A stretch of 64,000 bases of DNA from Escherichia coli (GTDB lineage Bacteria; Pseudomonadota; Gammaproteobacteria; Enterobacterales; Enterobacteriaceae): NCBI RefSeq assembly GCF_024223415.1, contig NZ_CP100500.1. One strand, 5' to 3'. The notes under the pieces were generated by a model that was not told the DNA's origin, made no database searches, and saw only the letters and a program-made list of their open reading frames with translations. Positions 1-64,000 of the stretch are shown here, piece by piece. How positions within the stretch are numbered: the stretch's first letter is position 1; each line of letters starts with the position of its first letter. The position numbers were made by a program, and so were the translations under genes.

Positions 1-12402: not shown

Positions 12403-13125
12403 GTGGCGACACTCTTTATTGCAGATCTTCATCTCTGCGTGGAAGAACCGGCGATCACCGCCGGTTTTCTGCGTTTTTTAGCGGGGGAAGCTCGCAAGGC
12501 CGACGCGCTGTATATTCTTGGCGATCTGTTTGAAGCGTGGATTGGCGACGACGATCCCAACCCACTCCATCGCCAGATGGCGGCGGCGATCAAAGCGGTG
12601 TCCGATTCCGGCGTTCCCTGTTATTTCATTCATGGCAACCGTGATTTTCTGCTCGGCAAACGCTTTGCCCGTGAAAGCGGCATGACGTTATTGCCGGAAG
12701 AAAAGGTGCTCGAACTTTATGGTCGCCGGGTGTTGATTATGCATGGCGACACGCTGTGCACCGATGACGCGGGTTATCAGGCTTTTCGCGCCAAGGTCCA
12801 CAAACCCTGGCTGCAGACGCTATTCCTCGCCCTGCCGTTGTTTGTGCGCAAACGCATTGCCGCGCGAATGCGCGCGAACAGTAAAGAAGCCAACAGCAGT
12901 AAATCGCTGGCGATCATGGACGTTAACCAAAACGCGGTGGTCAGTGCGATGGAAAAACATCAGGTGCAATGGCTGATTCACGGGCATACCCATCGCCCGG
13001 CGGTACATGAACTTATCGCCAACCAGCAACCTGCTTTTCGCGTGGTACTCGGTGCCTGGCATACAGAAGGTTCGATGGTGAAAGTCACGGCGGATGACGT
13101 TGAGCTGATTCATTTTCCGTTTTAA
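12403..13125 (+). CDS. lpxH: UDP-2,3-diacylglucosamine hydrolase
   Basis: 240-aa [14 protein letters not shown]... with calcineurin-like metallophosphatase motifs (GDLFEAW, GNRD). Confidence 0.95.
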
Positions 13126-13242
13126 AAAACCCGCAACTTTGCTGATTTCACAGCCACGCAACCGTTTTCCTTGCTCTCTTTCCGTGCTATTCTCTGTGCC
13201 CTCTAAAGCCGAGAGTTGTGCACCACAGGAGTTTTAAGACGC

Positions 13243-13752
13243 ATGTCTTCCCGCAATAATCCGGCGCGTGTCGCCATCGTGATGGGGTCCAAAAGCGACT
13301 GGGCTACCATGCAGTTCGCCGCCGAAATCTTCGAAATCCTGAATGTCCCGCACCACGTTGAAGTGGTTTCTGCTCACCGCACCCCCGATAAACTGTTCAG
13401 CTTCGCCGAAAGCGCCGAAGAGAACGGTTATCAGGTGATTATTGCGGGCGCAGGCGGCGCAGCGCACCTGCCAGGCATGATTGCTGCCAAAACGCTGGTG
13501 CCAGTGCTGGGCGTGCCAGTACAGAGCGCCGCACTGAGCGGTGTCGATAGCCTCTACTCCATCGTACAAATGCCGCGCGGCATTCCGGTGGGTACGCTGG
13601 CGATTGGTAAAGCTGGCGCGGCAAACGCGGCGTTACTGGCAGCACAAATTCTTGCGACTCATGATAAAGAACTGCACCAGCGTCTGAATGACTGGCGCAA
13701 AGCCCAGACCGACGAAGTGCTGGAAAACCCGGACCCGCGAGGTGCGGCATGA
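13243..13752 (+). CDS. purE: N5-carboxyaminoimidazole ribonucleotide mutase
   Basis: 169-aa product from [20 protein letters not shown]... Confidence 0.95.
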
Positions 13753-14816
13753 AACAGGTTTGCGTCCTCGGTAACGGGCAGTTAGGCCGTATGCTGCGTC
13801 AGGCAGGCGAACCGTTAGGCATTGCTGTCTGGCCAGTCGGGCTGGACGCTGAACCGGCGGCGGTGCCTTTTCAACAAAGCGTGATTACCGCTGAGATCGA
13901 ACGCTGGCCGGAAACCGCATTAACCCGCGAGCTGGCGCGCCATCCGGCCTTTGTGAACCGCGATGTGTTCCCGATTATTGCTGACCGTCTGACTCAGAAG
14001 CAGCTTTTCGATAAGCTCCACCTGCCGACCGCACCGTGGCAGTTACTTGCCGATCGCAGCGAGTGGCCTGCGGTGTTTGATCGTTTAGGTGAGCTGGCGA
14101 TTGTTAAGCGTCGCACTGGTGGCTATGACGGTCGCGGTCAATGGCGTTTACGTGCCGATGAAACCGAACAGTTACCGGCTGAATGCTACGGCGAATGTAT
14201 AGTCGAGCAGGGCATAAACTTCTCTGGTGAAGTGTCGCTGGTTGGCGCGCGCGGCTTTGATGGCAGCACCGTGTTTTATCCGCTGACGCATAACCTGCAT
14301 CAGGACGGTATTTTGCGCACCAGCGTCGCTTTCCCGCAGGCCAATGCACAGCAGCAAGCGCAAGCCGAAGAGATGCTGTCGGCGATTATGCAGGAGCTGG
14401 GCTATGTGGGCGTGATGGCGATGGAGTGTTTTGTCACCCCGCAAGGTCTGCTGATCAACGAACTGGCTCCGCGTGTGCATAACAGCGGTCACTGGACACA
14501 AAACGGTGCCAGCATCAGCCAGTTTGAGCTGCATCTGCGGGCGATTACCGATCTGCCGTTACCGCAACCAGTGGTGAATAATCCGTCGGTGATGATCAAT
14601 CTGATTGGTAGCGATGTGAATTATGACTGGCTGAAACTGCCGCTGGTGAATCTGCACTGGTACGACAAAGAAGTCCGTCCGGGCCGTAAAGTGGGGCATC
14701 TGAATTTGACCGACAGCGACACATCGCGTCTGTCCGCGACGCTGGAAGCCTTAATCCCGCTGCTGCCGCCGGAGTATGCCAGCGGCGTGATGTGGGCACA
14801 GAGTAAGTTCAGTTAA
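13749..14816 (+). CDS. purK: N5-carboxyaminoimidazole ribonucleotide synthase
   Basis: 355-aa ATP-grasp ORF overlapping the purE stop (operon). Confidence 0.95.
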
Positions 14817-14829
14817 CCTGGTGCTCATT

Positions 14830-14925
14830 TGATTGCCGGATGCGGCGTGAACGCCTTATCCGGCCTACACCGCTCCGGTACCCATTGTAGGCCTGATAAG
14901 ACGCGTCAAGCGTCGCATCAGGCAT
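14830..14925. repeat. REP/BIME palindromic units between purK and ybcF
   Basis: GCCGGATGCGGCGTGAACGCCTTATCCGGCCTAC and GTAGGCCTGATAAGACGCGTCAAGCGTCGCATCAGGC, typical REP sequences. Confidence 0.7.
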
Positions 14926-14954
14926 GGTGCACCGATTGCTGGATGCTCTCATCA

Positions 14955-15848
14955 CTACAGCGAAATACAGGTCCCCGCTTCGCCCGCCAGCGTCTCTTCA
15001 ATTCGCGATAACGCCCCAATCCACGCGGGTTTACCACGGCTTCTGACATAACCACTCACCGCCGTTACCTTCGGCCCCATCGAACCATCGGCTTTGGCAA
15101 ATGGCGCTAACTCATCCGGTGTGGCATGGCGAATGGCACGTTGCTGCGGCGTTCCCCAGTTTTCATATACCGCATCAGCATCGGTGAGGATCACCAGTCC
15201 ATCTGCATTAATCTGCTCGGCGAGCAACGCAGCGGCGAGATCTTTATCAATCACCGCTTCACTCCCTGCTCCGTCATCCGTCACAGGCACACCGCCGCCG
15301 CCGCTGCAAATCACCACATGCCCCTCTTTGAGCAACAACTCGATGGCTTCGCTGTCGAGAATTTTACGCGGTTGCGGAGACGCCACCACCCGGCGCAAAT
15401 ATTTACCATCACGTTTCATCTGCCAGCCGTAAGCCGCTTCCAGTGCCTCTTGTTCTTCTGGCTGATAAACCGGACCAATAAATTTCTCTGGCTGCAAAAA
15501 CGCCGGATCATCAGGCGAAACTTCAATGCGCGTCAGCACCGTCGTGACAGGCGGCATCTGCGGCTGTGCGCTCAAACTCTGCGCCAGCATATAGCCAATC
15601 ATCCCCTGACTTTCTGCCACCAGCACATCCAGCGGATACGGTTCTACCTCTTTCCACGCCAGATTCTGCAATGCCAGCAACCCCACCTGCGGCCCGTTGC
15701 CGTGAACAATCGCCAGCCGATAAGAACGGGCCAGGCGCGCCAGCGCGGGTACAGCACTGGCGATATTGCGATATTGATTTTCTGCCGTCAGCGCCTCACC
15801 GCGCTGGAGTAAGGCGTTGCCCCCAAGAGCTACAACCAGTGTTTTCAT
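14955..15848 (-). CDS. ybcF: Carbamate kinase-like protein
   Basis: 297-aa product from [18 protein letters not shown]...; amino-acid kinase family. Confidence 0.85.
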
Positions 15849-16660
15849 GGTTTTCCTTGTAATAATTGTTGGCCAAGCCAAAACCCCAGCAGCGTATCTG
15901 CCCCTGACGTATGCCCCAGCGCCAGCAGCGAATCAATCGCAACAGCGGTACGTTTCGGGCAACTCAGAGCATGAACAAAGTGCAGGAGTGGCGAGGCGAA
16001 ATATCCTTGCGCGGCATAACGTAAATAACTGACGCTCACCGCTGTGGTAACGAGTTGCAGATTGTCGGAACAGGCAAAAAACGGACGACCGGAGCGCGCA
16101 TCTAAAGCGCCATAATACCAGGCCGCCAGCAGCATTCCGCTCAGCGTGTCATCATGACTCGGCGTTAATCCGGGGCCTTTACCCAGCCAGTGCCGCCAGT
16201 CGGTCTTAACGCCATTGAGCGCGGCCTGAAAACAGTGACGAAACTGGCGTAACTCAGCAGGCAGCGGATCGCTTGCCGCCAACGCCAGTGGCCCGAAAAG
16301 CCCGTTTTCCTCCGCGCGTTGCATCCATGCAGCTGCAAGTGGTTGAGGATGCGCAGGCGGCGTAATACGCAGCAAACAATAACGCTGTGGCTGTTTAACC
16401 GTGAAACGCCCGAGGCGAATCCCTTGAGCCACAACCTGTGGTCGTTCATTGCCGCATAATCCACCGCATAACGCATCGAATTGCGCACGGCGAAGCACCC
16501 ATCCTCCGGGGCCGAAACCACTACCCTGACGATGCAGCGTTAACAGTTCGCCGCTTTCCGTCATCAGGTTAATCGCCCGCCGCCACACTCCCGCTAACCG
16601 CCAGGACTGGCGATAATTCGGTGCGCTACTACTGGCAAGCAGAGGATGGATGATCGTCAT
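15845..16660 (-). CDS. ylbF: DUF2877-family protein YlbF
   Basis: 271-aa product from [11 protein letters not shown]...; conserved fdrA-ylbE-ylbF-ybcF cluster. Confidence 0.8.
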
Positions 16661-16670
16661 TGCGCGTTCC

Positions 16671-17930
16671 TCAACCAATCCCCATGCTTTCAGCCAGTGC
16701 TTCCAGCGCCTGTTCAAAACACGCCAGCGGTGCCCGCACGGTGCCTGCGCCAATCTGCCCGATCCCCGCCTCTTTATGGGCGATACCGGTATTGATGAGT
16801 GGCGTAATGCCGGTTTCTACCACGCGACGAATGTCCAGTCCCAGGCACGCGCCCTGAAAATCCCAGCTTGGGATCTGCAACTGCATATTGCGTTCAAGGT
16901 AAATTTCCGCCATCTCTTCAGATACCGCCCTGGCCGCTTCCATGCCACCCGCACCGACAAAGCGCGTTACGCCAGGCGCTGCGATCATTGCCGCACCTCC
17001 GATACCAAAGGTTTCGGTAATCGCGCTATCGCCCATATCCGGGTTCGCCTGCTCCTGCGAGAAGCCGGTGAAAAACAGACCTTGCGGAGTGTTTACAGGC
17101 GCAGTAAACCAGCGTTCGCCCAGCCCGCTTACCCGAATCCCGAACATATTGCCGTTGCGGGTCATTGCCGTGACGATGCTGCCTGCGCGGATCATCGCGC
17201 CAGCATCCATCGCCGCCTTGCAGTAAGCCATCGCGAGGTTGAGGAAGAACTGATCGGTCACGCTGAGGAAATCCATCACTTCCGCGATGTGCTGTTTATC
17301 ATGATCGAGGCGAGCAATTTGTGGGGCCAGCGCACGCATTAACAGTGCTGAGGAAGCAATATTGCGTTGATGGAACTCATCGCCCATCGTAATGCCCTGC
17401 GCCATCATCGCAGTAAGATCGATACCGCGCTCCATGCGCCCCAGCGCCGCGCTTAATACTGGCATTAACACATCGCGCATCCAGCGATGGCGAGTCAGGA
17501 CATCTTCGCCGTAAGCGCCAAAACGCATCACTTTGCCGATACCTTCGTTGAGGTTGCAGTACGCCCGGTTGCCGTCGGTCACGTTCTCGACCACCAGCAT
17601 CGGCATACTGGCAGAAGTAATACCGCCCATTGGCCCGACGGCATTCACATGGTGACAAGGAATGAAGTTCACTTCCCCCAGATCCAGCATCGCCAGTGCC
17701 TGCGCTTCATCTTTCGCCCAGCCTTCAAACAGACATGCGCCCACGCACGCCCCTTTCATTGGCCCGGTCATCTCCTGCCAGCGCATTGGTGGCCCGGCGT
17801 GAAGCAGTGTTTTGCCCTGGTTTAACGCACTGATGAGTGAAGATGCTGGTTTAACATCCAGCCAGTGTGGACGAGCGCGACGAATTTGTTCGATAACCGC
17901 AGCATTGGCTTGCGCCACTGATGTAAACAT
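16671..17930 (-). CDS. ylbE: DUF1116-family protein YlbE (intact here)
   Basis: Single 419-aa ORF with no frameshift. Confidence 0.8.
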
Positions 17931-17939
17931 GGGAACCCC

Positions 17940-19607
17940 TTATTGCAAACGTTCTAATAAACGAGCCAGTTTTTTATTGCCGCCGGCGACTGGCGCCCAT
18001 TGGTAATGCACCACCGGTTTGCTGGCGCTTTGTAGTTCCAGCGCAAAACTGCGTAATCCGATGTTAATCACGGCGACGTTTTCCAGTAATGACGGTGTGT
18101 GTTGCTGTGCGGCAGGCGAGAGCGGATGAATTAACGCTGCCGCCAGCAAGGTGGCTTCCGGTAGCGAACTCACGACCGCAATCCCCGCATCTTCCAGCGT
18201 GGCGATTTGCTGCGAGCGGCATTGCGGGTCACGTTCAGTGCCTGTCACCGTGGCAATGGCATACAGTGGTTGATTGTCTGAACGCGCAGCACAGGCTTTT
18301 TGCCAGGCGCTTACCAGCGAGGCGGCAGGATCGGCGGTCGCACCGAAGCCAATCACGACATCAAGCAGCAGCACACGCACTTGCGGTTTAGCGCCGAGAT
18401 CGGCAATTAACTGGTTGCGTAAGGTTGGGTCGATCATCGGATGGGGACGCCCGACTGTGTAGAAATCATCGCCGAGGTCAATAATCTGGTGACCATCGGC
18501 GTCGAGCATCATGCCGTGATGATGGGCATCATCGGCTTCCACGCCAAGGTGTCCGGCAAGTAATCCCGCCGCTTCGGCAGCCAGCGTACCGCCGGTATAC
18601 AAACCGCAAATAAATCCGCTGCTGGCAGGCGTTATCGCGTTACGTCGCGCCGTAACGCGTGAAAGCAGGCAAGCCAGGCGTGCGGCCTCATCCAGCGAGG
18701 AGGCAAACCAGACATTCTCGTCGCGGGCCACCGCCGGGGTATAACCTAAAAACAGCGCCACCGTCGGTTTGCCGGTTGCTTTCATGGCATTAACAATTTT
18801 CAGACGCACCGCTTCGGCAGGTGGTTTTGAAACAAATGCCAGCACTTCGCTTTTCTCGTCTGCACTGAGCATCTCCAGCGCCGTCAGCGCACTGATGCCG
18901 CCCACTTCACGGCTGAGGTCGCGGCCGCCAAGGCCAATCGCGTGAGTAATTCCCTCCCCTGCCAGCGCAATCTGCGAACACAGCTCCTGAATCCCGGTAC
19001 CGGAAGCGCCAATGACGCCAATATTGCCTTCCGGCATCACGTTAGCAAAAGCCAGCGGCGTGGCGGCAATCATCGACGTACCGCAGTCCGGCCCCATCAC
19101 CAGCAAGCCTTTTTCCCGCGCGCGGGTTTTAAGTTGGATTTCATCTTCCAGCGTGACGTTATCGGAGAACATCATCACGTTGAGGTTGCGATCCAGCGCC
19201 TGATTCGCCAGCTCCGCCGCATACTCGCCAGCCACTGAAATCAGCGCCAGATTGGCATCGGGTAATTTCTGACAGGCACTGTCCCAGCGACGCACCTGCG
19301 TCAACGCCTGGCTGCTGCCTGACCCCTGCGCCAGTTGTTTTAGCGCCTCTTCAAGCTGCTGCATAATCGCCTGCGCGATCCCCGCATCCGCCGCTTCGCT
19401 ACGAATTGCCACGCAAATATCGTTCGGCGTGGCGTTATTAAAATCGTCATGCCAGAAACCTGTGGTATCTAATAACGCTTTATTGGCGGGCGTACCCATC
19501 ATTACGGAAACATCATCAACATTTTCTGATTCGCTGAGTTTTCGTGAAATAATCATTAAACTGACCGAATCCTGAAAACACCCTTTTTTAATAAAGGCGT
19601 GGATCAT
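17940..19607 (-). CDS. fdrA: Acyl-CoA synthetase-like protein FdrA
   Basis: 555-aa ORF; succinyl-CoA synthetase alpha-like CoA-binding fold. Confidence 0.85.
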   Translation of the reverse strand: MIHAFIKKGCFQDSVSLMIISRKLSESENVDDVSVMMGTPANKALLDTTGFWHDDFNNATPNDICVAIRSEAADAGIAQAIMQQLEEALKQLAQGSGSSQALTQVRRWDSACQKLPDANLALISVAGEYAAELANQALDRNLNVMMFSDNVTLEDEIQLKTRAREKGLLVMGPDCGTSMIAATPLAFANVMPEGNIGVIGASGTGIQELCSQIALAGEGITHAIGLGGRDLSREVGGISALTALEMLSADEKSEVLAFVSKPPAEAVRLKIVNAMKATGKPTVALFLGYTPAVARDENVWFASSLDEAARLACLLSRVTARRNAITPASSGFICGLYTGGTLAAEAAGLLAGHLGVEADDAHHHGMMLDADGHQIIDLGDDFYTVGRPHPMIDPTLRNQLIADLGAKPQVRVLLLDVVIGFGATADPAASLVSAWQKACAARSDNQPLYAIATVTGTERDPQCRSQQIATLEDAGIAVVSSLPEATLLAAALIHPLSPAAQQHTPSLLENVAVINIGLRSFALELQSASKPVVHYQWAPVAGGNKKLARLLERLQ

Positions 19608-19923
19608 AACAACTCCTTAAAAATTGCACCCATGGCAATTGCACGAGCAGTGTTAATGTGGCGATTACGGTATCGATGACAACGAGTAAATAAGGTGATG
19701 AATATCACACAGGGATTATTAACAAAAGAATTCAAATAACCGCCAGACTATTACGCGTTATTTTTTAATAAGCATGGTTGTTTTAAAAACCAGGTTAAAA
19801 GCGCGAAGATTATCAAATAAATTCTAACTATATTTTTTTGCCTGTCTGGATCACATAATCCAGATATTTTCCCTGTATGTTAATTGCAGTCATGCTTCAC
19901 ACCGTCGTTAAAAAGGAAGACAG

Positions 19924-20973
19924 ATGAAAATCAGTCGGGAAACACTCCACCAGCTAATTGAGAATAAACTCTGCCAGGCTGGGTTAAAACGTGAGCACGC
20001 TGCAACCGTGGCTGAAGTATTGGTTTACGCCGATGCCAGAGGGATCCACTCTCATGGCGCGGTGCGCGTGGAATACTACGCGGAACGCATTTCAAAAGGC
20101 GGCACCAACCGCGAACCGGAGTTTCGTCTTGAGGAAACCGGGCCGTGCTCGGCAATTTTACATGCCGACAATGCCGCCGGACAGGTCGCGGCGAAAATGG
20201 GTATGGAACATGCCATCAAAACCGCCCAGCAAAATGGCGTTGCGGTGGTCGGTATCAGCCGGATGGGTCACAGCGGCGCAATCTCTTATTTTGTGCAGCA
20301 GGCAGCCCGCGCCGGATTAATTGGCATTTCGATGTGCCAGTCCGATCCAATGGTGGTGCCGTTTGGCGGCGCGGAAATTTACTACGGTACTAACCCACTG
20401 GCCTTTGCCGCGCCGGGAGAAGGCGACGAGATCCTTACCTTTGATATGGCGACTACCGTACAGGCATGGGGAAAAGTGCTCGACGCCCGCTCGCGTAATA
20501 TGTCTATCCCGGATACCTGGGCGGTCGATAAAAACGGTGCACCAACAACCGATCCGTTCGCGGTACATGCTCTGCTCCCCGCAGCCGGGCCGAAAGGGTA
20601 TGGCCTGATGATGATGATTGACGTCCTCTCAGGCGTCTTACTCGGCTTACCGTTCGGGCGACAGGTTAGTTCGATGTATGACGATTTACACGCCGGGCGT
20701 AATTTGGGGCAATTACATGTAGTTATTAACCCGAACTTTTTCTCCTCCAGCGAATTATTCCGTCAACATCTTAGCCAGACCATGCGCGAATTAAATGCCA
20801 TTACCCCCGCGCCCGGTTTTAATCAGGTTTATTATCCCGGACAGGATCAGGATATTAAACAACGCAAAGCCGCCGTCGAAGGCATCGAAATTGTTGATGA
20901 TATTTACCAGTATTTAATTTCCGACGCGCTTTATAACACGTCATACGAAACGAAAAATCCCTTTGCGCAATAA
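19924..20973 (+). CDS. allD: Ureidoglycolate dehydrogenase
   Basis: 349-aa ORF MKISRETLHQLIENKLCQAGL...; first gene of the allDCE operon. Confidence 0.9.
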   Translation: MKISRETLHQLIENKLCQAGLKREHAATVAEVLVYADARGIHSHGAVRVEYYAERISKGGTNREPEFRLEETGPCSAILHADNAAGQVAAKMGMEHAIKTAQQNGVAVVGISRMGHSGAISYFVQQAARAGLIGISMCQSDPMVVPFGGAEIYYGTNPLAFAAPGEGDEILTFDMATTVQAWGKVLDARSRNMSIPDTWAVDKNGAPTTDPFAVHALLPAAGPKGYGLMMMIDVLSGVLLGLPFGRQVSSMYDDLHAGRNLGQLHVVINPNFFSSSELFRQHLSQTMRELNAITPAPGFNQVYYPGQDQDIKQRKAAVEGIEIVDDIYQYLISDALYNTSYETKNPFAQ

Positions 20974-20994
20974 TTATTGAGACAGGACTTTCTT

Positions 20995-22230
20995 ATGATT
21001 ACACATTTTCGTCAAGCCATAGAAGAAGCGCTGCCCTGGCTTTCCTCATTTGGCGCTGACCCAACGGGTGGGATGACCCGTTTACTTTATTCGCCGGAAT
21101 GGCTGGAAACCCAGCAGCAATTTAAAAAAAGAATGGCCGCAAGTGGGCTGGAAACACGTTTCGATGAAGTGGGGAATTTATACGGTCGCCTGAGTGGCAC
21201 CGAATATCCACAGGAAGTGGTTCTGAGCGGTTCGCATATCGATACCGTGGTTAACGGCGGTAACCTCGACGGGCAATTCGGCGCGCTGGCGGCGTGGCTG
21301 GCAATTGACTGGCTGAAAACTCAATACGGCGCACCGCTGCGTACGGTTGAAGTGGTGGCGATGGCGGAAGAAGAAGGCAGCCGCTTCCCGTATGTTTTCT
21401 GGGGCAGTAAAAATATCTTTGGGCTGGCGAATCCTGACGACGTGCGGAATATCTGTGATGCCAAAGGAAATAGTTTTGTCGATGCGATGAAGGCTTGCGG
21501 ATTTACTCTGCCGGACGCCCCGCTAACTCCGCGTCAGGATATTAAAGCCTTTGTCGAACTGCATATCGAACAGGGCTGTGTGCTGGAAAGTAATGGGCAA
21601 TCAATTGGCGTGGTGAATGCAATTGTCGGGCAACGTCGCTATACGGTGACGCTGAACGGCGAATCAAACCATGCAGGCACCACGCCGATGGATTATCGTC
21701 GTGATACGGTTTACGCTTTCAGTCGCATTTGCCATCAGTCGATCGAAAAAGCGAAAAAGATGGGCGACCCGCTGGTGCTGACCTTTGGTAAGGTGGAGCC
21801 GCGCCCGAATACGGTGAATGTGGTGCCGGGTAAAACCACGTTCACCATTGATTGTCGTCATACCGACGCCGCCGTGCTGCGTGATTTCACCCAACAGTTA
21901 GAAAACGACATGCGGGCGATTTGCGATGAAATGGACATTGGTATTGATATCGATTTATGGATGGACGAAGAACCCGTGCCGATGAATAAGGACCTGGTCG
22001 CCACCCTGACAGAATTGTGTGAAAGTGAAAAACTGAATTACCGGGTGATGCACAGTGGTGCCGGGCACGACGCGCAAATTTTCGCGCCTCGCGTGCCGAC
22101 CTGCATGATTTTCATTCCCAGCATCAATGGGATCAGCCATAACCCGGCGGAACGCACCAATATTACCGACCTTGCCGAAGGGGTCAAAACGTTGGCACTC
22201 ATGCTTTATCAACTTGCCTGGCAGAAATAA
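20995..22230 (+). CDS. allC: Allantoate amidohydrolase
   Basis: 411-aa product from MITHFRQAIEEALPW...; M20 peptidase family. Confidence 0.9.
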   Translation: MITHFRQAIEEALPWLSSFGADPTGGMTRLLYSPEWLETQQQFKKRMAASGLETRFDEVGNLYGRLSGTEYPQEVVLSGSHIDTVVNGGNLDGQFGALAAWLAIDWLKTQYGAPLRTVEVVAMAEEEGSRFPYVFWGSKNIFGLANPDDVRNICDAKGNSFVDAMKACGFTLPDAPLTPRQDIKAFVELHIEQGCVLESNGQSIGVVNAIVGQRRYTVTLNGESNHAGTTPMDYRRDTVYAFSRICHQSIEKAKKMGDPLVLTFGKVEPRPNTVNVVPGKTTFTIDCRHTDAAVLRDFTQQLENDMRAICDEMDIGIDIDLWMDEEPVPMNKDLVATLTELCESEKLNYRVMHSGAGHDAQIFAPRVPTCMIFIPSINGISHNPAERTNITDLAEGVKTLALMLYQLAWQK

Positions 22231-22236
22231 GGAGTC

Positions 22237-22249
22237 ATAAATGGGATAT
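22237..22249. repeat. attL core: left copy of the 13-bp direct repeat ATAAATGGGATAT (includes the native allE ATG)
   Basis: Matches ATAAAAGGGATAT at 33890-33902 in 12 of 13 positions; the allE start codon plus 2 codons are followed by foreign sequence. Confidence 0.6.
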
Positions 22250-22322
22250 ATCTATAACTTATTTTCAATAAGGTATTGATTTAATTAAACAACTTACACT
22301 ACAAAAAGTGCCAAAAATCGCA

Positions 22323-22347
22323 AATTAACTACACCATTAACTACACC
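22323..22347. repeat. Tandem AATTAACTACACC / ATTAACTACACC repeats, left arm (candidate integrase arm-type sites)
   Basis: The same 25-bp tandem is present at 33743-33767 next to int; flanking ~60 bp is also similar at both ends. Confidence 0.5.
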
Positions 22348-22639
22348 GTTCGGCGCACTGTATGAAACAACGTGGAACAAATAGGCACAAGAAATATAAA
22401 GGCGGGTAATTTTAAGGGGGCGTTGCTGTCGATACGGGGATCCACATATCGAGATTGATACCTGGCTTTTTTTCCGGTTAACCTTTAATCAGGCTGGTGG
22501 GCTTTACCTGTTCTGTAGGAGTGGTCATTATGACCATTCAGCCAATGACCTTAATCAGAATTTTTCGCTAAAAAATGACGTTGGCCACGTCATCCGGAAA
22601 GCACAAAATCACGTCGATTTTTAATGGATGGTTAAACCG

Positions 22640-23000
22640 TCTTTTTGTCACGGTGTGTCACTGGTTGTCACGCTCTGTCACGATGTCCGGCCTCCTCACA
22701 TTGAGGATTGTGGAAGAATCAATGGGTTAGTCTTACTACCCAAACTACGGGTAGTTTCCGTAGTTTCATGGTCGAGTTGCAGATCTGCAACTCCCCCATC
22801 AACCACAGGCGAATTTCCGCCTTCGGTCATTCCTTAATCATCTGCGTAATCATAATGATTATTCAGCCACCTCAATTTTGAGGTTTGCTTTAAGTTCAGC
22901 GAGTTACCGCGCCGACTTCCTCAAATTGAGGTTTCCGAAAATATCAGTGGGTTAGCGATTAAGCTGACCATTAATTAAACTGCGAAAATTTCGTAGTTTG
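22640..23000. promoter_or_regulatory. Repeat-dense non-coding region; candidate packaging (cos-like) or TerS-binding region
   Basis: Four TGTCAC copies at exact 10-bp spacing (22646-22681); 20-bp perfect palindrome GAGTTGCAGATCTGCAACTC (22774-22793); three CCTCA-N3/4-TGAGG inverted repeats; no convincing ORF. Confidence 0.35.
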
Positions 23001-23087
23001 TGACTGTCTTTCAGGCAGCTTGTTATCAGTCCTCAGATGTGAGGGATGTAGCCAGCGCAATTTTGCGTTATCGGGAATATCAGCAAG

Positions 23088-23369
23088 TTACCGCCGTAAC
23101 CGTTCCGGCTTCTTCCACTGATAAGTGTTTTTCGCGCTCTCCTGATACATCGCCACGCGTCGACGGTATGCCAGCAACTCTAGTACTCTGATTCGTATGT
23201 CGCGCATATCCACGCCGTTAAGCTCAATACCATCACGGCGCATTACATCAGCAACAACACGCACGTAATTTTCGGCGATCACGCTGTCCGGCTGCGTGGC
23301 CTGTTCGTCATGCTGCTGGCTGATTCCGGTAACGCGGCGGATTAATCCCAGTAGTTCGGCTTCTGTCAT
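23088..23369 (-). CDS. Hypothetical protein (island, distal to head module)
   Basis: 93-aa ORF; no recognisable domain; coding status uncertain. Confidence 0.3.
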   Translation of the reverse strand: MTEAELLGLIRRVTGISQQHDEQATQPDSVIAENYVRVVADVMRRDGIELNGVDMRDIRIRVLELLAYRRRVAMYQESAKNTYQWKKPERLRR

Positions 23370-23423
23370 TGTGCCCCCATCGCTCTGATAGTCTGGTGTC
23401 GTCGGGTCCTTCTGGAATTATGG

Positions 23424-23468
23424 CCCGTTACGGGGCGTCGACCTCGCGGTTTTTCGCTATTTATGAGC
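23424..23468. repeat. Inverted repeat, left copy (flanks the Nu1-like gene cassette)
   Basis: Its reverse complement matches 24169-24212 in about 42 of 44 positions, including a perfect 25-bp core CGCGAGGTCGACGCCCCGTAACGGG. Confidence 0.7.
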
Positions 23469-23661
23469 TTTTTTAGAGGGAGGTTGTTGTTTAATTGTTT
23501 GTCATATCCATTTGATAACTAAGTAAAAATAAAGAGCAATACAACAACCTGATAGTGTTTTTTTGATGCTAAAAATAAAAAAATACTAATTGAATCAAAT
23601 AGTTTTAAAAAAATACGTGGTTGTTGTATTGCGTATTTGATGGCGTAACAGAAAGTGATTT

Positions 23662-24102
23662 TTAACTTTGCTGTTCTGTAACGACTGATTGTTCCATGCT
23701 GGCACGGCGAACGCTTACGGCATGACGCCACCCAGCCAGAAAGCCAGCCATTTTATTTCGTGCCTTGCTCACATCTTCCGGTGAATAGCCGTAAATATGC
23801 AAACCTTCATCAAATCGCTGTTCTGTTTCTTCACTGAAATACTCGTCGCGCTCTGACGCAATCAACCTGGCAACCATAATCTTTTCCAGTGCGCTGGTTT
23901 CTCCGTGGTACTCAATAGCATCAAGATGGCTTTTACCCATGCACCAGAATAATGTGTGTCCGATGTGATAACCGCCGGACTTTCCGCGATCCGCATCAAG
24001 ATATGGCATGCCCTGTTTGGTCCATGCGCGAATAGTGGTTCTGTTGACCTTGAAATGTTCTGCTATTTCCTGCTGACTCACAAAACAAGCTTTATCAATC
24101 AT
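23662..24102 (-). CDS. Terminase small subunit, lambda Nu1-like (HTH DNA-packaging protein)
   Basis: 146-aa ORF; N-terminus VSQQEIAEHFKVNRTTIRAWTKQGMPYLDADRGKSGG parallels lambda Nu1 (..IRTIQNWQEQGMPVLRGGGKG..). Confidence 0.7.
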   Translation of the reverse strand: MIDKACFVSQQEIAEHFKVNRTTIRAWTKQGMPYLDADRGKSGGYHIGHTLFWCMGKSHLDAIEYHGETSALEKIMVARLIASERDEYFSEETEQRFDEGLHIYGYSPEDVSKARNKMAGFLAGWRHAVSVRRASMEQSVVTEQQS

Positions 24103-24168
24103 AATGTTACCTTAATCATGCGATTAAATGTTAATCAAGTGGTGGTGGTGTCACCTTCACGGAAAAAC

Positions 24169-24212
24169 GTCATAAATAGCGAAAACGCGCGAGGTCGACG
24201 CCCCGTAACGGG
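24169..24212. repeat. Inverted repeat, right copy (flanks the Nu1-like gene cassette)
   Basis: Partner of 23424-23468 in inverted orientation; the two enclose ~700 bp containing only the Nu1-like gene and an AT-rich tract. Confidence 0.7.
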
Positions 24213-24233
24213 TCCACATGCCGGAAAGGACCC

Positions 24234-24258
24234 GCAAAAAAAGCCGGATTTCTCCGGC
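24234..24258 (-). terminator. Rho-independent terminator after orf137
   Basis: Minus-strand hairpin GCCGGAGAAATCCGGC followed by a T-run; nearly the same terminator recurs at 26509-26532. Confidence 0.5.
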
Positions 24259-24264
24259 CTTGTC

Positions 24265-24678
24265 TCAGATGGTTTTCAGTATGCGATCGATGTCGCCGTC
24301 ATCGCCCTGGTTTGTGCCATCGTATGCCATGCCAGCTGATACGGCTTTCGGGCTGTGCATGTCCATAAAGTTTTCAAAGGCTGAAGTAAGCTCTGGTGCA
24401 ACCTTCGGGCGTTCCTGCTCTATGGTCATGCTAAGGATGCTTTTAGCCGTACCAACATCGATACAAGGCACGTTAGCCATTGCACGTAACAGCGGCTGGT
24501 AGTCGTCAGATTCATGAAGCGCCATAATCGCATCAGCGCGCGGCTTGTCCTGTTCTTCCAGTTTGTTGAGTCGGTGTATGGCCTCGTAGGTTGATAAACC
24601 TCTGTCAGCCATTGCCCGCGCTTCGGCTTTAAATTTACTCGCCAGCGGTAGCTTCATGATACTTTCATTCGTTGCCAT
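24265..24678 (-). CDS. Hypothetical head-module protein (137 aa)
   Basis: ORF directly downstream of the D-like gene in the same operon; acidic C-terminus; no recognisable domain. Confidence 0.5.
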   Translation of the reverse strand: MATNESIMKLPLASKFKAEARAMADRGLSTYEAIHRLNKLEEQDKPRADAIMALHESDDYQPLLRAMANVPCIDVGTAKSILSMTIEQERPKVAPELTSAFENFMDMHSPKAVSAGMAYDGTNQGDDGDIDRILKTI

Positions 24679-24690
24679 CGTTCCCCCTGC

Positions 24691-25026
24691 TTATCGTGCC
24701 AGCGGCTGAACGGATACGCCGGAACCCGCAAAGGCGGCGCATTTTTTCGCATCGGTGTCGACGCTATCAGGCCAGTTAACGGCGGCAATATTGAATATCC
24801 CCGTTTTGTAACACTGTGCTGATTTCTGCTTTGACGTGTCCACGGGGTGCGAAGTCAGATAAACAGCTTTGCCAGATTCCTGACCATCCCACGCCTTAAA
24901 CTCGCCATTGTCTGCCAGCATCAGCGGGGTAAATTCCTGAATAACGCCAGCATCAGCGGCAAAATGTACCAGCGTCGTGGATACCTGCTGGCTGCCTGAA
25001 AATAACTCAATGTATGGAGCGTCCAT
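24691..25026 (-). CDS. Head decoration protein, lambda gpD-like
   Basis: 111-aa ORF with gpD-like motifs (TPLMLAD..AWDG..KTGIF..WP..AAFAGSG) and lambda D size. Confidence 0.75.
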   Translation of the reverse strand: MDAPYIELFSGSQQVSTTLVHFAADAGVIQEFTPLMLADNGEFKAWDGQESGKAVYLTSHPVDTSKQKSAQCYKTGIFNIAAVNWPDSVDTDAKKCAAFAGSGVSVQPLAR

Positions 25027-25037
25027 AGAATCCCCCG

Positions 25038-26093
25038 TTAAGCAATTTTGACGGTAACAAATTTGCGAATATCTGCCGGTACCGGCTGCGGTGCGCTGTG
25101 CGTCTGCACGTACTCAATCGCCGGATCGCCGTCCTCAATCCAGTTTTTCGGGTAGTACATGTTTTGCGTTGCGCCCGTTCTTACCGCTTCCTGATCCATA
25201 ATCGCACCATATGCCACCAGCCCTTTATTGTTGGTGTTACCCAGGACCAGCAAATCAGGCTCAAGGAAATATTTTTCGGTGCCGTCGCTGTCAGTGTATT
25301 TGCCGGAATAGACGATAAGGGCCAGATCACCAAGATAGCCTTTAAAGCTCACCACTTCGCCCAGGTTTTTACAGGCCAGCTCGGCGGCGGATTCTGACCC
25401 ACGGGAAAGATCGTACAGTTCACGGAATTTTTTAAAGCTGCGTAATGTGCGCCATACCTCACCGCCCATAATCATGACGTTGGCGGGGCAACCTGCCTGA
25501 TCAGCATAAAGCTCGATGTCATAGATTGGGTCGTGCATGTCTTTATCCTGCTGGGACCATTTTTTACCACTGGCCTGCTGTATGATGCAGTTTTCCGGTA
25601 TTTTCCAGTCGATTTCATAGCGTTCTATGCCTTCGCCCTCAATGATGTTTTTTCCGGTCGTTACCGCATTCACCGCCAGCCATTCAACACGCGCTTTAAT
25701 GGCGTTTACCTGGCGGCGCATGTTGCCAGTAATCAGGCGCATACGGCGATAGGTTGGGTCGTTAAGCTGTGCCGGATCTTCTCCAGCCATGCGCATGATG
25801 GTCTTTGTTGGATCGATTTCGTGCTTTGGCTTCATGTAGCCTGGTTTAATCGTGCTGGTTTCGTACCCTTTATCGCGCTGGACCTGACTACCCACCATAG
25901 GAGAACAGAACGCAGACATCGTAACCTCTTCAATGTCCAGGGTGTCCAGCATGATGTTTTGGGTGTTGAAGGTCGCCACGTTCGGGAAAAACAGCGTGGT
26001 AAACAGCGGACTAAATTTAAATTCCGAAATATCCCCGCGATTCAGGTACGCGAAAAGCTGGTTAGTTGTAAGTGCCGTTGCTTTGCCTGTCAT
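25038..26093 (-). CDS. Major capsid protein, lambda gpE family
   Basis: 351-aa ORF with many lambda gpE identities (PGYMKPKHE, DPTYRRMRLI, VVSFKGYLGDLALIVYSGKY, VLGNT, YPKNW..GDPA, SAP). Confidence 0.85.
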   Translation of the reverse strand: MTGKATALTTNQLFAYLNRGDISEFKFSPLFTTLFFPNVATFNTQNIMLDTLDIEEVTMSAFCSPMVGSQVQRDKGYETSTIKPGYMKPKHEIDPTKTIMRMAGEDPAQLNDPTYRRMRLITGNMRRQVNAIKARVEWLAVNAVTTGKNIIEGEGIERYEIDWKIPENCIIQQASGKKWSQQDKDMHDPIYDIELYADQAGCPANVMIMGGEVWRTLRSFKKFRELYDLSRGSESAAELACKNLGEVVSFKGYLGDLALIVYSGKYTDSDGTEKYFLEPDLLVLGNTNNKGLVAYGAIMDQEAVRTGATQNMYYPKNWIEDGDPAIEYVQTHSAPQPVPADIRKFVTVKIA

Positions 26094-26299
26094 TATTCAC
26101 CTCCGTGAACCTGATTGATACCCAGCGCCGCACGTAAATAGGTGCGCACCTGCCAGCCTGTTGACGGCTCAACCATCGCCAGCGGATCAAGTCCTGCCGC
26201 AATGCCTGCTTTTACATTCTGCTGGTGGCGTTCCTTGAGCGCCTCCACGATGTCGGGGCTTATGTAGACCGTCACCCCGCCTTTTTTCTCTTCTGCCAT
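26093..26299 (-). CDS. Hypothetical protein translationally coupled to the capsid gene (68 aa)
   Basis: ORF whose stop overlaps the capsid gene start; no recognisable domain. Confidence 0.45.
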   Translation of the reverse strand: MAEEKKGGVTVYISPDIVEALKERHQQNVKAGIAAGLDPLAMVEPSTGWQVRTYLRAALGINQVHGGE

Positions 26300-26508
26300 A
26301 GTCAGAAATTCCTCTTTGACTTAAAAAATCATAACTGGATGTTCATCCAGTCCTGATTATAATCATGATTGCATTTTGTGCAATAATGTTGAGTTGTGTT
26401 GCAAATTATGAAATGATTATCCCGATCATGTGTGTCAGTGCACCATAAAAAACCTCGTATACAAAAGCCCGATAAGCCCCCTGTGACCTTATCGGGCTTT
26501 TTTTAGGC

Positions 26509-26532
26509 GTAAAAAAGCCGGATTGCTCCGGC
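26509..26532 (-). terminator. Rho-independent terminator after the PerC-like gene
   Basis: Minus-strand hairpin GCCGGAGCAATCCGGC followed by a T-run. Confidence 0.5.
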
Positions 26533-26539
26533 TGTGTGC

Positions 26540-26812
26540 TCACTTCTGCGGGTAGTTGCGCCATATTGCTTTGCCAATACCAGCTATCCCCATTTGTTTT
26601 TCAGTGCGATTAACTGACCTTTTCAGAGCGCCTAAATCATCCGGCGGCTCCGGTGGCCTCTGTGCCTTCCGTGAACATTCCAGCCGTCGCATTGCCACCT
26701 GTGCGCGTTCCTTGTCTGTCTCCACCAGCATCATCACTTCACCCCATCGCGCGGCCGCCCTCCGGTAAAATCCTTTCGCCTCCAGTTCCTCCGCTATCCG
26801 GTCATGTACCAT
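26540..26812 (-). CDS. PerC-family transcriptional regulator-like protein
   Basis: ORF 26540..26932; likely start MVHDRIAEELEAKGFYRRAAARWGEVMMLV, resembling PerC-family proteins; assignment from memory of the family. Confidence 0.5.
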   Translation of the reverse strand: MVHDRIAEELEAKGFYRRAAARWGEVMMLVETDKERAQVAMRRLECSRKAQRPPEPPDDLGALKRSVNRTEKQMGIAGIGKAIWRNYPQK

Positions 26813-26822
26813 CGTCACCCCC

Positions 26823-27233
26823 TCAGAACGGAATATCATCACCGTAAGGGTCATCGCCTCCCGCTGGTGGCTGATTACCCTGTGTGCCTGTGGTTTTGCG
26901 TCTGTTCCCGCCAGGACGTGCCGCACGGGCACTGATTACGCTGTCTGCGATGACCTGCCAGCCCTGCCGCGTTTCGCCGTTCTGGCCTGTCCACTGGCTT
27001 ACCTGCATGTTACCCGCCACGCTCACCAGTTCGCCTTTGTGGTGTCTGGCCAGTGCGTCGGCCTGTCTGCCAAACGCCAGGACGGATAACCACATCGTCG
27101 CCGTTCCGTCATCTGCCTGGCTGCATGGCAGGGGAACCGCCATACTCGCCATCGCCATTTGTGTCCCTTTGCTGGTCTGTTTTGTCTGCGGGTCGTCCAC
27201 CAGCCGCCCGTAAGCCGCTATCTGTGCTGTCAT
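26823..27233 (-). CDS. Single-stranded DNA-binding protein (SSB)
   Basis: 136-aa ORF with OB-fold-like N-terminus, Gly/Pro-rich linker and the canonical acidic SSB tail ...GDDIPF. Confidence 0.8.
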   Translation of the reverse strand: MTAQIAAYGRLVDDPQTKQTSKGTQMAMASMAVPLPCSQADDGTATMWLSVLAFGRQADALARHHKGELVSVAGNMQVSQWTGQNGETRQGWQVIADSVISARAARPGGNRRKTTGTQGNQPPAGGDDPYGDDIPF

Positions 27234-27487
27234 GCTGTCTGCTCTCCGGTTTTAACATTGATGGTTGTCACCTGTTCCGCTCCGGCAATCTCCCGCTCTG
27301 TCAGCGTGGCAAAGTTTGCCGCCGTCGTTGTCATGAATGCGCTTATCAGTTCGGGATGTGCTTTCGCGTATCCTTCCCCCGTGTTGCGGTCGATGATTTT
27401 TATCGCCACCCTCAGCCAGTGCTCTGTAAGGTCAATGGCGCGGTTATGTGATTTCTTCTGATTGTTAAATTTTTCTGATGTGTGCAT
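27230..27487 (-). CDS. Hypothetical protein (85 aa) upstream of ssb
   Basis: ORF overlapping the ssb start by 4 nt; no recognisable domain. Confidence 0.45.
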   Translation of the reverse strand: MHTSEKFNNQKKSHNRAIDLTEHWLRVAIKIIDRNTGEGYAKAHPELISAFMTTTAANFATLTEREIAGAEQVTTINVKTGEQTA

Positions 27488-27529
27488 TTTTATTTTTACC
27501 CCCTCGTTTAAAAAGTTTTGAGTTGTGGT

Positions 27530-27770
27530 GCACCTCCTCTACCTCTCTACACAATCATCTTTCAGGTCAGTAATGGCGCGGCTTTCAGCGGGGTAGAGGG
27601 CTTTTTTGGCCCTCTACCCGCCATCTACCACCCCCTCACAAATGCCCTGAATTATGGTAGAGGGTGTAGAGGGCTTTTAAGTACCTTCTACCTGCCATCC
27701 ACCCAATCTATCCACATGAAATATATGTAATTATTTTCTTAAGGTAGAAGGGGTAGAGGGCTTTTGTCTA
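27530..27770. repeat. Iteron array; candidate replication origin of the island
   Basis: At least six copies or variants of GGTAGAGGG(C)TTTT and its complement CCCTCTACC in about 240 bp of non-coding DNA directly 3' of the primase gene. Confidence 0.6.
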
Positions 27771-27773
27771 AAA

Positions 27774-29522
27774 CTATAAAAACGCGTCGCAGTCGTCTGT
27801 TGTTGTCACGTTGGTTTGCGTAAACCCTTTAATCCTGCGCGTTATATATTCATGACCGTAAACTTTCGCCGCTGGCTTCATGGCCTTGCTGAACTCAGCC
27901 ACGTTCAGCGGTTTGCTCCTGCCTGCATACGCCATAAACGCCAGATAGACGCGGTAAAGGCTGTTTCTGGTCGTGTACTTCACTGAATCGCCACCGCCGC
28001 CCATCATCAGGCCACGTGCTTCCTCCAGAAAATTCAGGAACTGGCAAAACTCAATAACCGGATCCGTCTGTTGCTTTATTGCCAGAGCTTCATCACCGTC
28101 TCGCTGTTCAATGAGTAAAGCCCGTGCCTTTTCAGGGTCGGCAAAGTTCGCCAGCAAGCGGCGGATAATGACAGGGATTTCAGCCGCGATCTTTTCCGGT
28201 AGCTCCCTGTCTTTTTCTGCCTCGCTTACGATGTTATCGAACCGGAATATCACCCGACGACGTGACACGCCTCCTGCCCGTTCGGTGAATATCATCGGGT
28301 TATTATTGGTTGCCAGCACAACCGCCCTGATTACCGCCGTGAATCGCTTTTCATATTTCGGGTTGATTTCCACGGGGTCGCCGCCCGTGATTTTCTTGAT
28401 GCCCGTTCCTTCGCCTGTATATTTCGGCTGGTCTGCCAGGACAATAAGCCTACTCCCGACAACCTGCGCACGCCCACCAGCATCATCAAGCGATGTCATC
28501 TCAGCGCTTACCGTGTTCTGTTTCCCTGCCAGAAGGCTGGCTATGTGTGTGAATGTACTTTTACCGCTCCCGCCGTCTCCGGTGGCCTCAATAAACATCT
28601 GCCAGTCGTACCGGTTCGCCATAATCATGTACAGCGCGGCACATATACGCATCATCTTGCGCGGGTCTTTTCCGGCAGCGTGATCAAGCCATTTATGAAA
28701 GTTTGGCGCGTTGTCGCGGATATTCTCACCTGGTACTGGCGGCGTGTACTCAATGCCGTTGTGTGTGGTGATCCAGTTCTCCGGCGTGTGCGGGGAAAAT
28801 TCCCCCGTTTTCAGGTCAAGCGCACCATTGGCGAACGGCAGCAAATCGCCGGACGGCTCGCCCATTGGTTCGGCAATAACTTTTAACGCTTCCACGGCGT
28901 TACTGATTACGCGCTTGCTGAAAGTGGCCCTGTGCTCTGAATAGATCGCCACCATTTCGCGGCTCAGTTCCATTGTGCTGACCGGACACCATACCCCGCC
29001 GCGCCATACGTGAACGATTTCACTTTCCAGATGCACACAAACGCCATCAAATCGACCAGCAAGCATCTGTGCGCGCTCACTGTCTGCCATTTGTGCCAGT
29101 TGCGTATTTTTCTGCTCCGGCATGGTAAGCCCTGCGGCAATATTTTCACGCTCAGCATTCAGATAGCGCCGCCAGTTTTCACACTTCTGACCGTGCATTC
29201 CTTCAGAGTAAAAATTCGCATCCTGAATATCTGCCGCCGCCAGCTTCTGACCAATCTTTTTGGTCTCCACTAAATCCAGTTCTCCGGCCTGGTACAGCCT
29301 TACGCGTTTTTTTCCATCCGGAACAATTTTCAGCGCATCAAGTTCAGCAAGCTGATTTGGCCCAAGCCACACAGGCGGCACATTATCGCCGGATGCGGGA
29401 CCGTCCTTCTCCTGCCACTGTTGTGCATGCGACCAGGCATCACTACCCGCAAAGATAATTACCTCTGTGTCTTTGTGTTTTATTCCGCGTGGCTGTTTTT
29501 TTACGTTCGGTGCCAGTTTCAT
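27774..29522 (-). CDS. Phage/plasmid primase-helicase (P4 alpha family; D5_N plus P-loop NTPase)
   Basis: 582-aa ORF; Walker A GDGGSGKST; architecture and size typical of satellite or PICI Pri-Rep proteins. Confidence 0.85.
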   Translation of the reverse strand: MKLAPNVKKQPRGIKHKDTEVIIFAGSDAWSHAQQWQEKDGPASGDNVPPVWLGPNQLAELDALKIVPDGKKRVRLYQAGELDLVETKKIGQKLAAADIQDANFYSEGMHGQKCENWRRYLNAERENIAAGLTMPEQKNTQLAQMADSERAQMLAGRFDGVCVHLESEIVHVWRGGVWCPVSTMELSREMVAIYSEHRATFSKRVISNAVEALKVIAEPMGEPSGDLLPFANGALDLKTGEFSPHTPENWITTHNGIEYTPPVPGENIRDNAPNFHKWLDHAAGKDPRKMMRICAALYMIMANRYDWQMFIEATGDGGSGKSTFTHIASLLAGKQNTVSAEMTSLDDAGGRAQVVGSRLIVLADQPKYTGEGTGIKKITGGDPVEINPKYEKRFTAVIRAVVLATNNNPMIFTERAGGVSRRRVIFRFDNIVSEAEKDRELPEKIAAEIPVIIRRLLANFADPEKARALLIEQRDGDEALAIKQQTDPVIEFCQFLNFLEEARGLMMGGGGDSVKYTTRNSLYRVYLAFMAYAGRSKPLNVAEFSKAMKPAAKVYGHEYITRRIKGFTQTNVTTTDDCDAFL

Positions 29523-29818
29523 TTTTTACCCCTGAATACGTTAAGCATCTTTTTTATTTCCTGAATATTGGCGCGTGCTTTCTCCCTGCTGGTTGGTTTA
29601 CTGCGGGGCGCTGCCTGTACCAGAGAAAAATCACGCCGGAACTGATAAACAGGCATCACGCAATCATATTCGTAGCCTTCACGGCGGTAAGTGATGCGCC
29701 GTTCCTCCACGCCTTTAATCGTTACCGTGCCGCCGTACTGGTCGCGGTAAATATCGCCGTTCATAAATTCAGGCCGAGCGGGGCCGCTGGCATTAACGCC
29801 AGTATTTTTCATTCCCAT
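29519..29818 (-). CDS. Hypothetical protein (99 aa), translationally coupled to primase
   Basis: Stop overlaps the primase start by 4 nt; basic protein of unknown function. Confidence 0.5.
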   Translation of the reverse strand: MGMKNTGVNASGPARPEFMNGDIYRDQYGGTVTIKGVEERRITYRREGYEYDCVMPVYQFRRDFSLVQAAPRSKPTSREKARANIQEIKKMLNVFRGKK

Positions 29819-29822
29819 ATAA

Positions 29823-30065
29823 TTAAATTCCGTTTGTGTGGTGTTTTAATTCGTCAATTTTTTCTAATGCTTTGTTTATCTTGCTGGTGGAAATATCCAG
29901 CAATTCAGAAATAGCAAATATAAGTCTTGCCGTTGATTCATCTCTTTCGTTGTTTGACAGCAATTGAAACCACACGTTTGTAATTTCAATTGCCGAATTA
30001 TTATAGGTTATTGCACTGTTCATGTATTCCGACACCTCTGCAAGCGAAAGTTTATTATTCTCCAT
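29823..30065 (-). CDS. Hypothetical protein (80 aa), AT-rich accessory gene
   Basis: Locally AT-rich ORF within the minus-strand operon. Confidence 0.4.
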   Translation of the reverse strand: MENNKLSLAEVSEYMNSAITYNNSAIEITNVWFQLLSNNERDESTARLIFAISELLDISTSKINKALEKIDELKHHTNGI

Positions 30066-30246
30066 AACGTTCTACCCTCTCATCAATTAACCACAGTGCA
30101 ACACTTCCTGACAGTCTTGCCAGAAGGCCAGCTAATGCGGATATATCATCATCATTTAATTTATTAGGGTACGCTTCAAGAAGTCTGCAAATAATTTCGG
30201 TTTGGTGGGCGCGTTCAGCGGCTTCGTGTAATGTAATTTCCTTCAT
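30055..30246 (-). CDS. Hypothetical protein (63 aa)
   Basis: ORF overlapping its neighbours by a few nt (operon). Confidence 0.4.
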   Translation of the reverse strand: MKEITLHEAAERAHQTEIICRLLEAYPNKLNDDDISALAGLLARLSGSVALWLIDERVERYGE

Positions 30247-30431
30247 TAATGCACCTCTTTTAATTCATACACTGCTGAAATAATGACTTGTGATAAGCCA
30301 TATTCTGATGATTCGCTTCTCACCGCAGCAATAGCCGTCTGAACATTAACAGCCTTCACATTCTGAGCGATACCAATTGTGTGGCCTAGTGGGTTAACAG
30401 CTCGGGCAAATACACGGAAGGTTTTAAGCAT
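30246..30431 (-). CDS. Hypothetical protein (61 aa)
   Basis: ORF overlapping its neighbours (operon). Confidence 0.4.
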   Translation of the reverse strand: MLKTFRVFARAVNPLGHTIGIAQNVKAVNVQTAIAAVRSESSEYGLSQVIISAVYELKEVH

Positions 30432-30789
30432 GGCGCACCCCCTGAATAACCTGATATCCGCAACTGGTCAGCAATTCGATAAATTCCGGCAGAGTGCCAA
30501 AACAGCAATCAGTGCGTAGCTGTTCGCAGGATACCTCAACGCCGTTTTCGTAATGGCTCACTATGCGCCCGGTAAAATGCGGATCATCATCGTGATGGCA
30601 CGTTGACGGTTTCATCAGCCGCGCGCGTTCCGCCAGTTCCAGCAATGCTTCAACGCTTCCGGCAATTGCACCATCCGGCAGGTGATAATTACTTACTACG
30701 CGTCCATTCTCTACATTGACCAGTAGCTGTCCGGTAAATTTCTCACGAAACTGAACGCGGTTAAGATCGGTAAGTGACAGGTTAATCAT
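30424..30789 (-). CDS. Hypothetical Cys/His-containing protein (about 122 aa)
   Basis: ORF track 30424..30831; ATG at 30789 overlaps the upstream gene stop (ATGATTAA); contains CHHDDDPH...C..CC, a possible metal site. Confidence 0.45.
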   Translation of the reverse strand: MINLSLTDLNRVQFREKFTGQLLVNVENGRVVSNYHLPDGAIAGSVEALLELAERARLMKPSTCHHDDDPHFTGRIVSHYENGVEVSCEQLRTDCCFGTLPEFIELLTSCGYQVIQGVRHA

Positions 30790-30979
30790 GGCACACCTCC
30801 TGACGAATACGGGCGGCGAATACAGCGACACAACCGGACGGGCAACGGTTACGCGCTTCGCGTTCTGTCCAGGCGGTCACGTGGATAATTTGAGATTCTC
30901 CGGCACTCAGTGCCAGAAAACGCCACACAAAGGCGGTTTGTGTGTGCGCAAGGCGTGGGGTATGCTGTGTTCCAGCCAT
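30782..30979 (-). CDS. Small protein resembling P4 Icd-like / Ash-family (host cell-division inhibitor-like)
   Basis: 65-aa ORF MAGTQHTPRLAHTQTAFVWRFLALSAGESQIIHVTAWTEREARNRC...; SD GAGGT 7 nt upstream; first gene of the leftward operon; family assignment tentative. Confidence 0.4.
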   Translation of the reverse strand: MAGTQHTPRLAHTQTAFVWRFLALSAGESQIIHVTAWTEREARNRCPSGCVAVFAARIRQEVCHD

Positions 30980-31069
30980 AATCGTTACCTCAATTAATGG
31001 TTTGGTTAGAAGCCCGTTGGTGTTCATAGCGCCAGCGGGCTTTGTCTTTTCATCGATTACCTCAATAAA

Positions 31070-31151
31070 GGTGTCAGCCACTATACTAGTAACAGGTGTC
31101 AGCCACGTCAATAGTGTTTTTCCATTTTCTTGTGTGTATACTGTCAGCCAC
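31070..31151. promoter_or_regulatory. Three direct repeats of (G)GTGTCAGCCAC in the divergent promoter region (candidate operators)
   Basis: Copies at about 31070-31081, 31095-31106 and 31141-31151, between the leftward icd-like operon and the rightward RHH gene; a TATACT -10-like hexamer abuts copy 3. Confidence 0.5.
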
Positions 31152-31172
31152 CTAATAACAAGGAAATCAGAT

Positions 31173-31352
31173 ATGGCAACGAAAGCAGTTAATGGAAAAT
31201 CCAAAAAACTTGAGGCACGAGTCCCCCATGCAATAGCTGACGCTTTAGAAAATTTAAAGGAAGAAGGCGAAAGCACTGGGCAATTTATCGTTTCGGCACT
31301 TGAAGGCGAGATCAAACGCCGCCAGCGCCGGAAGGCCAAAGAATCAGAATAA
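31173..31352 (+). CDS. Small RHH/Arc-like DNA-binding protein; candidate island repressor
   Basis: 59-aa ORF MATKAVNGKSKKLEARVPHAIADALENLKEEGESTGQFIVSALEGEIKRRQ...; SD AAGGA; transcribed divergently from the replication operon. Confidence 0.55.
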   Translation: MATKAVNGKSKKLEARVPHAIADALENLKEEGESTGQFIVSALEGEIKRRQRRKAKESE

Positions 31353-31400
31353 TCACTATCAGCGCCGTGGTGTGAGGTACTGCGGCGCATTGTTTTAAAG

Positions 31401-31601
31401 GTGATAATTATGAATAACCAAGAACTACAAAATAAAGCATTATCAATTATCATGCGCCAGCGTGAGAAAACCCGCAGGGAAATAAATAAGGCATTAACCC
31501 GCACTGAAAATCTTAAAGTTCCTGATAAGTTCGCCCTTGATCCTTTTGTCGAGAAATACCCTCGGCGCTTAAAAGCAAACAAAAACCGCCCACCTGGCTG
31601 A
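31401..31601 (+). CDS. Hypothetical protein (66 aa) downstream of the RHH gene
   Basis: Short ORF on the same strand as the RHH gene, before a plus-strand terminator. Confidence 0.3.
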   Translation: MIIMNNQELQNKALSIIMRQREKTRREINKALTRTENLKVPDKFALDPFVEKYPRRLKANKNRPPG

Positions 31602-31758
31602 CAATCCACCAGCAAGCCAGGACACTGATCACATTGGCCACCGTGACAGGTGGCCTTTTCTTTGCCCGTTATCCGGCAATTGTGGCGCTTCGCCACACGG
31701 TTGATATAATCCCACTGCTCATATTCATTTTTTGCGCAGTAGGTTAATTGTTCAGAAA

Positions 31759-31787
31759 GGCGGCTCCTTATCGGGGCCGCTTTTTTT
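31759..31787 (+). terminator. Rho-independent terminator ending the rightward RHH transcription unit
   Basis: Hairpin GGCGGCTCC-TTATC-GGGGCCGC followed by TTTTTTT. Confidence 0.45.
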
Positions 31788-31928
31788 ATGTCTGAAAAAC
31801 CGCGATTTTGTTGTTTTTCAGTTTCACAAGGCCGAACGAAGCCCCGCCCCTGTTCGGGCGTATATCCAGTCTTCATGGTTAAATCTCTGTATTAGTGGAT
31901 GGGTGGCGGCTGTGTGCCGCCAGTCTTT

Positions 31929-32117
31929 TTAGTGAACTGCCTCGCAGCTTTCCTTCCATGCCAGAACTTCGGATAAAGACCAGCCAACGGAACGACCGCC
32001 CAGCTTACGCCGTGATGGGAATTGTCCGGCCTTTTCCAGGCGGTAGCGGCATGAGCGGCTAAGCCCTGTTAGCTTTTCGCATTCTTTTTCACGTATAAAC
32101 CGATCAGTGCTTAACAC
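31929..32117 (-). CDS. alpA: AlpA-family phage regulatory protein (excisionase/activator-like)
   Basis: 62-aa ORF ...KLTGLSRSCRYRLEKAGQFPSRRKLGGRSVGWSLSEVLAWKES, the AlpA HTH signature; adjacent to int. Confidence 0.8.
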   Translation of the reverse strand: MLSTDRFIREKECEKLTGLSRSCRYRLEKAGQFPSRRKLGGRSVGWSLSEVLAWKESCEAVH

Positions 32118-32409
32118 TATTGCCCCCTTTCGTTTCTTAAAGAGTTATTTCGTGTTCTATTGCGTTGGTATGTGTCTGATTGTGTCAGGGTGATTCAGAG
32201 TTGGCAAATGTTGGTGGCGGGTATTTTACAGAAACGGGGTTATTTTAATAAAAAACATTTTAATTCAGTATTATGCAAAGGCATAAAATCTCGTTTTATG
32301 CCTTTTTTCTCACTATTTAAAGCGTTATTCGCTAATGTATAAAAAACCAGTTGAGCATTAAAAATCAGCAACTTATAAATCTGTATACTTTTTGGCCTCT
32401 TGTTCGTGG

Positions 32410-32443
32410 TTGTTTCACGTTGTTGCGTATTGTTTCACGTTGT
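32410..32443. repeat. Two direct repeats TTGTTTCACGTTGT between int and alpA
   Basis: Identical 14-mers at about 32410-32423 and 32430-32443 in the int-alpA intergenic region. Confidence 0.4.
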
Positions 32444-32491
32444 ATCTGTGCACTTATCCAGTATGCGCATACTGAAAAAACACGAAAAAAA

Positions 32492-33742
32492 TTATTTTCT
32501 TCTGGTTACTGGTAGCGTGGTTACGTTTTCATGTGCTCCCGCCAGTATCTCCAACCGCTCCACCCACATATCCAGCGCATTGCGTTTCGCATCCAGATAA
32601 CGGGAATGATTATAAACTCGCTGCATTCCTGGCATCTGGTGGCCTGTAAGCTGCTCCACGACGTGAGGATCCACGCCTAAATCGTTCAGCATCGTTGTAA
32701 AGGTGCGCCGGATGTCATGCAGTGACCAGTGAGGGTGTTTAAGCCTCCTGTGCGCTAATCTTCCATACTGCGATACGCTGGCCTCCTGTTTCACTTCCCC
32801 CAGCAATAAGCCCGTGTGCCTGTTCTGCTCCACCAGCTGCGTGACGAACGGCAGTATCGCTTCCGGTATGGGCCGGAATATGGCTACCTTCGTTTTGCTG
32901 TGCTCCTTCGGAACGGTCCATAGCATTTCGGTAAAATCCCACTCCCCGATCTCCGATAGCCTCAGTTCTACTGTCCTGGCTCCGAAGACAATCAGGAGGC
33001 GGATTAGTGCGACGTAGTAAGGGGAAAATATTTTTTTGTCCAGTGCCTGCAATAATTCGCCAAGTTCTTTGTTACTTAAGACACGCTGACTTATATCCGG
33101 TTTTTTCCCAACGTCAGCAACACTCATATCATCAAGAACGTTGCTGATTGCATAGCGCCGCTTCCGGCAGAACTTAAGCGCCTGTTTGCATGTCTGTAGC
33201 AGGAATCCGGCGGAAACAGGGGCTTGCTTTGCCACCCGATCAAAACAGGCCAGCCAGTGCCGTAGCTCGCATTTATCCAGCGGCATAGCACCAATCTGCT
33301 GTATTACGTGATTATTAAGTCGCCTTTTCAGGGCGATATAATCCACGCGGTTTTCCTTTACGTAATACTCAAGCCAGTAGGTAAGCGCATCGCCAACCGT
33401 TACAGGCTTTAACGCTTCCTGTACGGTGTAATTCATCTCATGACGTGGATTTTTCCCCTCAGCCAGCCATGCGCGGCACTGTGCGGCTTTTTCCCTGGCT
33501 GCTTTCAGGCTCAGATCAGGATAATTTCCCAGCTTAATCCGTTCCGGTCGTGCTCCCCTTCCCGTTCCGGCCCTGTAGGTGAAATACCAGGTTAAAAGGC
33601 CGCTGGTTGAATGCCTGACGGTCAGGTTTCCACCGTCATTAAGAAAGACTGTTTTTTGGGCGGGTGTGCCGTTGATTTTCCTTAGCTGTGTATCGCTCAG
33701 TTTGTTAAGTGCTCTGCGCATAATTTTGATTCCGGTCATCAC
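32492..33742 (-). CDS. int: Tyrosine recombinase/integrase (P4-like, DUF4102 N-terminus)
   Basis: 416-aa ORF; N-terminus ...LNDGGNLTVRHSTSG...WYFTYR; C-terminal catalytic region HDIRRTFTT...VYNHSRY; lies at the island edge next to attR. Confidence 0.9.
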   Translation of the reverse strand: MMTGIKIMRRALNKLSDTQLRKINGTPAQKTVFLNDGGNLTVRHSTSGLLTWYFTYRAGTGRGARPERIKLGNYPDLSLKAAREKAAQCRAWLAEGKNPRHEMNYTVQEALKPVTVGDALTYWLEYYVKENRVDYIALKRRLNNHVIQQIGAMPLDKCELRHWLACFDRVAKQAPVSAGFLLQTCKQALKFCRKRRYAISNVLDDMSVADVGKKPDISQRVLSNKELGELLQALDKKIFSPYYVALIRLLIVFGARTVELRLSEIGEWDFTEMLWTVPKEHSKTKVAIFRPIPEAILPFVTQLVEQNRHTGLLLGEVKQEASVSQYGRLAHRRLKHPHWSLHDIRRTFTTMLNDLGVDPHVVEQLTGHQMPGMQRVYNHSRYLDAKRNALDMWVERLEILAGAHENVTTLPVTRRK

Positions 33743-33767
33743 AATTAACTACACCATTAACTACACC
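33743..33767. repeat. Tandem AATTAACTACACC / ATTAACTACACC repeats, right arm (candidate arm-type sites)
   Basis: Identical to 22323-22347; located immediately upstream of the int start. Confidence 0.5.
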
Positions 33768-33889
33768 GATCGTTGCACAAAGGGCTACAACGTGAAACAA
33801 GCTGGAACAAGAAAAATCACAAATTTGTTTATAATCAAAAACATAATGCACAACCTGAAACATTATGAAACGGCAAAAAACACTAATTG

Positions 33890-33902
33890 ATAAAAGGGAT
33901 AT
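33890..33902. repeat. attR core: right copy of the 13-bp direct repeat (ATAAAAGGGATAT)
   Basis: 12 of 13 match to attL; a TAA stop and AAG replace the native ATG start of allE. Confidence 0.6.
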
Positions 33903-34679
33903 TTAAATAACGTCACCGGTTACCGCGATGATTTACTGGCTAACCGTGCGATTGTGAAACACGGTAATTTCGCACTGTTAACACCAGACGGTCTGGTAAA
34001 AAATATTATTCCGGGCTTTGAAAATTGTGACGCGACAATCCTCTCCACGCCAAAGCTGGGTGCCTCTTTTGTTGATTATCTGGTCACACTGCATCAAAAC
34101 GGTGGCAACCAACAGGGCTTCGGTGGCGAAGGCATTGAAACGTTCCTGTATGTGATCTCTGGAAATATCACTGCCAAAGCCGAAGGCAAAACATTTGCCT
34201 TAAGCGAAGGTGGCTATCTTTATTGCCCGCCAGGCTCCTTAATGACGTTTGTTAACGCCCAGGCCGAAGACAGCCAAATCTTTTTATATAAGCGCCGCTA
34301 TGTTCCGGTAGAAGGCCATGCACCGTGGCTGGTTTCTGGCAATGCCAGCGAACTGGAACGCATTCACTATGAAGGTATGGATGATGTGATCCTGCTGGAT
34401 TTTCTGCCCAAAGAGTTAGGTTTTGATATGAACATGCATATCCTCTCTTTTGCACCAGGTGCCAGCCATGGTTATATCGAAACACACGTTCAGGAACACG
34501 GTGCCTATATTCTTTCCGGTCAGGGGGTTTATAACCTCGACAATAACTGGATCCCGGTGAAAAAAGGCGATTACATCTTTATGGGCGCTTATTCTTTACA
34601 GGCTGGTTATGGCGTAGGGCGTGGTGAAGCGTTCAGCTATATTTACTCGAAAGATTGCAACCGCGACGTAGAGATTTAA
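33897..34679 (+). pseudogene. allE: Ureidoglycine aminohydrolase gene truncated at its start codon by island insertion
   Basis: Reading frame GYLNNVTGYRDDLLANRAIVKHGNFALL... resumes at 33897 with no ATG; an in-frame TAA lies 2 codons upstream; first in-frame start is GTG at 33954. Confidence 0.8.
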
Positions 34680-34721
34680 GTCATACCACTCGCCTGATTA
34701 TTTTTAGCTATGTTGGATTTT

Positions 34722-34748
34722 GCCACGGTTTATACCGTGGCTTTTTTT
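34722..34748 (+). terminator. Rho-independent terminator after allE
   Basis: Hairpin GCCACGG-TTTATA-CCGTGGC followed by TTTTTTT; a REP-like palindrome follows. Confidence 0.55.
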
Positions 34749-34906
34749 GTAACATTGCCTGATGCGCTTCGCTTATCAGGCCTACATGATCTCTGCAATA
34801 TATAGAATTTGCGCGATTTTCAGGAAGGATATAGTGCTCATGCAGCATCCGGCATGAGCACTGCGCTCTTATACGAAATAAATCGCATCCGCTTTAAAGG
34901 TAAGGG

Positions 34907-36052
34907 TCAGTTTTTAATTCCCTGACCTATTTTAATGGCGCAGGCAATATTTCGCGCGCTGTTGAAGAGATTGGTTTCACCGCTGGCGAGCACTTCGGCT
35001 AAAGGTGCCAGACGAGGCAAAATGCTGAATACCGCGTCAATGCCGTACTGGTGCACCACTTCCACGCCATCACCCAATACGCCAGCAATCCCAATCACCG
35101 GTACATTAAACTGCTTCGCCACCGACGCAACGCCCAGCGGCGCTTTACCGCCTGCCGTTTGCGAGTCAATGCGCCCTTCCCCGGTGATCACCAGTGCTGC
35201 CCCCTGCACCGCCTGCTCCAGGTTGACCGCACGCAGTACAATCTCAATACCCGGTTTAATATCCGCATTGAGAAATACCGCCGCCGCAATACCCATACCG
35301 CCCGCAGCGCCGCCGCCCGCCATCTGACAGACATTAATTTCAGTTTGCTGTTGTAAAACACGGGCGTAATTTTGCAGCCCCTGTTCCAGCTCTTCGACCA
35401 TCTCCGGCGTTGCCCCTTTTTGCGGGCCAAACACCGCCGCCGCGCCGCGTGCCCCTACCAGCGGGTTATCAACGTCACATGCTACTTCAATATGGCAGTT
35501 CGCCAGACGCGGATCGCATTCATCCATCTCAATGCTTGCCACGCGCGCTAAATTGCCGCCGTTAGCCACCAGCACCTGACCGTCGGCATCAAGGAAACGC
35601 ACACCGAGCGCCTGCGCCATGCCCATACCGCCGTCGACCGTCGCACTGCCGCCAATGCCGAGAATAATATGGCGAATGCCGTTATCCAGCGCATGACGAA
35701 TTAACTCCCCCGTACCAAAACTGGAGGCCAGCAACGGATTACGCTTTTCAGGCGCGACCAGCATCAGGCCACTTGCTGCCGCCATCTCAATCACCGCCGT
35801 TTTCCCGTCGCCGGTAAGGCCATAAAAAGCATTCACTTTTTCGCCCATCGGCCCGCAGACTTCAAGCGTCACGATGTTGCCGCCCGTCGCGGCGACCATC
35901 GCATCCACCGTCCCTTCGCCGCCATCCGCTATCGGCAAACAGATATAGTTCGCATCGGGAAAGAGGGTCGAAAACCCGGCTTTAATTGCCTGACAACATT
36001 TTTCTGCACTTAAGCTCTCTTTAAAAGAGTCTGGCGCAATGACAATCTTCAT
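34907..36052 (-). CDS. glxK: Glycerate 3-kinase
   Basis: 381-aa product from [20 protein letters not shown]... Confidence 0.9.
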
Positions 36053-36073
36053 TATCAATCCTTTTTCAACAAA

Positions 36074-37375
36074 TTATTCGATGCGTTCCCACGGAATAAG
36101 GTTATCCATAAGAACAGCCAGTAAAATCCCGACCAATAAGCCGTTACTGAGCAGAGGACGAAGCGTTAATGGAAGGTCTTGCAGATACACAGGCGGTAAT
36201 GCCATTAAAAATATGCCGACAAATAACGGCAATGCGAGTCGATAAATATTGCGAGCGGTAAACGTTATTTGCTGGCTAAACACCAGCGCGGAAAAGAGTA
36301 AAGGCAGATAAGAAACCAGCATGACCGCACTACTCACGGGTAAAGGGATACTGCAAAACAGTCGCGTGAGTGCAGGAACCAGCGCCACCAGCAGGCAAAT
36401 AACGCTGCCATAAATAAACGAACGCCGCGTGTAATCGCCAGTCTGGGTTAATAAACCAATGGATGAAACAAACGGTGAAAATGGAATTACCGCCAGCGGT
36501 ACGGTTATCAGCGTCATAAATCCGGTCGCCACAAAGCTGCGACGATAACGCGTATTCCCCGCGCCCTGCTGCGGATAAAAAACATCCGTGCCCCGAATCG
36601 CACCGTAGGTATTGCTGATATTCACCAGACCTGTAATCACCGCCGTCAGAATAATCCCCGGAGACAAAGCACCGCCACTGCCGAGCGGGAACCACTGCCA
36701 GTGCAACTCACCGGAGAGCGAATGCGAAGAAGGAAAGCAAAAGTACCACAACAACCAGCCGGTTATGGTGCCGACCAGCAGGCCATAACGGGCAAAACGT
36801 TGCGGCAGGAAAATAATCATCGCCAGTACCAGGCACATCACCGCCACCGAGAGCGCGAACGGCGGTAACTGAATTTTAAAATTCGGGTCGGCTATGCCAA
36901 ACGGCAGCCCGAGCATACCTTTGAAAAAGATAGTGGTCAGCTGCGCGCCCAGCATCAACATAAACAAGACCATCACCGACGGCGTAAATAACCGCGCCAG
37001 GCGATGACCTAATCCGCTAAAACCAATCAACATCGTCAGCACGCCGGAGAGCGCAATCCCCACTGCCAGGCTGGTGGCGATATCGTTGATCGGTGTCCCG
37101 CGCGATGCTTCGCCAAGGGTGATAGTTAGGATGGTTCCCCACCACAGGCCCCCCGGCCCTTCCATAATAGCGCGACGATGGCCACAGAACGCCTGAGCGA
37201 AGCAGGCCAGTGCGGTAGCAAGAAAAGCATATTGCGTGAGCGTAAGCAGGCTACTTTGCGGCAACTGAAAAGCAGAAAGTAGCGTAGGAGGAACCACAAC
37301 CGTGTTGCAAAAAATAAAGAAAAACCACTGAAATCCTGATAACAGGCTTTCGCGGCTGACTGCAAAATTGAACAT
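36074..37375 (-). CDS. ybbY: Nucleobase:cation symporter-like permease YbbY
   Basis: About 433-aa polytopic membrane ORF within the allantoin cluster. Confidence 0.8.
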   Translation of the reverse strand: MFNFAVSRESLLSGFQWFFFIFCNTVVVPPTLLSAFQLPQSSLLTLTQYAFLATALACFAQAFCGHRRAIMEGPGGLWWGTILTITLGEASRGTPINDIATSLAVGIALSGVLTMLIGFSGLGHRLARLFTPSVMVLFMLMLGAQLTTIFFKGMLGLPFGIADPNFKIQLPPFALSVAVMCLVLAMIIFLPQRFARYGLLVGTITGWLLWYFCFPSSHSLSGELHWQWFPLGSGGALSPGIILTAVITGLVNISNTYGAIRGTDVFYPQQGAGNTRYRRSFVATGFMTLITVPLAVIPFSPFVSSIGLLTQTGDYTRRSFIYGSVICLLVALVPALTRLFCSIPLPVSSAVMLVSYLPLLFSALVFSQQITFTARNIYRLALPLFVGIFLMALPPVYLQDLPLTLRPLLSNGLLVGILLAVLMDNLIPWERIE

Positions 37376-37431
37376 AAACACACCTTAACCGGAGAATGCC
37401 CGCCGCAAGGACGGGCATTGCAGGGGCCAGA

Positions 37432-38793
37432 TTACTGCTGATGTTTAAGGATAAATTGACCTTTCGGCGCAACAGGGAAGCCCAGTTCAATGTCGTAAAT
37501 CACATCACCACGTAAGATGGTTTTCGTGATACGCGCGCCAATGGTACGGCCAACATACGGGCTGACTTTGTGGCGATATTCCAGATCGTCATTGGTAAGA
37601 ACATAGCTGCTATTCGGCTGAATGAAGACGAAGTCGGCATCTTTTCCTGGGGCGATACGGCCTTTTTGCTGCAGACCGAAAATATCTGCTGCGTTAGTCG
37701 CCATTAATTTGCCGAACATTGGCAGAGACATTCCGCGTTTCTGTACCGCTTCATCGAACATCACGTCCATACAGTTTTGCAGACCGGCAATACCGCCCCA
37801 TGCTTCCATGATGTTGCCGGCTTTCATTTCCGGAGGGCATGGTGAGTGGTCGGAAACCAGGCAGTCGATTTCACCGTTAAACAGTTTTTCCCACATGCCT
37901 TTCTGGTTTTCCAGATCGCGGATCGGCGGTGAACACTTCGCCAGAGTGCCGATTTCTTCGAACTGATCGGTATCCAGTACAAAGTAATGCGGGCAGGATT
38001 CACAAGTAACATCCTGACCTTCCTGACGTGCACGAGTCACTTCTTCAACGCCTTCCGGGCTGCTGATATGGCAAACGTGCAGACGGCAACCGGCAACTTT
38101 CGCCAGATACAGCACGCGGCGAATCGCTTCCACTTCGGTAAATACCGGACGCGAAGCCACATAGTCATGGGCAGTTACGCGACCTTCACGTTTCGCTTCT
38201 TCGCCCAGTGCGTCACAGATCAGCGCGTTTTCGCAGTGCACCAGCACCGGCTGCCCCAGTTCGCCCAGCTTCTGCGCACCTTTGAAGAACTGCCAGTCGT
38301 TTACATCACGGAAGTCGTTGTCGATACCGCGATCGCCACAGGTCGCAACGAAGCATTTGAAGCCGACAACGCCCACTTCATCCAGCTCATGCAGACGGTC
38401 GATGTTGTAAGACACCAGGCCACCGAGTTGTGCCGCATCGATAGTCAGCTTGCCTTTAGCGGCATCGAACTTCAGTTCAATTGAAGCGCGGTCAACCGTT
38501 GCAGGCAGCTGGTTGAGCGGCATTTCGATCATGGTGGTGATACCACCTTTTGCCGCTGCGCGAGTACCGGTTTCATAACCTTCCCAGTGGCTACGACCCG
38601 GTTCAGAAATATGGGTGTGCGCATCAACCATGCCCGGCGAAACCACCAGACCAGACGCATCCATAACTTCTTTTGCATCGCCCAGATCCTGACCGATAGC
38701 AGCAATTTTGCCGCCTTTAACGGCGATATCTACAACGCGAGCTTCGTTTTCTAAAATAACGGTGCCGTTTTTAATGATTAAATCAAAAGACAT
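37432..38793 (-). CDS. allB: Allantoinase
   Basis: 453-aa [37 protein letters not shown]...; cyclic amidohydrolase with metal-binding HxH. Confidence 0.95.
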
Positions 38794-38852
38794 AACAAAC
38801 TCCTTGTAAAATACAGATTGGTTTTTAACTCAATGTTCAATATCGGGATTAA

Positions 38853-40307
38853 TTAACCTATGGTTTTTTGCTCTCCTGTTTTTTCTGCTGTTGTACGTTT
38901 CTTTAATAAGGCGTAGGCCGCAAAGGCGACGATGACGCCGACAAACCATGAAACACGCGATAACGGTTCCATAAAGGGAATAAACTTACCGCCAAGAGAT
39001 AAAATAACGGCCACCAGAGTTACTGAAAACGCGGTGAGGTTAAAACCGTTATCGTAATATTTATAATCGCCAGGTGCGGTGTACAGTTCATCAAGATTAA
39101 TTTGCCCACGCATCACCACAAAATAATGCGCCATCATGACACCAATTACCGGACCCAGCATTCCGCCGATGATATCGAGGAACAGATAAATACTGTCCTG
39201 ATTTTCCATTAATTTCCACGGGCAGATCAGCAGGCTGATAATACTGGCAATCAGTACGCCGTTTTTATAGGTCAGTTTTGTCGGTGCAATGGCAGCAATC
39301 TAATAACCGGCCGGAATAATATTACCGGTGGCGTTAGTGGAAATGGTCGTCATCAGAATAACCAGTACCGCAAAGAACGAGGCAAACAGGCTGTCCCAAC
39401 GCTGAACAATATCCAGCACGTTCCAGGTGTCAGCGCCGTAGTGAATACTGGCTCCGGCAATAATACATACCCCAGCGACCGCAAACAGAATATAGGCCAC
39501 AACTAAACCCAGCGTTTGCCCCAGCGCTTGCTCACGAAACGAGTGGGCGTTTTGCGTAAAGTCGGATGCGCTCACCGCCGGTGCCGCCCAGACCGCAACT
39601 ACCGCATTAATCACTACCAGGAACAAGAATCCACTGTTTTCTGCTTTCTGAATACCGCTCGGAATGTAGTCAAAGATTGGACCGAGCCCGACCAGCGAAA
39701 TCGCCCAAATCGCCATACCGCCGAAAACGATATAGATGCACGGGTTAAGAATAGCAGTGAATTTATTTAAAACTTTGCCACCGCCAAAACCTATACCAAC
39801 GTTGACCAGCCAGAAGAGTAAGAAAGTAATTAAGCCCGGTAGAGAAAGGCCTAACAGAGTGAAATCACCACCGAGAGTCAAAAATCCCGGCCAGATTTTG
39901 CCAATCAGAATCAAGCAGGCCAGTGACCCCGCGTAACATTGCAGGCCAAACCACATAATGGCAGCAATACCGCCTCTTAATAATCCGGGAAACAGTGCGC
40001 CACGTACGCCGTAAGAAGCACGCAGGATCATGGCAAACGGTACGCCGTATTTACTGCCCGCAGCGCCGTTTAATACCATTACCGCGGCAATGAAAAAGGC
40101 GCTGAGGATAATTGCCAGCATAATACTAAAGGTAGACAAGCCGAGAATAAAAAAGCCGCCGACCATCACATAATTGGGAACGTTATGAACCGAACCCATC
40201 CATAAGGTAAAATAGTTAAATGTTTTCCAGGTCCGCTGGCTTTGCGTTTTCGGCAATAGATCTTCGCTATAGCCGCGTTGCTGGAATAGTTTTCTCTGAT
40301 GTTCCAT
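38853..40307 (-). pseudogene. ybbW: Allantoin permease gene with an in-frame TAG stop (39300-39302)
   Basis: ORFs 39300..40307 (335 aa) and 38853..39209 share one frame; the only interruption is one TAG; 335 + 1 + 30 + 118 codons equals the 484 expected for YbbW/AllW. Confidence 0.75.
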
Positions 40308-40475
40308 AAATCCCTCTTAATTTCACGTATCGAATAACGTTGTTTTAATCTAGCTATGAGGAACAAATAAAATAAAAATATTATTTTTAATACTGAAGCA
40401 ACATCTTTGGCTGCTTTCTTTTTTAATATTGCTGGCCGATTCATTTTCTGATATCGGCCATTTTTATTGCGGGTA

Positions 40476-41354
40476 TCAGGCCAGTTTATGGTTAGCCATT
40501 AATTCCAGCGCCTGCACTAACGCAGAGTGATCCAACTGGCTGCCACCGTTTGCCGCACAGGTATTAAATAGCTCCTGGCAGGTCGCAGTGTTTGGCAGGT
40601 TCAGCGCCAGTGCTTTCGCACTTTGCAGTGCCTGGTTGAGATCTTTCTGGTGCAGCGCAATTTTGAAACCTGGATTAAAGGTGCGTTTAATCATGCGCTC
40701 ACCGTGAACTTCCAGAATACGTGAGGAAGCAAAGCCGCCCATCAGCGCCTGGCGCACGCGTACCGGGTCTGCACCGGCTTTTGAAGCAAACAGCAGAGCT
40801 TCAGAGACCGCTTCAATATTGAGCGCCACAATAATCTGATTTGCCACTTTGCAGGTTTGTCCGTCGCCGTTACCGCCCACAAGGGTGATATTTTTACCGA
40901 GCAGTTCAAATAGCGGTTTAACACGTTCAAATACCGCTTCGTCACCGCCAACCATAATTGACAACGTACCTTCACGCGCGCCGATTTCGCCGCCGGAGAC
41001 TGGCGCATCGAGATAATCACCGCCCAGTTCATTCACCTGACGAGCGAAACGTTTAGTTTCAATCGGGGAAATGGAGCTCATATCAACAATGGTTTTGCCC
41101 TTCAGCGAGGCTTTGGTACAACCATTTTCACCGAACAGAACTTCTTCAACCTGTGGTGTATCCGGCACCATAATAAAAATGATGTCCGATGCTTCCGTTA
41201 CCTGGTGCGCAGTTTCAACACTGACGGCACCCAGTGACAGTAATTCATCAGCAACCGGACCAATGGTTGTGACATGCAGTTGATGACCGGCACGCGCCAG
41301 ATTAATGGCCATCGGTGTACCCATAATGCCTAAGCCAATAAATCCCAGTTTCAT
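40476..41354 (-). CDS. glxR: Tartronate semialdehyde reductase
   Basis: 292-aa ORF MKLGFIGLGIMGTPMAINL...; NAD-binding Rossmann N-terminus. Confidence 0.9.
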   Translation of the reverse strand: MKLGFIGLGIMGTPMAINLARAGHQLHVTTIGPVADELLSLGAVSVETAHQVTEASDIIFIMVPDTPQVEEVLFGENGCTKASLKGKTIVDMSSISPIETKRFARQVNELGGDYLDAPVSGGEIGAREGTLSIMVGGDEAVFERVKPLFELLGKNITLVGGNGDGQTCKVANQIIVALNIEAVSEALLFASKAGADPVRVRQALMGGFASSRILEVHGERMIKRTFNPGFKIALHQKDLNQALQSAKALALNLPNTATCQELFNTCAANGGSQLDHSALVQALELMANHKLA

Positions 41355-41453
41355 AATTAACCTCTTTTAAATTTTGCTTTTCCTGGATTCAGACAACACG
41401 ATCCCCTGCCAACTTAGCGGCCTAAAAAAGCATTGCCTGAATAGCGTTACGTT

Positions 41454-42230
41454 TTAACGGTACGGATCCATCCAGCGTAAACCGGCTTCCGTGGTGGTTT
41501 GGGGTTTATATTCACAACCAACCCAACCGTTGTAGTCAGAATTTTCGATTACCTTAAAGAGATAATCATAATTAATTTCTCCGGTCCCCGGTTCGCCGCG
41601 ATGCGGATTATCGGCAATTTGCAGGTGACCAATTTTATCGGCCCACTGAGTCATGGTGTTGGTTAATTCACCTTCCATCCGCTGCATGTGATAAATGTCA
41701 TACTGAATTTTCAAATTGCAGCAACCAACATCATCAATCAATTTCAGCGCCTGCCGAGTTCCGGTGAGATGGAAACCAGGAATATCAAAATGGTTAATAG
41801 GTTCAATCAGTAATAAAATATCTTCTTTCATCAGCATATTCGCGGCATAACGCAGGTTTTCTACAAGCGTTGCGTGAATCTGTTCACTGCTGAAACCAGC
41901 CGGCGTTTTACCGACCAGACAGTTAATTTTTTTATTACCCAGCGCACGGGCATAACGAATCGCTGCTGCTACGCCATCCCGAAACTCTTCTTCACGACCA
42001 GGAATACAGGCAATACCGCGCTCCCCCGCCGCCCAGTCACCCGCCGGTAAATTGTGCAGCGTATGTTCGAGTTTATTACTCGCCAGCACCTGTTTTAATT
42101 CTTCAATGTCGTAGTCATAAGGAAACATAAATTCAACGCCGCGAAAACCACACTGCGCAGCTTTCTCAAAACGGGCGAGAAAATCATATTCACCAAATAA
42201 CATCGATAAATTAGCAGAGAAACGTAACAT
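41454..42230 (-). CDS. hyi: Hydroxypyruvate isomerase
   Basis: 258-aa TIM-barrel ORF between gcl and glxR. Confidence 0.9.
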   Translation of the reverse strand: MLRFSANLSMLFGEYDFLARFEKAAQCGFRGVEFMFPYDYDIEELKQVLASNKLEHTLHNLPAGDWAAGERGIACIPGREEEFRDGVAAAIRYARALGNKKINCLVGKTPAGFSSEQIHATLVENLRYAANMLMKEDILLLIEPINHFDIPGFHLTGTRQALKLIDDVGCCNLKIQYDIYHMQRMEGELTNTMTQWADKIGHLQIADNPHRGEPGTGEINYDYLFKVIENSDYNGWVGCEYKPQTTTEAGLRWMDPYR

Positions 42231-42242
42231 TATTTATCTCCC

Positions 42243-44024
42243 TTATTCATAGTGCATGAAGCAGGTTTCAGTCGGTGCATCCGCTGCGTTATCGGCGATA
42301 TCTTCAAATTCCATGACGTTATCCAGTTCGCTGCCCATCGAAATATTGGTCACACGCTCGAGAATAACTTCCACGACTACCGGTACCCGATATTGCGCCA
42401 TTAAGGCTTTCGCCTGTTCAAAGGCCGGTGCAATATCTTCCGGTTTGAAGACGCGAATCGCTTTACAACCTAAACCTTCCGCTACTTTTACGTGGTCGAC
42501 GCCGTAACCGTTCACTTCGCTGGAGTTGATATTCTCGAAAGCGAGTTGCACGCAGTAGTCCATGTCAAAGGCGCGTTGTGACTGACGAATCAGGCCGAGA
42601 TAGGCGTTATTCACCAGCACATGGATGTACGGAATGTTGAACTGCGCGCCAACGGCTAACTCTTCAATCAGGAACTGGAAGTCGAAGTCACCGGAAATCG
42701 CCACCACATTGCGTTTCGGATCAGCGGCACAAACCCCTAGCGCCGCCGGAATCGTCCAGCCTAACGGACCAGCCTGACCACAGTTGATCCAGTGGCGGTC
42801 TTTAAAGACATGCAGCATTTGTGCCGCAGCGATTTGTGACAGACCGATGGTGGTAACATAACAAACATCGCGACCAAAGGCTTTGTTCATCTCTTCATAC
42901 ACGCGCTGCGGTTTCACCGGCACGTTGTCGAAGTGGGTTTTGCGCAGCAAAGTGCGTTTGCGCTGCTGGCAGTCGGCGACCCATTCTTTACGACACGGCA
43001 GACGACCCGCTTTTTGCATCTCCTGCGCCACTTCAACCAGCAGTGTCAGCGCCGCTTTAGCATCAGAGACAATGCCGAGATCCGGACACAGCACGCGGCC
43101 AATTTGCGTCGGCTCAATATCGATATGAACGATTTTGCGCCCTTCGGTGTATTTCTCTACCGAACCGGTATGACGGTTAGCAAAACGGTTACCGATACCA
43201 AACACCATGTCGGACGCCAGCAGCGTTGCGTTACCGTAACGATGCGCGGTTTGCAGACCGACCATCCCGGCCATCAGTTCATGATCGTCCGGGATACAGC
43301 CCCAGCCCATCAGTGTTGGGATCACCGGAACGCTGGTCAGTTCAGCAAACTGTTGTAACAGTGCAGCTGCGTCAGCATTGATTACCCCACCCCCGGCAAC
43401 AATCACCGGACGTTCGGCCTGGATTAACATTTCTACAGCTTTTTCGATCTGCATACGGCTGGCAGCAGGTTTGTAGACCGGCAGCGGTTCGTACATGTCA
43501 GGATCAAACTCGATTTCCGCAACCTGAACGTCGAACGGTAAATCCACCAGTACCGGACCCGGACGACCAGAACGCATCAGGTGAAATGCCTGTTGCAGCA
43601 CGCGAGGCACCAGCGCCGCTTCACGAACTGTAACCGCCATTTTGCTGACCGGTTTAGCGATTGCTTCAATATCTACGGCCTGAAAATCTTCTTTATGCAG
43701 ACGGGCGCGCGGTGCCTGGCCGGTAATGCACAGAATAGGAATGGAATCAGCAGAAGCGGAATAGAGCGCGGTGATCATGTCCGTGCCCGCAGGACCGGAA
43801 GTCCCCAGACATACGCCGATATTCCCTGCCGTTGCGCGGGTATAACCTTCCGCCATGTGCGAAGCACCTTCCACATGACGCGCCAGAATGTGACGAATAC
43901 CGCCGTGCTTACGCATCGCTGAGTAGAACGGATTGATTGCAGCTCCCGGAACGCCGAAGGCGGTGGTGATACCTTCTTTCTCCAGCACATACATTGCCGC
44001 GTCAACGGCTCTCATTTTTGCCAT
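42243..44024 (-). CDS. gcl: Glyoxylate carboligase
   Basis: 593-aa product from [34 protein letters not shown]...; ThDP enzyme. Confidence 0.95.
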
Positions 44025-44044
44025 TTTATTCCTACCTCTATTAA

Positions 44045-44061
44045 TTGGAAAAATTTTCCAA
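44045..44061. promoter_or_regulatory. AllR operator-like palindrome in the gcl promoter
   Basis: TTGGAAAAATTTTCCAA perfect inverted repeat just upstream of the gcl start. Confidence 0.6.
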
Positions 44062-44113
44062 CCTTCAAATTTTGTCAAAAAAACCCGCTCCGCAGAGCGG
44101 GATGCGACAGACA

Positions 44114-44929
44114 CTATGGATGTGCTTTCAGTCCCAACGCCGTGCTGATATCGCGGGCGGTGTCTCTGACCAGCTCACCCTGACTGACAAAACGATCTTC
44201 TGTCAGTCTTGATGAAGGCCCGGAGATGGAGATAGCGGCAACAACACTACCGACATCATCGTAAATTGCTGAAGCTATGCAATTCAGACCTACAACATGC
44301 TCTTCTTTATCTACGGTATAGCCCAGTTCACGCGCTTGTTCCAGGTCCTTCAGCAAGGTGAGCATATCCACAAGCGTAGTTGGCGTAAACTGCTGCAAAC
44401 CGGTTTGCAGAATGATGCTCATCAACTCCTCTTCCGCCAGCGGATAAAGCAGCGCTTTGCCCGCACCGGAAGCATGCAGTGGCAGACGACTGCCCAGTGG
44501 CGCACACATCCTGACCATCGATTTACACTCTAACTGACCAATTAATACCGCTTCATTGCCGTTACGGATCGCGACATTGACCGTTTCGCCGGAAAGTAAC
44601 ATCAGGCGGCGCATAAACGGCCCGGCGACGGAGAGGACATCGCGGTTATGGATGTACGCTGCACCGACGTTAAAGACACCTAATCCTATATGCCACCAGC
44701 CTAACTGACTGTCCTGATAGACAAAATCCGCTGCCTGTAAAACCTTCAGCAAGCGAAAGGTCGTGGAGAGCGGCAAATCCAGATTGAGAGAAATATCGCT
44801 AACCGACGAACTTCCCCCACTTTTTTCCAAATATTGCAGAATCGCAATTCCCCGCTCTAACGCCTGTGCGCCCTTCTGTGCCACAGGCTCCGCCTGTCCT
44901 GGCCTGCCGCGCCGTCTAACTTCCGTCAT
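44114..44929 (-). CDS. allR: IclR-family repressor of the allantoin regulon
   Basis: 271-aa ORF with IclR-type HTH and effector domain. Confidence 0.9.
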
Positions 44930-45006
44930 ACCTACGTTAACTCCGACCTACAAGTGAGCATAAACAATGAACAATTAGTTTATCTTATGCAAGTCGGTTG
45001 CAGGCG

Positions 45007-45489
45007 TCACGCAAAACAGAGTTCCTGTTCAGGAATACTTTCAACATCACAGTTGTCACTGCCGCCGCGATCGATGGTCAGAAAATCGGTGACGCGCTGC
45101 CAGGCGAAAAGTGGGTGATGCCAGACGTTACGATGGTAATTCACTCCCTGTTCGCCGTTGGTGATAAACGCCCGCAGCGTTGACAGGTCTGGTTTGTCGT
45201 CGCCTAACGCCACGACCACCACAAACACCTCACCTTTCATCGGGATAAAGGCCTGAGTACCCAGCGGATGACGTTCGAGTTCGTGAATGGTCAGCGGCAG
45301 ATTCGCCGGTTGCGCGCGGTTAATGCTGATAAGCGTACGGTCTTGCTCAAGAATCTCAACCAGCGCCAAATCGTGGTAACGCTCCACCAGGCCATTGTTA
45401 ATATGGAAAAAATCCCGTTGCTGCGTTTCGATTACGTCGCCATAAGCACTAAAGGCTTTCTGACTTAACGGTAATACCTGAAGTTTCAT
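45007..45489 (-). CDS. allA: Ureidoglycolate lyase
   Basis: 160-aa [24 protein letters not shown]... Confidence 0.9.
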
Positions 45490-45594
45490 CTTTTTGTCCT
45501 TGTAACATAATTCCGTTCAACCACCGCCGACCGGTCAGCTTGGTTTCAATAACAGGCAATCTAAAACCTTAAGAGAACAACATCAACACAAAAG

Positions 45595-45611
45595 TTGGAA
45601 TATTTTTCCAA
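45595..45611. promoter_or_regulatory. AllR operator-like palindrome in the allA-allS intergenic region
   Basis: TTGGAATATTTTTCCAA inverted repeat between the divergent allA and allS genes. Confidence 0.6.
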
Positions 45612-45718
45612 AACTAGATTTAGTCCACAAATTGAACAGGGTTATCATGTAAAAATACTGATAAATCAGAGGATAAGAAAATCACGCAACTTGCGGATTT
45701 AAAAGGGGATACCTGAAG

Positions 45719-46645
45719 ATGTTCGATCCAGAAACCTTGCGGACTTTCATTGCGGTTGCTGAAACAGGAAGTTTTTCAAAAGCGGCAGAACGATTATGTA
45801 AAACCACGGCGACGATCAGTTATCGCATTAAACTTCTGGAAGAGAATACCGGAGTAGCGCTGTTTTTCCGCACGACTCGCAGCGTGACGTTGACAGCGGC
45901 TGGCGAGCATCTACTTTCCCAGGCCAGAGACTGGCTGAGCTGGCTGGAAAGTATGCCAAGCGAGCTGCAACAGGTGAATGATGGCGTGGAACGCCAGGTG
46001 AATATTGTCATCAACAACCTGCTCTATAACCCCCAGGCCGTCGCCCAGTTGCTGGCGTGGCTGAATGAGCGTTACCCCTTTACCCAGTTTCACATCTCCC
46101 GACAAATCTATATGGGCGTCTGGGACTCGCTATTGTACGAAGGTTTTTCGCTGGCTATCGGCGTCACGGGAACTGAGGCGCTGGCAAATACCTTTAGTCT
46201 TGATCCCTTAGGATCGGTGCAATGGCGATTTGTCATGGCGGCGGATCATCCGCTGGCGAACGTTGAAGAGCCGCTAACAGAAGCGCAGTTGCGGCGCTTT
46301 CCGGCGGTCAATATTGAAGACAGCGCCCGCACCTTAACCAAACGCGTCGCCTGGCGATTGCCAGGGCAAAAAGAGATTATTGTTCCTGATATGGAAACGA
46401 AAATCGCCGCCCATCTGGCGGGCGTTGGCATTGGTTTTTTGCCAAAATCGCTTTGCCAGTCAATGATCGATAATCAACAACTGGTCAGCCGGGTAATCCC
46501 AACGATGCGCCCTCCTTCGCCATTGAGTCTGGCATGGCGCAAATTTGGCAGCGGCAAAGCGGTAGAAGATATTGTGACCTTGTTTACCCAGCGCAGGCCG
46601 GAAATCAGCGGATTTTTAGAAATTTTCGGCAACCCACGCAGTTAA
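45719..46645 (+). CDS. allS: LysR-family activator of the allDCE operon
   Basis: 308-aa [29 protein letters not shown]... with LysR HTH. Confidence 0.9.
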
Positions 46646-46698
46646 AAATCAAGTTTCCTTGCGCGTTGGCGCGTAAAATAACGCGCAAGCTGATTTGA

Positions 46699-47808
<1,110 letters not shown>

Positions 47809-47887
47809 TGAGGGACGTATTTGTATTAGTCGCGACTTGATCTGACACATGGCCTTGAAAGGTTGAGAGTTACCGGTTTTGATATGA

Positions 47888-48295
47888 GTGTCGAATCCTT
47901 ATCCAAAACAAGAGGTAACTCTCATGCTTCATACTGCCAATCCCGTCATCAAACACAAAGCCGGTTTGCTCAATCTGGCTGAAGAACTCAGCAACGTATC
48001 AAAAGCCTGTAAAATCATGGGCGTTTCGCGTGATACGTTTTATCGTTACCGCGAACTGGTCGCTGAAGGCGGTGTGGATGCGCAGATTAATCGTAGTCGC
48101 CGCGCTCCTAACCTTAAGAACCGTACCGATGAGGCAACTGAACAGGCTGTTGTTGATTACGCCGTCGCTTTCCCGACACATGGTCAGCACCGGGCCAGCA
48201 ACGAGCTGCGTAAACAGGGGGTTTTTATCTCCGACAGTGGTGTCCGTTCTGTCTGGTTACTCCATAACCTTGAGAATCTCAAAAGACGATACTGA
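47888..48295 (+). pseudogene. IS481-family-like transposase N-terminal fragment (HTH only)
   Basis: 135-aa ORF with transposase-type HTH (GVSRDTFYRYRELVAEGGVDAQINRSRRAP...) but no DDE catalytic domain. Confidence 0.5.
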
Positions 48296-48305
48296 ACAAA
48301 TTTTA

Positions 48306-48443
48306 TCAGGTGACGTTCCGTAAAAAGTTGTATGGAGTTCTCGATGCAGTCGGCGCGACTATCAGTACCCCCGCTGAACCCTGGACTATCGGGCCGCCGT
48401 ACTGGGGCATGTCACCCTGGCGTGCCGCTGGTTTTCCGCTAAT
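48306..48443 (-). pseudogene. Orphan Rhs N-terminal (PAAR-region) fragment
   Basis: Minus-strand reading ISGKPAARQGDMPQYGGPIVQGSAG... parallels the rhs start MSGKPAARQGDMTQYGGPIVQGSAG at 53521; ATG replaced by ATT, followed by unrelated sequence. Confidence 0.6.
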
Positions 48444-49039
48444 GGTTTATTTCCTCTTTCTTTCCCGGCAAGAATTTATTTTAATCCGGAAGGATTATTT
48501 ATTTTCAGATAGGGACTCACATTAAACACGTAACATTTTAATTAATGCATGGCTGAATATGTATTACACAATGTCAGATATCGTAAAAGACCAGTGCAAT
48601 TCTATGTAAACTCTCTGACTGTTTATTTTATTTGTTGTTTCAGGGTCGGAACTCACCCTCAATAAACAACTGAATACGAGTAGATATTCATCGTCTGAGC
48701 TATATGGCTTTACACAATAGCCGACATGTCTTTTCTCAGTCAGAAATTTTACTTTTCCTCACTACGAAGTTGACGACTTCGATATGGGATAGACTCTTAA
48801 TTCAAGCAATTACTCTGCACAAGCATCAGGCAATCCAGCTCCAATATTTGTTATAAAATAATGCGTAACATTAATTTCACCAACAAAAAAAAGGTTTACG
48901 CTATCCCCTTGCCCTGGTATTTTACCATATTTACACCACACTTTTTTTGTATCTGGATCATTCTCTGATACGATTTTCGCCACTTGTTCCCTGGCCCTCA
49001 CTGTCAATGTTTTCTTAAACCTACCCCCATCATCATTTG

Positions 49040-49300
49040 TTAGGGAAAAATAAGAAAAAAATAATCATCTTCTACATTTGTGTATATTGATATATCCACC
49101 GCTACGTGCGGAAAAAAATCTGGGAGCCATGTAAAAACTCCATCATTTTCTGGTATTGCCATATAGTTTATGTAATGTTTACTTACAAGAGATTCATCTT
49201 TGTATAAATAAAGATAAGTAATTACGCATAAAACAACAATGATTATAATAGCAAAAATAAATATTATCATCTTTGATAGATTACTTGAGATAGCCAGCAT
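49040..49300 (-). CDS. Small membrane protein; candidate Rhs immunity protein
   Basis: 86-aa ORF with one strong TM helix, AT-rich, directly downstream of and overlapping the rhs 3' end. Confidence 0.4.
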
Positions 49301-52300
49301 CTTGTAAAGCCTTTATCGTTTTTTTATGCTCTGGATTAATATAATCACTACATCTATCTGAGCAATCTGTTGTTGATGGACATGTCAACCCATGGTCATT
49401 TACAGCCAAGTCTTTTTTATTATCTTCAATCATTTCAGAATGGGATAGCTTTACTTTTCTGCCGTACATACCGAACAGATTTAACCCGTAATCTCTAATC
49501 TCTTTTTCATAACCCAGCCCTTTCGCCGATCGGCTAACACCAGCGTCATTTAATTTAGACACTCGACAAAATGCCATACAATGGAAAAATTGATCAGTCC
49601 CACCTAAATTTAATCTCTTCATATCTTCATAAGTATCAGATAATATATCCCATGCTCTTTGATGGTTTAGTTGATCTTTTCTTCTTATTAGCGCTACATC
49701 TGCGGGACTTAACCCTAATGGATCAATACCATTCACCGGATTCAGCGGATACGCATACAGACTCCATCCCCCCTCCAGCCCTATCGGGTCCTGAGTGATA
49801 TACCGCCCCTGCAACGGATCGTAGTACCGGTTCCGGTTGTAGTACAGCCCCGACTCCTTATCATACTGCTGCCCCGGCAGCCGGTACGGCTGGTGCAGGT
49901 GATGCGGGTTCTCCTCATTAAGCTGGTTGCCCCATTCATCATATTCCGCGCTCCACGCCGTATTGCCGTCTTCACTGATAAGCGCCAGCGGCAGGCCCCG
50001 GTAGTCACAGTGATAAAGATGTATTTTTCGCTCAGGCAAATAAACCGGCTCTATCTGTGCCGCCAGCCGCTCCACCGTCAGCCCGCACTGCGCAAGCCAC
50101 TGGCGGCTTTCACTGCTCACGCAGTTTGCCCGGATTTCCCCCTCCAGCCTGTCCAGCAGCCCCACCAGTTCAGCCGGGAACACCACACCGTGGCCGTCTT
50201 CGCTCCCTTCCTGCTGCAGCTTCTCCGCCAGGCTGCGGCACTGCGCTTTCTCCCGTTCACCGTTGTCTGTTTCGATGCGGATGAGCGGCGCGAAGCTCCC
50301 CGGCTGGTATACCGTCTGGATACGCGTGGTGTCGGTCTGTACCGTCGTCAGCCGGTCGCCGTCCCATCCGTACCACGTCACCTCCGGTTTACGCGACAGC
50401 GACATCCATCCCGTCAGGTCACGCTCCCGCCGCCATACCCGTTTCGCCATTCGCCGTCCCAGCGGGTCACAGAGGTAGCGGCTCTCGACCAGTGGCTCGC
50501 CATGCTGTATCCGCGTGTGGAACACCAGGCGGTGCTGGCTGTCGTAGTGATAGTGGTGGGTCCGCTCGTCGTCCGTCCGTATCACACCCGCCGGGATGCG
50601 GTCCGTCTTCTCCGTCAGCCTGCCGTATTCATCGTGGCGGTAGACATAGTGCGCATCCTCCGCGATGCGGTTATCCGGCCACACTGTGAGTGTACTGTCC
50701 GGGTGCAGCTCCGGGTCCGGCAGCCGGTTTCCCGCCGGGTCGGTCGCATACGGGATGCGGATGTCCAGGTCCGGTGCGAGGGTGCGCACGCTCTCCAGCC
50801 TGCCCGTGGCGCTGTAGCCGTATTCCCGCGTCTGCCGGGGGGCGCTGATGCGCACCAGGTCGCCGTTGTCACTCCACCCGTAGTCACGGTCATATACCAG
50901 GCTGTTCAGGTGCTGGCTCTGTAACCGGCCTGCGGGGGTGTATGTGTTGGTCAGTTCATATGCGGCATTACTGCCTGCCATGCTGCCGAAGCTGCGCACC
51001 GTCTCCCGGTGCAGGCGGTCGCGCGTGAACTCCAGCAGCGGCGTCCCGCCCAGCTTCATTCCCGCCAGGTAACCGCTGCCATACGTCAGCCACTCCACCG
51101 GCGGCAGGCTGTCCGGCGTGACGCGGTTTGCCAGCCCCTGTTCGTTGTATGCGTGTTTCGTCTCATGCTGCCACAGCAGTTCCCCCGTCTCCGGGTTCTC
51201 CACCGTCTGGCGTTCGCCGGTCAGGCGGCCCTTATCGTCGTAGCCGTAGTGGGCAGCGACACGGTGGCCTTCACTGAGATGGCTGATGTCTGTCAGCCAG
51301 CCGTGGCCGTCATACTGCCACTGCTCTGCCGGTTCACCGTTTACCGTGCGGTGAGTGATACAGTCCGATTCATCGTAGTACCAGAGGGTGACAAGCCCCT
51401 CATCTTCACTCTGCGTGAGTTTTCCTGTCAGGTCATAATGATAACGCAGCGTCCGCCCGTCAAAGCCGCCCTGCTGTACCAGGCGGTCCAGCGCATCGTA
51501 ACTGAAATCACTGTGGCTGCCGTTCTCGTTAGTCAGACTGATGACACGTCCGGCAACATCGTACTCCATACTGCGCGTCAGCCCGCCCTGCGTGGTGCTG
51601 ACCGCCTTTCCCCACGCATCGTACTGTGTCTCGCTCCGGTTGCCGTCCGGGGTGATAACGGCAGTCAGGTCGCCTGCGGCGTTGTACTCATACCGCGTTT
51701 CATGGCCCTGTGCGTCTTTCACCGAGATTAACCGGCCACGGTTGTCATAGCGGCGGTAAAGGCTGATGCCTTCCTCGCGGTGGACCGCCGTCATCTGGCC
51801 GAAGCGGTCGTATTCATAGCGGGTCTGGTAGCCCGAGCAGTCGGTGAACGCCAGCAACTGACCGTAGCGGCTCCAGGTCATCTGCCGGGTGCTGCCCGTC
51901 GCATCTGTTGTCGTGGCCGGTAATTCACTGTGCGGATTATCATAAGCATGCCGGATGACGTCCCCGCTGCGCGATGTCTCCGATACCAGCCTGCCCGGTT
52001 CATCATATGCCCGGCGGCTCTCCAGCCCGTCCGGGGACACCACCGCCGTCAGCTGGTTCCCGTCGTTATAGTAAAATTTCGTCTCCCGCCCGTCCGGTGT
52101 GGTGATGTCCGTGATATCGCCGGACACCACATTCAGACCGTACTCTGTCCGCCGTCCCGCCGCGTCCGTCTGCGCCGTGAGCCTTCCTGCCGCGTCATAC
52201 CCGCTGTGCGTGACGCTGCCGTCCGCCAGTTCTTTTTTCACCACCCGCTTCAGCCCGGCCCCGCCTTCTGTATGCAGCACCTCACGCCGGTTCAGGCTAT

Positions 52301-53521
52301 CCGTGACGGTGATGCGGTCCTGCTCATACTGGTAGCGGTAACTCAGGCCTGCCGGGTTCAGCTGCTCCACCACCCGCCCGGTATCGTCGTAGCGGTAGCG
52401 CATCTCCGGCCTTCCCGCATAACGGTGCCCCACCATCCGGCCCGGGTGCTGCGCGTCATACGTGAAAGCGCGCACCTGCGTATTGCTGCGGTCATATACC
52501 GCCAGCAGTTCACCGGCTTCCGTATACGTGTACCGCACCAGTGGCGCACCGGGCAGGCTCTCCGGGTATGCCGGATCGTGCATCAGCCACACCGCCGAAA
52601 GGCGGATGCCCCTGTCGGGGCCGTATTCGGTACCGGGCAGTGTGTCGGGGAACGCTGAGGCTGAGAGAGGGCGGGAACGGTCAGAAGAAGATAGCGAAGA
52701 GGTGCGGGCCTCTTCCGCACGCTGCGCCTGCGTGGTCAGCACCAGACGGAACTCCCGCCCGGCACCGTCCGTCACGCCGGTGATTCCCCCGGCCAGGTCA
52801 CCGGCGGCCTCACGCCGGTGATTCCCCCGGCCAGGTCACCGGCGGCCTCACGCCGGTACGTCAGCGTCCGCCCGAAGCGGTCCGCCATCCCGGTAAGCAC
52901 CCGGTACGGCGGCAGCGGCGCTGGCAGTACGTCCTCAGCACCCGGCACCCGCTCAGACCACCCCAGTATCCACCACGGCCCCTGTGCGCTGTTGGTCGCC
53001 AGGTAAAGATGCGGGCTTAACCGGATATCCGGCGGCAGCGACGCCCACAGCCGTGCCAGCGTATGGCCGTCCGGCTGTGCTGCCTTACCACCGCGCACCA
53101 GCCACAGGGACTCGCTGCGGCTGTACACCGCCTCACCCGGCAGCAGCGGCTCAAAGTGAATGCTCCGTCCGCCGTTGTCGTTGAGTACCAGTGCATCATC
53201 GCGTAGCTGTAAGCGGATATCAGAAGGCGCTTTCCAGCCGGGGCCAAAAATCCCCACCGGTGCAGGCGTCTTCGTCCGGTAGCTGCTGTAGGTGCGGGAG
53301 AGAATGAACGGCAGCGGGCCGGGCAGCGCAAGGTCCGTCTCGCCGGGCAGCACCTTCGCCCCCAGCAGCGGATTTACCGGGTTGCCCGAAGTCATCCCGC
53401 CCGGACACACCGAGCACGCCACGCCAGTTGGCGCGCCAATTCTTACACCTGCCGAACCCTGGACAATGGGACCGCCATACTGAGTCATATCTCCCTGACG
53501 CGCCGCTGGTTTTCCGCTCAT
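49281..53521 (-). pseudogene. Rhs family polymorphic toxin gene frameshifted by a 38-bp tandem duplication
   Basis: ORFs 52772..53521 (PAAR-like N-terminus) and 49281..52775 (YD-repeat core, DPIGL, AT-rich C-terminal tip) are split by a perfect tandem duplication at 52772-52847. Confidence 0.85.
52772..52847. repeat. Perfect 38-bp tandem duplication inside rhs
   Basis: TCACGCCGGTGATTCCCCCGGCCAGGTCACCGGCGGCC occurs twice in tandem (52772-52809, 52810-52847), bounded by the 10-bp microhomology TCACGCCGGT. Confidence 0.85.
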
Positions 53522-53949
53522 ATAAAGTGCCCTTTTAGTTATTGTTCATATCCCTGTGTTAGTAACAAAAAAATAAAATGACACACAAGACCAGCTAATG
53601 TATTTATATATTTTTCACATAAACTTATTTGTTCTCAATCAACAACAACTGTTATTACAGGTCACTTTCAATATTTTATTAAACTAAAATTTTTAGCACA
53701 GATGAATTCATCATCAACAAATTCACTATATGGATAATATCCATTCAACGCATATGATTTATGATTTTATTAGTCTGAGTTATTTTTGTAGGGCTATATT
53801 TAAAATTATTAAACTCCACCGATTCAGATTAATATCAGCAATAGAAAGATAGGAAATCACCAATTCAATAACATCATCAATGAAACATATTGTAGAATTA
53901 ATTTAAACAAGGCGTTCCATTCAACCAGAACGCCCCTTATTTACTCTCA

Positions 53950-56364
53950 TCACCCCGCAAACTGCCTGAACAGCGCCTTACCCTTAACCAGTCGCGCACC
54001 CAGCCAGCCGCCGAAAAGCGACAGCAGCAGCGCACCGCTGCACGGCAGAACAATCCACAATCGCCAGTCTGGCTCCCACGGAAAATCAAACACTTTCGCC
54101 TGCAACACTGCCAGCGCCGTTTCCGCACCAATTGCGGCCACCAGGCCGGAAACAAACCCAAGCATGGCGAACTCACACCACAACGTGGTACGCAGCAGTT
54201 TTTTCCCCGCACCGAGTGTGCGCCACACCACCAGCTCCTGATGACGCTGACGCATTCCCACCTGCACCTGTGCCAGCAACAGCAACATACCGCAGGCGGT
54301 GACCAGCACTACCATCACTTCCAGCGCCCGACTTACCTGCTCCAGCACCTGGCCGACCTGTTTTAAAATCGCGCCAATGTCTAACAGGCTAATGGTCGGG
54401 AACTGGCGGTTGAGTTGCGTCAACATGCCGTTGCCATTCTCCCAGCGGAAACTGGTAAGCCAGCTCTGCGGTTGCCCGTCTAATGCCCCTTCAGGGAAAA
54501 TAAAATAGAAATTAGGCCGCAGACTTTCCCAGTCCACTTTGCGCAGGCTGGTCACTTTAGCACGGAACTCCTGGGTATCGCCCATAAAAGTCACGGTATC
54601 ACCGAGGGCAACGTTTAAGCGTTTCGCCAGCCCCTCTTCCATCGACACTTCATCGGCTTTTGGCGGCCAGTTACCGGCGACAATCGGATTATGATCGGGC
54701 CGCGTATTTTGCCAGGTAAGATTGAGTTCGCGATTGAGCGCCTCATCTTCATTGCCTTCTGTCGGCTTGCCGTTAATCGCCGTCAGTCTCGCCCGCACCA
54801 CCGGATAAAACGATTCCGGGACTATCTGATGTTCCGCGAGGAACGCTTTTAGCGGTGCTACCTGTTCTGTGGCGATGTTGATTAAAAAGTAGTTCGGGCT
54901 TTCTGGAGGTAGCTGCTGCTGCCAGCGGTCGAGCAGATCGCCACGCAACACCAGCAGCAGTGCCAGCAGCATAAAGGAGAGCGAAAATGCCGAAAGCTGG
55001 CTTAACGTTGACCACGGCTGACGTAACAGGCGGCTAACCGCCAGGCGCAGAGGCAGCGATTTCAGCGTCATGCGGCGAAGTACATTCAGCAGCATCCAGC
55101 CCAGCACACCGCACAGCAAAGCCAGTACTACCGCGCCCGCCAGCACCGCCCAAAGCAGCATGCTGCCACCCATTAATCCGACGAGCAGCAGCACAACCAC
55201 CACACTGACAATCGGCAGATAAAACTTCAGCGGCCAGACGTTCGCAACCACATCATTACGTAATACGCGTAAAGGCTGCGTTGCCAGCAACAAGCGGTAT
55301 GGTCGTAGCCCCACCAGCAGCGAGATGACTGTCATGGTGCCAAGCGCCCACAGCCACGGCCAGAGGCTGGCAGGCGGTAGTGCAGCAGGCAGAACGGGCT
55401 TGAGCAGCACCATCAACACGTTTTCGAACAACAGGCCTATCGCCCCACCGGTAACGGCTGAAAGCGCCAGCACCATCAACCACTGACCGACGATTAGCTT
55501 ACGCAGTTGCGCACGCCCTGCCCCCAGCGTTTTGAGGATCGCCACCAGATCGTAGCGACTGCGACAGTAATGATTCATCGCTACCGCCACTGCTGCCACT
55601 GCCAGCAGCAAGGTCAGAAGCGCCGAAAGCAGCAGGAACTGTTGCGAGCGTTCCATCGATCGCCCCAGCGCGCCTTCGTCCTGTTCCAGACCGTACCAGC
55701 GTTGTTCGGGTTTAAGCTGAGGTAACAACCATTTCTCATAGCCGTCGAGTTGGTTCTCGTTGCCGCCGAATTTATAGCGCCAGTTGACCCGACTCCCCGG
55801 CTGCACGGCTCCGGTTTTATCGACATCCGCCAGATTCATCATCAGACGCGGAGCCATCTGGAAGGGGTTAAAACCGGAATCCGGTTCCTGAATCACTTCT
55901 CCGGCAATCCGCAAAGTGGCATCGCCCACGTCAATGGTGTCGCCCGTTTTCAGGTTAAGCAGTGCCATCAGGCGTGGGGCCAGCAATACGCTGCCCGCCT
56001 GCGGTTTCAGGCCAGGGGGATTGGTTTGCAGATCGCCATACATCGGGTAGATATCATCCACCGCTTTGACGTTCGCCAGCTGCGGTGTGTCGCCTGCAAA
56101 TGTCATGGTGGCGAAAGTCAGCTGCTTGCCGACTTTCAGGCCGCGCTTTTGCGCTTCCTCCAGCCATGCTTGCGGCACTTCGCGCGAACTGCGCAACGCC
56201 CGATCGCCCGCCATAAACTCCCGGCTTTGTTGGCTTAAGCCCTTCTCCATGCGATCGCTGATATTGCCCAGCGCCAGCACGCAGGCCACCGCCAGGCTTA
56301 GCGCCAGCCAGACAATTAATAGCGACGGCGAACGCCATTCGCGCCAGAACCAACGTGCAATCAT
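53950..56364 (-). CDS. ybbP: ABC transporter permease YbbP (FtsX-like)
   Basis: 804-aa polytopic membrane ORF overlapping the ybbA stop. Confidence 0.9.
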   Translation of the reverse strand: MIARWFWREWRSPSLLIVWLALSLAVACVLALGNISDRMEKGLSQQSREFMAGDRALRSSREVPQAWLEEAQKRGLKVGKQLTFATMTFAGDTPQLANVKAVDDIYPMYGDLQTNPPGLKPQAGSVLLAPRLMALLNLKTGDTIDVGDATLRIAGEVIQEPDSGFNPFQMAPRLMMNLADVDKTGAVQPGSRVNWRYKFGGNENQLDGYEKWLLPQLKPEQRWYGLEQDEGALGRSMERSQQFLLLSALLTLLLAVAAVAVAMNHYCRSRYDLVAILKTLGAGRAQLRKLIVGQWLMVLALSAVTGGAIGLLFENVLMVLLKPVLPAALPPASLWPWLWALGTMTVISLLVGLRPYRLLLATQPLRVLRNDVVANVWPLKFYLPIVSVVVVLLLVGLMGGSMLLWAVLAGAVVLALLCGVLGWMLLNVLRRMTLKSLPLRLAVSRLLRQPWSTLSQLSAFSLSFMLLALLLVLRGDLLDRWQQQLPPESPNYFLINIATEQVAPLKAFLAEHQIVPESFYPVVRARLTAINGKPTEGNEDEALNRELNLTWQNTRPDHNPIVAGNWPPKADEVSMEEGLAKRLNVALGDTVTFMGDTQEFRAKVTSLRKVDWESLRPNFYFIFPEGALDGQPQSWLTSFRWENGNGMLTQLNRQFPTISLLDIGAILKQVGQVLEQVSRALEVMVVLVTACGMLLLLAQVQVGMRQRHQELVVWRTLGAGKKLLRTTLWCEFAMLGFVSGLVAAIGAETALAVLQAKVFDFPWEPDWRLWIVLPCSGALLLSLFGGWLGARLVKGKALFRQFAG

Positions 56365-57047
56365 GCTTCCTCCTGCAACTGCCCGTTCACCAGCCGTAAG
56401 CAGCGGTCGCAGCGTGCCGCCAGTTGCAGGTCGTGGGTCACCATAATCAACGTGGTGCCATGTTCACGGTTGAGGGAAAACAGCAGGTCGGCAATTTTAT
56501 CGCCGGTCTGGCGGTCAAGGTTGCCGGTGGGTTCGTCGGCAAACAGCACATCAGGTCGACCGTTAAAGGCTCGTGCCAGCGCCACTCGTTGCTGTTCACC
56601 GCCGGAAAGCTGTGCCGGAAGATGATCCAGACGTTTACCCAGCCCTAACTGTTCGAGCAACGCTTTCGCTCCGTTACGACTTTCCGCGCTACTCTCACCG
56701 CGCAGCAGCGCCGGAAGCTCGACGTTTTCCAGCGCGTTAAGGGTAGGAATTAACATAAATGACTGAAAAACAAAGCCGACGTGCTTCGCGCGCAACTTTG
56801 CCCGCGCTTCTTCGTCCATATTATGTAGCGGTTGTCCCACCAAACTCACTTCGCCACTGCTGCCGTCATCCAGCCCGGCGAGGATCGCCAGCAAGGTTGA
56901 CTTACCCGATCCCGACTCGCCCACCAGCGCGATGGTCTCGCCGCGTTTGACAACCAACTCAACTCCGGTGAGGATGGAGAGTTCATGCTCCCCCTGACCG
57001 ACGGACTTCTTAAGATGATGAACTTCAACAATGTTTTCCGCTGGCAT
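56361..57047 (-). CDS. ybbA: ABC transporter ATP-binding protein YbbA
   Basis: 228-aa ORF with Walker A GESGSGKST, ABC signature LSGGEQQR and Walker B. Confidence 0.9.
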   Translation of the reverse strand: MPAENIVEVHHLKKSVGQGEHELSILTGVELVVKRGETIALVGESGSGKSTLLAILAGLDDGSSGEVSLVGQPLHNMDEEARAKLRAKHVGFVFQSFMLIPTLNALENVELPALLRGESSAESRNGAKALLEQLGLGKRLDHLPAQLSGGEQQRVALARAFNGRPDVLFADEPTGNLDRQTGDKIADLLFSLNREHGTTLIMVTHDLQLAARCDRCLRLVNGQLQEEA

Positions 57048-57641
57048 TTGCCCTTCCTGTTCCTGGTCCTGTTAACCTTCCGTGCCGCCGCAGCGGACAC
57101 GTTATTGATTCTGGGTGATAGCCTGAGCGCCGGGTATCGAATGTCTGCCAGCGCGGCCTGGCCTGCCTTGTTGAATGATAAGTGGCAGAGTAAAACGTCG
57201 GTAGTTAATGCCAGCATCAGCGGCGACACCTCGCAACAAGGGCTGGCGCGCCTTCCGGCTCTGCTGAAACAGCATCAGCCGCGCTGGGTGCTGGTTGAAC
57301 TGGGCGGCAATGACGGTTTGCGTGGTTTTCAGCCACAGCAAACCGAGCAAACGCTGCGCCAGATTTTGCAGGATGTCAAAGCCGCCAACGCTGAACCATT
57401 GTTAATGCAAATACGTCTGCCTGCAAACTATGGCCGCCGTTATAATGAAGCCTTTAGCGCCATTTACCCCAAACTCGCCAAAGAGTTTGATGTTCCGCTG
57501 CTGCCCTTTTTTATGGAAGAGGTCTACCTCAAGCCACAATGGATGCAGGATGACGGTATTCATCCCAACCGCGACGCCCAGCCGTTTATTGCCGACTGGA
57601 TGGCGAAGCAGTTGCAGCCTTTAGTAAATCATGACTCATAA
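57015..57641 (+). CDS. tesA: Acyl-CoA thioesterase I / lysophospholipase L1 (SGNH hydrolase)
   Basis: 208-aa product from MMNFNNVFRWHLPFLFLVLL... with GDSLSAG motif. Confidence 0.9.
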   Translation: MMNFNNVFRWHLPFLFLVLLTFRAAAADTLLILGDSLSAGYRMSASAAWPALLNDKWQSKTSVVNASISGDTSQQGLARLPALLKQHQPRWVLVELGGNDGLRGFQPQQTEQTLRQILQDVKAANAEPLLMQIRLPANYGRRYNEAFSAIYPKLAKEFDVPLLPFFMEEVYLKPQWMQDDGIHPNRDAQPFIADWMAKQLQPLVNHDS

Positions 57642-58440
57642 AGCAACGGAGATCCTGACAGGTAAAGTTATGCAAAAATCGGTCTTAATTACCGGATGTT
57701 CCAGTGGAATTGGCCTGGAAAGCGCGCTCGAATTAAAACGCCAGGGTTTTCATGTGCTGGCAGGTTGCCGGAAACCGGATGATGTTGAGCGCATGAACAG
57801 CATGGGATTTACCGGCGTGTTGATCGATCTGGATTCACCAGAAAGTGTTGATCGCGCAGCCGACGAGGTGATCGCCCTGACCGATAATTGTCTGTATGGG
57901 ATCTTTAACAATGCCGGATTCGGCATGTATGGCCCCCTTTCCACCATCAGCCGTGCGCAGATGGAACAGCAGTTTTCCGCCAACTTTTTCGGCGCACACC
58001 AGCTCACCATGCGCCTGTTACCCGCGATGTTACCGCACGGTGAAGGGCGTATTGTGATGACATCATCGGTGATGGGATTAATCTCCACGCCGGGTCGTGG
58101 CGCTTACGCGGCCAGTAAATATGCGCTGGAGGCGTGGTCAGACGCGCTGCGCATGGAGCTACGCCACAGCGGAATTAAAGTCAGCCTGATCGAACCCGGT
58201 CCCATTCGTACTCGCTTCACCGACAACGTCAACCAGACGCAAAGTGATAAACCAGTCGAAAATCCCGGCATCGCCGCCCGCTTTACGTTGGGACCGGAAG
58301 CGGTGGTGGACAAAGTACGCCATGCTTTTATTAGCGAGAAGCCGAAGATGCGCTATCCGGTAACGCTGGTGACCTGGGCAGTAATGGTGCTTAAGCGCCT
58401 GCTGCCGGGGCGCGTGATGGACAAAATATTGCAGGGGTGA
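57631..58440 (+). CDS. ybbO: Short-chain dehydrogenase/reductase YbbO
   Basis: 269-aa ORF with TGCSSGIG Rossmann motif and YAASK catalytic motif. Confidence 0.85.
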   Translation: MTHKATEILTGKVMQKSVLITGCSSGIGLESALELKRQGFHVLAGCRKPDDVERMNSMGFTGVLIDLDSPESVDRAADEVIALTDNCLYGIFNNAGFGMYGPLSTISRAQMEQQFSANFFGAHQLTMRLLPAMLPHGEGRIVMTSSVMGLISTPGRGAYAASKYALEAWSDALRMELRHSGIKVSLIEPGPIRTRFTDNVNQTQSDKPVENPGIAARFTLGPEAVVDKVRHAFISEKPKMRYPVTLVTWAVMVLKRLLPGRVMDKILQG

Positions 58441-58458
58441 GTTGAAGCGCGCGCTTAA

Positions 58459-59355
<897 letters not shown>

Positions 59356-59417
59356 TATTCCGTTGATCGGCACATGAACCACAACGCCGGATGCGATGCT
59401 GCGCATCCGGCATCGCA

Positions 59418-60197
59418 TCATTTCTTCTTCAATTGCGTCACCACCAACTGGTGGCGCGAATTATAAAACTTACGATAGGTTAAATAGCAGGCAATAATGG
59501 TCGACAAGCTGGCGGTTGAGAGCAGCATAAAAGTCACCATAATCTGATATTTAATCGCCTTCACCGGATCAATCCCGGCAAATATCAGCCCGGACATCAT
59601 TCCTGGTAAACTCACTAAGCCAACCGTTTTTGCTGAATCGACCGTCGGAATTAAAGCCGCGCGAATACTGTCGCGAATCAATATCGCTGAAGCCTGCTTC
59701 GGCGTCGCGCCAAGACTCAGTTTCTCCTGAATCTGTTGCTGTTCGCTAATGACCCGTTGCCCTAAATTGTTGTAACACAACCCCACCGCTACCATGGCGT
59801 TACCGGCAATCATCCCGGCGATAGGGATCACCTGCATCGGGATAAATTCAATCGACCCTGAGAGAATCAGCACCGCCAGGGTAATTCCCGCCCCGACCGT
59901 AATGGCAATAAACGATGAGATAAAAGCTTTAGCAATATATTTACTGCGTTTTTGCGCGTTCCACGCCGCATTAAAGCAGATAAATAACACCATCAATAAT
60001 GTCAGGCTGGCATCATCCACGCTGAAAATATACTTCAGCACATAGCCGACAATAATCAGCTGAATTATCGCTCGCCCGACGCTCCAGAGAATATCTTTCT
60101 CCAGCGCCAGTTTTTCTTTATGGCTAATTAAGATTGCCACCACCACCAGCATTAATGCCAGTGCTAATGATTCGTTAGTAATATTATGCGAGTTCAT
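59418..60197 (-). CDS. fetB: Iron export ABC transporter permease FetB
   Basis: About 259-aa polytopic membrane ORF downstream of fetA. Confidence 0.85.
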   Translation of the reverse strand: MNSHNITNESLALALMLVVVAILISHKEKLALEKDILWSVGRAIIQLIIVGYVLKYIFSVDDASLTLLMVLFICFNAAWNAQKRSKYIAKAFISSFIAITVGAGITLAVLILSGSIEFIPMQVIPIAGMIAGNAMVAVGLCYNNLGQRVISEQQQIQEKLSLGATPKQASAILIRDSIRAALIPTVDSAKTVGLVSLPGMMSGLIFAGIDPVKAIKYQIMVTFMLLSTASLSTIIACYLTYRKFYNSRHQLVVTQLKKK

Positions 60198-60861
60198 AGC
60201 GTGCTTCCTGCATTTCTCCGGCATGCGGTTGCAGTGTAATCACTTTATCCGCATGATTAATTTCGTCTTTATCGTGTGTCACCCACAGCACGGCAATATT
60301 TTGCTCGCGCACATAACGATGGATCATCTCATTAACGTTATGTTTATTACTTTCATCCAGCGCACTGGTGATTTCATCCAGCAATAAAACCTTCGGCATA
60401 AATTGCAGGTTACGAATCAGTGAGATGCGTTGTTTTTCACCACCAGATAGCTCGGCGATATTTTTCGTCAAAATGCTGTCCGGCAAGGCGAAGCGTTCGA
60501 GAAAATCGAGAAAAATGGCTGGGTCAGGCTGCCGGTTACGGATCTGCCAGGGAAAGATCAGATTATCGTATACCGTATCGCCAAACAGCGTCGGTGTCTG
60601 GGCGCAGTAAGAGACTTGTTGGCGGTAGATTTCTGGCTTTAGTGTGCTGACATCCTCACCTTCAAACAGTAACGTTCCGCTGGTTGGGCTGATCAATGAA
60701 GCAACTATTTTTAGCAACGTACTTTTGCCACAACCAGAAGGACCGGTAATTAACTTAAATTCGCCAGCACGCAGCGAAAAATTGATGTTATTAAGAATCT
60801 TCGCATCACCCGCCAGATATCCTACGTTTTGTAGCTGAAGCAAAGGACTATTTTCCTGCAT
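60184..60861 (-). CDS. fetA: Iron export ABC transporter ATP-binding protein FetA
   Basis: 225-aa ORF with Walker A GPSGCGKST and ABC signature LSGGEKQR. Confidence 0.9.
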   Translation of the reverse strand: MQENSPLLQLQNVGYLAGDAKILNNINFSLRAGEFKLITGPSGCGKSTLLKIVASLISPTSGTLLFEGEDVSTLKPEIYRQQVSYCAQTPTLFGDTVYDNLIFPWQIRNRQPDPAIFLDFLERFALPDSILTKNIAELSGGEKQRISLIRNLQFMPKVLLLDEITSALDESNKHNVNEMIHRYVREQNIAVLWVTHDKDEINHADKVITLQPHAGEMQEARYELA

Positions 60862-61006
60862 CGCTGTTCCCTTTTTCTGATTTTTACTAAAAACAGTTTA
60901 TCCTTCGCAGGAATAAGGGGGAACTCTCTTTCAGTAATCAGGTATAATTTGTTTAATCAAGCAGCAATTTTGCTGATTATGGACGGTACAACAGGAGGTT
61001 TTTCCG

Positions 61007-61924
61007 ATGCTTATCTTTATCCCGATTCTCATTTTTGTCGCGCTGGTCATTGTCGGCGCGGGCGTCAAAATCGTGCCGCAGGGCTATCAATGGACGGTAG
61101 AACGTTTTGGTCGCTATACCAAAACGTTACAGCCGGGGCTCAGTCTGGTGGTGCCGTTTATGGATCGCATTGGTCGCAAGATCAATATGATGGAGCAAGT
61201 GCTCGATATCCCTTCCCAGGAAGTTATCTCGAAAGATAACGCCAACGTTACCATCGACGCCGTGTGCTTTATTCAGGTGATTGATGCGCCGCGCGCGGCT
61301 TATGAAGTCAGCAATCTGGAGCTGGCGATCATCAACCTGACCATGACTAACATCCGTACCGTGCTGGGTTCAATGGAACTTGACGAAATGCTCTCTCAGC
61401 GCGACAGCATCAACTCACGCCTGCTGCGTATTGTCGATGAAGCCACTAACCCGTGGGGGATTAAAGTCACCCGTATTGAAATTCGCGACGTGCGCCCACC
61501 GGCAGAGCTTATCTCTTCAATGAACGCGCAGATGAAAGCGGAACGTACCAAACGTGCTTACATTCTTGAAGCGGAAGGGATCCGTCAGGCGGAAATCCTC
61601 AAAGCCGAAGGTGAAAAACAGTCGCAAATCCTGAAAGCGGAAGGCGAACGTCAGTCGGCGTTTTTACAGGCTGAAGCGCGTGAACGTTCCGCTGAAGCAG
61701 AAGCCCGCGCCACCAAAATGGTGTCTGAAGCCATCGCCTCCGGTGATATTCAGGCGGTGAACTACTTCGTAGCGCAGAAATACACCGAAGCGTTACAGCA
61801 GATCGGTTCGTCCAGTAACAGCAAAGTGGTGATGATGCCATTAGAGGCCAGCAGCCTGATGGGGTCGATTGCCGGGATTGCCGAGCTGGTGAAAGACAGC
61901 GCCAACAAGCGGACTCAGCCATGA
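61007..61924 (+). CDS. qmcA: Stomatin/prohibitin-family membrane protease modulator QmcA
   Basis: 305-aa ORF with N-terminal TM helix and SPFH domain. Confidence 0.9.
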
Positions 61925-62379
61925 TGGAGTTAATGGTCGTTCATCCACATATTTTCTGGCTCAGTCTCGGCGGTTTGCTGCTGGCAGCCGAGATGCTGGG
62001 CGGAAATGGTTATTTGTTGTGGAGCGGCGTGGCAGCGGTGATTACCGGCCTGGTGGTCTGGCTGGTGCCGCTGGGTTGGGAGTGGCAAGGGGTGATGTTT
62101 GCCATCCTGACGCTGCTCGCCGCCTGGCTGTGGTGGAAATGGTTGTCGCGGCGGGTGCGCGAACAAAAGCACAGCGACAGTCATTTAAACCAGCGCGGGC
62201 AGCAGCTGATTGGCCGACGTTTTGTGCTGGAATCTCCGCTGGTCAACGGGCGCGGTCATATGCGCGTCGGTGACAGTTCATGGCCTGTCAGCGCCAGCGA
62301 GGATCTCGGCGCAGGTACGCATGTTGAAGTCATTGCGATAGAAGGGATAACGCTGATCATCCGTGCGGTCATCGCCTGA
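61921..62379 (+). CDS. ybbJ: NfeD-like membrane protein YbbJ
   Basis: 152-aa ORF overlapping the qmcA stop; N-terminal TM helices plus C-terminal OB-like domain. Confidence 0.85.
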
Positions 62380-62462
62380 TGCGACGCTGACGCGTCTTAT
62401 CATGCCTACAAAATATGCCCGAATCGTAGGCCAGATAAGGCGCTTGCGCCGCATCCGGCATA
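62380..62462. repeat. REP palindromic units downstream of ybbJ
   Basis: ...GCGACGCTGACGCGTCTTATCATGCCTAC... and GTAGGCCAGATAAGGCGCTTGCGCCGCATCCGGCA. Confidence 0.6.
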
Positions 62463-62481
62463 TAGCCGAGTAGAGGCAAAA

Positions 62482-62844
62482 TTACTCTTCCCTGCCTTTA
62501 CCCATACTTTTTTGGTCTTCATCCGGATAGTGTTTTTTTAGATATTCCAGGACGTTTTTATTGACCTTGTGTTGGGTATACACCCACCCTTTCCAGTAAT
62601 CAGGCTGGTCCAGGTAAACTTCTGGCGGAATGGTGAAATCAGAAAGCGTTAACCATTCGGCTAACAGATCGGGGTTTCGTTTCTGTATCAACTGCAACAG
62701 CATAATCAGCGACATGGCAGAGGCAGGAGCCGTACTATCGCCGCTTAAATACTTCCACACTGTCGACCGGTTCGAACGAAAAAGGATCGGTAGCAATGCC
62801 CGGTCCAGATTCATTTCATTAAAAATCTTCTCAAATTCATTCAT
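62482..62844 (-). CDS. Hypothetical protein (120 aa), not recognised
   Basis: ORF MNEFEKIFNEMNLDRALLPILFRSN... occupying the position where cueR would be in K-12, but not CueR-like. Confidence 0.45.
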   Translation of the reverse strand: MNEFEKIFNEMNLDRALLPILFRSNRSTVWKYLSGDSTAPASAMSLIMLLQLIQKRNPDLLAEWLTLSDFTIPPEVYLDQPDYWKGWVYTQHKVNKNVLEYLKKHYPDEDQKSMGKGREE

Positions 62845-63210
62845 TTAAATTTTCCTGCCTGGCGTAAACCTCTTAAAAATTGAGATTTATCAAAGAAACG
62901 CATTTTAGCACACATCAGGAACCGCTTCACGTTTAGTCCAGAAACAGAATTTATTTCGCTTATCAAAACAAGTCTTTACTCTTTTTTACATTGAAAGAGC
63001 ACGAAATGTTTTCCTTTTTTATTTATAAAAGAAACAATTTTTGTTTCTTATTGGTGGTGTTTACGCTTACACCAAACAAAAATGCGCTTTACATCACATA
63101 AATGGCGGCGTAGATTTCGATCAAATTGCAACGCAGTTTATTTCTTAAAACAATATTATTTGTTTCTTATAGAAACATTAATACGACTTATTTTGAACAA
63201 GAGAAAATGA

Positions 63211-64000
63211 ATGAAAACTGTAAACGTAGCTTTACTGGCACTCATAATTTCAGCAACATCCAGCCCTGTTGTTTTAGCTGGTGATACCATTGAAGCAGCG
63301 GCAACAGAGCTTTCAGCCATTAACTCTGGCATGTCGCAATCGGAGATTGAGCAGAAGATTACCCGCTTTTTAGAACGCACAGACAACAGCCCCGCTGCGT
63401 ATACCTATTTGACTGAACATCACTACATCCCTTCTGAAACACCTGATACCACTCAGACTCCCACTGTCCAGACAGATCCTGACGCAGGACAAAAAACCGT
63501 TGCCGCTACAGGTGATGTACAGACAACTGCCCGTTATCAGAGCATGATCAACGCCCGACAGTCTGCGGTAACTGACGCCCAGCAAACGCAAATTACAGAG
63601 CAACAGGCGCAGATCGTAGCCACACAAAAAACGCTCGCCGCGACTGGAGATACGCAAAATACCGCGCATTATCAGGAGATGATTAATGCCAGACTGGCGG
63701 CTCAAAATGAGGCTAATCAGCGCACCGCCACTGAACAAGGGCAGAAAATGAATGCGCTGACAACCGATGTGGCAGCACAACAGCAAAATGAAAGGACTCA
63801 ATACGATAAACAAATGCAAAGTCTGGCGCAGGAGTCTGCCCAGGCACATGAACAAATTGACAGCCTGTCACAAGACGTAACCCAAACGCACCAACAGTTA
63901 ACCAACACCCAAAAACGGGTTGCAGATAACAGCCAGCAAATTAACACGCTCAATAACCATTTCAGTTCGCTAAAAAACGAAGTTGATGACAATCGTAAAG
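63211..64000 (+). CDS. Secreted Gln/Thr-rich repeat (coiled-coil-like) protein, 5' partial (runs off window end)
   Basis: Open frame from ATG 63211 to the window end, absent from the ORF track because it has no stop; signal peptide MKTVNVALLALIISATSSPVVLAGD; internal repeats ATGD(V/T)Q(T/N)TA(R/H)YQ(S/E)MINAR. Confidence 0.5.
   Translation, partial: MKTVNVALLALIISATSSPVVLAGDTIEAAATELSAINSGMSQSEIEQKITRFLERTDNSPAAYTYLTEHHYIPSETPDTTQTPTVQTDPDAGQKTVAATGDVQTTARYQSMINARQSAVTDAQQTQITEQQAQIVATQKTLAATGDTQNTAHYQEMINARLAAQNEANQRTATEQGQKMNALTTDVAAQQQNERTQYDKQMQSLAQESAQAHEQIDSLSQDVTQTHQQLTNTQKRVADNSQQINTLNNHFSSLKNEVDDNRK

Follow-up and report, generated by a model that had tools for sequence, protein, structure and literature searches.

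The open reading frame at positions 16671-17930 of the window (the window being the whole stretch of 64,000 nucleotides analysed here, from E. coli contig NZ_CP100500.1, assembly GCF_024223415.1) is, with high confidence, an ordinary full-length ylbE/allG gene. Its intact state is the norm in E. coli, and the window that carries it is not K-12 but of the KV7 lineage. The initial annotation had assigned a frameshift to the ylbE gene of MG1655 and had taken the intact gene as an argument against an MG1655-derived backbone. That the backbone is not derived from MG1655 is correct, but this follows from the alignment (approximately 880 mismatches over approximately 50.7 kb) and not from the intactness of ylbE. 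The gene itself is already characterised, and nothing new about ylbE is found here. The real lineage markers for the window are a mosaic patch inside ylbE and the identity of the whole backbone, rather than the integrity of the gene.

An ordinary allG gene in a conserved operon

As the initial annotation had stated, ylbE is a single ORF of 419 aa. The list of open reading frames places it at the same coordinates on the minus strand, with an ATG start and no internal stop. The protein matches the Pfam family PF06545 (AllG) over the entire model (1-215 of 215), with E = 7.7e-98 and 326.7 bits against a cut-off of 27. This family, previously DUF1116, is now named 'Oxamate carbamoyltransferase subunit AllG'. 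The MG1655 protein AllG (ALLG_ECOLI / P77129, b4572; b0519 in PMC11326118) is like that of the window in its length of 419 aa, its start, its stop, its slot in the operon and its PF06545 domain. The two genes align without a gap over 1260 nt of 1260 nt, with 30 nucleotide and 6 amino-acid differences (97.62% nucleotide and 98.6% amino-acid identity). Relative to MG1655 AllG, the window carries Q27K, E35A, E38Q, I81M, E83D and Q84L, all of them between residues 27 and 84, N-terminal to the Pfam domain. The window protein is exactly WP_000495324.1, the protein of KV7 and SCU-316, which occurs on at least 1000 public contigs. The possibility that 16671-17930 is a chance open reading frame was ruled out by the full-model PF06545 match and the gapless alignment to MG1655 ylbE.

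The surroundings of the gene are equally regular. On one side of ylbE lies allF (fdrA), on the other side allH (ylbF) followed by allK (ybcF), and allD-allC-allE adjoin. The first gene of the operon, fdrA/allF (17940-19607, minus strand), is intact with 555 aa; it matches NCBIfam NF004760 'acyl-CoA synthetase FdrA' with 1044.9 bits, together with Pfam CoA-ligase and CoA-binding domains, and has a nucleotide identity of 98.08% to MG1655. The gene ylbF/allH (15845-16660, minus strand) is intact with 271 aa and matches Pfam PF11392 AllH (E = 4.5e-29); it keeps the MG1655 length and differs at 3 nt. The gene ybcF/allK (14955-15848, minus strand) is intact with 297 aa and matches the carbamate kinase family NF006926 of NCBIfam (E = 2.9e-187). 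Across fdrA-ylbE-ylbF-ybcF, the gene lengths and the gaps of 9 and 10 nt all equal those of MG1655, as does the 4-nt overlap, which lies between ybcF and ylbF in both genomes.

These four genes form one transcript according to RT-PCR, and YbcF is a catabolic carbamate kinase (PMC9843812). The purified AllF, AllG and AllH proteins of MG1655 have oxamic transcarbamylase activity (Kim and Kim, PMC11326118). This enzyme belongs to the oxamate branch of anaerobic allantoin degradation, where it converts oxalurate and phosphate into oxamate and carbamoyl phosphate; AllK (YbcF) makes ATP from the latter. Deletion of allF, allG or allH in K-12 MG1655 leaves allantoin no longer converted to oxamate (PMC11326118). 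Because 413 of the 419 residues are identical to those of the assayed MG1655 protein, we infer that the AllG allele of the window would have the same oxamic transcarbamylase activity.

We also observed that YlbE (419 aa) and FdrA (555 aa) share one cluster in a 90%-identity protein collection, with FdrA as the representative. This co-clustering is probably an artefact of the clustering; a fused gene call may have linked the two.

The supposed MG1655 frameshift is a feature of an obsolete record

The premise that MG1655 carries a ylbE frameshift does not hold for the current record NC_000913.3 and is instead a feature of the obsolete U00096.2. In NC_000913.3, ylbE (b4572, YP_009029994.1) is an intact CDS at 548357-549616, with 1260 nt, 419 aa and no internal stop. 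The historical K-12 frameshift site is a run of G at nt 252-256 of the gene (17675-17679 in the window, minus strand), where the window has five G and keeps the frame. The start of this run, nt 252, is common to the window and NC_000913.3, and the simulated removal of one G produced a stop after aa 86. A second position, nt 114 (17817, minus strand), is also informative: it is G in the window and in NC_000913.3. By contrast, the ylbE of the W3110 record and of U00096.2, at the same locus, differs at both sites: nt 114 is A, and the run, at nt 252-255, counts only four G, so that translation ends after aa 86. W3110 RefSeq (NC_007779.1, 547581-548839) gives the gene 1259 nt and labels it 'frameshifted'.

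The primary source for the comparison of MG1655 stocks is reportedly Freddolino et al. 2012, which is used here through the papers citing it. Relative to NC_000913.2, where the locus is the 'pseudogene ylbE', the changes are A to G at 547,694 and an additional G at 547,831 (PMC5460176). A passage in PMC4404585 places the insertion in ylbE at base 253, and the ylbE change is described as having 'restored an intact ancestral gene' (PMC3045373). In 2013, U00096.3 took the place of U00096.2, the reason given in PMC5210515 being that no specific isolate stood behind the older sequence.

We then asked how the two alleles are distributed. The frameshift allele was present in 4 of 5,426 complete genomes, namely the W3110 record and the three K-12-sized assemblies CIT, LIM and CAR (NZ_CP026026-28). 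In these three, ylbE stands at the coordinates of W3110, consistent with pre-2013 numbering, and the assemblies may have been built on the old reference. On the other hand, the five-G allele was found in resequenced MG1655 (NZ_CP032667.1), C600, J53, ME8067, ER1709, JM83 and DH5a, and the genes of JM83 and DH5a are 100% identical to that of NC_000913.3. The window is thus without the ylbE frameshift, and so are NC_000913.3 and most K-12 assemblies; the frameshift of the W3110 RefSeq record is absent in nearly all the others. For the species as a whole, we sampled 60 records at even steps from a ranking by similarity to MG1655 ylbE. A gapless ylbE of 1260 nt was present in 59 of them, the exception being AR_0085 (NZ_CP029741.1), in which only nt 822-1260 are left, next to fdrA. 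None of the eight ylbE alleles that were translated contained an internal stop. A truly broken ylbE, as in AR_0085, occurs in very few complete genomes; AR_0085 also has a satellite at the allE site.

An intact ylbE is therefore the norm both in the species and in K-12, and has no diagnostic value for MG1655 descent. The opposite reading, in which MG1655 is frameshifted and the intact gene itself speaks against an MG1655-derived backbone, has its origin in real records: the obsolete MG1655 record did list ylbE as a pseudogene (PMC5460176, PMC3045373), and the frameshift persists in W3110 RefSeq and, as the same allele, in CIT, LIM and CAR. We nevertheless hold this reading to be highly improbable. 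The NC_000913.3 gene is intact, the five-G allele recurs in resequenced MG1655 and in the K-12 strains listed above, and MG1655 from which allG has been deleted no longer makes oxamate, so that the wild-type gene works (PMC11326118). Moreover, nearly all E. coli have an intact ylbE, hence its state discriminates nothing. The argument of the initial annotation from the intact gene is unsound for the same reason, with NC_000913.3 and most K-12 assemblies being intact too. The 'MG1655 frameshift' is not usable as a marker of MG1655 descent, and more generally, pseudogene states taken from old records (U00096.2 against U00096.3) are unfit for strain typing.

The backbone diverges from K-12 along its whole length

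A whole-window alignment against MG1655, which the initial annotation had proposed as the check, was run against positions 485,000-600,000 of NC_000913.3 and showed that the backbone is not identical to that of K-12. Overall, the backbone of the window is approximately 98.3% identical to MG1655, with core blocks between 97.8% and 98.8%. Five blocks were aligned: 263-14946 with 98.64% identity, 14885-22258 with 97.83%, 33890-49958 with 98.41%, 49747-52819 (rhs) with 94.24%, and 52810-62377 with 98.78%. For the segments 1-262, 22259-33889 and 62378-64000, this part of MG1655 contained no matching sequence.

One might suppose that the window is a K-12 derivative that differs only in its acquired pieces, namely the island, rhs and the locus after ybbJ. 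The gene order from argU to ybbJ, which is collinear with MG1655, is in line with this. However, the divergence extends across the whole backbone, with 189, 150, 255, 173 and 112 mismatches in the five blocks respectively, and each of the operon genes differs by 1-2%. In addition, six non-K-12 genomes match the window at 99.7-100%. The probability that we give to a K-12 derivative is accordingly close to nil, and we retain the reading of a backbone that is not K-12.

The description of the strain as 'K-12-like' by the initial annotation is also not apt and fits only the shared core gene order. In the even-step ranking of 60 records by similarity to MG1655 ylbE, the window gene would stand at about row 50. 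Therefore, at least at ylbE and in the genomes sampled, the majority of E. coli lie nearer to K-12 than the window strain does.

The window belongs to the KV7 / SCU-316 lineage

The 99.7-100% matches to the window are six complete genomes: KV7, SCU-316, NCTC10444, O78 strain 3, GPEC1446 and NCTC9112. Against KV7 (NZ_LT795502.1), we counted 18 mismatches and one gap over 52.4 kb (99.96% identity), and the identity to SCU-316 was 99.96-99.98%. Around ylbE, all six genomes are 100% identical to the window over 1.8 kb. The window belongs to the KV7 / SCU-316 lineage, in which it is placed reliably by the identity of the backbone together with the ylbE patch described below.

To our knowledge, the region of the window contains none of the genes used in Clermont typing. 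For the phylogroup we follow the publication on the nearest relative, KV7 (PMC5609401), which assigns this O27 strain from pig faeces to phylogroup D.

A 174-bp mosaic patch within ylbE

The differences between the window ylbE and that of MG1655 are not spread evenly. A mosaic patch of 174 bp, approximately 11% divergent, occupies nt 78-251 of the gene (17680-17853, minus strand). It contains 20 of the 30 nucleotide differences and all 6 of the amino-acid differences from MG1655. Outside the patch, the ylbE of the window is a single base off that of O55:H7 CB9615, whereas inside it there are 16-20 differing positions against each of seven diverse alleles. The clustering of the substitutions was significant by a binomial test, with P = 5e-11 against MG1655 and P = 1e-16 against O55:H7. 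Nineteen codons of the patch are changed, 13 of them synonymously and 6 nonsynonymously. In a sensitive blastn search, the patch was 100% identical in 6 of 5,426 complete genomes, and these are the six of the KV7 lineage; the next best of the 5,418 stood at 91.6%, with nothing between.

We looked for the source of the patch in several collections. An exact 30-mer from the patch had no match in 100,044 species-representative genomes, nor did a degenerate pattern for 11 residues in the same genomes, and the 30-mer had no match in metagenome contigs. A protein search with the N-terminal 117 aa, which returned mostly short fragments, found the residues K27, A35, Q38 and M81 in fragments labelled Salmonella and Klebsiella, and none of the fragments from this search had all six patch residues. 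We rejected gene conversion by an intragenomic paralogue, since sensitive blastn found one matching place per genome in all six carriers.

We read the patch as a putative short import, by homologous recombination, from a diverged functional ylbE. It might instead be an artefact of assembly or sequencing, or a local burst of mutation, in which case no tract was imported; the three scans for a donor, two by pattern among the species representatives and one among the metagenome contigs, all of them without a hit, count in favour of such an origin. We consider this very unlikely. Six complete genomes, sequenced independently of one another, have the same patch, and the exact protein recurs on the many public contigs counted above. 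The ratio of synonymous to nonsynonymous codons is typical of a diverged allele that is functional, and not of random damage. Several of the replacement residues are those seen in the Salmonella- and Klebsiella-labelled fragments. The six genomes hold no second copy that could have served as an internal donor.

A putative phage satellite separates allE from its start codon

The initial annotation had mentioned an island, and positions 22259-33889 found no match in the part of MG1655 that was aligned. As a gap in the alignments against MG1655 and KV7, the insertion spans 22250-33895 (11.6 kb; no strand assigned). Neither MG1655 nor any of the six closest genomes has it. Its ORFs matched PHROGs families for an integrase, a repressor-like protein, a primase, an SSB, a major head protein, a head decoration protein and a small-terminase-like protein, whereas no match to tail, portal or large-terminase families was found among the ORFs scanned. 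Phage head and integrase genes in the company of no tail, portal or large terminase point to a phage satellite. A 7-bp core, GGGATAT, stands at 22243-22249 and again at 33896-33902, and the integration falls on the start codon of allE. Relatives of the satellite occur in CFT073 and many other strains, with 88-97% identity over 71-77% of the query. AR_0085 has a related satellite at the same site, and there the annotation pipeline calls a shortened allE.

The consequence for allE can be read directly from the two junctions. The body of allE (33894-34679, plus strand) is left without a start codon: the ATG is now AAG, and an in-frame TGA TAA directly precedes it. The native ribosome-binding site and ATG of allE remain at 22232-22243, on the far side of the satellite and 11.6 kb away. 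Compared with KV7, the sole difference in allE is the T to A change at nt 2, and the next in-frame start according to the ORF finder is a GTG at 33954. In the six closest genomes, which are without the 11.6-kb satellite, the start codon of allE is intact. We conclude that normal translation of AllE, whose step lies upstream of AllG, is probably lost in the window strain. With the start codon of allE lost, an intact ylbE is therefore no guarantee of a working pathway in this strain.

A more far-reaching model would make the satellite a reversible switch of allE ('active lysogeny') and, as a separate element, would derive the AllG patch from an unsampled Escherichia-like lineage, with an altered fit between the subunits. 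In such a model, the integrated satellite would keep allE off, and with it the enzymatic supply of allantoin nitrogen to AllFGH; precise excision of the satellite would restore an allE with its ATG and this supply. We regard this model as speculative and very unlikely.

Other segments that differ from K-12

Two further points of the initial annotation agree with the alignment. The first is that the rhs region differs from K-12: the Rhs core is 94.2% identical to MG1655 rhsD, with flanks of approximately 98.5%. The second is a non-K-12 locus after ybbJ, and 62378-64000 does depart from MG1655.

At the left end of the window, positions 1-1535 are the end of a prophage, in which an intD-type integrase adjoins tRNA-Arg (argU). 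This prophage end is common to KV7, and beyond the integrase its contents are unlike those of the K-12 prophage DLP12. SCU-316 is without it: there the alignment begins at window position 1535, and envY follows the tRNA. At the rhs locus (window 49747-52819), KV7 has an RHS core protein gene of 4203 nt and then a different downstream ORF. The segment after ybbJ corresponds in KV7 to an islet between ybbJ and cueR, with genes for a hypothetical protein and a YadA-family autotransporter adhesin and with two small ORFs.

Follow-up and report, generated by a model that had tools for sequence, protein, structure and literature searches.

An 11,653-bp element occupies positions 22250-33902 of our 64-kb window (the whole stretch of Escherichia coli DNA analysed), between the allC stop and allE, and is very probably an integrated, apparently intact phage-inducible chromosomal island (PICI) of the EcCICFT073/RppA type, a satellite of lambdoid cos phages. 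EcCICFT073, located at the ycfD/roxA-phoQ site of E. coli CFT073, is the prototype of the Gram-negative PICIs that encode RppA (Fillol-Salom et al. 2018, PMC6092414; 2019, PMC6739421), and experiments have established it as a satellite that lambda and phi80 mobilise (PMC6092414, PMC6739421). Our element is an ordinary member of this already characterised Rpp-type family; it is real and probably functional. Its less common features are an attachment site at the allE start codon and the loss of the allE ATG and ribosome-binding site (RBS). The features of the element are collected in Table 1.

Table 1. Features of the allE-site element and its borders, in window coordinates.
Feature	Position	Strand	Details
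attL core ATAAATGGGATAT	22237..22249		Same attL in AR_0085 and E300010
Left arm, ~840-bp non-coding end	22250..23087		No convincing ORF
Doubled arm-type motif TTAACTACACC-A-TTAACTACACC	22325..22347	+	Begins 79 bp from core centre
Conserved 93-aa hypothetical	23088..23369	-	Last in late operon; phrog_1561
cos site A	23410..23473	+	Lambda-like cosQ/cosN; cosN 12-mer GGGCGTCGACCT at 23433-44; cosB differs from lambda's
rpp (redirecting phage packaging), RppA type, 146 aa	23662..24102	-	PDB 6HLK RppC, E=1.7e-32
cos site B	24163..24226	-	Inverted copy of cos A; cosN 24192-203
Nu3/scaffold-like protein, 137 aa	24265..24678	-	phrog_1999; phrog_53 C-terminal region, 5e-8
Head decoration protein, lambda D-like (c1500 homolog)	24691..25026	-	phrog_49, 3e-27
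Major capsid protein, lambda E-like (c1499 homolog)	25038..26093	-	PF03864, 1.2e-50
68-aa conserved hypothetical	26093..26299	-	First in head operon; phrog_3255
PerC-family transcriptional activator, 90 aa	26540..26812	-	From Met41 of the ORF; then terminator-like hairpin 26516-33
SSB (single-stranded DNA-binding protein)	26823..27233	-	phrog_44, 9e-40
85-aa conserved hypothetical	27230..27487	-	phrog_1231
Replication origin	27535..27760		9 iterons GGTAGAGGG in both orientations, directly 3' of pri
Pri-Rep	27774..29522	-	D5_N, DUF5906 SF3 helicase and Pox_D5 domains
Early-operon small genes	29519..30831	-	DUF4222 (29519-818), then 80-, 63-, 61- and 135-aa ORFs
Icd-like cell-division inhibitor, 65 aa	30782..30979	-	Annotated homologs
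Opposite-strand pair convergent with alpA	31173..31601	+	YlcI/YnfO-family (31173-352), 66-aa ORF (31401-601); annotated homologs
alpA (Vis/AlpA-family activator and excision factor)	31929..32117	-	phrog_2790, 1.3e-17
Tyrosine integrase, 409 aa	32492..33721	-	Arm-DNA-bind_3, central and catalytic domains
Second doubled arm motif	33745..33767	+	Ends 132 bp from core centre
attR core ATAAAAGGGATAT	33890..33902		allE ATG replaced by AAG
allE body, no start codon or RBS	33897..34679	+	First canonical in-frame start is GTG at 33954

Insertion at the allE start codon

A preliminary description of this DNA had placed the insertion exactly at the allE start codon, between 13-bp direct repeats with one difference, and both the placement and its coordinates hold: the attL and attR core repeats are identical at 12 of 13 positions. 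The allC stop TAA lies at 22228-30 and ATG GGA TAT at 22241-49, and the attL core retains the allE ATG, two codons and the RBS. The crossover block common to both cores, GGGATAT (22243-49), overlaps allE codons 1-3. At attR, the start-codon position is occupied by AAG (33894-96), in-frame TAA (33891-93) and TGA (33888-90) stops lie just upstream, and the allE frame picks up at GGA, 33897; allE is therefore left without a start codon and without its Shine-Dalgarno sequence, which stayed behind at attL.

An empty site, built in silico by joining 21950-22249 to 33903-34202, runs through without a break in 5311 of 5426 complete E. coli genomes; the match in strain SCU-316 is 100% identical. The absence of the segment from these 5311 genomes disposes of the reading, raised in the preliminary description, that it is native allE-flanking sequence. 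Matches to related elements at other sites end exactly at 22249/22250 and 33894/33895; these shared borders, together with the intact empty site, led us to reject a chance repeat. The site is occupied in 12 of the 5426 genomes, with all 12 occupants measuring 10-15 kb as judged from attL/attR coordinates, and the three that were inspected are all satellites. Among these 12 genomes the att site is specific and is not used by prophages. It is missing from the att table published in 2018 (PMC6092414).

The integrase is 98% identical to the allE-site integrase of strain AR_0085 and 93.6-94% identical to that of EcCICFT073, with 26 substitutions in 409 residues relative to the latter. Nine of the substituted residues are found specifically in allE-site integrases, most of them within the core-binding domain. 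Four copies of the arm motif occur in the window versus 0.65 expected by chance. The doubled motifs, presumed to be binding sites for the integrase arm domain, have the same layout as the annotated P4 attP arm repeats. The left end (22250-23087) is 95.6% identical to the tqsA-site PICI of strain Ch1 and contains three 32-nt imperfect direct repeats, at 22878, 22926 and 23062; this stretch gave no Rfam match.

Collinearity with EcCICFT073 and the packaging genes

The element matches EcCICFT073 with 79% coverage and 88.9% nucleotide identity, and the two are collinear from int to the last gene, with protein identities of 79-95% (AlpA 95%, Pri-Rep 89%, SSB 85%). Their common order starts with int, alpA, (YlcI-like), icd-like, small ORFs, DUF4222, pri and ori, and goes on with ORF, ssb, perC, ORF, capsid, decoration, Nu3-like, cos, rpp, cos and ORF. 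Both have an RppA-type Rpp with its key residues, two cos sites and the same arm-motif geometry, and their sizes are 11.4 kb for EcCICFT073 versus 11.65 kb here. The att sites differ, being GGACATATTT between phoQ and ycfD in EcCICFT073 versus GGGATAT at the allE start codon here, and the EcCICFT073 insertion is intergenic whereas ours disrupts a gene. The early cargo block at 29823-30831 is largely replaced relative to EcCICFT073. The early-operon small-gene block as a whole (29519-30831) is variable cargo, and no defence system was matched in it; a 364-aa ORF listed over the Icd-like gene is spurious.

Integrase, alpA, pri/rep and an iteron origin 3' of rep follow the layout of classical Gram-negative PICIs (PMC6092414), and the 11,653 bp between the att cores fall within the PICI size range of ~8-15 kb. 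Our element is a classical Gram-negative PICI, neither a cf-PICI nor P4-like. The preliminary description had listed a P4-type integrase, AlpA, a primase, SSB and E, D and Nu1-like genes, all of which we recovered, and its iterons downstream of the primase are found as nine copies of GGTAGAGGG (at most one mismatch) within 27535-27760, versus seven in the rest of the 64 kb. Likewise, its report that portal, large terminase, protease, tail and lysis genes are absent agrees with our PHROG scans, in which none of the 20 ORFs matched any of these families. The family that it could not name is that of the EcCICFT073-type classical Gram-negative PICIs. Its proposal of a helper-dependent satellite, as opposed to a prophage, is supported by the EcCICFT073 collinearity, by Rpp, which is diagnostic of the family, and by the dual cos sites.

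The gene described as Nu1-like is present, but its match to RppC (PDB 6HLK, E=1.7e-32) identifies the product as Rpp and not a terminase subunit. It shares 128 of 144 residues (88.9%) with EcCICFT073 RppA, is an Rpp homolog with the wHTH DNA-binding domain and C-terminal dimerisation helix, and conserves R21, T22, W27, L51 and F121. Mutagenesis has assigned R21/T22 to cosB recognition, L51 to TerS binding and F121 to dimerisation (PMC6739421).

Two cos sites, overlooked in the preliminary description, accompany rpp. On either side of rpp is one arm of a 64-nt inverted repeat, and each arm holds a cosN 12-mer one mismatch from lambda's; cosQ and cosN of both sites align with lambda, whereas cosB diverges. 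Site B is immediately upstream of rpp, resembling the lambda cos-Nu1 arrangement. Dual inverted cos sites around rpp have been described for EcCICFT073 (PMC6092414, PMC6739421), in which cos1 is the essential site. In searches with the cos segment, 88 lambdoid phages matched in their cos regions, and every match was to a lambdoid Escherichia phage; such phages are the likely helpers.

The first step of the life cycle can be read from the junctions: a P4-family tyrosine integrase recombined the element into GGGATAT, cutting allE off from its ATG and RBS. For induction, excision, replication and transfer we rely on homology to EcCICFT073 (~89% nucleotide identity), in which these steps have been shown experimentally. 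A helper lambdoid phage would turn on alpA, and AlpA would activate the leftward operon and, with Int, bring about excision and circularisation, which would restore allE. Pri-Rep would fire the iteron origin to yield concatemers. Rpp is predicted to heterodimerise with the helper small terminase (TerS/Nu1), and the heterodimer would block recognition of phage cosB and redirect the helper terminase to the island cosB beside the lambda-type cosN/cosQ. Island DNA would then be packaged in helper-made, full-size heads fitted with helper tails; we infer that a lambda head would fit four tandem units (46,612 bp), not three (35.0 kb) or five (58.3 kb).

The element could instead be a PICI relic, correctly classed but no longer mobilisable, for example for want of a compatible helper or through an unrecognised regulatory defect, and thus a fixed island that inactivated allE. 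This we judge unlikely. No helper prophage is seen in the 64-kb window, where a DLP12-type prophage is represented at argU by its integrase end alone; the exact element occurs in none of the 5426 complete genomes (best match 82% coverage, 90.5% identity); and at least one other occupant of the site, in E300010, shows decay, with internal stops in ssb and allC. However, all genes of our element are full length, dN/dS relative to CFT073 is 0.07-0.26 across all ten genes tested, and the att cores, arm motifs and iterons are undamaged, as are both cos sites and the key Rpp residues.

Conserved head genes

The capsid protein is 43% identical to lambda E and 95% to the EcCICFT073 major capsid protein, and the decoration protein is 35.5% identical to lambda D and 94% to EcCICFT073 Dec. 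The third head gene, a Nu3-like scaffold gene that the preliminary description had overlooked, encodes a protein with 36% identity to Nu3 of phage PhiR12 (E=2e-4) and 93% to its EcCICFT073 counterpart; it gave no Pfam match. The three genes have dN/dS values of 0.09-0.22, that of the capsid gene (0.086) being the lowest after alpA, and purifying selection has kept them conserved. The prototype likewise has capsid, decoration and scaffold-like genes, as do 21 of 29 reference Gram-negative PICIs (PMC10111431).

In EcCICFT073, deletion of c1499 or c1500 left both interference and transfer by resident prophages unchanged (PMC6092414); the head module therefore has no part in the mechanism proposed above. 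We nevertheless considered a satellite that is partly capsid-forming, whose own E-like, Nu3-like and D-like proteins assemble or co-assemble heads carrying the island, with only portal, protease, large terminase and tails borrowed from the helper. The clustering and conservation of three head-assembly genes speak for it, as does a PICI capsid lineage that stands apart from every phage capsid (no more than 47% identity); so does strain TUM1886, in which a complete cf-PICI head module is joined to the same int/att backbone. However, the deletions were without effect, all packaged EcCICFT073 DNA was phage-sized (PMC6092414), and our element encodes neither portal nor protease, which together make this reading very unlikely. 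A related reading, in which the conserved three-gene module adds the PICI's own shell proteins to carrier particles or poisons non-helper procapsids, is a tentative idea that strikes us as rather unlikely. If true, it would make Rpp-type PICIs an evolutionary intermediate on the way from capsid-stealing PICIs to capsid-forming cf-PICIs.

Relation to P4, lambdoid prophages and other PICIs

Satellite P4 and our element have integrases of one family and are both ~11.6 kb long. They also have in common Vis/AlpA, the alpha-type helicase domain, an Icd-like gene and the doubled 12-bp arm repeats that surround the attP core. A P4-like satellite relying on a P2-type helper might account for the Arm-DNA-bind_3 integrase, the doubled arm repeats, Vis/AlpA and the alpha-like helicase, but searches with all P4 proteins (tblastn, phmmer) matched only int (25%), Vis (47%) and the alpha C-terminal region (40% between Pri-Rep and P4 alpha residues 326-762). 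They returned no homolog of sid, delta, psu, epsilon, cI, gop, beta or cII, which effectively refutes this reading; the core set used by SatelliteFinder (Psu, Delta, Sid and epsilon (Ash) plus int, alpA and alpha; PMC10085698) is accordingly incomplete here. The cos sites are lambda-type and not P2/P4-type, Rpp targets lambda Nu1 (PMC6739421), and the expected helper is lambdoid rather than P2. We regard a P4-like identity as exceedingly improbable, and the 'P4-type' label fits the integrase, Vis/AlpA and helicase modules only.

An ordinary lambdoid prophage reduced to its decayed end, which the preliminary description had named as a competing reading, is refuted by synteny and has next to no probability: genes resembling lambda E, D, Nu3 and Nu1 and lambda-type cos sites are present, but E precedes D and rpp follows them, unlike in lambda, the capsid is <60% identical to any in the 50,697 phage records, the complete 11.6-kb layout is found again, with unchanged ends, at other att sites, and full-length genes evolve under purifying selection throughout alongside satellite-type replication and regulation modules. 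Tail, lysis and immunity remnants are also absent.

HE-PICIs (Tommasini, Mageeney and Williams 2023, PMC10111431) are likewise Gram-negative PICIs with an E-like capsid gene. Like our classical PICI, they disrupt their target gene without bringing replacement sequence, and their doubled arm motifs, two in number, lie at distances of ~81 and 132 bp to the core. Their target is a prophage late gene whereas ours is a chromosomal metabolic gene, and the flanks of our element, the chromosomal genes allC and allE, exclude it from this group; the arm motifs also differ (TTAACTACACC here, TGTATTGC in HE-PICIs).

A close relative at the same att site is the PICI of E. coli AR_0085 (NZ_CP029741.1, 3788-3799 kb), with identical attL/attR sequences and the same head/rpp/cos module; its replication gene encodes a RepA-family helicase, in contrast to the D5_N/DUF5906 Pri-Rep here. 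The cf-PICIs (EcCIEDL933 type; Alqurainy et al., bioRxiv 10.1101/2022.09.08.507074) have the int-alpA-rep backbone in common with our element. They encode an HK97-type capsid, protease, portal, head-tail connectors, HNH, TerS and TerL, whereas our element has none of these, and cf-PICI membership was rejected on the absence of the whole head/packaging set from our PHROG scans. The cf-PICI of strain TUM1886, which encodes the full set, lies at the allE site and has a related integrase; Rpp-type PICIs and cf-PICIs thus have a common int/att backbone at this site.

An island of the EcCICFT073 type at the allE start codon

The allC gene ends with TAA at 22228-22230, and ten bases further on ATG GGA TAT (22241-22249) provides codons 1-3 of allE. 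Unrelated DNA follows 22249, and the allE frame picks up at 33897 with GGA TAT TTA; in-silico translation of 22241-22249 joined to 33903 onward gives a full-length AllE of 261 aa. Repeats are present at both junctions (ATAAATGGGATAT, 22237-22249; ATAAAAGGGATAT, 33890-33902). When the two flanks are joined as a synthetic empty site, the resulting sequence is uninterrupted in 5,311 of 5,426 complete E. coli genomes, with 100% identity in SCU-316, and the segment is therefore an insertion in the E. coli chromosome. Coordinates, junction repeats and empty site thus all agree with the preliminary description, which had placed an island at the allE start codon, and the comparative alignment leaves no room for a native allE flank. 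Similarity to relatives at other loci breaks off exactly at 22249/22250 and 33894/33895, which fixes the ends without reliance on the repeats. The predicted excised unit is 11,653 bp, with a predicted attP junction of …TTGATAAAAGGGATAT joined to ATCTATAAC… and a predicted restored attB of …CATAAATGGGATATTTAAAT…. Our analysis shows that the island entered by site-specific integration at a crossover block of 7 bp and that every gene and cis site is intact.

From end to end, the island is collinear with the CFT073 element between phoQ and roxA (ycfD), with 79% coverage, 88.9% nucleotide identity and 79%-95% identity between homologous proteins. This element, EcCICFT073, is the prototype Gram-negative phage-inducible chromosomal island (PICI): its excision and its replication from an origin 3′ of pri were shown experimentally, as were its induction through AlpA by lambda, phi80 or a resident lambdoid prophage and its cos-site packaging into heads of phage size (PMC6092414). 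The gene previously called Nu1-like is indeed present, but its identity is that of a redirecting phage packaging protein (Rpp), matching the RppC crystal structure 6HLK (E=1.7e-32) and sharing 128 of 144 residues with RppA of EcCICFT073. R21/T22, L51 and F121 are all kept; these residues serve island cosB recognition, TerS heterodimerisation and homodimerisation, respectively (PMC6739421). Two 12-mers, GGGCGTCGACCT, one position off lambda cosN, are located at 23433-23444 (+) and 24192-24203 (-), within a 64-nt inverted repeat that brackets rpp. Aligned to lambda, both cos copies keep cosQ and cosN (GGGTCCTTTCCGG…GTTACGGGGCGnCGACCTCGCGGGTTTTCGCTATTTATGA) and diverge where cosB is expected, the pattern described for EcCICFT073 (PMC6092414, PMC6739421); in the phage collection, the cos segment matches lambdoid Escherichia phages only (88 records). 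The island is an EcCICFT073/RppA-type classical PICI. Synteny, Rpp and the two cos sites bear out its earlier reading as a helper-dependent satellite. The family is common, as about 2,042 of the 5,426 genomes hold DNA similar to parts of the island.

Other assignments are rejected. A capsid-forming PICI (cf-PICI) has a complete head and terminase set, which our island lacks; the allE-site element of strain TUM1886 (L005 1717-16556), with the same int/att module, is a genuine cf-PICI that carries all of it. PICIs inserted in a prophage late gene (HE-PICIs) have the same arm geometry with another motif (TGTATTGC), but the target here is chromosomal. Against a P4-like satellite, a comparison with all P4 proteins gives counterparts for just three: Int (25% identity), Vis (47%) and alpha, the last limited to its C-terminal helicase part (40%); nothing in the island corresponds to sid, delta, psu, epsilon, cI, gop, beta or cII. 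Decay of an ordinary lambdoid prophage, which could explain the lambda E-like capsid (43% identical to lambda E), fails on gene order, which differs from that of lambda, on divergence of the capsid (at most 47% identity to any of 50,697 phage records), on recurrence of the same architecture and ends at other att sites, and on dN/dS values of 0.07-0.26 over ten genes relative to CFT073 (capsid, 0.086).

Genes and sites of the island

Apart from two small plus-strand genes, every convincing gene is on the minus strand; island features are tabulated in the order in which they are transcribed. The 364-aa minus-strand ORF at 30782-31876 is a read-through and not a real gene: homologs exist for its final 65 codons alone, which are the Icd-like gene, and the rest is antisense to the plus-strand YlcI-like and 66-aa genes.

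Features of the island at allE, with integrases of other loci used for comparison
Feature	Coordinates	Strand	Remarks
int	32492-33721	-	Arm-DNA-bind_3, central and catalytic domains
alpA	31929-32117	-	
YlcI/YnfO-like gene and 66-aa ORF	31173-31601	+	
Icd-like gene	30782-30979	-	
Four small ORFs	29823-30831	-	
DUF4222	29519-29818	-	
Pri-Rep	27774-29522	-	D5_N, DUF5906, Pox_D5 domains
Iteron origin	27535-27760		9 of the window's 16 GGTAGAGGG-like sites
85-aa ORF	27230-27487	-	
SSB	26823-27233	-	
PerC	26540-26812	-	terminator-like hairpin after gene
68-aa ORF	26093-26299	-	
Lambda E-like capsid	25038-26093	-	PF03864, 1.2e-50
D-like decoration protein	24691-25026	-	
137-aa Nu3/scaffold-like protein	24265-24678	-	phrog_53 C-terminal region, 5e-8; Nu3 of PhiR12, 36% identity, E=2e-4
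rpp ('Nu1-like' gene)	23662-24102	-	
93-aa ORF	23088-23369	-	
Non-coding left end	22250-23087		840 bp
Integrase, comparison locus L001	12517-13746		
Integrase, comparison locus L002	12660-13889		
Integrase, comparison locus L003	13256-14485		
Integrase, AR_0085 allE-site element (L004)	1698-2927		

Because the 137-aa protein resembles Nu3 and the C-terminal part of gpC, the island carries genes for shell, cement and scaffold, without portal or protease; no island ORF matches portal, protease, large terminase, tail or lysis families. Compared with lambda Nu1-FII by phmmer and blastp, only E, D and, weakly, Nu1 are matched among the island proteins; in this comparison the 68-aa protein is not detectable as W, and FI is ruled out for the 137-aa protein. 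Pfam has no match for the 137-aa and 93-aa proteins, and NCBIfam has none above cut-off for any of the late genes. Some RefSeq records label the 137-aa protein 'head-tail connector'. PADLOC finds no defence system among the ten small or unknown ORFs.

Although the left end encodes no credible ORF, its sequence recurs with 95.6% identity in a PICI that uses a different att site. Within it lie three 32-nt imperfect direct repeats (22878, 22926, 23062) and a 19-nt perfect-spacing palindrome (22765-22802). Rfam searches of the whole window at the gathering threshold and of the island at E<=1 give no RNA family in the element, the sole island match being a sub-threshold manA in the left end (19.7 versus a 55.2-bit cut-off). 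A consensus scan for promoters returns 12 promoter-like sites against 15.5 expected.

Target choice and gene disruption at allE

Elements at allE, phoQ and tqsA have a common P′ arm as far as the core (…AACACTAATTGATAAAA) and a common doubled arm motif, TTAACTACACC-A-TTAACTACACC, 79 bp and 132 bp from the core centre (window, 22325-22347 and 33745-33767). Their cores differ (allE, GGGATAT; tqsA, TGCTGTTAT; phoQ side, AAATATGTCC), and their integrases are 90-94% identical. Nine residues (34, 162, 166, 167, 170, 187, 212, 217 and 259) are specific to both allE-site integrases, most of them within residues 162-217, a stretch that takes in the central core-binding domain and the beginning of the catalytic domain. 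This clade of integrases appears to switch between chromosomal targets without altering the arms or their spacing; all that differs is the core, of 7-10 bp, and a few residues of the core-binding domain. The doubled-arm geometry is a family trait rather than a new one, since HE-PICIs share it and P4 attP (L008 3942-3965 and 4151-4174) likewise has doubled 11/12-bp arm repeats about 80 and 130 bp from its core. The published EcCIDI14 att core (CGGTGTAGTTAATGGTGTAGTTAATT) is the reverse complement of the island arm motif, a hint that the boundary drawn for EcCIDI14 could stem from an arm repeat or from a tandem element.

An element occupies allE in 12 of 5,426 complete genomes, and all are 10-15 kb by attL/attR coordinates. 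Besides that of TUM1886, elements with the same int/att module include that of AR_0085, in which a RepA helicase replaces Pri-Rep alongside an EcCICFT073-type late module, and that of E300010 (L006 2136-12556), with a 499-aa capsid gene and a ProQ/FinO gene. attR reads AAAAGGGATAT in the window and in all three of these elements; allE is therefore left with neither its ATG nor its Shine-Dalgarno sequence, and in-frame TGA and TAA lie just upstream. The product of allE is (S)-ureidoglycine aminohydrolase, and because integration removes the allE start, anaerobic allantoin catabolism is probably impaired in carriers until the island excises. In AR_0085 (L004 740-1483), TUM1886 (L005 16590-17333) and E300010 (L006 12590-13333), RefSeq places the allE start at a CTG codon and calls an intact protein of 247 aa; the shortened call hides the loss, the native ATG and ribosome-binding site being 10-15 kb away. 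In the window, the allE body covers 33897-34679. The neighbouring allC of E300010 has an internal stop.

The 2018 table of E. coli att sites lists ycfD-phoQ, tqsA, yejM-luxR, cspD-clpS, lysR-smrA, an IS110 transposase gene, yicC-dinD and frmR-thiM, and not allC/allE (PMC6092414); nor is allC/allE mentioned in the supplementary text files of the 2023 HE-PICI paper (PMC10111431). A literature search for PICIs at allE, ylbA or allC found no report; as the cf-PICI att-site table lay outside its scope, we do not claim the site as unreported. allC/allE joins the list of att sites used by EcCICFT073-type PICIs, as a rarely used one, and the significance of the island beyond cataloguing is small.

Proposed life cycle and neighbouring loci

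By analogy with the prototype, a helper would activate alpA, AlpA and Int would excise the island, and Pri-Rep would replicate it from its origin. Rpp would then bind helper TerS, blocking phage cosB recognition and redirecting terminase to the island cosB, and island DNA would be packaged into helper heads and receive helper tails. Lambda heads accept roughly 38-51 kb of DNA; by our reckoning four units (46.6 kb) would fall within this range, and three (35.0 kb) or five (58.3 kb) outside it. Such tetramer packaging would agree with the published phage-sized DNA of EcCICFT073 particles. The head-gene module has no role in this scheme, and in EcCICFT073 the deletion of c1499 or c1500, two of the head genes, had no phenotype (PMC6092414). 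The head genes are clearly maintained by selection, and the puzzle of their conservation belongs to the whole family, not to the allE locus.

The window starts inside a DLP12-type lambdoid prophage at argU, beside tRNA-Arg(TCT) (47-502, 685-1521, 1537-1613). This prophage end has an excisionase-like ORF and an intD-type integrase ORF, possibly truncated, as it is listed at 278 aa; many genomes have this locus at 99.8% identity, and the remaining prophage lies outside the window. Right after the disrupted allE, in the allE-glxK intergenic region, Rfam matches two sRNAs, STnc480 (87.6 bits; 34686-34752, -) and ES036/CssrF (38.1 bits, barely over its cut-off; 34778-34820, -). An RHS element core protein (NF041261, 2173 bits) is encoded at 49281-52775 (-), downstream of mnmH and the allantoin regulon, where rhsD is usually found.

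Follow-up and report, generated by a model that had tools for sequence, protein, structure and literature searches.

Helper-embedded phage-inducible chromosomal islands (HE-PICIs) carry a doubled motif, tgTGTATTGCa x2 (tgTGTATTGCantgTGTATTGCa), twice in their attP sites; the copies are co-oriented, and one lies 81±2 bp upstream of the attP centre, the other 132±2 bp downstream (Tommasini, Mageeney & Williams 2023, NAR Genom Bioinform, PMC10111431). The Int arm domains, AlpA, or another protein were named as candidate binders, and the motif, which was not found in other PICIs, was called unique to HE-PICIs (PMC10111431). The gene order int-alpA-primase is that of Gram-negative PICIs (PMC6092414; PMC10111431), and alpA is required for PICI excision (PMC11773190; cf-PICI preprint 10.1101/2022.09.08.507074). 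Regulation of an integrase gene from within an att site has a precedent in KplE1 (CPS-53), where autoregulation by IntS/TorI via arm sites overlapping the int promoter was shown experimentally (Panis et al. 2010, PMC2951348). The lambda-type attP is built from arm sites P1, P2, and P'1-P'3, a C-O-C' core, and IHF and Xis sites.

The window, i.e., the whole 64-kb stretch of Escherichia coli DNA that was analyzed, contains an island with a pair of directly repeated 75-nt copies near its ends. These copies are probably the P and P' arms of the attP of a PICI-type satellite that has a heterobivalent integrase (Int) and is inserted at the first codons of allE. From comparison of related sequences, the modules within the copies are predicted to be, most likely, Int arm-type sites accompanied by probable AlpA sites. 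As in HE-PICIs, the attP would have a doubled 11- to 12-bp motif in two co-oriented copies at ~80 and 132 bp, the 132-bp copy abutting the int start, and a PICI/P4-type integrase with alpA adjacent. However, the HE-PICI motif tgTGTATTGCa and the window motif GGTGTAGTTAAT (reverse complement of ATTAACTACACC) have only a GTGTA core in common, and Int at loci with the HE-PICI motif, which there too abuts the int start, is ~40% identical to the window Int. HE-PICI targets are helper prophage late genes, whereas the targets here are chromosomal genes (allE and others) and Int belongs to another clade; further, the window lineage, unlike HE-PICIs, has an extra phased 10-mer array beside each doubled motif. 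Because motif sequence, target, and Int clade differ, the window island is not an HE-PICI. The same layout occurs in the clpS_cspD, smrA, rcnR_thiM, and tqsA lineages, all of which are in the dataset of PMC10111431 itself; the doubled-motif architecture is not unique to HE-PICIs, and only the motif sequence is.

In general terms, the window attP follows the classical lambda-type plan, with a heterobivalent Int, arm sites on both sides, inverted half-sites, a 7-bp overlap, a length of ~300 bp, and phased adjacent sites. It differs from lambda in its arm domain, which is PF13356 and not the lambda Int N-domain, and in the sequence, number, and orientation of the sites, there being here two doubled sites, putative and all co-oriented.

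Searches against Pfam and PHROG gave the island int, alpA, an Icd-like gene, a D5/DUF5906 primase-helicase gene, and SSB and PerC genes, as well as late genes for a lambda-E-like major capsid protein, a lambda-D-like decoration protein, and a TerS-like (small-terminase-like) protein. All of these genes lie on the minus strand, and the annotation of the orthologous island of strain AR_0085 agrees. The start of int was set at the ATG at 33721 by homology with annotated orthologues. Its product matches PF13356 (Arm-DNA-bind_3; E = 1.8e-18, residues 15-102 of the 416-aa ORF), PF22022, and PF00589 (E = 2e-16), and the presence of Arm-DNA-bind_3 beside the catalytic domain indicates that Int is of the heterobivalent kind that uses arm-type sites. 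AlpA is a candidate recombination directionality factor and regulator. The island combines int-alpA with a primase/replication module, a length of 10-15 kb, and a dedicated att site and is free of tail and lysis genes, which are the traits of Gram-negative PICIs, and by its gene content it is assigned to the PICI-type phage satellites. EcCICFT073 and EcCIEDL933 resemble it in organization (int-alpA-...-primase-...-late genes), size (10-15 kb), and possession of dedicated att sites (Fillol-Salom 2018, PMC6092414; 10.1101/2022.09.08.507074). It is not a full capsid-forming PICI: cf-PICIs are recognized by an HK97-type capsid, protease, portal, head-tail connectors, TerS, and TerL, and the window island has only the lambda-E-like, D-like, and TerS-like genes, whereas its O157:H7 relative (L005) has the full set. 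Separate iterons adjoin the primase gene. An Rfam scan of the island gave nothing credible, the sole match being manA at 19.7 bits against a gathering score of 55.2.

The limits of the island were set by comparison with an empty site. Genes allC and allE are adjacent in ~5,400 complete E. coli genomes, and the allE site is occupied in 12 of 5,426; in the window, the island stands between allD and allC to its left and allE and glxK to its right. The empty site of BL21 reads ...GTCATAAATGGGATATTTAAATAACGTC (also given as ...ATAAATGGGATATTTAAATAAC) or, in a longer reading, ...GGAGTCATAAATGGGATATTTAAATAACGTC, in which allE starts at the ATG. The left junction of the window runs ...ATAAATGGGATAT (also given as ...GTCATAAATGGGATAT) on the chromosomal side and ATCTATAAC... 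on the island side, and the right junction runs ...TTGATAAAAGGGATAT and then TTAAATAACGTC...; the junctions in strain AR_0085 are the same. The 7-bp sequence GGGATAT is the sole sequence common to attL, attR, and attB, and because these three have nothing else in common, both 75-nt copies are island DNA and neither is part of attB. From the left junction it is 74 nt to the start of the left copy, and from the right junction 127 nt to the end of the 26-mer that is the identical part of the right copy. The initial annotation had placed the repeats at the ends of the island and inside each att core. Neither placement holds: the comparison with BL21 puts the junctions at GGGATAT, beyond both copies, and the core is the 7-bp overlap, which lies at the start codon of allE and is 78 and 132 bp away from the doubled 12-mers. 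This corrects the boundaries of the island. With the crossover at this position, integration removes the allE start codon, the triplet in front of the attR overlap being AAG in place of ATG.

The repeat itself, given by the initial annotation as a 25-bp tandem repeat at both places, is real: 22323-22348 and 33743-33768 both read AATTAACTACACCATTAACTACACCG, 26 nt in direct orientation and made up of two tandem 12-mers, ATTAACTACACC (Tandem Repeats Finder). The four exact occurrences of ATTAACTACACC in the 64-kb window all fall within the two doubled copies. Ungapped extension lengthens the likeness to 75 nt (22323-22397 versus 33743-33817, 79% identity), with 33 matching bases in the 49 nt 3' of the 26-mer (P of ~7e-10, register fixed). 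The similar flank that had been reported alongside the repeat is thus real over the 75 nt, but its spans to 22440 and 33860 were ~40 nt too long, since 22398-22440 and 33818-33860 match at 11 of 43 positions, as expected by chance; the likeness ends near 22397 and 33817. Beside the 12-mers, each copy holds phased 10-mers ending in AACAA. Another cluster of these 10-mers lies 48 nt beyond the int stop codon, upstream of alpA. A strict scan for phased RAACAR arrays misses even those of the window itself. The positions of all features are given in Table 1.

Table 1. Features of the allE island and its att sites in the window (assignments to P and P' arms are predictions)
Feature	Position	Strand	Remarks
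attL overlap GGGATAT, left junction	22243..22249	+	G of allE ATG plus codons 2-3; from comparison with BL21 and AR_0085
Island body	22250..33895		11,646 bp; 11,653 bp with one overlap copy
C' core-type half-site ATCTATAAC	22250..22258	+	Imperfect inverted copy of TTGATAAAA
Candidate IHF site AATCAATACCTTA	22269..22281	-	Match to consensus WATCARNNNNTTR; P' arm, ~29 bp from overlap centre
Far-side (P' arm) doubled 12-mer, ATTAACTACACC x2	22324..22347	+	Start 78 bp from overlap centre
Far-side array of three phased 10-mers, ATGAAACAAC GTGGAACAAA TAGGCACAAG	22362..22391	+	
alpA, AlpA/Vis-family HTH protein, 62 aa	31929..32117	-	Pfam PF05930, E = 5e-18
Third 10-mer cluster, ~4 copies, two of them exact ACAACGTGAAACAA	32398..32444	-	Inverted relative to arm copies
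int, tyrosine integrase, 409 aa	32492..33721	-	Arm-binding, central, and catalytic domains
int-side (P arm) doubled 12-mer, ATTAACTACACC x2	33744..33767	+	End 132 bp from overlap centre; 22 nt upstream of int ATG
int-side array of three phased 10-mers, GGGCTACAAC GTGAAACAAG CTGGAACAAG	33782..33811	+	
C core-type half-site TTGATAAAA	33887..33895	+	Part of block AACACTAAnTGAnAAA, kept in all lineages beside the overlap
attR overlap GGGATAT, right junction	33896..33902	+	Preceding triplet AAG, not ATG

Connecting the two ends of the island, right to left, gave a reconstructed attP of ~310 bp. Read on the + strand from the P side, it comprises the int start, 22 nt, two 12-mers, 14 nt, three 10-mers, and ~75 nt ending in TTGATAAAA; the overlap GGGATAT follows, and after it come ATCTATAAC, ~65 nt, two 12-mers, 14 nt, and three 10-mers. 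The junction expected from the window is ...TTGATAAAAGGGATATATCTATAAC.... The repeats therefore lie on both sides of the crossover in attP, co-oriented, and are absent from attB; 132 bp separate the overlap centre from the int-side doubled 12-mer and 78 bp from the far-side one. The core consists of the 7-bp overlap common to attP and attB and of inverted core-type half-sites, TTGATAAAA and, on the other strand, GTTATAGAT, which are imperfect inverted 9-bp copies around the overlap. Across attPs, the core flanks read TTGATAAAA and (A/T)TTTAT(A/C)AC, mutually inverted, and the consensus ATTTATAAC stands directly after the overlap in seven of the seven attPs that were aligned. In a pattern scan, three of six lineages (allE, phoQ, and tqsA) match the IHF consensus, all at one position, and the other three (smrA, cspD, and rcnR) have no match.

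Of 5,426 E. coli genomes searched by Blast with the island and int, 1,245 carry an integrase of the same family. In addition to allC/allE, relatives were located at phoQ/roxA (L003-L006; ~94% nucleotide identity of int to the window int), smrA/abgR (L007; 83%), clpS/cspD (L008; 78%), thiM/rcnR (L009 and L010; 69%), and tqsA (H83-H100). The phoQ/roxA group includes the O157:H7 island with its full capsid/portal/terminase set, the Int of which has 93% protein identity to that of the window and which carries the same arm modules. At all six sites, the two modules are co-oriented, one beside the start of int and the other close to the far end, and a short attL/attR identity block lies between the two modules in every reconstructed attP. 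For clpS_cspD, smrA, rcnR_thiM, and tqsA, the supplement of PMC10111431 lists matching identity blocks. Anchored on AACACTAAnTGAnAAA, the 7-bp overlaps fall into one register and read GGGATAT, TATGTCC, TCACGAT, AACTATC, TACGGGT, and TGCTGTT. Cores and proximal P' segments are unrelated among the lineages, and the spacing is nonetheless fixed: the gap between the doubled motifs is 209-210 bp in all six, and the distances from the motifs to the crossover are constant within 1 bp. Shared ancestry could explain part of this constancy, the attPs being homologous, but the spacing is kept even in the thiM/rcnR lineage and in HE-PICIs (Int ~40% identical), which argues for constraint. The 10-mers are present in both arms of all six lineages. 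The third 10-mer cluster is kept in L002-L007, and no such cluster near int was found in the clpS/cspD and thiM/rcnR lineages. No relevant report of allE/ylbA as an att site of satellites turned up in a literature search.

The initial annotation had named absence of the repeats from the reconstituted attP as evidence against its proposal, but both copies are present in the reconstructed attP as well as in two circular attPs of sister lineages. The first of these, NZ_CP148328.1, came from a search of plasmids with the reconstructed attP; recorded as a 10,790-bp circular 'plasmid' from E. coli Z1323HEC0475, it is an excised PICI with int, alpA, an Icd-like gene, a primase gene, and a gene for a capsid fusion protein. 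Its attP is contiguous across the start of the record and colinear with the reconstructed clpS/cspD attP (88% over 362 nt), and its overlap centre is 132 bp from one doubled 12-mer and 77 bp from the other. The other is a tqsA-type metagenome contig of IMG/VR (3300045988_152974, here L034) found by Int protein search; a 119-nt terminal direct overlap closes it to a circle of 10,979 bp. Across the junction, the attP of L034 and the one derived from the window are colinear (89% over 268 nt), and the doubled motifs of L034 are at 132 and 78 bp. Such circular relatives in public data are consistent with excision of satellites of this kind. Searches for an excised allE-type attP in IMG/VR, metagenome contigs, and phage records gave no match, as did searches of IMG/VR for the excised phoQ-type attP junction and for a circular HE-PICI attP. 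Exact doubled 12-mer pairs 200-220 bp apart were not found in IMG/VR or metagenome contigs; the 12-mer of L034 differs from that of the window.

Natural variation among the lineages gives hints as to the binder of each motif. The 12-mer occurs in three variants, ATTAACTACACC (allE, phoQ, smrA, and cspD), AGTGACTACACC (tqsA), and AACTGACCACAC (thiM/rcnR), each altered in both arms. The far-arm 12-mers of tqsA differ from those of the window within almost identical surroundings (40 nt before and 46 nt after), which indicates that the arms changed separately and not as one swapped block. The tqsA and window Int proteins are 91% identical, and 20 of their 35 differences fall in aa 1-100, the arm-binding domain (Fisher p = 1.4e-5), while the tqsA AlpA is 95-97% identical to the allE- and phoQ-type AlpAs. 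The AlpAs themselves form two types with ~52-55% mutual identity, type 1 in allE, phoQ, smrA, and tqsA and type 2 in cspD and rcnR. Type 1 occurs with ATTAAC- and AGTGAC-type 12-mers and type 2 with ATTAAC- and AACTGACC-type 12-mers; since each AlpA type is paired with two 12-mers, the 12-mer follows Int and not AlpA. The flavour of the 10-mer, on the other hand, follows the AlpA type, being G(A/G)AACAA with type 1 and CGAACAA with type 2, and the third 10-mer cluster is kept in the type 1 lineages. In this handful of lineages, with three 12-mer variants and two AlpA types, the pattern fits a division in which Int would read the 12-mers and AlpA the 10-mers. A literature search for AlpA binding sites found nothing relevant.

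A different division of labor was also considered, in which the doubled 12-mers are attP arm elements bound by AlpA or another protein and the 10-mers are Int sites or something else. PMC10111431 left the binder of the HE-PICI motif open, adjacent sites in 10-bp phase resemble lambda P'1-P'3, and the 10-mers occur in both arms of all six lineages. We regard this division as unlikely, because the two AlpA types each occur with two 12-mer types, the changes in the 12-mer coincide with changes concentrated in aa 1-100 of Int, and the 10-mer clusters outside attP, namely, the one upstream of alpA and a further one upstream of the capsid operon of the O157:H7 island (L005), better suit a transcription factor than an integrase. 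A reading in which the modules serve only packaging (pac/cos), replication initiation, or as an int operator, their proximity to the crossover being incidental, draws on the facts that in the circle they would lie between int and the TerS-like end and that the int-side copy must overlap the int 5' region. It is very improbable given that the spacing to the crossover is held within 1 bp across lineages with unrelated cores and that HE-PICIs have the same 81/132 layout, and the iterons by the primase gene are a likelier ori than the attP modules.

Two further readings concern the repeat as a mark of integration history, and each retains next to no probability. The 26-bp identity could be taken for the att core, i.e., the direct repeat made by integration at which the island ends, as no longer direct repeat brackets the island and the right copy abuts int. 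The empty site, however, has none of the 26 bp, flank gives way to island at GGGATAT, 74 nt before the left copy and 127 nt after the right one, and the same 12-mers stand in islands elsewhere that have unrelated cores; the 26-bp repeat as att core is refuted by the empty-site comparison. Tandem satellites and their remnants do occur at att sites, and the initial annotation had offered as one option a second element, once integrated in tandem and since decayed, of which the left copy would be what remains. This is contradicted by the empty site, which has neither copy, by the occurrence of both copies 209-210 bp apart in two circular excised elements and in every integrated relative at the six sites, and by the stretch of 73 nt between allC and the left copy, which is colinear with the P' arm of the circular forms and holds no extra flank or gene remnant.

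The other option of the initial annotation, arm-type integrase-binding sites, is the one favored here, and the support for it is comparative: the copies flank the crossover, Int has an arm domain, the spacing is fixed, and the 12-mer covaries with Int. The arm-site reading suggests the following mechanism. Excision of the island as a circle would bring the repeat copies close to each other, and the four 12-bp half-sites, two per arm, would be held by the N-terminal arm-binding domains of an Int tetramer while the core half-sites are held by its C-terminal domains. The arms would be folded back by DNA bending, possibly with IHF bound at ~+29 in the P' arm. AlpA, a Vis/Xis-like protein, most likely binds the phased 10-mers that accompany each doubled 12-mer; it would direct excision and may also act at the third, inverted cluster between int and alpA. 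After integration, attL would retain the P' module and attR the P module, such that excision would need both modules together with a directionality factor, for which AlpA is the candidate.

The P arm may have an additional function. The int-side module is 22 nt from the int ATG and the chromosome starts 180 nt upstream of it, which places the int promoter within the P arm. Occupied P-arm sites could thereby repress int, as in the autoregulation of KplE1 by IntS/TorI. In KplE1 and in P4 (Int/Vis), as here, int is transcribed away from att; there, the promoter overlaps arm-type and RDF sites and Int and the RDF repress int, but these elements integrate into tRNA genes and their sites were mapped experimentally, whereas regulation in the window is deduced from position. 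Autoregulation of int is the least secure step of the proposed mechanism and is a conjecture, a consensus scan upstream of int having found no sigma-70 promoter. An operator role of the modules is compatible with, and not exclusive of, a role as arm sites.

The results extend the doubled-motif attP architecture from HE-PICIs to other PICI and cf-PICI lineages of E. coli, including the prototype O157:H7 cf-PICI. They also provide, in six att specificities, three 12-mer variants, and two AlpA types, a natural series for the arm-site reading and for retargeting. Beyond this and the correction of the boundaries, the modules are an ordinary component of site-specific recombination. It is possible, and we put it forward tentatively as somewhat doubtful, that the 75-nt module is a portable two-protein arm cassette, with 12-mers for Int and 10-mers for AlpA, kept as two concertedly evolving copies at fixed helical distances from the crossover across the integrase superfamily of PICIs, cf-PICIs, and HE-PICIs. 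If so, AlpA, a master regulator induced by helper phage, would double as the excision directionality factor, and satellite induction would be tied directly to excision. New chromosomal targets would then be acquired by exchange of hardly more than the 7-bp overlap and ~25 bp of the proximal P' arm; the Int proteins of the allE, phoQ/roxA, and tqsA types are ~91-93% identical.

The allE, phoQ|roxA and tqsA lineages of this integrase family have different targets despite Int proteins that are 91 to 93% identical. Differences between their attPs are almost confined to the 7-bp overlap and, in the proximal P' arm on the far side from int, to ∼25 nt (alignment A2, columns 150 to 195). The C' half-site of attP is similar to the B' half-site of the target that the lineage uses, i.e., ATAAC for allE and TCAC for phoQ|roxA.

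Integration of the island costs allE its start codon (window positions 22241 to 22279 and 33865 to 33954). At attL, the ribosome-binding site and ATG of allE now precede a 12-codon stub, while at attR GGATAT is preceded by the triplet AAG, and allE offers its next start in frame 20 codons into the gene. The attR junction is also crossed by a 13-codon island ORF. In strain AR_0085, which has an orthologous allE island, allE is shortened in the RefSeq annotation. Island carriers probably have an allE that is inactivated or poorly expressed. The sole tRNA gene of the window, tRNA-Arg, is unrelated to the island's att site.

Two database entries are PICIs in excised, circular form whose attP is intact. 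One (NZ_CP148328.1, whole record, 10,790 bp) was submitted under the label of an E. coli plasmid; the other is a metagenome contig whose ends overlap by 119 nt (IMGVR_UViG_3300045988_152974). Some of the small “non-mobilizable plasmids” in databases may be excised satellites.

The O157:H7 island at phoQ|roxA (L005) has an additional cluster of three phased 10-mers (GTGAACAAC, GTGGAACAAC, and CACGAACAAA; L005 positions 9176 to 9201). Its position upstream of the capsid/packaging operon suggests that the 10-mer-binding protein, for which AlpA is proposed, is also a regulator of late genes.

The replication origin of PICIs, with its iterons, usually lies just 3' of the primase/D5-like ORF. At this place in the allE island, GGTAGAGGG and the complementary CCCTCTACC recur several times, in both orientations.

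Coordinates of features in the window
Feature	Position	Strand
tRNA-Arg (anticodon TCT)	1537-1613	minus
Stop codon (TGA) of attL stub	22277-22279	
TGTCAC array	22646-22686	
32-nt direct repeats	22878-23093	
93-aa ORF	23088-23369	
64-nt inverted repeat	23410-23473 / 24163-24226	
Small-terminase-like ORF	23662-24102	
GGTAGAGGG/CCCTCTACC repeats	27585-27770	
Primase/D5-like ORF	27774-29522	minus
13-codon ORF across attR (ATG to TAA)	33865-33906	
In-frame GTG of allE	33954	

Further repeats occur in the left part of the island. TGTCAC is repeated four times with a period of ∼10 bp (consensus, TGTCACGGTG) ∼300 nt inward from the left end, and this array may serve as a site for packaging or regulation. 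The 93-aa ORF has three imperfect 32-nt direct repeats upstream of it (TTGAGGTTTGCTTTAAGTTCAGCGAGTTACCG; 66 to 72% identity), and the small-terminase-like ORF is bracketed by a 64-nt inverted repeat whose arms are 84% complementary and 689 nt apart.

Follow-up and report, generated by a model that had tools for sequence, protein, structure and literature searches.

The window, that is, the whole 64-kb stretch of DNA that was analysed, contains two copies of a 26-bp perfect direct repeat, lying 11,420 bp apart, and the element that they bound carries an integrase, a primase, an SSB and head genes, for which reason it can be assigned to the EcCICFT073 family of phage-inducible chromosomal islands (PICIs), as a member of 11.4 kb whose induction, replication and transfer are predicted to depend on a helper phage. 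PICIs mobilise virulence and resistance genes via phage packaging, and the phages that mobilise them are set by the cos site. The region is colinear with that of strain CFT073 itself, which matches the window at 91–92% DNA identity over 1.7 kb, and the 93-aa protein next to the segment discussed here is found at the same position, under the same accession (WP_000133413.1), in CFT073 and in E. coli relatives. The main features of the island are:

22323–22348, no strand: attL, where the 26-bp perfect direct repeat AATTAACTACACCATTAACTACACCG bounds the island on the left (repeat search)
23088–23369, minus strand: 93-aa island protein (phrog_1561), conserved, the last island gene outside cos2
24265–26093, minus strand: three head genes, for a 137-aa protein (phrog_1999), a head decoration protein and a lambda-E-like major capsid protein (homologue annotation)
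27774–29522, minus strand: island DNA primase (phrog_864, E=1e-165)
32492–33742, minus strand: tyrosine integrase, the sole island recombinase (phrog_1, E=4e-73)
33743–33768, no strand: attR, the right copy of the 26-bp direct repeat, abutting the integrase gene

The inverted repeat and its arms

Between the 93-aa gene and the head genes lies a 64-nt inverted repeat, whose arms (23410–23473 and 24163–24226) are 84% complementary and are separated by 689 nt. The original prediction had pointed to a near-perfect repeat of some 44 positions, about 42 of them paired, with a perfect 25-bp core, and this is present, the recount giving 41 of 44 over that span and 54 of 64 over the whole arms. The core, CCCGTTACGGGGCGTCGACCTCGCG, lies at 23424–23448 (plus strand) and 24188–24212 (minus strand); even with up to three mismatches allowed, the window holds no copy beyond this pair, and none of 100 dinucleotide-preserving shuffles contained one. 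A genome-scattered repetitive element, which had been considered as a source of the arms, was rejected on this count of two copies, and because elsewhere the sequence is found as the lone cos of lambdoid phages. Between the arms there is a tract of 27% G+C (23470–23660), containing the 14-bp perfect inverted repeat at the positions where it had been predicted, and one substantial open reading frame, on the minus strand. The features of the segment are read as follows:

23404–23410, plus strand: cosQ of cos2 (GGGTCCT), 29 bp before cosN bp 1
23410–23473, plus strand: left arm, the cosQ-cosN-I2 part of cos2 (phage alignment)
23433–23444, plus strand: cosN cohesive end of cos2, GGGCGTCGACCT (11/12 against lambda, G6T)
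23480–23491, plus strand: R3 of cosB2, GAGGTTGTTGTT, at cos bp 48–59, the R3 of phage N15 having the same sequence and place
23536–23549, minus strand: R2-like element of cosB2, an inverted copy, GCAATACAACAACC, at cos bp 104
23619–23632, plus strand: R1-like element of cosB2, GGTTGTTGTATTGC, at cos bp 187
23662–24102, minus strand: rpp (redirecting phage packaging), 146 aa, the gene first described as Nu1-like (6HLK match, RppA identity)
24139–24156, minus strand: R3-PICI of cos1, AGGTGACACCACCACCAC, at cos bp 48–65, proposed Rpp binding site (matches EcCICFT073 cos1, Fig S1A of PMC6739421)
24163–24226, minus strand: right arm, the cosQ-cosN-I2 part of cos1 (phage alignment)
24192–24203, minus strand: cosN cohesive end of cos1, GGGCGTCGACCT (read from sequence)
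24227–24233, minus strand: cosQ of cos1 (GGGTCCT), 30 bp before cosN bp 1
24236–24259, minus strand: intrinsic-terminator-like hairpin GGCCGGAGAAATCCGGC followed by T7, which ends the capsid-gene unit just before cos1 (read from sequence)

A base-for-base alignment can be made between each arm and the cosQ-cosN-I2 region of lambda and of other lambdoid phages, PhiR5_1 among them, and the 69 lambdoid phage records that match the arms do so at sites just upstream of Nu1/TerL. The cosQ heptamer is placed 29 bp (cos2) or 30 bp (cos1) before cosN, the spacing in lambda being 30 bp; the cohesive end is identical in both arms and differs from that of lambda, GGGCGGCGACCT, only by G6T; the nick context of both reads CGTTACG/GGGCG...CCT/CGCG, with slashes at the nicks; the I2 segment TTTTCGCTATTTATGA is kept in the two arms as it is in the phages; and a cosB R element near bp 48–65 is present in cos1 as in cos2. 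It is thus highly probable that both arms are complete lambda-type cos sites in convergent orientation, and that the repeat is a by-product of two independent cos sites, the arms being alike because each separately carries the cosQ, cosN and I2 needed by the large terminase of the helper. The arms had rightly been held not to be ordinary terminators, although the original prediction did not recognise in them what the alignments indicate, two lambda-type cos sites facing each other across rpp. Cleavage and packaging by terminase have been shown for the CFT073 homologues and are predicted from them for the sites in the window. At the level of annotation, such repeats need no longer be mislabelled as switches or transposon ends.

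rpp and cos1

The original prediction placed a single Nu1-like gene between the arms; there is indeed one gene, but its product, to judge by homology, is Rpp and not Nu1. It matches PDB 6HLK (RppC) with E=1.7e-32 and is 89% identical to RppA of CFT073, residues 1–50 differing at one position, and an alignment of 13 sequences of the family shows no variation at R21, T22, R25, K29, K41 and R39, the set sought in the winged-helix DNA-binding domain being R21, T22, R25, K29, K39 and K41. With lambda Nu1, in contrast, identity is 25%, in an alignment that ends before the C-terminal third of Nu1, and the Pfam Phage_Nu1 profile gives a marginal match (i-E 0.056) over residues 8–37. A true small terminase (Nu1/TerS) was rejected, as the protein has 146 aa against about 180 and no C-terminal TerL-binding region. 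RppA, RppB and RppC bind the TerS of the helper and redirect packaging (PMC6739421), and the same activity is predicted for the Rpp of the window from these homologues. Its identification as Rpp should keep it from being mislabelled as a small terminase.

The core of this arrangement, two cos sites around rpp, is already known from the EcCICFT073 family, in which Fillol-Salom et al. characterised both sites and put them to the test in 2018 (ISME J, PMC6092414) and 2019 (Mol Cell, PMC6739421). According to these two papers both are functional; cos1 is essential, responds to RppA and is recognised by the Rpp-TerS heterocomplex, and cos2 is dispensable, lambda and phi80 transferring more of the island once it is deleted. 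Of the published sequences, that of cos1 corresponds to the right arm in the window and that of cos2 to the left, and in the text of the two papers as consulted the words “inverted”, “orientation” and “inversion” are not used for these sites. Dispensable and even inhibitory with lambda and phi80, the cos2 of CFT073 could be a burden or a decoy and not an asset.

It is upstream of rpp that the essential cos1, the one responding to Rpp, is situated (PMC6739421), and to this site the right arm corresponds, and the R3-PICI element as the site bound by Rpp is a proposal of Murialdo and Feiss (PMC9026076). A different assignment, in which the AT-rich tract would be the cosB recognised by Rpp and the left arm the main cos, was rejected on Fig S1A and the primer table of PMC6739421. 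As for transcription, the hairpin at the end of the capsid-gene unit has a fold energy of -18.6 kcal/mol (z = -2.2) and is absent from the list of a simple terminator scanner, and a crude consensus scan of the minus strand inside the cassette gave no convincing sigma-70 promoter for rpp.

cos2 and its cosB

The AT-rich tract beyond the left arm is in all probability a tripartite cosB, the halves of its 14-bp repeat being the R2 and R1 elements. In N15, R3 occupies bp 48–59 and reads GAGGTT+GTTGTT (PMC4669245), exactly as in the window, and this block is kept in the cos sites of prophages. The tract as a whole is colinear, at about 77% identity, with the cos found just upstream of terS/terL in prophages of the strains O111 11128 and 04-00955, and in this comparison the three R blocks are its best-conserved parts. 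When the phage collection was searched with the arms, an N15-like Enterobacter phage matched over the left arm and the R3 element belonging to that arm; when it was searched with the cosB2 tract alone there was no match, homologues being found only as E. coli prophages. The WATCAANNNNTTR IHF consensus was not found in the tract. In CFT073, cos2 and its cosB are 97% identical to the cos of phage PhiR12_1, so that the class of cosB2 differs between sister islands.

These properties suggest that cos2 could serve as a second entry, independent of Rpp, for helpers whose TerS reads R sites of the GGTTGTTGT type, a proposal to which we give a little less than an even chance.

Two other explanations of cos2 have to be weighed, both of them improbable in our judgement and to about the same degree. 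According to the first, cos2 would be an interference device, a decoy that soaks up the TerS or terminase of the helper, or provokes unproductive cutting, and so adds to the interference exerted by Rpp. It would explain why the likeness of cos2 to a real phage cos extends to R3, R2 and R1, and why its cosB type varies between islands, as expected if these track different phages; moreover, the greater transfer by lambda and phi80 once cos2 is deleted suggests that it is cut at the island's cost and that some other benefit is needed for it to be retained. However, one copy of cos per island genome is a weak sink against a replicating phage concatemer, and cutting at cos2 breaks the concatemer of the island itself.

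The second would make of cos2 a neutral scar, phage DNA gained by recombination at the conserved cosQ-cosN and having no selected function. In the Rpp islands sampled from Klebsiella, Phytobacter and Salmonella cos1 is the only cos in the 2.5 kb around rpp, as far as the contigs extend (1.2 kb upstream only in Salmonella L020), and therefore a second cos is not required for this lifestyle; a cross-species pattern search of genome contigs gave 54 matches, none of which was confirmed by tblastn. A scar would likewise agree with the dispensability of the CFT073 cos2 in the laboratory and with the distribution of the cognate prophages, which do not co-occur with cos2: a Monarch-type prophage is not enriched with this island type, a second copy being present in 1 of 31 genomes against a background of about 5%, a result that also weighs against cos2 as a second entry. 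Against a scar, many variants of the island in E. coli retain two cos sites although their cosB2 types, Rpp or TerS middles and integration sites vary, both arms of ETEC1732 carry the same alternative cosN type, and the R blocks are conserved above the rest of the tract, and these three facts together suggest selection.

Exchange and inversion of the cassette

In related E. coli islands the similarity to the window ends at 23473 and about 24162, at the inner edges of the arms, and a different middle lies between, which bears out the discrete cassette of the original prediction; on these alignments the segment between the arms is exchanged as a unit. Other combinations are also found: the middle of ETEC1732 is the same but its two arms are of another cosN type, and GF4 has lost most of rpp, two phage-type cos sites being left.

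The prediction had also proposed looking in related islands for both orientations of the segment, and both were found among E. coli genomes. In the finished assemblies on which the counts are based, 63 genomes of the RppA type are direct and 15 inverted, the figures for the TerS type being 489 and 5, so that the inverted forms amount to about 20 of 572 assemblies. The inversions are borne out by the strands that RefSeq annotates for the genes, their breakpoints fall inside the arms, and the siblings in direct orientation carry a 46-bp perfect repeat. At least three events, probably independent, can be distinguished: in the RppA type at the phoQ site, in the TerS type at the yejO site and in the TerS type at the mdtJ site, the cassettes of the last two differing by 7%. 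Each inverted form is limited to one island variant and one integration site, and the largest group, of 15 genomes, is apparently a single clone: the four of the 15 in which the chromosomal background was checked share one island variant and one background, the direct ones sharing another. CFT073, for its part, is direct in four separate assemblies.

The best reading of these data is that of two independent packaging sites with rare recombination between them, and not that of a programmed switch. An invertible switch had been among the possibilities of the original prediction; in the form weighed here, a dedicated enzyme would flip the segment often, be it the island integrase, a host invertase or terminase by cutting and re-ligation, and would so toggle the expression of rpp or the direction of packaging. 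The existence of both orientations in nature through events that look independent, with breakpoints inside the arms, is in its favor, as is the chemistry of the sites, since cutting both convergent cosN would leave identical cohesive ends on the inner fragment, which could be rejoined either way. However, there is no invertase in or beside the cassette, whose neighbors are rpp and the 93-aa and 137-aa proteins, the integrase being about 8.3 kb from the nearest arm (the right arm, ending at 24226); the arms are cos sites of the ordinary kind, of which a phage has one; the segment yielded no promoter in the crude scan; and inverted forms are rare. The lack of a nearby invertase, together with the confinement of each inverted form and the apparent clonality of the largest, argues against a fast programmed switch, which we consider very unlikely.

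With regard to mechanism, the 25–46 bp of identity shared by the arms would allow rare homologous recombination, resulting in cassette swaps and occasional inversions, and terminase cutting and the Red functions of phages may help this recombination. Inversion by terminase cutting and flipping is possible on paper, whereas the annealing of molecules started at cos1 with others started at cos2 gives inverted dimers and not inverted monomers. Both routes are indistinguishable here from homologous recombination, because the crossover lies within the identical stretch of 25–46 bp.

Finally, a pairing of the arms, as RNA or as a DNA cruciform, into a long-range stem that would isolate rpp, as once suggested, or regulate it has nothing to recommend it beyond the complementarity itself and is hardly credible, since the sequence occurs without a partner in dozens of phages, its conserved positions are exactly the terminase-recognition elements, a terminator stands between the upstream operon and the right arm, the inverted isolates retain the same arms, the differences between arms are not compensatory, and cos function needs no pairing between them.

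A possible role for two cos sites

The convergent cos1 and cos2 together very probably form the packaging module of the island. cos1 precedes rpp as the cos of lambda precedes Nu1, and packaging started there would proceed leftward through rpp; cos2 is in all probability a cos of the phage type, whose tripartite cosB has N15/Monarch specificity, and packaging started at it would proceed rightward. The convergent orientation could be the stable layout for two reasons: (i) termination at a downstream cos is independent of cosB (PMC4669245), because of which each of two directly oriented cos sites would act as terminator for the other; (ii) recombination between direct repeats would delete rpp.

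A more ambitious version, which we put forward tentatively and think rather more apt to fail than to hold, is that of a packaging origin with two specificities and two directions. In such an origin, cos1 would be used via Rpp-TerS with helpers of the lambda, phi80 and 21 type, cos2 would be used directly by helpers with a matching cosB (of the N15/Monarch type in the island of the window, of the PhiR12 type in CFT073), and the module would behave as a cassette that is swapped and flipped. Terminase cutting at cos would stimulate recombination, by which the alleles of rpp/terS and of cosB would be exchanged, allowing the island to track the local population of helper phages. If true, it would explain the presence of two cos sites in some PICIs, for which no answer had been given in 2019. 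A cos2 that is a faithful copy of a phage-class cos, whose class varies between sister islands, in a module exchanged and occasionally flipped at cosQ-cosN, gives a testable account of the two-cos layout, that of a wider helper range, and a possible route to predicting the helper range of PICIs from their sequence.

Comparison with known systems

The invertible segments of the Hin/Gin/Cin and Fim systems resemble the cassette in that less than 1 kb lies between inverted repeats and both orientations occur among isolates, but the window has no adjoining invertase, its repeats are terminase sites and not of the hix, gix or fim type, and the inverted forms of its family look clonal and not mixed. 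SaPIbov4 is another satellite island with two putative cos sites (PMC6092414); it comes from Gram-positive bacteria, is unrelated to the island of the window and differs from it in its cos sequences.

As regards the cos of the N15/Monarch type (Feiss et al. 2015, PMC4669245), cos2 shares with it cosQ, cosN, I2, an R3 identical to R3-N15 at bp 48–59, an inverted R2-like element, a direct R1-like element and an AT-rich spacer, and is colinear with the cos of prophages in which an N15-like terS follows. Unlike the phage sites, the island site has no terS and terL behind it but faces the 3′ end of rpp, lacks the WATCAANNNNTTR consensus for IHF and has its R1 at bp 187.

The closest system is EcCICFT073 itself. 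The window differs from it in the repeats of cosB2, which are of the N15/Monarch type, GGTTGTTGT, in the window and of the PhiR12 type, ATGTCCGGTT, in CFT073, in the G6T of the cohesive end in both arms, and in the integrase and site, the island of the window adjoining an allantoate amidohydrolase-like gene and that of CFT073 phoQ. Both nevertheless belong to one family, with Rpp proteins 89% identical, the same cos1 tract (GTGACACCACCACCAC, then rpp), a second cos in opposite orientation past the 3′ end of rpp, and the same flanking genes.

The arms of the inverted repeat

The repeat search returned two arms, 23410-23473 and 24163-24226 (64 nt each, 689 nt apart, 84% complementary), with 54 of 64 positions matching on recount. 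The original prediction had described a near-perfect repeat of about 42 of 44 positions; the repeat is real, with 41 of 44 over those coordinates, and the perfect 25-bp core and a 14-bp inner inverted repeat (23536-23549 and 23619-23632) are present as it had claimed. In the 64-kb window the core occurs only in its two copies, even allowing 3 mismatches, and never in 100 shuffles, which speaks against a common repetitive element.

Features of the island and its inverted repeat
22323 and 33743: 26-bp direct repeat bounding the island (11.4 kb)
23424-23448, plus strand: perfect 25-bp core, CCCGTTACGGGGCGTCGACCTCGCG
24188-24212, minus strand: second copy of the core
24156-24139, minus strand: R3-PICI of cos1, AGGTGACACCACCACCAC, at cos bp 48-65, putative Rpp site

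The right arm (minus strand) and the left arm (plus strand) align base for base with the cos sites of lambda and PhiR5_1: the cosQ heptamer GGGTCCT and the I2 segment TTTTCGCTATTTATGA are common to all four, a 12-nt cohesive-end sequence follows 29-30 bp past cosQ (GGGCGTCGACCT in the window, GGGCGGCGACCT in lambda), and the spacings of the elements match those of lambda. In a phage collection, 69 lambdoid records match the region, nearly all restricted to the arms, and in most a single phage site hits both arms on opposite strands; in PhiR5_1 this site sits between the lysis genes and Nu1/A. Therefore, the arms are two lambda-type cos sites in convergent orientation, cos2 on the left and cos1 on the right. 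Their cohesive ends (23433-23444 and 24192-24203) carry the same G6T change relative to lambda, creating GTCGAC; in nature it is the right half of cosN, bp 7-12, that often varies (PMC4669245), and a bp 6 change common to both arms suggests gene conversion or a match to a particular helper.

The gene between the arms and its island

The segment holds an AT-rich tract (23470-23660, 27% G+C) and one substantial ORF (23662-24102, minus strand), which encodes Rpp. Its 146-aa product matches the RppC structure 6HLK ("redirecting phage packaging protein") at E=1.7e-32 and is 89% identical to CFT073 RppA, with one difference in the first 50 residues; identity to lambda Nu1 is 25%, without the C-terminal third of Nu1, matches to true small terminases are weak and confined to the N-terminal helix-turn-helix, and that to Pfam Phage_Nu1 (residues 8-37) is marginal. 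A single gene had been rightly placed between the arms, and its label "Nu1-like", understandable as it was, gives way to Rpp. A consensus scan found no promoter for rpp within the segment.

The island encodes an integrase, a primase, an SSB, a PerC-like activator, a lambda-E-like major capsid protein and a head decoration protein; CFT073 matches it at 91-92% over 1.7 kb with identical gene order, and it is a phage-inducible chromosomal island (PICI) of the EcCICFT073 family. At 24265-26093 the lambda-E-like and D-like genes are accompanied by one for a 137-aa protein, named head-tail connector in some RefSeq records, and these genes may serve to make small capsids. Just downstream of the primase gene (27590-27765), GGGGTAGAGGGCTTTT occurs three times at spacings of 73 and 87 bp; the copies resemble iterons and could form a candidate replication origin. 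A terminator-like hairpin (AAAAAAGCCGGATT.CTCCGGC) lies just upstream of cos1 (24237-24263) and again about 2.3 kb away (26511-26537).

That EcCICFT073 has two cos sites is published (Fillol-Salom et al., 2018, PMC6092414), so the core of the finding was already known, and the original observation is a correct one of a published feature. In that work either site gives a plasmid lambda- and phi80-mediated transfer; transfer of the island itself falls when cos1 is deleted, rises when cos2 is, and is lost when both are. A phage cosB was not recognisable in the island. Rpp forms a complex with phage TerS, and this complex is what reads the cosB of cos1 (2019, PMC6739421), where the Rpp site, R3-PICI, has been placed at cos bp 48-65 (Murialdo and Feiss, 2022, PMC9026076). 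The sequences in Fig S1A of PMC6739421 identify cos1, upstream of rpp, with the right arm and cos2 with the left, and rule out the AT-rich tract, a first guess, as the Rpp site.

cos2 as a phage cos site

Counted from cosN bp 1 (23433), bp 48-59 of cos2 read GAGGTTGTTGTT, which is R3 of phage N15 at the identical position; block mutations, GAGGTT and GTTGTT, define R3-N15 as bp 48-59 (Feiss et al., PMC4669245). The two halves of the 14-bp repeat are R2-like (inverted, at bp 104) and R1-like (direct, at bp 187), the same layout (R3 forward, R2 reverse, R1 forward) as in the "complex" cosB of, for example, Monarch, which has N15 specificity (PMC4669245). Along its whole length the tract aligns colinearly (about 77% identity) to the cos that lambdoid prophages of E. 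coli O111 11128 and 04-00955 carry immediately upstream of terS/terL, and the three R blocks are its best-conserved parts; the O111 11128 TerS starts MAFLLNKSDMASSIGISVQAFDKWGV, close to the TerS N terminus of the N15-like (Ravinvirus) phage MStein-2023a. A tract of this kind, at 60-80% identity, is present in some 250 E. coli genomes; two were examined and are prophage cos sites, and some others are PICI cassettes (GF4, ETEC strains).

In CFT073, cos2 with its flanking 140 bp is 97% identical to the PhiR12_1 cos, just upstream of PhiR12_1 Nu1, and O26/O157-type islands have a third type with a lambda-like R3. By these sequence comparisons, each cos2 faithfully reproduces a genuine phage cos, complete with its cosB, and the class varies among sister islands; neither its phage origin nor this variation was found stated in the literature searched. 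The Rpp site of cos1, CACCACCACCAC (24139-24156), approximates the reverse complement of the GGTGGTGGTGG tract, which occurs at the same cos position (about 2440-2470 of locus L005) in islands with an N15-like TerS, and a strand flip may connect the R3 elements of the Rpp and TerS types.

Exchange at the arms

In several hundred E. coli genomes the match to the window breaks off at 23473 and resumes at about 24162, the inner ends of the arms, with a different middle between. In O26/O157-type islands this is a full 180-aa N15-like TerS (40-46% identity to Nu1 proteins), accompanied by a GGTGGTGG/GTTGTT tract of its own. Such a TerS instead of Rpp stands between the cos sites in at least 489 E. 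coli genomes (the type of L005, L026 and L027), and these islands may redirect packaging by their own small terminase, not by an Rpp adaptor. ETEC1732 (L006, 1440-2300) keeps the window-type middle (cosB2, rpp, R3-PICI), cosQ and TTTATGA, and both its arms have changed in concert to another cosN type, GGGGGTCATGGGACGCG / GGGGGGTACGTGTACGCG. GF4 (L028, NZ_CP172217.1, 1560-2240) has lost most of rpp, and two phage-type cos sites face each other, with a PhiR12-type cosB on the left and a Monarch-type on the right; this pattern, in three genomes (H146-H148), looks like a recombinant of direct and inverted cassettes. The arms of the HM670 group share 46 bp without a mismatch. The mosaic middles, the paired cosN changes (G6T in both window arms included) and the arm identity indicate that the arms have repeatedly undergone exchange and gene conversion. 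The proposal of a cassette acquired by recombination is upheld to this extent, the arms themselves being cos sites.

Natural inversions

Both orientations of the segment were found among E. coli genomes, as the original prediction had proposed to check. In MSB1_3B it is inverted relative to CFT073, at 99.4% identity and with breakpoints inside the arms. All complete E. coli genomes were searched with a 1.7-kb window query and a synthetic copy with 23442-24194 reversed, counting matches of at least 80% coverage in one piece; the RppA type was direct in 63 genomes and inverted in 15. In RefSeq annotation HM670, CU568-3 and E5 encode the same Rpp, WP_000565609.1, on the minus strand, and WP4-S17-ESBL-08, CUVET16-394 and KGu016 encode it on the plus strand, between identical neighbouring genes. 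The same island variant and chromosomal background recur in all four inverted genomes that were examined, and 14 inverted genomes out of 15 agree exactly in match score and identity (the fifteenth, 89.3% and 1787 bits), which suggests one inversion passed on within a clone. By the same test, 489 genomes had the TerS-type cassette direct and 5 had it inverted; these 5 fall at two different integration sites, with cassettes differing by 7%. There were therefore at least three inversions, probably independent, in about 3.5% of assemblies overall. An invertible switch had been suggested because the cos sites went unrecognised; inversions do exist, but they are rare, the arms are cos sites, and a programmed switch is unlikely. 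Nothing on inversion of the cos1-cos2 segment was found in the literature searched, and PMC6092414, PMC6739421 and PMC9026076 do not apply the words inverted, orientation or inversion to the two sites.

Packaging and a possible role of cos2

Termination at a downstream cos is independent of cosB (PMC4669245), and cos1 is Rpp-dependent in CFT073 (PMC6739421). From cos1, packaging would proceed leftward with rpp first, as lambda packages Nu1 first, and from cos2 rightward; each route would continue until its own site comes round again in the concatemer, since the other site faces the wrong way. If the two cos sites were direct repeats, packaging begun at one would terminate at the other, and recombination between the two would remove rpp; the convergent layout would avoid both. 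The 25-46 bp of identity would permit rare recombination. Lambdoid helpers encode Red functions, and cos cutting, as Stahl, Kobayashi and Stahl are said to have reported in 1985, stimulates Red recombination. In principle a terminase "cut and flip" could also act, since cutting at both cosN would give the inner fragment two identical cohesive ends; these data do not distinguish it from homologous recombination. The inverted module should still work, barring changed rpp transcription, because both cosBs and rpp travel together.

In Rpp islands of Klebsiella, Phytobacter and Salmonella only cos1 was found up to 2.5 kb from rpp, as far as the contigs extend (upstream, the Salmonella locus L020 extends only 1.2 kb); the second cos is therefore an addition, not universal. 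A peptide-pattern scan for Rpp in species-representative genomes gave 54 matches, none confirmed by tblastn; as homologues do occur in assemblies of these genera, either the representatives are without Rpp or the confirmation was at fault. That other genera manage without a second cos, that cos2 is inhibitory with lambda and phi80 helpers in CFT073 (PMC6092414), and that only 1 of 31 genomes with this island type has a cognate prophage, which is no enrichment, make it possible that cos2 is a decoy or a neutral scar, although a neutral scar fits poorly with the conserved R blocks of cosB2, a two-cos layout kept in many variants and the cosN change that the two arms of ETEC1732 underwent in concert.

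What is added here, namely the phage type of cos2, the exchange of cassettes at the arms and rare natural inversions, is modest but testable, and bears on a question that the field has stated as open. Compared with the published system, the element is a new member of the EcCICFT073 family, differing by its N15/Monarch-type cos2.

Follow-up and report, generated by a model that had tools for sequence, protein, structure and literature searches.

EcCICFT073 of Escherichia coli CFT073 is the prototype Gram-negative PICI (Fillol-Salom et al. 2018, 2019), and its mobilisation has been shown experimentally, whereas the island described here is known from sequence alone. Members of the EcCICFT073 family combine Rpp or TerS with helper heads. 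This contrasts with cf-PICIs (e.g., EcCIEDL933), which make their own small capsids and leave the helper unblocked; they share with our island the int-alpA-pri type of backbone and a coat lineage of their own, apart from phage coats, but also encode a portal, a protease, head-tail connectors, HNH and the two terminase subunits. CpmB of SaPI1 is a satellite scaffold with the C-terminal coat-binding end of the helper scaffold, and resembles orf137 of the island in concept. SaPIbov5 Ccm is, as in our island, a satellite coat homolog without the remaining head module (PMC6893505). Both Ccm and CpmB have been shown to redirect capsid size, whereas neither a size change nor a phenotype has been found for the EcCICFT073 homologs. 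P4-like satellites have only the P4-family primase in common with the island.

Among phages, the Nu3-D-E genes of lambda, phage 21 and Gifsy-1 are comparable to the island module with regard to the PF03864 coat, the PF02924 decoration protein and the C-terminal end of gpC/Nu3. The identities to the lambdoid phage proteins are only 42–48% for the coat and 36–42% for decoration, and the module differs from lambdoid heads in its reversed order, in a free-standing scaffold of 137 aa without protease fusion, and in the lack of portal, protease, W, FI and FII.

An EcCICFT073-Type PICI at the 5′ End of allE

The window, i.e., the whole stretch of 64,000 nucleotides that was analyzed, contains the island at the 5′ end of the E. 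coli gene allE, with the following borders and repeats:

22250..33902, minus strand: whole island, EcCICFT073-type PICI, 11,653 bp counting one core copy
22243..22249, no strand: attL crossover core GGGATAT, from comparison with the island-free site
33896..33902, no strand: attR crossover core GGGATAT, from the same comparison
22323..22348, no strand: left copy of an internal 26-bp repeat, AATTAACTACACCATTAACTACACCG (direct repeat family D1)
33743..33768, no strand: integrase-proximal copy of the 26-bp repeat (direct repeat search)

Island-free E. coli genomes lack the island at allC/allE, and comparison with them showed that the insertion was precise, with a short duplicated core; at the island-free site, the left flank matches to ~22258 and the right one resumes at ~33890. 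The start codon of allE (ATG, 22241–22243) was left on the attL side of the insertion, while the body of the gene adjoins attR, where the ATG is replaced by AAG. The 26-bp repeat lies inside the inserted DNA and is probably an arm-type binding site of the integrase and not the crossover point.

By megablast, the island matched positions 1377756–1389175 of CFT073 with 88.9% DNA identity, 78% coverage and identical gene order from int to orf93. EcCICFT073 also carries the same arm sequence beside int. It differs in being inserted between phoQ and roxA, in its crossover core (ATATGTCC versus GGGATAT) and in the short early ORFs that separate alpA from pri. Among 5,426 complete E. coli genomes, the best match to the island reached 82% coverage at 90.5%, and the exact mosaic was present in none.

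The backbone and accessory genes were assigned as follows:

32492..33742, minus strand: tyrosine integrase (phrog_1, E 3.6e-73), 94% identical to the EcCICFT073 integrase
31929..32117, minus strand: AlpA regulator/excisionase (phrog_2790, E 1.3e-17), 95% identical to CFT073 AlpA
27774..29522, minus strand: P4-family primase/replicase, pri-rep (phrog_864, E 1.3e-165), 89% identical to the CFT073 protein
27590..27765, no strand: iterons (GGGGTAGAGGGCTTTT, three copies; repeat families D2 and D4) downstream of pri, putative replication origin
26823..27233, minus strand: single-stranded DNA-binding protein, SSB (TIGR00621, 57.6 bits versus a cut-off of 53.95; phrog_44), 85% identical to its CFT073 counterpart
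26540..26812, minus strand: PerC-family transcription activator-like gene (phrog_994 and ‘transcriptional activator’ PHROGs from residue 41)
23088..23369, minus strand: orf93, conserved island gene (phrog_1561, E 6.5e-55), 78.5% identical to its CFT073 counterpart

The score of pri-rep with TIGR01613 (107.8 bits) fell just below the cut-off of 108.7. The position of the iterons is that of the EcCICFT073 ori, which sits downstream of pri (PMC10111431). The start of the PerC-like gene was set at Met41 of the listed ORF, and its CFT073 counterpart carries a PerC family annotation.

All five core PICI components of de Sousa et al., which include ‘Capsid morphogenesis’, were present in the island. 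We also found the features of a classical Gram-negative PICI, namely int with a specific att site, AlpA beside int, and pri with an adjacent origin, followed downstream of ori by capsid-morphogenesis and terS/rpp genes. All long genes lie on the minus strand in one transcription direction, and tail and lysis genes are absent from the 11,653 bp, a size within the ~10–15 kb of such islands. The island is unremarkable within a well-studied family of E. coli satellites, and we consider it very probable (roughly 85%) that the region under study is the packaging/morphogenesis end of a classical EcCICFT073-type PICI with a satellite-specific head-shell operon.

As a separate observation, no evidence contradicting the PICI identity of the island was encountered.

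The Head-Shell Operon: Coat, Decoration and a Putative Miniature Scaffold

The morphogenesis and packaging end comprises the following features:

26300..26540, minus strand: conserved region upstream of the capsid operon, putatively regulatory (read from sequence)
26093..26299, minus strand: orf68, small conserved protein (phrog_3255, E 8.7e-36), 93% identical to its CFT073 counterpart
25038..26093, minus strand: major capsid protein of the lambda gpE family, c1499 homolog, 351 aa (PF03864 Phage_cap_E, E 1.2e-50)
24691..25026, minus strand: head decoration protein of the gpD/SHP family, c1500 homolog, 111 aa (PF02924 HDPD, E 2.7e-17; phrog_49)
24265..24678, minus strand: orf137, c1501 homolog, predicted miniature Nu3-like scaffold protein (PHROG, tblastn and hhalign)
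24237..24263, minus strand: hairpin and T-run directly 3′ of orf137 (read from sequence; repeat D3)
24192..24203, minus strand: cos1, cosN-like GGGCGTCGACCT within ACGGGGCGTCGACCTCGCG, with the rpp start codon 90 nt downstream
23662..24102, minus strand: rpp, RppA-type ‘redirecting phage packaging’ protein, 146 aa (PDB 6HLK RppC, E 1.7e-32)
23433..23444, plus strand: cos2, second cosN-like GGGCGTCGACCT, inverted relative to cos1

The five minus-strand ORFs of this list, which the first-pass annotation had reported as intact, were all confirmed at these coordinates. Their positions also bear out the inverted gene order proposed there, since E-D-(orf137)-cos-rpp reverses the lambda order Nu1...Nu3-D-E, with transcription still running in one direction.

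The profile matches to PF03864 and PF02924, together with the homology to lambda, upheld the initial E-like and D-like assignments. The coat protein matched PF03864 over its full length (model positions 14–328 of 329), had 42.9% identity with lambda gpE across 343 aa (gpE structure 7VI9, E 1.3e-81) and was 95.4% identical to the c1499 protein of CFT073. It aligned from residues 1–351 to 1–351 (E 3.5e-230, 766 bits) with the solved structure PDB 3BQW, a 351-aa ‘putative capsid protein of prophage’ that we take to come from CFT073. Because this match is near-identical and full-length, the fold of the satellite coat protein has already been solved experimentally. 3BQW had been deposited as a prophage protein without a functional study, and has served as a reference for the lambda E family and as a molecular-replacement model. 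The decoration protein, with 93.7% identity to the CFT073 protein and 35.5% to lambda gpD over 76 aa, matched the structures 1TD0 (‘Head decoration protein’, presumably SHP of phage 21; E 1e-12) and 1C5E (lambda gpD; E 4e-9).

The initial description centred on a satellite that encodes lambda-type coat and decoration proteins itself but no portal, protease or large terminase, and the PHROG scans and tblastn were in agreement with it. The PHROG scan of 19 island ORFs, every long one included, revealed no portal, protease or large-terminase family and no head-tail adaptor or connector family, nor any annotation corresponding to the hijacking genes Sid, Psu, Delta or Epsilon. When lambda Nu1, A, W, B, C, Nu3, D, E, FI and FII were searched against the whole window by tblastn, only D and E gave matches.

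The description as a capsid-plus-decoration-only module did not hold, as orf137 proved to be related to scaffold proteins. orf137 is 93% identical to c1501 of CFT073 (137 aa) and consists of two helical repeats followed by the FExFMxxHSPxAV tail found at the C-terminus of lambdoid gpC/Nu3. It matched the C-terminal positions 495–568 of 583 in phrog_53 (E 5e-8) and, by tblastn, the far C-terminal end of gpC/Nu3 from phage PhiR12_2_star (36% identity, E 2e-4); it was 32.5% identical to an Edwardsiella prophage gpC over 80 aa (E 6.6e-6), and hhalign aligned it to the gpC/Nu3 scaffold with a probability of 97.5% (E 7e-12). The homology spans the last scaffold repeat and the C-terminal tail, with no S49 protease domain, and on inspection residues 1–45 resemble a further, degenerate repeat unit. 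The AlphaFold model was helical with a flexible C-terminal part, and searches against Pfam, PDB and fold databases returned no match and no solved relatives. By these comparisons, we identify orf137 as a miniature homolog of the lambdoid gpC/Nu3 C-terminal end, an assignment that is new here. With orf137 being scaffold-related, the module consists of coat, decoration and scaffold.

The orf68 stop and the capsid-gene start codons overlap. Those homologs of orf68 that were found came from enterobacterial PICI-like contexts only; its AlphaFold model comprised two helices, for which a fold search gave no match. The upstream region, almost invariant across five islands, contains two hairpin/T-run terminators, a perfect −10 box (TATAAT, 26361–26356) and a perfect inverted repeat (ACTGGAT-GAAC-ATCCAGT, 26349–26332), the latter followed by a T-run just ahead of the orf68 ribosome-binding site. 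At the other end, the hairpin and T-run behind orf137 mark the likely end of the capsid operon, and published primers place the same hairpin 3′ of c1501 in CFT073.

Rpp and the cos Sites

The gene following the operon had been labelled a Nu1-like small terminase. The N-terminal helix-turn-helix is indeed Nu1-like, with 35% identity to lambda Nu1 over 40 aa in BLASTP and a match to phrog_57 over residues 7–46 only, but the protein is an Rpp protein. Residues 2–125 aligned with RppC (6HLK), the identity to the 144-aa RppA of CFT073 (c1503) was 88.9%, and the protein showed homology to RppA/B/C in both sequence and fold (winged helix-turn-helix and helical dimerisation domain), with cos1 directly upstream. 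Its length lies within the 139–154 aa span of Rpp proteins (PMC9026076). Residues R21, T22, R25, K29, L51 and F121 are conserved; R21-T22 serve in cos recognition, L51 in TerS binding and F121 in dimerisation (PMC6739421). A full-length lambda Nu1-type small terminase was considered and rejected, the Pfam Phage_Nu1 match being limited to positions 3–32 of 164 (E 0.056).

RppA and RppC bind the helper small terminase and retarget it to the island cos (PMC6739421). Redirection of the helper terminase to the island, as proposed for the Nu1 homolog, corresponds to this published mechanism, and the RppA identity and the 6HLK match suggest that the present protein would act likewise. As in EcCICFT073, rpp is flanked by two inverted cosN-like sites. 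The location of cos1 agrees with that of EcCICFT073 cos1 as set by the delta-cos.1 primers, and cos2 has one mismatch to lambda cosN and is alignable with cos1 over ~72 nt. Of the two sites present in EcCICFT073, cos1 alone is essential there.

Distribution and Evolution of the Module

The module had been considered unusual. This view was not sustained: of 29 reference Gram-negative PICIs, 21 carry a capsid gene (PMC10111431), capsid morphogenesis is a core PICI component, and we detected the four-gene module in 597 of the 5,426 complete E. coli genomes, in 594 of them at full length. Its attachment sites differ, and its partners vary, with either Rpp or a 180-aa TerS and either Pri or RepA.

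All four module genes were intact in seven of seven alleles examined, with median dN/dS values of 0.11 (E), 0.11 (D), 0.25 (orf68) and 0.30 (orf137). They are under purifying selection, a result that is new here. Also new is the finding that the island capsid proteins form their own clade, apart from phage capsid proteins (200/200 bootstrap support). PICI capsid proteins share 62–99% identity, the Edwardsiella island included (64% between the Edwardsiella and Escherichia lineage), compared with only 42–48% between PICI and phage capsids; the closest phage capsid among 50,697 phage records was 47.5% identical. The orf68-E-D-orf137 operon is an old, satellite-specific head-shell kit of coat, decoration and predicted miniature Nu3-like scaffold.

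Predicted Transfer of the Island and Possible Roles of the Module

By analogy with the close homolog EcCICFT073, for which this route has been shown, a lambdoid cos helper phage would activate alpA, after which the island would be excised by Int and replicated by Pri, ori and SSB. RppA would then bind the helper small terminase, and the hybrid would no longer recognise the phage cosB, but island cos1 instead, so that island concatemers could be packaged into helper heads. Arithmetically, four island units amount to 46.6 kb, which a lambda-sized head would hold.

In EcCICFT073, deletion of c1499 or c1500 left both transfer by the native helper and lambda interference unchanged, and the DNA that had been packaged was of phage size; the capsid-less c1499::cat island reached transfer titres of 10^5–10^6 per ml with CFT073 phage 4 and phage 80 as helpers, compared with ~10^3 per ml with lambda (PMC6092414). 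The capsid and decoration genes of this family have been described already and solved structurally, and transfer has been shown to proceed without them. By the same analogy, the operon orf68-E-D-orf137 is presumably not required for laboratory transfer by lambda-like helpers. No particle proteomics of such islands was found in the accessible literature.

With regard to what the module does, we tentatively favor, at somewhat less than even odds, that its proteins together with the helper portal and protease may build expanded shells filled with DNA, from island coat alone or together with helper coat, and thereby confer a conditional advantage. This is suggested because a decoration protein under strong purifying selection is useful only on a mature capsid lattice. 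If so, the gain would be conditional, e.g., more heads or a wider usable helper range. The neutral c1499 and c1500 deletions, the transfer of c1499::cat, the single clones without inhibition and the missing PICI-sized band were counted against this reading.

It had also been proposed that the E homolog builds smaller shells. Island coat and mini-scaffold would co-assemble with, or replace, the helper coat to give small heads of one unit, in the manner of SaPIbov5 Ccm or SaPI1 CpmB. According to Dearborn and coworkers in 2017, CpmB reportedly competes with the helper scaffold via a common C-terminal part, and orf137 has the C-terminal part of a helper-type scaffold. Other satellites with a capsid homolog redirect size, namely SaPIbov5 with Ccm and possibly PmCI172 (PMC6893505, PMC6092414). 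Moreover, all lambda-lysogen strains with the island in the strain table of PMC6092414 carry cat in place of the capsid gene, so that the published size test with lambda apparently lacked an intact module, and a second marked island was enlarged by its cassette. However, packaged DNA had phage size, induction of CFT073 with a tetA-marked island and intact capsid genes gave no PICI-monomer band, later papers from the same laboratory place EcCICFT073-type islands in large capsids, and deletion of either c1499 (95% identical) or c1500 neither relieved interference nor altered transfer. Dispensability of E without an effect on size or transfer, which the proposal itself had set against smaller shells, is thus already on record for EcCICFT073 (PMC6092414), and we regard size redirection as unlikely.

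Similarly improbable is that coat and mini-scaffold serve as defence cargo and not in transfer, acting as dominant-negative decoys that poison lambdoid head assembly. Interference with phage assembly is common in PICIs, the module is conserved though dispensable for transfer, and a truncated homolog of the scaffold could be a competitor at coat-binding sites. Yet, none of the single cloned EcCICFT073 genes except c1503 inhibited lambda, with similar results for phage 80 (PMC6739421), and the deletions described above did not alter lambda interference. A PADLOC defence-system search of orf68 and orf93, the two module-region proteins tested, gave no match to either, and a decoy needs no co-conserved decoration protein, whereas D shows a dN/dS as low as that of E.

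The missing deletion phenotype in EcCICFT073 and the absence of portal, protease and large terminase would also be compatible with functionless leftovers of a complete head module from a cf-PICI or prophage ancestor. This is very improbable in view of the intact ORFs, the 594 full-length modules, the dN/dS values of E and D, the almost invariant upstream region and a capsid lineage common to Escherichia and Edwardsiella islands and distinct from phage capsids. Finally, the lambda-family E and D genes and the cos sites might recall a defective lambdoid prophage remnant and not a satellite, a reading effectively refuted by the PICI backbone (int, alpA, pri-ori and rpp) on 11.65 kb in one direction without tail, lysis or immunity genes, by the near-identity to an experimentally mobilised satellite, and by the position of the island capsid protein outside the phage clade.

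Identity, boundaries and insertion site of the island

By gene content and order, we assigned the region to the packaging and morphogenesis part of a phage-inducible chromosomal island (PICI) of the known EcCICFT073 family, and not to a new kind of element. The flanks were 99.4–99.9% identical to many strains, which identifies the window as E. coli chromosome, and the locus order was arcC-ylbF-ylbE-fdrA-allD-allC, insertion, allE-glxK. When compared with an island-free E. coli genome (L014), the inserted DNA extended from 22250 to 33895, with an insert size of 11,653 bp, and the same comparison defined the duplicated core:

22243–22249 and 33896–33902: GGGATAT, duplicated core

The genes of the island, on the minus strand, were arranged in the order int, alpA, several small ORFs, a P4-family primase gene, iterons, ssb, a PerC-like gene, the orf68-E-D-orf137 operon, a cosN-like site, a gene for a 146-aa protein, a second, inverted cosN-like site and orf93. 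A megablast search of 5,426 complete E. coli genomes aligned it with the island at CFT073 1377756–1389175 (78% coverage, 88.9% identity, identical gene order), which is EcCICFT073, the prototype Gram-negative PICI. Protein identities to EcCICFT073 were 94% (Int), 95% (AlpA), 89% (Pri), 93% (orf68), 95% (E), 94% (D), 93% (orf137) and 89% (146-aa protein), and all five core PICI components of de Sousa et al. were present, i.e., integrase, AlpA, primase-replicase, capsid morphogenesis and a terS-type packaging gene. Although the integrases of both islands are 94% identical, their crossover cores and chromosomal sites differ.

Direct repeats of 26 bp (22323 and 33743) were considered as island ends and rejected, since they are internal with respect to the island-free genome, whose comparison puts the true junctions at 22250 and 33895. 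This exact repeat, part of 75 bp at 79% identity (22323–22397 and 33743–33817) inside both island ends, is itself a tandem of ATTAACTACACC; the same sequence adjoins int in EcCICFT073, and its probable role is that of an arm-type site for the integrase. The insertion cut off allE from its own start codon, the ATG being left at the left junction (22241–22249). At the right junction (33890–33960), the allE ATG reads AAG and is preceded by two in-frame stop codons, and no in-frame start follows until a GTG 20 codons into the gene (33954). The strain probably has an inactive or shortened version of the gene, which codes for (S)-ureidoglycine aminohydrolase. An Rfam scan found no non-coding RNA in the island, and around 740 bp at its left end (22350–23087) had no convincing ORF, PHROG match or Rfam match; this stretch holds a cluster of GTGACA repeats around 22640–22680.

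The capsid operon and its leader

The five ORFs named in the first-pass annotation were all present on the minus strand, at the following positions together with the leader of the operon:

26300–26540, minus strand: leader with two terminators, a perfect -10 TATAAT and three TTGCA/TGCAA motifs
26300–26540, minus strand: also in the leader, downstream of the putative promoter and immediately ahead of the orf68 ribosome-binding site, a perfect inverted repeat with a trailing T-run
26093–26299, minus strand: orf68
25038–26093, minus strand: E-like coat gene, 351 aa; Pfam Phage_cap_E over the full model (E 1.2e-50), 42.9% identity to lambda gpE over 343 aa
24691–25026, minus strand: D-like decoration gene, 111 aa; Pfam HDPD (E 2.7e-17), 35.5% identity to gpD over 76 aa
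24265–24678, minus strand: orf137
23662–24102, minus strand: rpp, 146 aa, with a Nu1-like N-terminus; match to the RppC structure 6HLK (E 1.7e-32)

As that annotation had also claimed, gene order was the reverse of the lambda order Nu1...Nu3-D-E, and portal, protease and large terminase were missing from the island. Ten lambda head and packaging proteins compared with the whole window by tblastn matched only D and E, and PHROG scans of 19 island ORFs, every long one included, yielded no portal, protease or large-terminase family.

The E protein matched over its full length the 'putative capsid protein of prophage' of PDB 3BQW (351 aa, E 3.5e-230), a structure that has already served as a lambda-E family reference. 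No record among 50,697 phage genomes exceeded 47.5% identity to the island coat. Island coats from Escherichia and Edwardsiella were 62–99% identical to each other and 42–48% identical to phage coats, including the coat of the prophage that hosts the Edwardsiella island. A small neighbour-joining tree of 9 island and 5 phage sequences recovered the split between both groups in 200 of 200 bootstraps. The island coat protein accordingly belongs to a satellite-specific lineage apart from phage capsids.

All four module ORFs were intact in seven alleles, with median dN/dS values of 0.11 (E), 0.11 (D), 0.25 (orf68) and 0.30 (orf137), and we regard all four genes as being under purifying selection. 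For orf68, Pfam gave nothing meaningful (only BrnA_antitoxin, E 0.36), NCBIfam and PADLOC gave no match, and a structural model (pLDDT 76) had no fold match in the PDB. A ribbon-helix-helix assignment, for which the basis would be a strand-helix-helix pattern and that same BrnA hit, is not claimed here. The leader was almost invariant among five islands and has the PerC-like activator gene directly upstream; its conservation suggests regulated expression of the capsid operon, and the inverted repeat with its T-run may serve as an operator or as a target of antitermination.

orf137 as a scaffold-related protein

We annotate orf137 (c1501 in EcCICFT073) as a scaffold-related protein, a putative mini-Nu3, and the module would therefore comprise coat, decoration protein and mini-scaffold. 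This assignment is based solely on sequence and profile homology. The protein matched the lambdoid head protease/scaffold PHROG over 75 C-terminal positions of the profile (E 5e-8), its sole phage tblastn match was the extreme C-terminus of gpC/Nu3 from PhiR12_2_star (36% identity, E 2e-4), and it aligned with the gpC C-terminus of the Edwardsiella prophage (32.5% over 80 aa, E 6.6e-6). A word-indexed protein search retrieved close relatives only; two Nu3-like proteins came in addition from an exhaustive search of representatives. When its profile was aligned with that of Nu3 C-termini by hhalign, the probability was 97.5%, a value that is partly circular because the target contained those two proteins; independent support comes from the PhiR12_2_star, Edwardsiella-prophage and phrog_53 matches. 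Common to orf137 and Nu3 C-termini are a last 'IMAL...A..IL' repeat and a 'FExFMxxHSPxAV' tail. No Pfam match was obtained, and a PDB sequence search and Foldseek of the model were both empty. Our literature search found no paper naming both PICIs and Nu3, which does not prove the link unreported.

Rpp and the cos sites

The protein that had been described as a 'Nu1-like small terminase' does carry a Nu1-like N-terminal helix-turn-helix, but it resembles Nu1 only there, and we identify it by homology as an Rpp ('redirecting phage packaging') protein. Its identity to RppA, the 144-residue product of c1503, is 88.9%, and it keeps R21, T22, L51 and F121, whose mutation in RppA abolishes cos1 recognition, TerS binding or dimerisation (PMC6739421). 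Rpp binds the helper small terminase, the specificity of which is thereby switched from the phage cosB to the island cos1 (PMC6739421); the earlier proposal that this protein redirects helper terminase to the island was thus right, and already published. The rpp gene is flanked by a cosN-like GGGCGTCGACCT 90 nt upstream and by a second, inverted copy downstream, the same rpp/cos layout as in EcCICFT073.

By analogy with a close homolog, for which these steps have been demonstrated, a helper phage would activate alpA, the island would excise and replicate, Rpp would capture the helper TerS, and island concatemers would be packaged from cos1 into helper heads. Arithmetically, a lambda head can accommodate four island units (46.6 kb, 96% of the lambda genome), while three (35.0 kb, 72%) fall under the lower limit for lambda packaging of about 78% of the genome.

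Distribution and arrangements of the module

The first-pass annotation had considered a capsid-plus-decoration module unusual, a view that our survey did not bear out. The 2-kb four-gene module was found in 597 of the 5,426 complete E. coli genomes (around 11%), including O157:H7, ATCC 25922 and CFT073, at full length in 594 and with 90–99% identity, and it is modular. In TUM1886, a 99%-identical module stands beside an annotated small terminase of 180 aa and a RepA helicase, which replace Rpp and Pri; in other islands it is combined with other attachment sites, and some module-bearing islands sit within prophages. Of 29 reference Gram-negative PICIs, 21 carry a major capsid gene, which transfer does not require (2023 paper, PMC10111431).

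Two further loci carry such islands. In Edwardsiella tarda (GCA_053360915.1; L010, 1–16213), a PICI with int, alpA, primase, orf70, coat and decoration genes, in which no orf137 or rpp gene was called, lies directly upstream of the truncated portal gene of a lambda-like prophage, followed by the prophage's own protease, D, E, FI and FII; it is a helper-embedded satellite. In E. coli CFIAFB20180511 (L005, 7400–17700), an island of the same family with 82% module identity is embedded in a prophage, between FI/head-tail-joining genes and P2-like tail genes, and its orf137 variant is shorter (115 aa) and devoid of the FENFM motif.

Published phenotype and possible role of the module

The element, its capsid and decoration genes, the coat crystal structure and the Rpp packaging trick have all been published already; among the additions made here is the annotation of orf137/c1501 as a putative mini-Nu3 scaffold. 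Fillol-Salom et al. 2018 (PMC6092414) described c1499 as a putative capsid protein and c1500 as a head decoration protein, with lengths of 351, 111 and 137 aa for c1499, c1500 and c1501 in a supplementary table. Deletion of c1499 or c1500 left lambda interference and island transfer unchanged, and packaged DNA was reported to be phage-sized (PMC6092414). Capsid remodelling by the island E protein, as previously proposed, has thus been tested on a 95%-identical homolog, c1499, with no phenotype (PMC6092414).

For lambda and phage-80 lysogens, the strain table lists solely c1499::cat versions of the island, and therefore the 'phage-sized DNA' test with lambda was apparently run without the island capsid gene. 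Disruption of c1501 by tetA in the published deletion background was considered and rejected, as the primers put the cassette directly after the c1501 stop codon; according to the primer table, the tetA-marked island has an intact module and is enlarged.

In the most likely reading, to which we give a probability of roughly 35–40%, the module proteins would form, or join, real mature shells on a helper-supplied portal and protease. We favor it because a decoration protein binds to expanded lattices only, and this one shows the same degree of conservation as the coat, which also argues against a pure decoy or a relic. Redirection of capsid size by the module and anti-phage poisoning by it are both weaker explanations, and its decay is disfavored, given that the selection data speak against it. 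A more specific proposal, which we consider rather unlikely, is that the intact operon is a working shell-building kit that, under other helpers or conditions, makes its own or mosaic heads with only portal and protease from the helper, possibly small one-unit heads. It is compatible with the published negatives because the lambda and phage-80 work used an island with a cat-replaced capsid gene and the other marked island was enlarged by tetA. If it were true, EcCICFT073-type islands would stand midway from classical to capsid-forming PICIs (cf-PICIs).

What calls for explanation is why about 11% of complete E. coli genomes retain, under purifying selection, an intact coat-decoration-scaffold set of a lineage distinct from all phage capsids and without known phenotype. 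If the proteins of this set do take part in building or altering heads, a continuum would run from classical PICIs to cf-PICIs, and capsids built by satellites would be much commoner than thought. The orf137 annotation and the caveat on the marked islands offer concrete starting points for an experiment on the role of the module.

Other elements in the window

Immediately adjacent to tRNA-Arg(tct), at 685–1613, is an integrase ORF listed at 278 aa (phrog_1, E 1.8e-67), and a further integrated element seems to extend past the left edge of the window. Between 48000 and 53500, composition shifts sharply, from a GC content of 0.42 at 48–50 kb to 0.63–0.64 at 50–53 kb; the change lies over an ORF of 1,164 aa (49281–52775), and the region may be Rhs-like.

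Follow-up and report, generated by a model that had tools for sequence, protein, structure and literature searches.

In phage lambda, a separate promoter directed against the main operon gives OOP, a 77-nt antisense RNA that covers the 3' end of cII and stops at an intrinsic terminator, a hairpin with a U-run. P4 uses an RNA for immunity, and this small RNA (CI) arises by processing of a sense leader. The bidirectional Rho-independent terminators of enterobacteria combine a GC-rich stem-loop with an A-run and a T-run, allow free replacement of the stem and lie between convergent genes. Operon I of SaPI, a satellite capsid/packaging operon with an SOS box at its promoter and a coupling to the helper-inducing signal, is under LexA control according to Ubeda et al. 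2007, as cited in PMC6092414.

The locus analyzed here lies between a PerC-family gene and a capsid operon in the window (the whole 64,000-nucleotide stretch of DNA that was analyzed), and it resembles each of these systems in part. Its hairpin T2 has the stem-loop, the two runs and the replaceable stem of a bidirectional terminator, but it is placed between two co-directional operons, its only convergent partner is a predicted transcript of ~80 nt, and it moves with a swappable capsid cassette. As in SaPI operon I, a putative SOS box is found at the promoter of a satellite capsid operon; here, however, the site is predicted from sequence, the setting is Gram-negative in both host and island family, lambda E/D/Nu3-like genes take the place of SaPI cpm/terS, and two further palindromic operators are present. 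Similar to OOP, the predicted RNA would be short and would run against the main operon from its own promoter to a hairpin and U-run, although it would stop before perC and overlap only a possible read-through RNA. With P4 CI it shares the status of a small RNA in a satellite/P4-like element that has a P4-type integrase, but it matches no covariance model, would start at a divergent promoter instead of being cut from a sense leader, and has neither a conserved seed nor seqA/seqC-like targets.

All components are of known kinds and the terminator/sRNA candidate alone is ordinary, but the combination of parts in this satellite family is not described in the literature searched, where we also found no report of LexA, sRNA or transcript maps of the capsid operon. 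We read 26300-26540 as the control region of a lambda E/D-like capsid operon in a phage-inducible chromosomal island (PICI) of the EcCICFT073 type, and the explanation as a whole, set out below, seems to us slightly more probable than its negation. EcCICFT073-type islands are model Gram-negative phage satellites that are being engineered as delivery vehicles, and how their capsid/interference operon is switched on is not described in the literature searched. The map of promoter, predicted SOS box, two operators, divergent promoter and two-way terminator, conserved across E. coli, Salmonella and Edwardsiella elements, predicts LexA dependence of the operon, an operator-binding regulator and a short antisense transcript, and shows cassette boundaries useful for engineering.

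The island, its capsid operon and the operators

The island is assigned to the EcCICFT073-type PICIs because of its gene content and annotation, the comparison of insertion sites and the fact that CFT073 itself carries the interval, an identity supported by published descriptions (PMC6092414, PMC6739421). It encodes int, alpA, primase/helicase, PerC, gpE/gpD-like genes and the TerS-like Rpp, within the ~12-13 kb of this type; in the window it is roughly 12 kb long, with all genes on the minus strand:

minus strand: integrase; AlpA-like HTH protein
minus strand: Icd-like protein; primase/helicase (both named from the annotation of close relatives)
minus strand: SSB; PerC
26540-26812, minus strand: position of this PerC-family gene, the upstream neighbor of the gap studied here
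minus strand: lambda gpE-like capsid protein; gpD-like decoration protein
minus strand: protein resembling the C-terminal part of a head protease/scaffold
minus strand: TerS-like winged-helix protein

The 137-aa protein encoded after the decoration gene (24268-24678, minus strand) aligns with head-maturation protease profiles in their C-terminal part only (PHROG 53, positions 495-568 of 583), which suggests a Nu3-like scaffold without the protease domain.

In the window the island is inserted between allC and allE. Related islands are found between phoQ and roxA, the site of CP-933C/OI-51/Sp7 and of EcCICFT073 (PMC3378721, PMC6092414), and CFT073 has the same interval upstream of c1499/c1500 (NC_004431.1, 1385209-1385461). 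In ATCC 25922 the region is located at about 1713970-1714390 of NZ_CP117235.1. The c1498-c1501 capsid genes are dispensable for transfer with phage 80 (PMC10460865). The interval is present in 596 of the 5426 complete E. coli genomes; blastn against 50,697 phage records gave no match, and the representative genomes, scanned with the capsid protein and with its alignment, gave zero relatives. Relatives were those collected through the 68-aa protein and the capsid protein, by exact-protein look-ups and from IMG/VR, and they include Salmonella and Edwardsiella elements as well as several lineages without assignment. Just beyond the island, in the chromosomal gap allE/glxK, two enterobacterial sRNA families matched at the Rfam gathering score: STnc480 at 34686-34752 (minus strand, 87.6 bits) and ES036/CssrF at 34778-34820 (minus strand, 38.1 bits).

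The gap had been described as free of ORFs, and this is essentially right, since the two mechanical ORFs that overlap it are not annotated in RefSeq relatives. The coding features around it are:

26093-26299, minus strand: 68-aa ORF, conserved first gene of the capsid operon, with its ATG at 26299
26315-26310, minus strand: AGAGGA, Shine-Dalgarno sequence of the 68-aa ORF, within the feature 26297-26315
26225-26356, plus strand: mechanical ORF of 43 aa
26406-26564, minus strand: mechanical ORF of 52 aa

The main content of the interval lies on the minus strand and was absent from the first-pass annotation. It consists of a capsid-operon promoter, two palindromic operators and a LexA-box-like site, of which the first three are:

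26356-26383, minus strand: P_cap, predicted sigma-70 promoter, with -35 TTGCAC at 26383-26378, a 16-nt spacer and -10 TATAAT at 26361-26356
26368-26384, both strands: O1, perfect 17-bp palindrome ATTGCA-N5-TGCAAT, covering the -35 and spacer of P_cap
26398-26414, both strands: O2, 17-bp quasi-palindrome GTTGCA-N5-TGAAAT, a degenerate copy of O1 that lies in the spacer of the candidate divergent promoter P_anti

P_cap, with a predicted start at ~26349, is the top sense-strand PWM match in 9/9 lineages/variants, where it follows the pattern TTGCnn-16-TATAAT or TAAAAT; the TATAAT is kept in 76 of 77 variants, and all divergent lineages have TATAAT or TAAAAT. O1 is the sole perfect copy in the window, and its half-sites are conserved in all lineages. 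Its position, about -35 to -19, suggests that the protein binding there would be a repressor. O2 is centered 30 bp from O1, upstream of P_cap; it is present in every lineage, with a diversity (pi) of 0.012, and the Edwardsiella element (L007) has a perfect second copy, that is, two perfect operator palindromes. O2 is presumed to be the binding site of a dimeric regulator. A quick inspection by eye for IHF, Fur and Fis sites turned up no more than chance would give. Co-occurrence does not support PerC as the protein that binds the operators: L007, L009 and L010 retain O1/O2 but have no PerC gene next to them. The 68-aa protein is a candidate autoregulator for O1/O2. Its family is small (PHROG 3255) and always precedes the gpE-like capsid gene, and no Pfam family was found for it. 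The AlphaFold model has a beta-alpha-alpha topology (pLDDT 75), and comparison of the fold with the PDB gave no significant match (the best, the TacA2 antitoxin, at E 5). The strand-helix-helix model is reminiscent of ribbon-helix-helix DNA binders.

Two predicted terminators at the edge of the capsid cassette

Two hairpins lie between the capsid-operon promoter and the PerC-family gene:

26463-26504, both strands: T2, predicted bidirectional intrinsic terminator
26516-26533, minus strand: T1, predicted intrinsic terminator, AGCCGGAGCAATCCGGCT plus a T-run, assigned to the upstream perC/replication operon

The first-pass annotation had reported a strong plus-strand hairpin, GCCCGATAAG-N11-CTTATCGGGC followed by T7, and had raised the possibility of a two-way terminator; the structure is as described, and the second suggestion is well supported too. 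T2 consists of AAAA (26463-26466), GCCCGATAAG (26467-26476), an 11-nt loop (26477-26487), CTTATCGGGC (26488-26497) and TTTTTTT (26498-26504). As plus-strand RNA it folds at -19.3 kcal/mol (z -3.8), as minus-strand RNA at -24.2 kcal/mol (z -6.3), and for either strand 0/200 shuffles were equal or better. The plus-strand tail is the canonical U7 and the minus-strand tail is UUUUGUAU. A simple terminator scan skipped T2, the loop limit of the scan being 8 nt.

Six divergent lineages have a GC-rich hairpin at the corresponding position, with stems unrelated in sequence:

T2 stems in the six lineages: GCCCGATAAG; GCCCCGCC; GCCCAAC; CCCCCAACC; GCCCCCC; TCCCCCGG

That the position is kept with different stems indicates that the hairpin is more than chance. 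The equivalents in relatives all fold as hairpins (-12.6 to -27.6 kcal/mol); each, in the gene orientation, has an A-run of 6-9 on the 5' side and a shorter T-run of 2-6 on the 3' side. The plus-strand tail thus contains 7-8 U in its first 8 nt in every lineage, compared with 3-7 of 8 on the gene strand. MAFFT alignment of the T2 hairpins left the stems out of register and was not used for pair counts. The stems and runs show no change in a set of 78 distinct close variants (stem diversity ~0), whereas the loop, with pi 0.24, is about neutral and the outer flank also varies freely. With runs on both sides, the structure kept and the better U-run on the plus strand in every lineage, T2 appears to be a bidirectional intrinsic terminator, conserved by structure and not by sequence, with predicted termination in both directions and the window's plus strand as its canonical orientation. 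A U-rich tail that is usable for sense transcripts is present as well, and part of the conservation of T2 may reflect sense termination only.

T1 (-12.6 kcal/mol, z -3.6) is found ~15 nt from T2, between it and the PerC-family gene. It has no A-run at all, so it is read as a terminator for the sense direction only. The two hairpins part company among relatives. In many genomes homology stops exactly where T2 ends on its outer side (query position 214, or 26503); Sakai Sp7 has T1 without T2, followed by a different, HK97-type capsid cassette; T1 and T2 are ~190 nt apart in ATCC 25922 and L012, where there is an insert; and L007 and L010 have T2 with no T1 nearby. From these comparisons we conclude that T2 marks the outer edge of the capsid module and moves with the capsid cassette, not with perC, and that T1 would stay with the upstream module. 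Together they resemble a pair of terminators for transcription units that converge, T1 serving the perC operon and T2 serving a plus-strand unit that comes from the capsid side, with a sense back-up in addition.

In a case of cassette swapping, T1 of Sakai Sp7 (L004, 8395-8686) leads into an unrelated upstream region and the HK97-type capsid/portal/terminase genes of a cf-PICI, and O157:H7 strain 1130 carries a lambda E/D-type module at the chromosomal site of Sakai Sp7. The ~190-nt insert between T1 and T2 (ATCC 25922 = L097, 3720-3895; also L012, L016 and L131) recurs in many islands, carries repeats of CATCATCATCATGA and GATGATGG along with A/T-rich runs, and may be an origin or a packaging-related sequence.

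A candidate divergent promoter

The convergent unit that T2 would end is predicted to start within the operator region:

26389-26417, plus strand: P_anti, candidate divergent sigma-70 promoter, with -35 TTGAGT at 26389-26394, a 17-nt spacer and -10 AATGAT at 26412-26417
26424-26504, plus strand: predicted non-coding RNA of ~80 nt, from P_anti to the U-run of T2

The proposal of a plus-strand small RNA in this gap remains plausible on account of P_anti, but the promoter element first put forward for it does not. The hexamer TTGACT is indeed present at 26316-26321; as a -35, however, its best -10 partner is GATGTT, and it reads TCGACT in 24 of 77 variants. We rejected it because it lacks both a usable -10 and conservation. 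TTGACT is the complement of AGTCAA, which stands immediately 5' of the Shine-Dalgarno sequence AGAGGA of the 68-aa ORF.

The place of P_anti, with a predicted start at ~26424, is the best antisense PWM match in 8/9 lineages/variants at the same aligned position, with the pattern TTGnnn-17-AATnAT and scores of 9.9-12.4, similar to those of the capsid promoter. The -35 TTGAGT is kept in 75 of 77 variants, although the flanks on both sides vary at or above the four-fold-site rate. The -10 AATGAT is fixed at positions 1, 2, 3 and 6 and free at position 4, the pattern expected of a -10 hexamer. The predicted RNA would be 58-92 nt long across relatives, and L010 has no P_anti at the aligned place. 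CFT073 (L098, 340-349) carries a rare -10, AATGTT, found in 1 of the 77 variants and weaker than AATGAT, and because of it CFT073 may under-report an antisense RNA. Taken together, the promoter and terminator make a short plus-strand transcript from P_anti to T2 moderately likely.

The -10 AATGAT overlaps O2 and does not begin with the usual T; it could therefore be conserved for protein binding and not for promoter function. The same two properties feed the strongest of the other explanations, in which T2 is a mere back-up sense terminator behind T1, the plus strand is silent, the A-run only strengthens sense termination, and the hexamers of P_anti are parts of the site of the O1/O2 regulator. 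The minus-strand fold of T2 is the more stable one (-24.2 against -19.3 kcal/mol), and, read in the sense direction, the stem of every lineage is followed by a T-run, as this explanation would have it. On the other hand, the A-run exceeds the T-run in length and purity in every lineage despite full replacement of the stem, and the neighboring T1 does without an A-run. TTGAGT sits between the two operators, outside both palindromes, and is conserved amid neutral positions; the T at 26417 is fixed outside O2 though its neighbors vary; and the 17-nt spacing is kept in 5/6 lineages. We consider a silent plus strand unlikely, while regarding it as a serious contender.

A LexA-box-like site and the predicted mechanism

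The last element of the minus-strand control region covers the predicted start of P_cap:

26333-26352, both strands: LexA (SOS) box-like palindrome, AACTGGATGTTCATCCAGTC, of the form CTG-N10-CAG

At 18.8 bits this is the best site in the 64-kb window, on a matrix built from 30 E. coli LexA sites known from the literature and not taken from a curated file; on the same matrix known LexA boxes score 7.2-25.8, with a leave-one-out median of 18.2. In 62 of 66 distinct relatives a LexA-like box of 17-24 bits starts exactly 3 nt after the -10, with CTG and CAG fixed, while the inner positions change without compensation and sometimes break the pairing; the box of L010, CTGTATATAAATTCAG, is near-canonical. 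It is absent from L007 (Edwardsiella) and from the L013/L014/L100-102/L175 lineages. The site predicts that LexA represses the capsid operon. No mention of LexA control of Gram-negative PICIs was found in the literature searched. In EcCIMP1, a different PICI, mitomycin C alone did not induce alpA (PMC11773190), and the SOS input may thus be limited to the capsid operon or be minor.

The palindrome could instead be a hairpin of the leader RNA, a 5' stabilizer or an attenuator with the downstream T-run. The terminator scan does list it as a weak minus-strand hairpin of 8 pairs followed by ATGATTTTTT, and the leader folds at -18.7 kcal/mol (z -3.6). A hairpin would not, however, account for fixed CTG/CAG ends with uncompensated inner changes, such as those of L009 (CTGGATGCACATACAG) and L010, the T-run is 3 nt away from the stem, and no other place in the 64 kb matches the LexA matrix as well. 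A leader hairpin in place of a LexA site therefore appears improbable to us; the two roles are not mutually exclusive.

If the interval is the control region that we propose, T1 would end the upstream perC/replication operon, and in a resting lysogen LexA and the O1/O2-binding protein would keep the capsid promoter closed. The SOS response, by which helper prophages are induced as well, would lift the LexA block, in parallel to SaPI operon I. T1 and T2 would insulate the capsid operon against upstream read-through, while P_anti would fire a short non-coding RNA (~80 nt in the window), and T2 would stop this divergent RNA before antisense entry into perC, ssb and the primase gene. The role of the RNA, if any, would be local, as an antisense to read-through, through polymerase collision or through a coupling to the capsid promoter by supercoiling.

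Symmetric -10 elements that drive divergent transcription have been described in bacteria, and the plus-strand RNA could start at the palindromic -10 GATTATAATC, which would make P_cap half of a symmetric bidirectional promoter. The plus-strand TATAAT at 26358-26363 would give a start at ~26370 and a ~135-nt RNA to T2; it is kept in 76 of 77 close variants, and TGGATG-16-TATAAT scores 10.0, nearly equal to P_anti. Nevertheless, the plus-strand hexamer decays in divergent lineages (TATAAA in L005, TTTAAT in L013/L014) where the sense hexamer stays TATAAT/TAAAAT, and the -35 is poor and lies inside the LexA box, so that we regard this start as improbable.

The body of the RNA predicted from P_anti (26424-26463) has a pi of 0.161, compared with 0.158 and 0.226 at the four-fold sites of the capsid gene and the 68-aa gene, respectively. 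It is unalignable between lineages, with no similarity, and only CCTC at 26453-26456 is fixed. Since the body is neutral, the sequence of the RNA is probably immaterial. Rfam at the gathering score over the whole window returned nothing relevant to the interval, and at E<=10 over 26000-26900 no relevant match, the C4/CI family included. Among 16 island start regions searched for trans targets, the best duplex (-26.2 kcal/mol) was not significant against shuffles (-20.7 +/- 3.0 kcal/mol). The analogy with the P4 immunity RNA, drawn in the first-pass annotation, finds no support in these results. With a neutral body and no Rfam family, an RNA of the P4 CI kind, acting in trans through its sequence, is unlikely. 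A trans-acting role in general, whether as a CI-like immunity RNA or as an Hfq-dependent sRNA on helper-phage or island mRNAs, has on its side the terminator hairpin with U7, the single-stranded A-rich 5' part and the short conserved CCUC (26453-26456) that adjoins the hairpin, but we hold it very improbable, as there is no conserved single-stranded seed in a body wholly different between lineages, no covariance match, no significant island duplex and, unlike P4 CI, a divergent promoter instead of a processed leader. A bolder reading, which we consider improbable, makes P_anti, the RNA and T2 a dedicated insulator/antisense device that, with LexA and the O1/O2 protein, forms an SOS-gated two-promoter switch for the timing of capsid-protein production in Gram-negative PICIs, or lets the RNA act in trans on helper-phage transcripts; in both versions PICIs would gain their first described regulatory RNA.

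Two more LexA-box-like sites are found in the int-alpA intergenic region, upstream of alpA, at 32333-32352 (18.1 bits) and 32444-32463 (13.5 bits). They are 111 bp apart, with one half-site CAT/CAC instead of CAG, and three related islands share the pair, as does the Sakai Sp7 cf-PICI (L001-L004). Between int and alpA there is also a direct repeat, CAACGTGAAACAA x2 (32405-32445, minus strand), at which AlpA or the integrase arm may bind.

Immediately past T2, reading in the sense direction (26435-26456, minus strand), a conserved GAGG is followed 6-8 nt on by ATG/GTG; the fixed CCTC of the predicted plus-strand RNA is the complement of this GAGG. The mini-ORF that follows has 2-10 codons (ATGGTGCACTGA in the window), and L005 and L009 have AGGTGC..ATGCCTGAAT in common in this region.

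Follow-up and report, generated by a model that had tools for sequence, protein, structure and literature searches.

The ssb and perC-like genes described here belong to a compact three-gene unit of an 11.6-kb phage-inducible chromosomal island (PICI) of the EcCICFT073 type in Escherichia coli. In our view the SSB, whose tail is compatible with the host, probably assists replication without being essential, and the PerC-like protein is likely to be an accessory regulator directed at the host. All coordinates refer to the window, by which we mean the whole 64-kb stretch of DNA that was analysed. An initial annotation of this DNA had proposed an SSB with an acidic ...DDIPF tail and a PerC-family-like regulator at 26540-27233, a range that corresponds exactly to two adjacent minus-strand ORFs, and had placed them between the origin and the head operon; this is indeed their location, with the iterons (27532-27765) upstream and, downstream, the genes for the capsid (25038..26093) and for a gpD-type decoration protein. 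Profile searches, named there as the test that could overturn both assignments, scored each protein above the curated cutoffs, and the genes had been correctly named. The ssb-pchE pair has already been described in the literature, many E. coli genomes carry a RefSeq annotation for each of the two genes, and no new biology is added to the pair here.

In comparison with an empty allC-allE site, the island is bounded by GGGATAT cores at 22243-22249 and about 33896-33902, and its integration site is the start codon of allE. Its main genes and origin, together with nearby features of the chromosome, are as follows:

1537-1613, minus strand: tRNA-Arg(TCT), an ordinary chromosomal feature
23662..24102: gene for an Rpp-like wHTH protein
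25038..26093: major capsid gene of the lambda-E type
27532..27765: island replication origin, an AT-rich stretch with GGTAGAGGG iterons on both sides, at least 12 in number and in both orientations
27774..29522, minus strand: P4-type primase-helicase (D5_N, DUF5906, TIGR01613)
29519..29818, minus strand: RgdR homolog (DUF4222)
31929..32117, minus strand: AlpA (PF05930, 65 bits)
32492..33742, minus strand: integrase (PF00589 and Arm-DNA-bind_3)
33954..34679: remnant of allE
34686-34752 and 34778-34820: sRNAs STnc480 and ES036/CssrF, just past allE, ordinary chromosomal features

The integrase, AlpA, the primase-helicase and the iterons all share the minus strand, as in the Gram-negative PICI layout, and 3' of the two hairpins described below the order continues with a separate promoter region, a 68-aa ORF, the lambda-E-type capsid gene, the gpD-type decoration gene, a connector-like gene and the Rpp-like wHTH gene. 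Profile searches of the island found no tail or lysis genes, the structural set consisting of capsid, decoration and connector-like genes only. This absence, combined with an integrase, AlpA, a P4-type primase-helicase, an iteron origin, RgdR/DUF4222, an Rpp-like gene and capsid and decoration genes, makes the element a phage satellite, the nature that had already been attributed to it. By its gene content it is a typical member of the EcCICFT073 family. In EcCICFT073, the model Gram-negative PICI, the architecture and packaging module are as in the window and an iteron origin likewise follows pri; the 1.3-kb ssb-perC region is 86% identical at the DNA level, whereas the integration sites of the two islands differ. 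Helper-phage induction, replication and high-frequency transfer have been shown for EcCICFT073 (PMC6092414).

The insertion has left recognisable traces at its target. The empty allE site reads ATGGGATATTTAAATAAC, and its GGGATAT core was duplicated when the island inserted; the allC side keeps the native ATG of allE, and the remaining allE frame begins only at a downstream GTG. Expression of allE is probably impaired by the integration.

The iterons occupy a 286-bp non-coding stretch immediately 3' of the primase-helicase gene, with the AT-rich part at about 27705-27740, which is the same layout as that of the PICI origins in PMC6092414. The three-gene unit follows directly downstream and is closed by two tandem terminators:

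27230..27487, minus strand: first cistron, encoding an 85-aa protein (phrog_1231), its TGA overlapping the ssb ATG
26823..27233, minus strand: ssb, 136 aa; an OB fold is followed by a short linker (about 20 aa), and the protein ends in DDPYGDDIPF
26540..26812, minus strand: perC/pchE-like gene, 90 aa (PF06069), with the SD GGGGGTGA before its ATG
26516..26533, minus strand: terminator 1 (intrinsic), with AGCCGGAgcaaTCCGGCT and a U-run, 6 nt past the perC stop
26463..26501, minus strand: second hairpin and U-run, GCCCGATAAG...CTTATCGGGC TTTTG

The genes are tightly packed: the stop codon of the 85-aa gene and the start codon of ssb share an ATGA, and the 10-nt spacer between the ssb stop and perC holds the SD. 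Each of the three genes is single-copy within the 64-kb window. Terminator 1 is kept in all five aligned PICIs, the capsid-forming one included, and the RNA of 26458-26545 on the minus strand folds at -38.1 kcal/mol (z = -5.9), a value equalled by none of 200 shuffled sequences. With an A-run on its opposite side, the second hairpin is possibly a bidirectional terminator. Rfam and tRNA scans of the ssb-perC region gave no match. The 85-aa protein matched nothing in Pfam or NCBIfam and, in PHROGs, only the function-unknown family phrog_1231; its AF2 model, of low confidence (pLDDT 64), is a helical hairpin.

The SSB assignment is straightforward. In Pfam the protein matches PF00436 over 4-101 of the 104 profile positions, with 57.4 bits against a cutoff of 26 (E 1.7e-15), and in NCBIfam TIGR00621 at 57.6 bits (cutoff 53.95); it matches 24 SSB chains in the PDB, and its tail ends in ...GDDIPF. 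Its divergence from E. coli SSB is large, 28.6 bits to PDB 1eqq, with which our EcSSB reference sequence was confirmed to be identical. An OB fold and an acidic tail ending in DDIPF are common to the two proteins, and three of the four stacking aromatics are kept, W48, F54 and W81 of the island SSB aligning with W54, F60 and W88 of EcSSB; the position of EcSSB W40 falls in a gapped, unalignable loop and reads Cys. At EcSSB His55, a tetramer-interface residue and the position affected in ssb-1, the island protein has Leu, and its linker is shorter, about 20 aa as against about 56 aa in EcSSB. Among the homologs, linker length and sequence vary across 120 cluster representatives of 129 to 149 aa, 67 of them having the same 136 aa as the window protein; about 108 of the 120 end in [D/G/N/E][I/V]PF. 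The E. coli SSB tip binds the chi subunit, PriA, RecQ, ExoI and others, and the F-plasmid and P1 Ssb proteins can substitute for the chromosomal SSB of E. coli. Taken together, these features predict a conventional OB-fold SSB.

What such a protein would do for the island is suggested by its position and its family membership. A helper phage would induce the island and the primase-helicase would drive runaway replication, during which the island SSB may supplement the host SSB pool and coat the ssDNA arising at the island origin, its ...DDIPF tip presumably docking host replisome and repair proteins. The SSB would thereby aid replication, and firing of the origin would not need it. As pri-rep-ori alone replicates a plasmid (PMC6092414), the contribution of the SSB should be auxiliary and not essential for origin function; the original suggestion of a replication role is reasonable to this extent. 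A 2023 survey of PICIs lists 'Primase, SSB and DUF5906' genes under Replication (PMC10111431), and the searchable literature contained no experiment on a PICI SSB.

The same annotation had also raised titration. Under that explanation the SSB would be a weapon of interference, its tail sequestering SSB partners or the protein coating helper ssDNA, so that the helper is slowed and the island favoured. The conserved host motif DDIPF at the end of the tail would suit such a role, and so would its being a satellite-specific protein: nothing close to the SSB occurs in 50,697 phage records, where the lineage is missing from coliphages, the best match is 31% identical, and the top-listed phage matches are mostly SSBs of Gram-positive phages at about 30% identity. 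When the post-origin genes of EcCICFT073 were expressed singly from pBAD, however, only c1503 (rpp) cut plaquing of lambda and phi80 (PMC6739421), which goes against a strong titration or interference factor, and the basal co-expression of the ortholog with pchE in uninduced lysogens implies a protein that is tolerated by the host. We regard titration as quite improbable and continue to favour the auxiliary replication role.

For the second gene, the start codon required correction. The ORF as listed extends over 26540..26932 and has a GTG start and 130 aa, but the PF06069 match begins at residue 41. This residue corresponds to an ATG at position 26812 with GGGGGTGA in front of it, and the real gene is therefore 26540..26812; the RefSeq annotation in the closest relatives agrees with the 90-aa start. 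The resulting protein matches Pfam PF06069 over nearly its whole length (profile 1-89 of 90) at 132.7 bits (range 131-133; cutoff 22.6; E about 1e-38). All near-invariant residues of a 59-sequence family alignment are kept, namely L10, E11, G14, R17, R18, A19, R22, W23 and C46. The family, named for the activation of LEE1/ler, is small, with 107 representatives at 50% identity (E <=0.001) in a search of 1.84 billion proteins. PerC of the EPEC plasmid and PchA/B/C of EHEC (group 1) belong to the same Pfam family and share with the window protein the N-terminal signature AExLExxG(F/L)YRRAAxRWxEVM...C. One plasmid-borne PerC, in an F-type plasmid context, is 36% identical to the window protein; from its sequence and its plasmid context we take it to be a putative EPEC-type protein. 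Among the 50,697 phage records PerC had just two weak matches, and since neither it nor the SSB has close relatives there, the two genes were not borrowed from known coliphages. The AF2 model of the PerC-like protein (pLDDT 87) has five helices and no HTH; a fold search of the PDB with this model returned nothing better than E = 2.2, generic helical hairpins only, and a PDB sequence search gave no match.

In Sp7/OI-51/CP-933C, the prophage-like element of E. coli O157:H7 Sakai that is the capsid-forming PICI EcCIEDL933, the genes ECs1586-ECs1587(SSB)-pchE stand in the same order downstream of a primase and an origin. ECs1586 is the counterpart of our 85-aa gene at the same position, the SSB is 85% identical to ECs1587 (both 136 aa), and the PerC-like protein is 78% identical over 89 aa to PchE (ECs1588; both 90 aa) within an identical flanking gene order. 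The elements differ in their packaging genes, the Sakai one having a full set of HK97-type head and terminase genes and ours lambda-E/D-type capsid genes and an Rpp-like gene, and also in their location, between roxA and phoQ in Sakai and in allE here. Judged by its identity to PchE, the PerC-like protein is a member of the PchE subgroup (group 3). The differences from PchE are mostly in the C-terminal third, and with 22% of positions differing, PchE phenotypes may not transfer fully to the window protein. The origin-proximal sequences of the two elements are not homologous, and the transcription start published for Sakai was for this reason rejected as not transferable to the window.

The ssDNA-binding gene and pchE were described as a pair by Flockhart et al. 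in 2012, the former being marked as conserved in CFT073 and ED1a (PMC3378721), and Fillol-Salom et al. (2018) recognised the elements as PICIs, some of which encode PerC variants (PMC6092414). For the Sakai-type ortholog, RACE (2020) and RNA-seq found one polycistronic ECs1586-ECs1587-pchE mRNA, which was present without induction and about 3-7-fold lower with an SOS-inducing antibiotic (PMC7369912, PMC6265319). In the studies of Andreozzi and Uhlich, the 'group 3' PerC homolog pchE had little effect on LEE, lowered csgD/curli and biofilm and raised flagellar expression (PMC6265319, PMC7369912). Pick et al. (2025) found that another PICI PerC-like protein silences LEE1, the CFT073 and EDL933 homologs having no effect on LEE1 fusions (PMC11773190). 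By analogy, the window protein would be a small, all-helical regulator of the PchE type, co-transcribed with ssb and produced also basally from the quiescent island, that acts on host genes; in an O157 background, csgD/curli would go down and flagella up, with LEE1 little affected. It would accordingly rank as an accessory regulator of the lysogenic-conversion type and not as a core satellite function. The host crosstalk anticipated in the initial annotation is supported in so far as the PchE subgroup controls csgD/curli and flagella, but the activation of LEE that it implied is not what the same studies report for this subgroup (PMC6265319, PMC7369912).

An alternative target of the PerC-like protein would be the island itself. 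As the last gene before the tandem terminators, perC could encode an early-to-late switch that activates the capsid and packaging promoter downstream in the manner of Ogr/Delta or Q. The capsid operon has a promoter of its own, at 26355-26400 on the minus strand, in which a perfect -10 TATAAT is combined with a weak -35, TTGCAC, overlapping the inverted repeat ATTGCA-N5-TGCAAT, and several of the PHROG families matched by PerC carry the label 'transcriptional activator'. Against this, near-identical PerC alleles precede unrelated packaging modules (dN 0.005 between CFT073 and the capsid-forming PICI of 2012C-4502), the promoter regions of CFT073-type and capsid-forming packaging modules have no similarity, and EcCIMP1 has a PerC-family gene and no structural genes at all (PMC11773190). 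The pchE ortholog, moreover, is expressed uninduced and has host targets (PMC6265319, PMC7369912), and the AF2 model of PerC shows neither a DNA-binding fold nor a PDB match. We rejected the late-operon activator as our main explanation on account of the near-identical alleles before unrelated promoters and of EcCIMP1, and consider it unlikely; a regulator directed at the host fits these observations better. The repeat at the capsid promoter is perfect, a third TTGCA motif lies upstream of it, and it is a possible candidate for an operator or activator site.

The trio is widespread and recurs in different contexts. Of 5,426 complete E. coli genomes, 1715, or about a third, match the 1.3-kb stretch, with at most six copies per genome, and the best match is 92.7% identical. 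The three genes stand beside the primase-helicase in the window, CFT073, PKF11, Sakai and 2012C-4502, beside a RepA helicase in AR_0085 and beside an AAA ATPase in STEC1024, and the packaging genes downstream of them are of two unrelated kinds, lambda-E/D with Rpp and the HK97 kind of capsid-forming PICIs. Being kept across three replicase types and two packaging modules, the trio behaves as a conserved cassette of its own that is attached to the origin region. Within it, the alleles vary: the PerC of EcCICFT073 is 82 aa long, has a different C-terminal third and is 74% identical to the window protein.

Pairwise dN/dS among five islands ranged over 0.06-0.26 in ssb, 0.15-0.47 in perC and 0.28-0.54 in the 85-aa gene; on these ratios, the trio is under purifying selection. 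The values bear on the idea that ssb and the perC-like gene are in decay and no longer serve a function, an idea for which one could invoke the long-standing annotation of OI-51-like elements as cryptic or degraded prophages (PMC3378721). The ORFs are, however, intact at their canonical length with dN/dS well below 1, islands of the EcCICFT073 type are inducible and transferable (PMC6092414), and PchE phenotypes have been demonstrated (PMC6265319, PMC7369912). Selection and expression data effectively refute decay, which we regard as extremely improbable.

One observation speaks against the replication role of the SSB: basal transcription of the O157 operon falls under SOS-inducing treatment, unlike what one would expect of a purely induction-linked replication gene. 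A further alternative gives the SSB a role in the lysogenic state that is unrelated to island replication, for example by damping RecA/SOS activation or by serving SSB-sensing defence systems as decoy or trigger. Its ortholog is co-transcribed with a host-directed regulator from a promoter active without induction (PMC7369912), and according to a preprint phage SSB-like proteins can control defence systems (bioRxiv 10.64898/2026.04.29.721553). PADLOC defence models matched none of the trio or the neighbouring small ORFs, however, no defence genes are adjacent, and the position adjoining the origin and the published Replication class (PMC10111431) point to replication. We hold a lysogen-state role of the SSB to be very unlikely. 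About as improbable, by our estimate, as the titration discussed above is the wider proposal that the whole trio is a constitutive lysogenic-conversion operon whose SSB would modulate host ssDNA sensing (SOS or SSB-triggered defence), with the island tuning helper induction or tolerance.

If that proposal were true, a LexA-box-like palindrome at 26333-26352 (CTGGATGAACATCCAG / GACTGGATGAACATCCAGTT on the coding strand) would tie the packaging genes to SOS, as in staphylococcal SaPI operon I. The site scores 18.6 bits with an approximate matrix derived from some 30 E. coli SOS boxes; no other LexA site in the 64 kb scores as high, 20 shuffles yielded nothing to equal it, and it directly follows the TATAAT of the capsid-operon promoter. 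In the CFT073, PKF11 and AR_0085 islands the corresponding site is top-scoring too (18.6-21.6 bits); the capsid-forming island, which has a different promoter, lacks it. From the motif and its placement, we predict that the capsid operon may be under LexA control, in parallel to SaPI operon I; the searchable E. coli PICI papers mention LexA only when citing that operon. The region from int to alpA holds a further two LexA-like sites, at 32333-32352 and 32444-32463, and three of the four related loci scanned have similar ones at the same position.

Several smaller observations concern the remainder of the island and its relatives. The RgdR homolog (29519..29818, minus strand) is 85% identical to Sakai ECs1581 and reads NGD where the EHEC protein has its RGD motif; an R20C variant of RgdR gave no activation of type III secretion (Flockhart 2012, PMC3378721), and with NGD in place of RGD the window allele may be inactive in this respect. 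A 364-aa ORF at 30782..31876 on the minus strand has an odd composition and overlaps short plus-strand ORFs; related islands annotate small plus-strand genes in its region, for example that of a YlcI/YnfO family protein, and the ORF is probably not a real gene. Among the sequences carrying the trio, the 171-kb 'plasmid' pSTEC1024_3 (CP061267.1) has a PICI flanked by the chromosomal genes roxA and phoPQ, and is probably a stretch of chromosome that was misassembled or misassigned. Finally, AATTAACTACACCATTAACTACACCG, 26 bp long and internally a 12-bp tandem, occurs as a perfect direct repeat at 22323-22348 and 33743-33768. The copies lie towards the two ends of the island, within the stretch bounded by the att cores, and the second abuts the start of int; these repeats may be arm-type binding sites of the integrase, for which they are candidates only.
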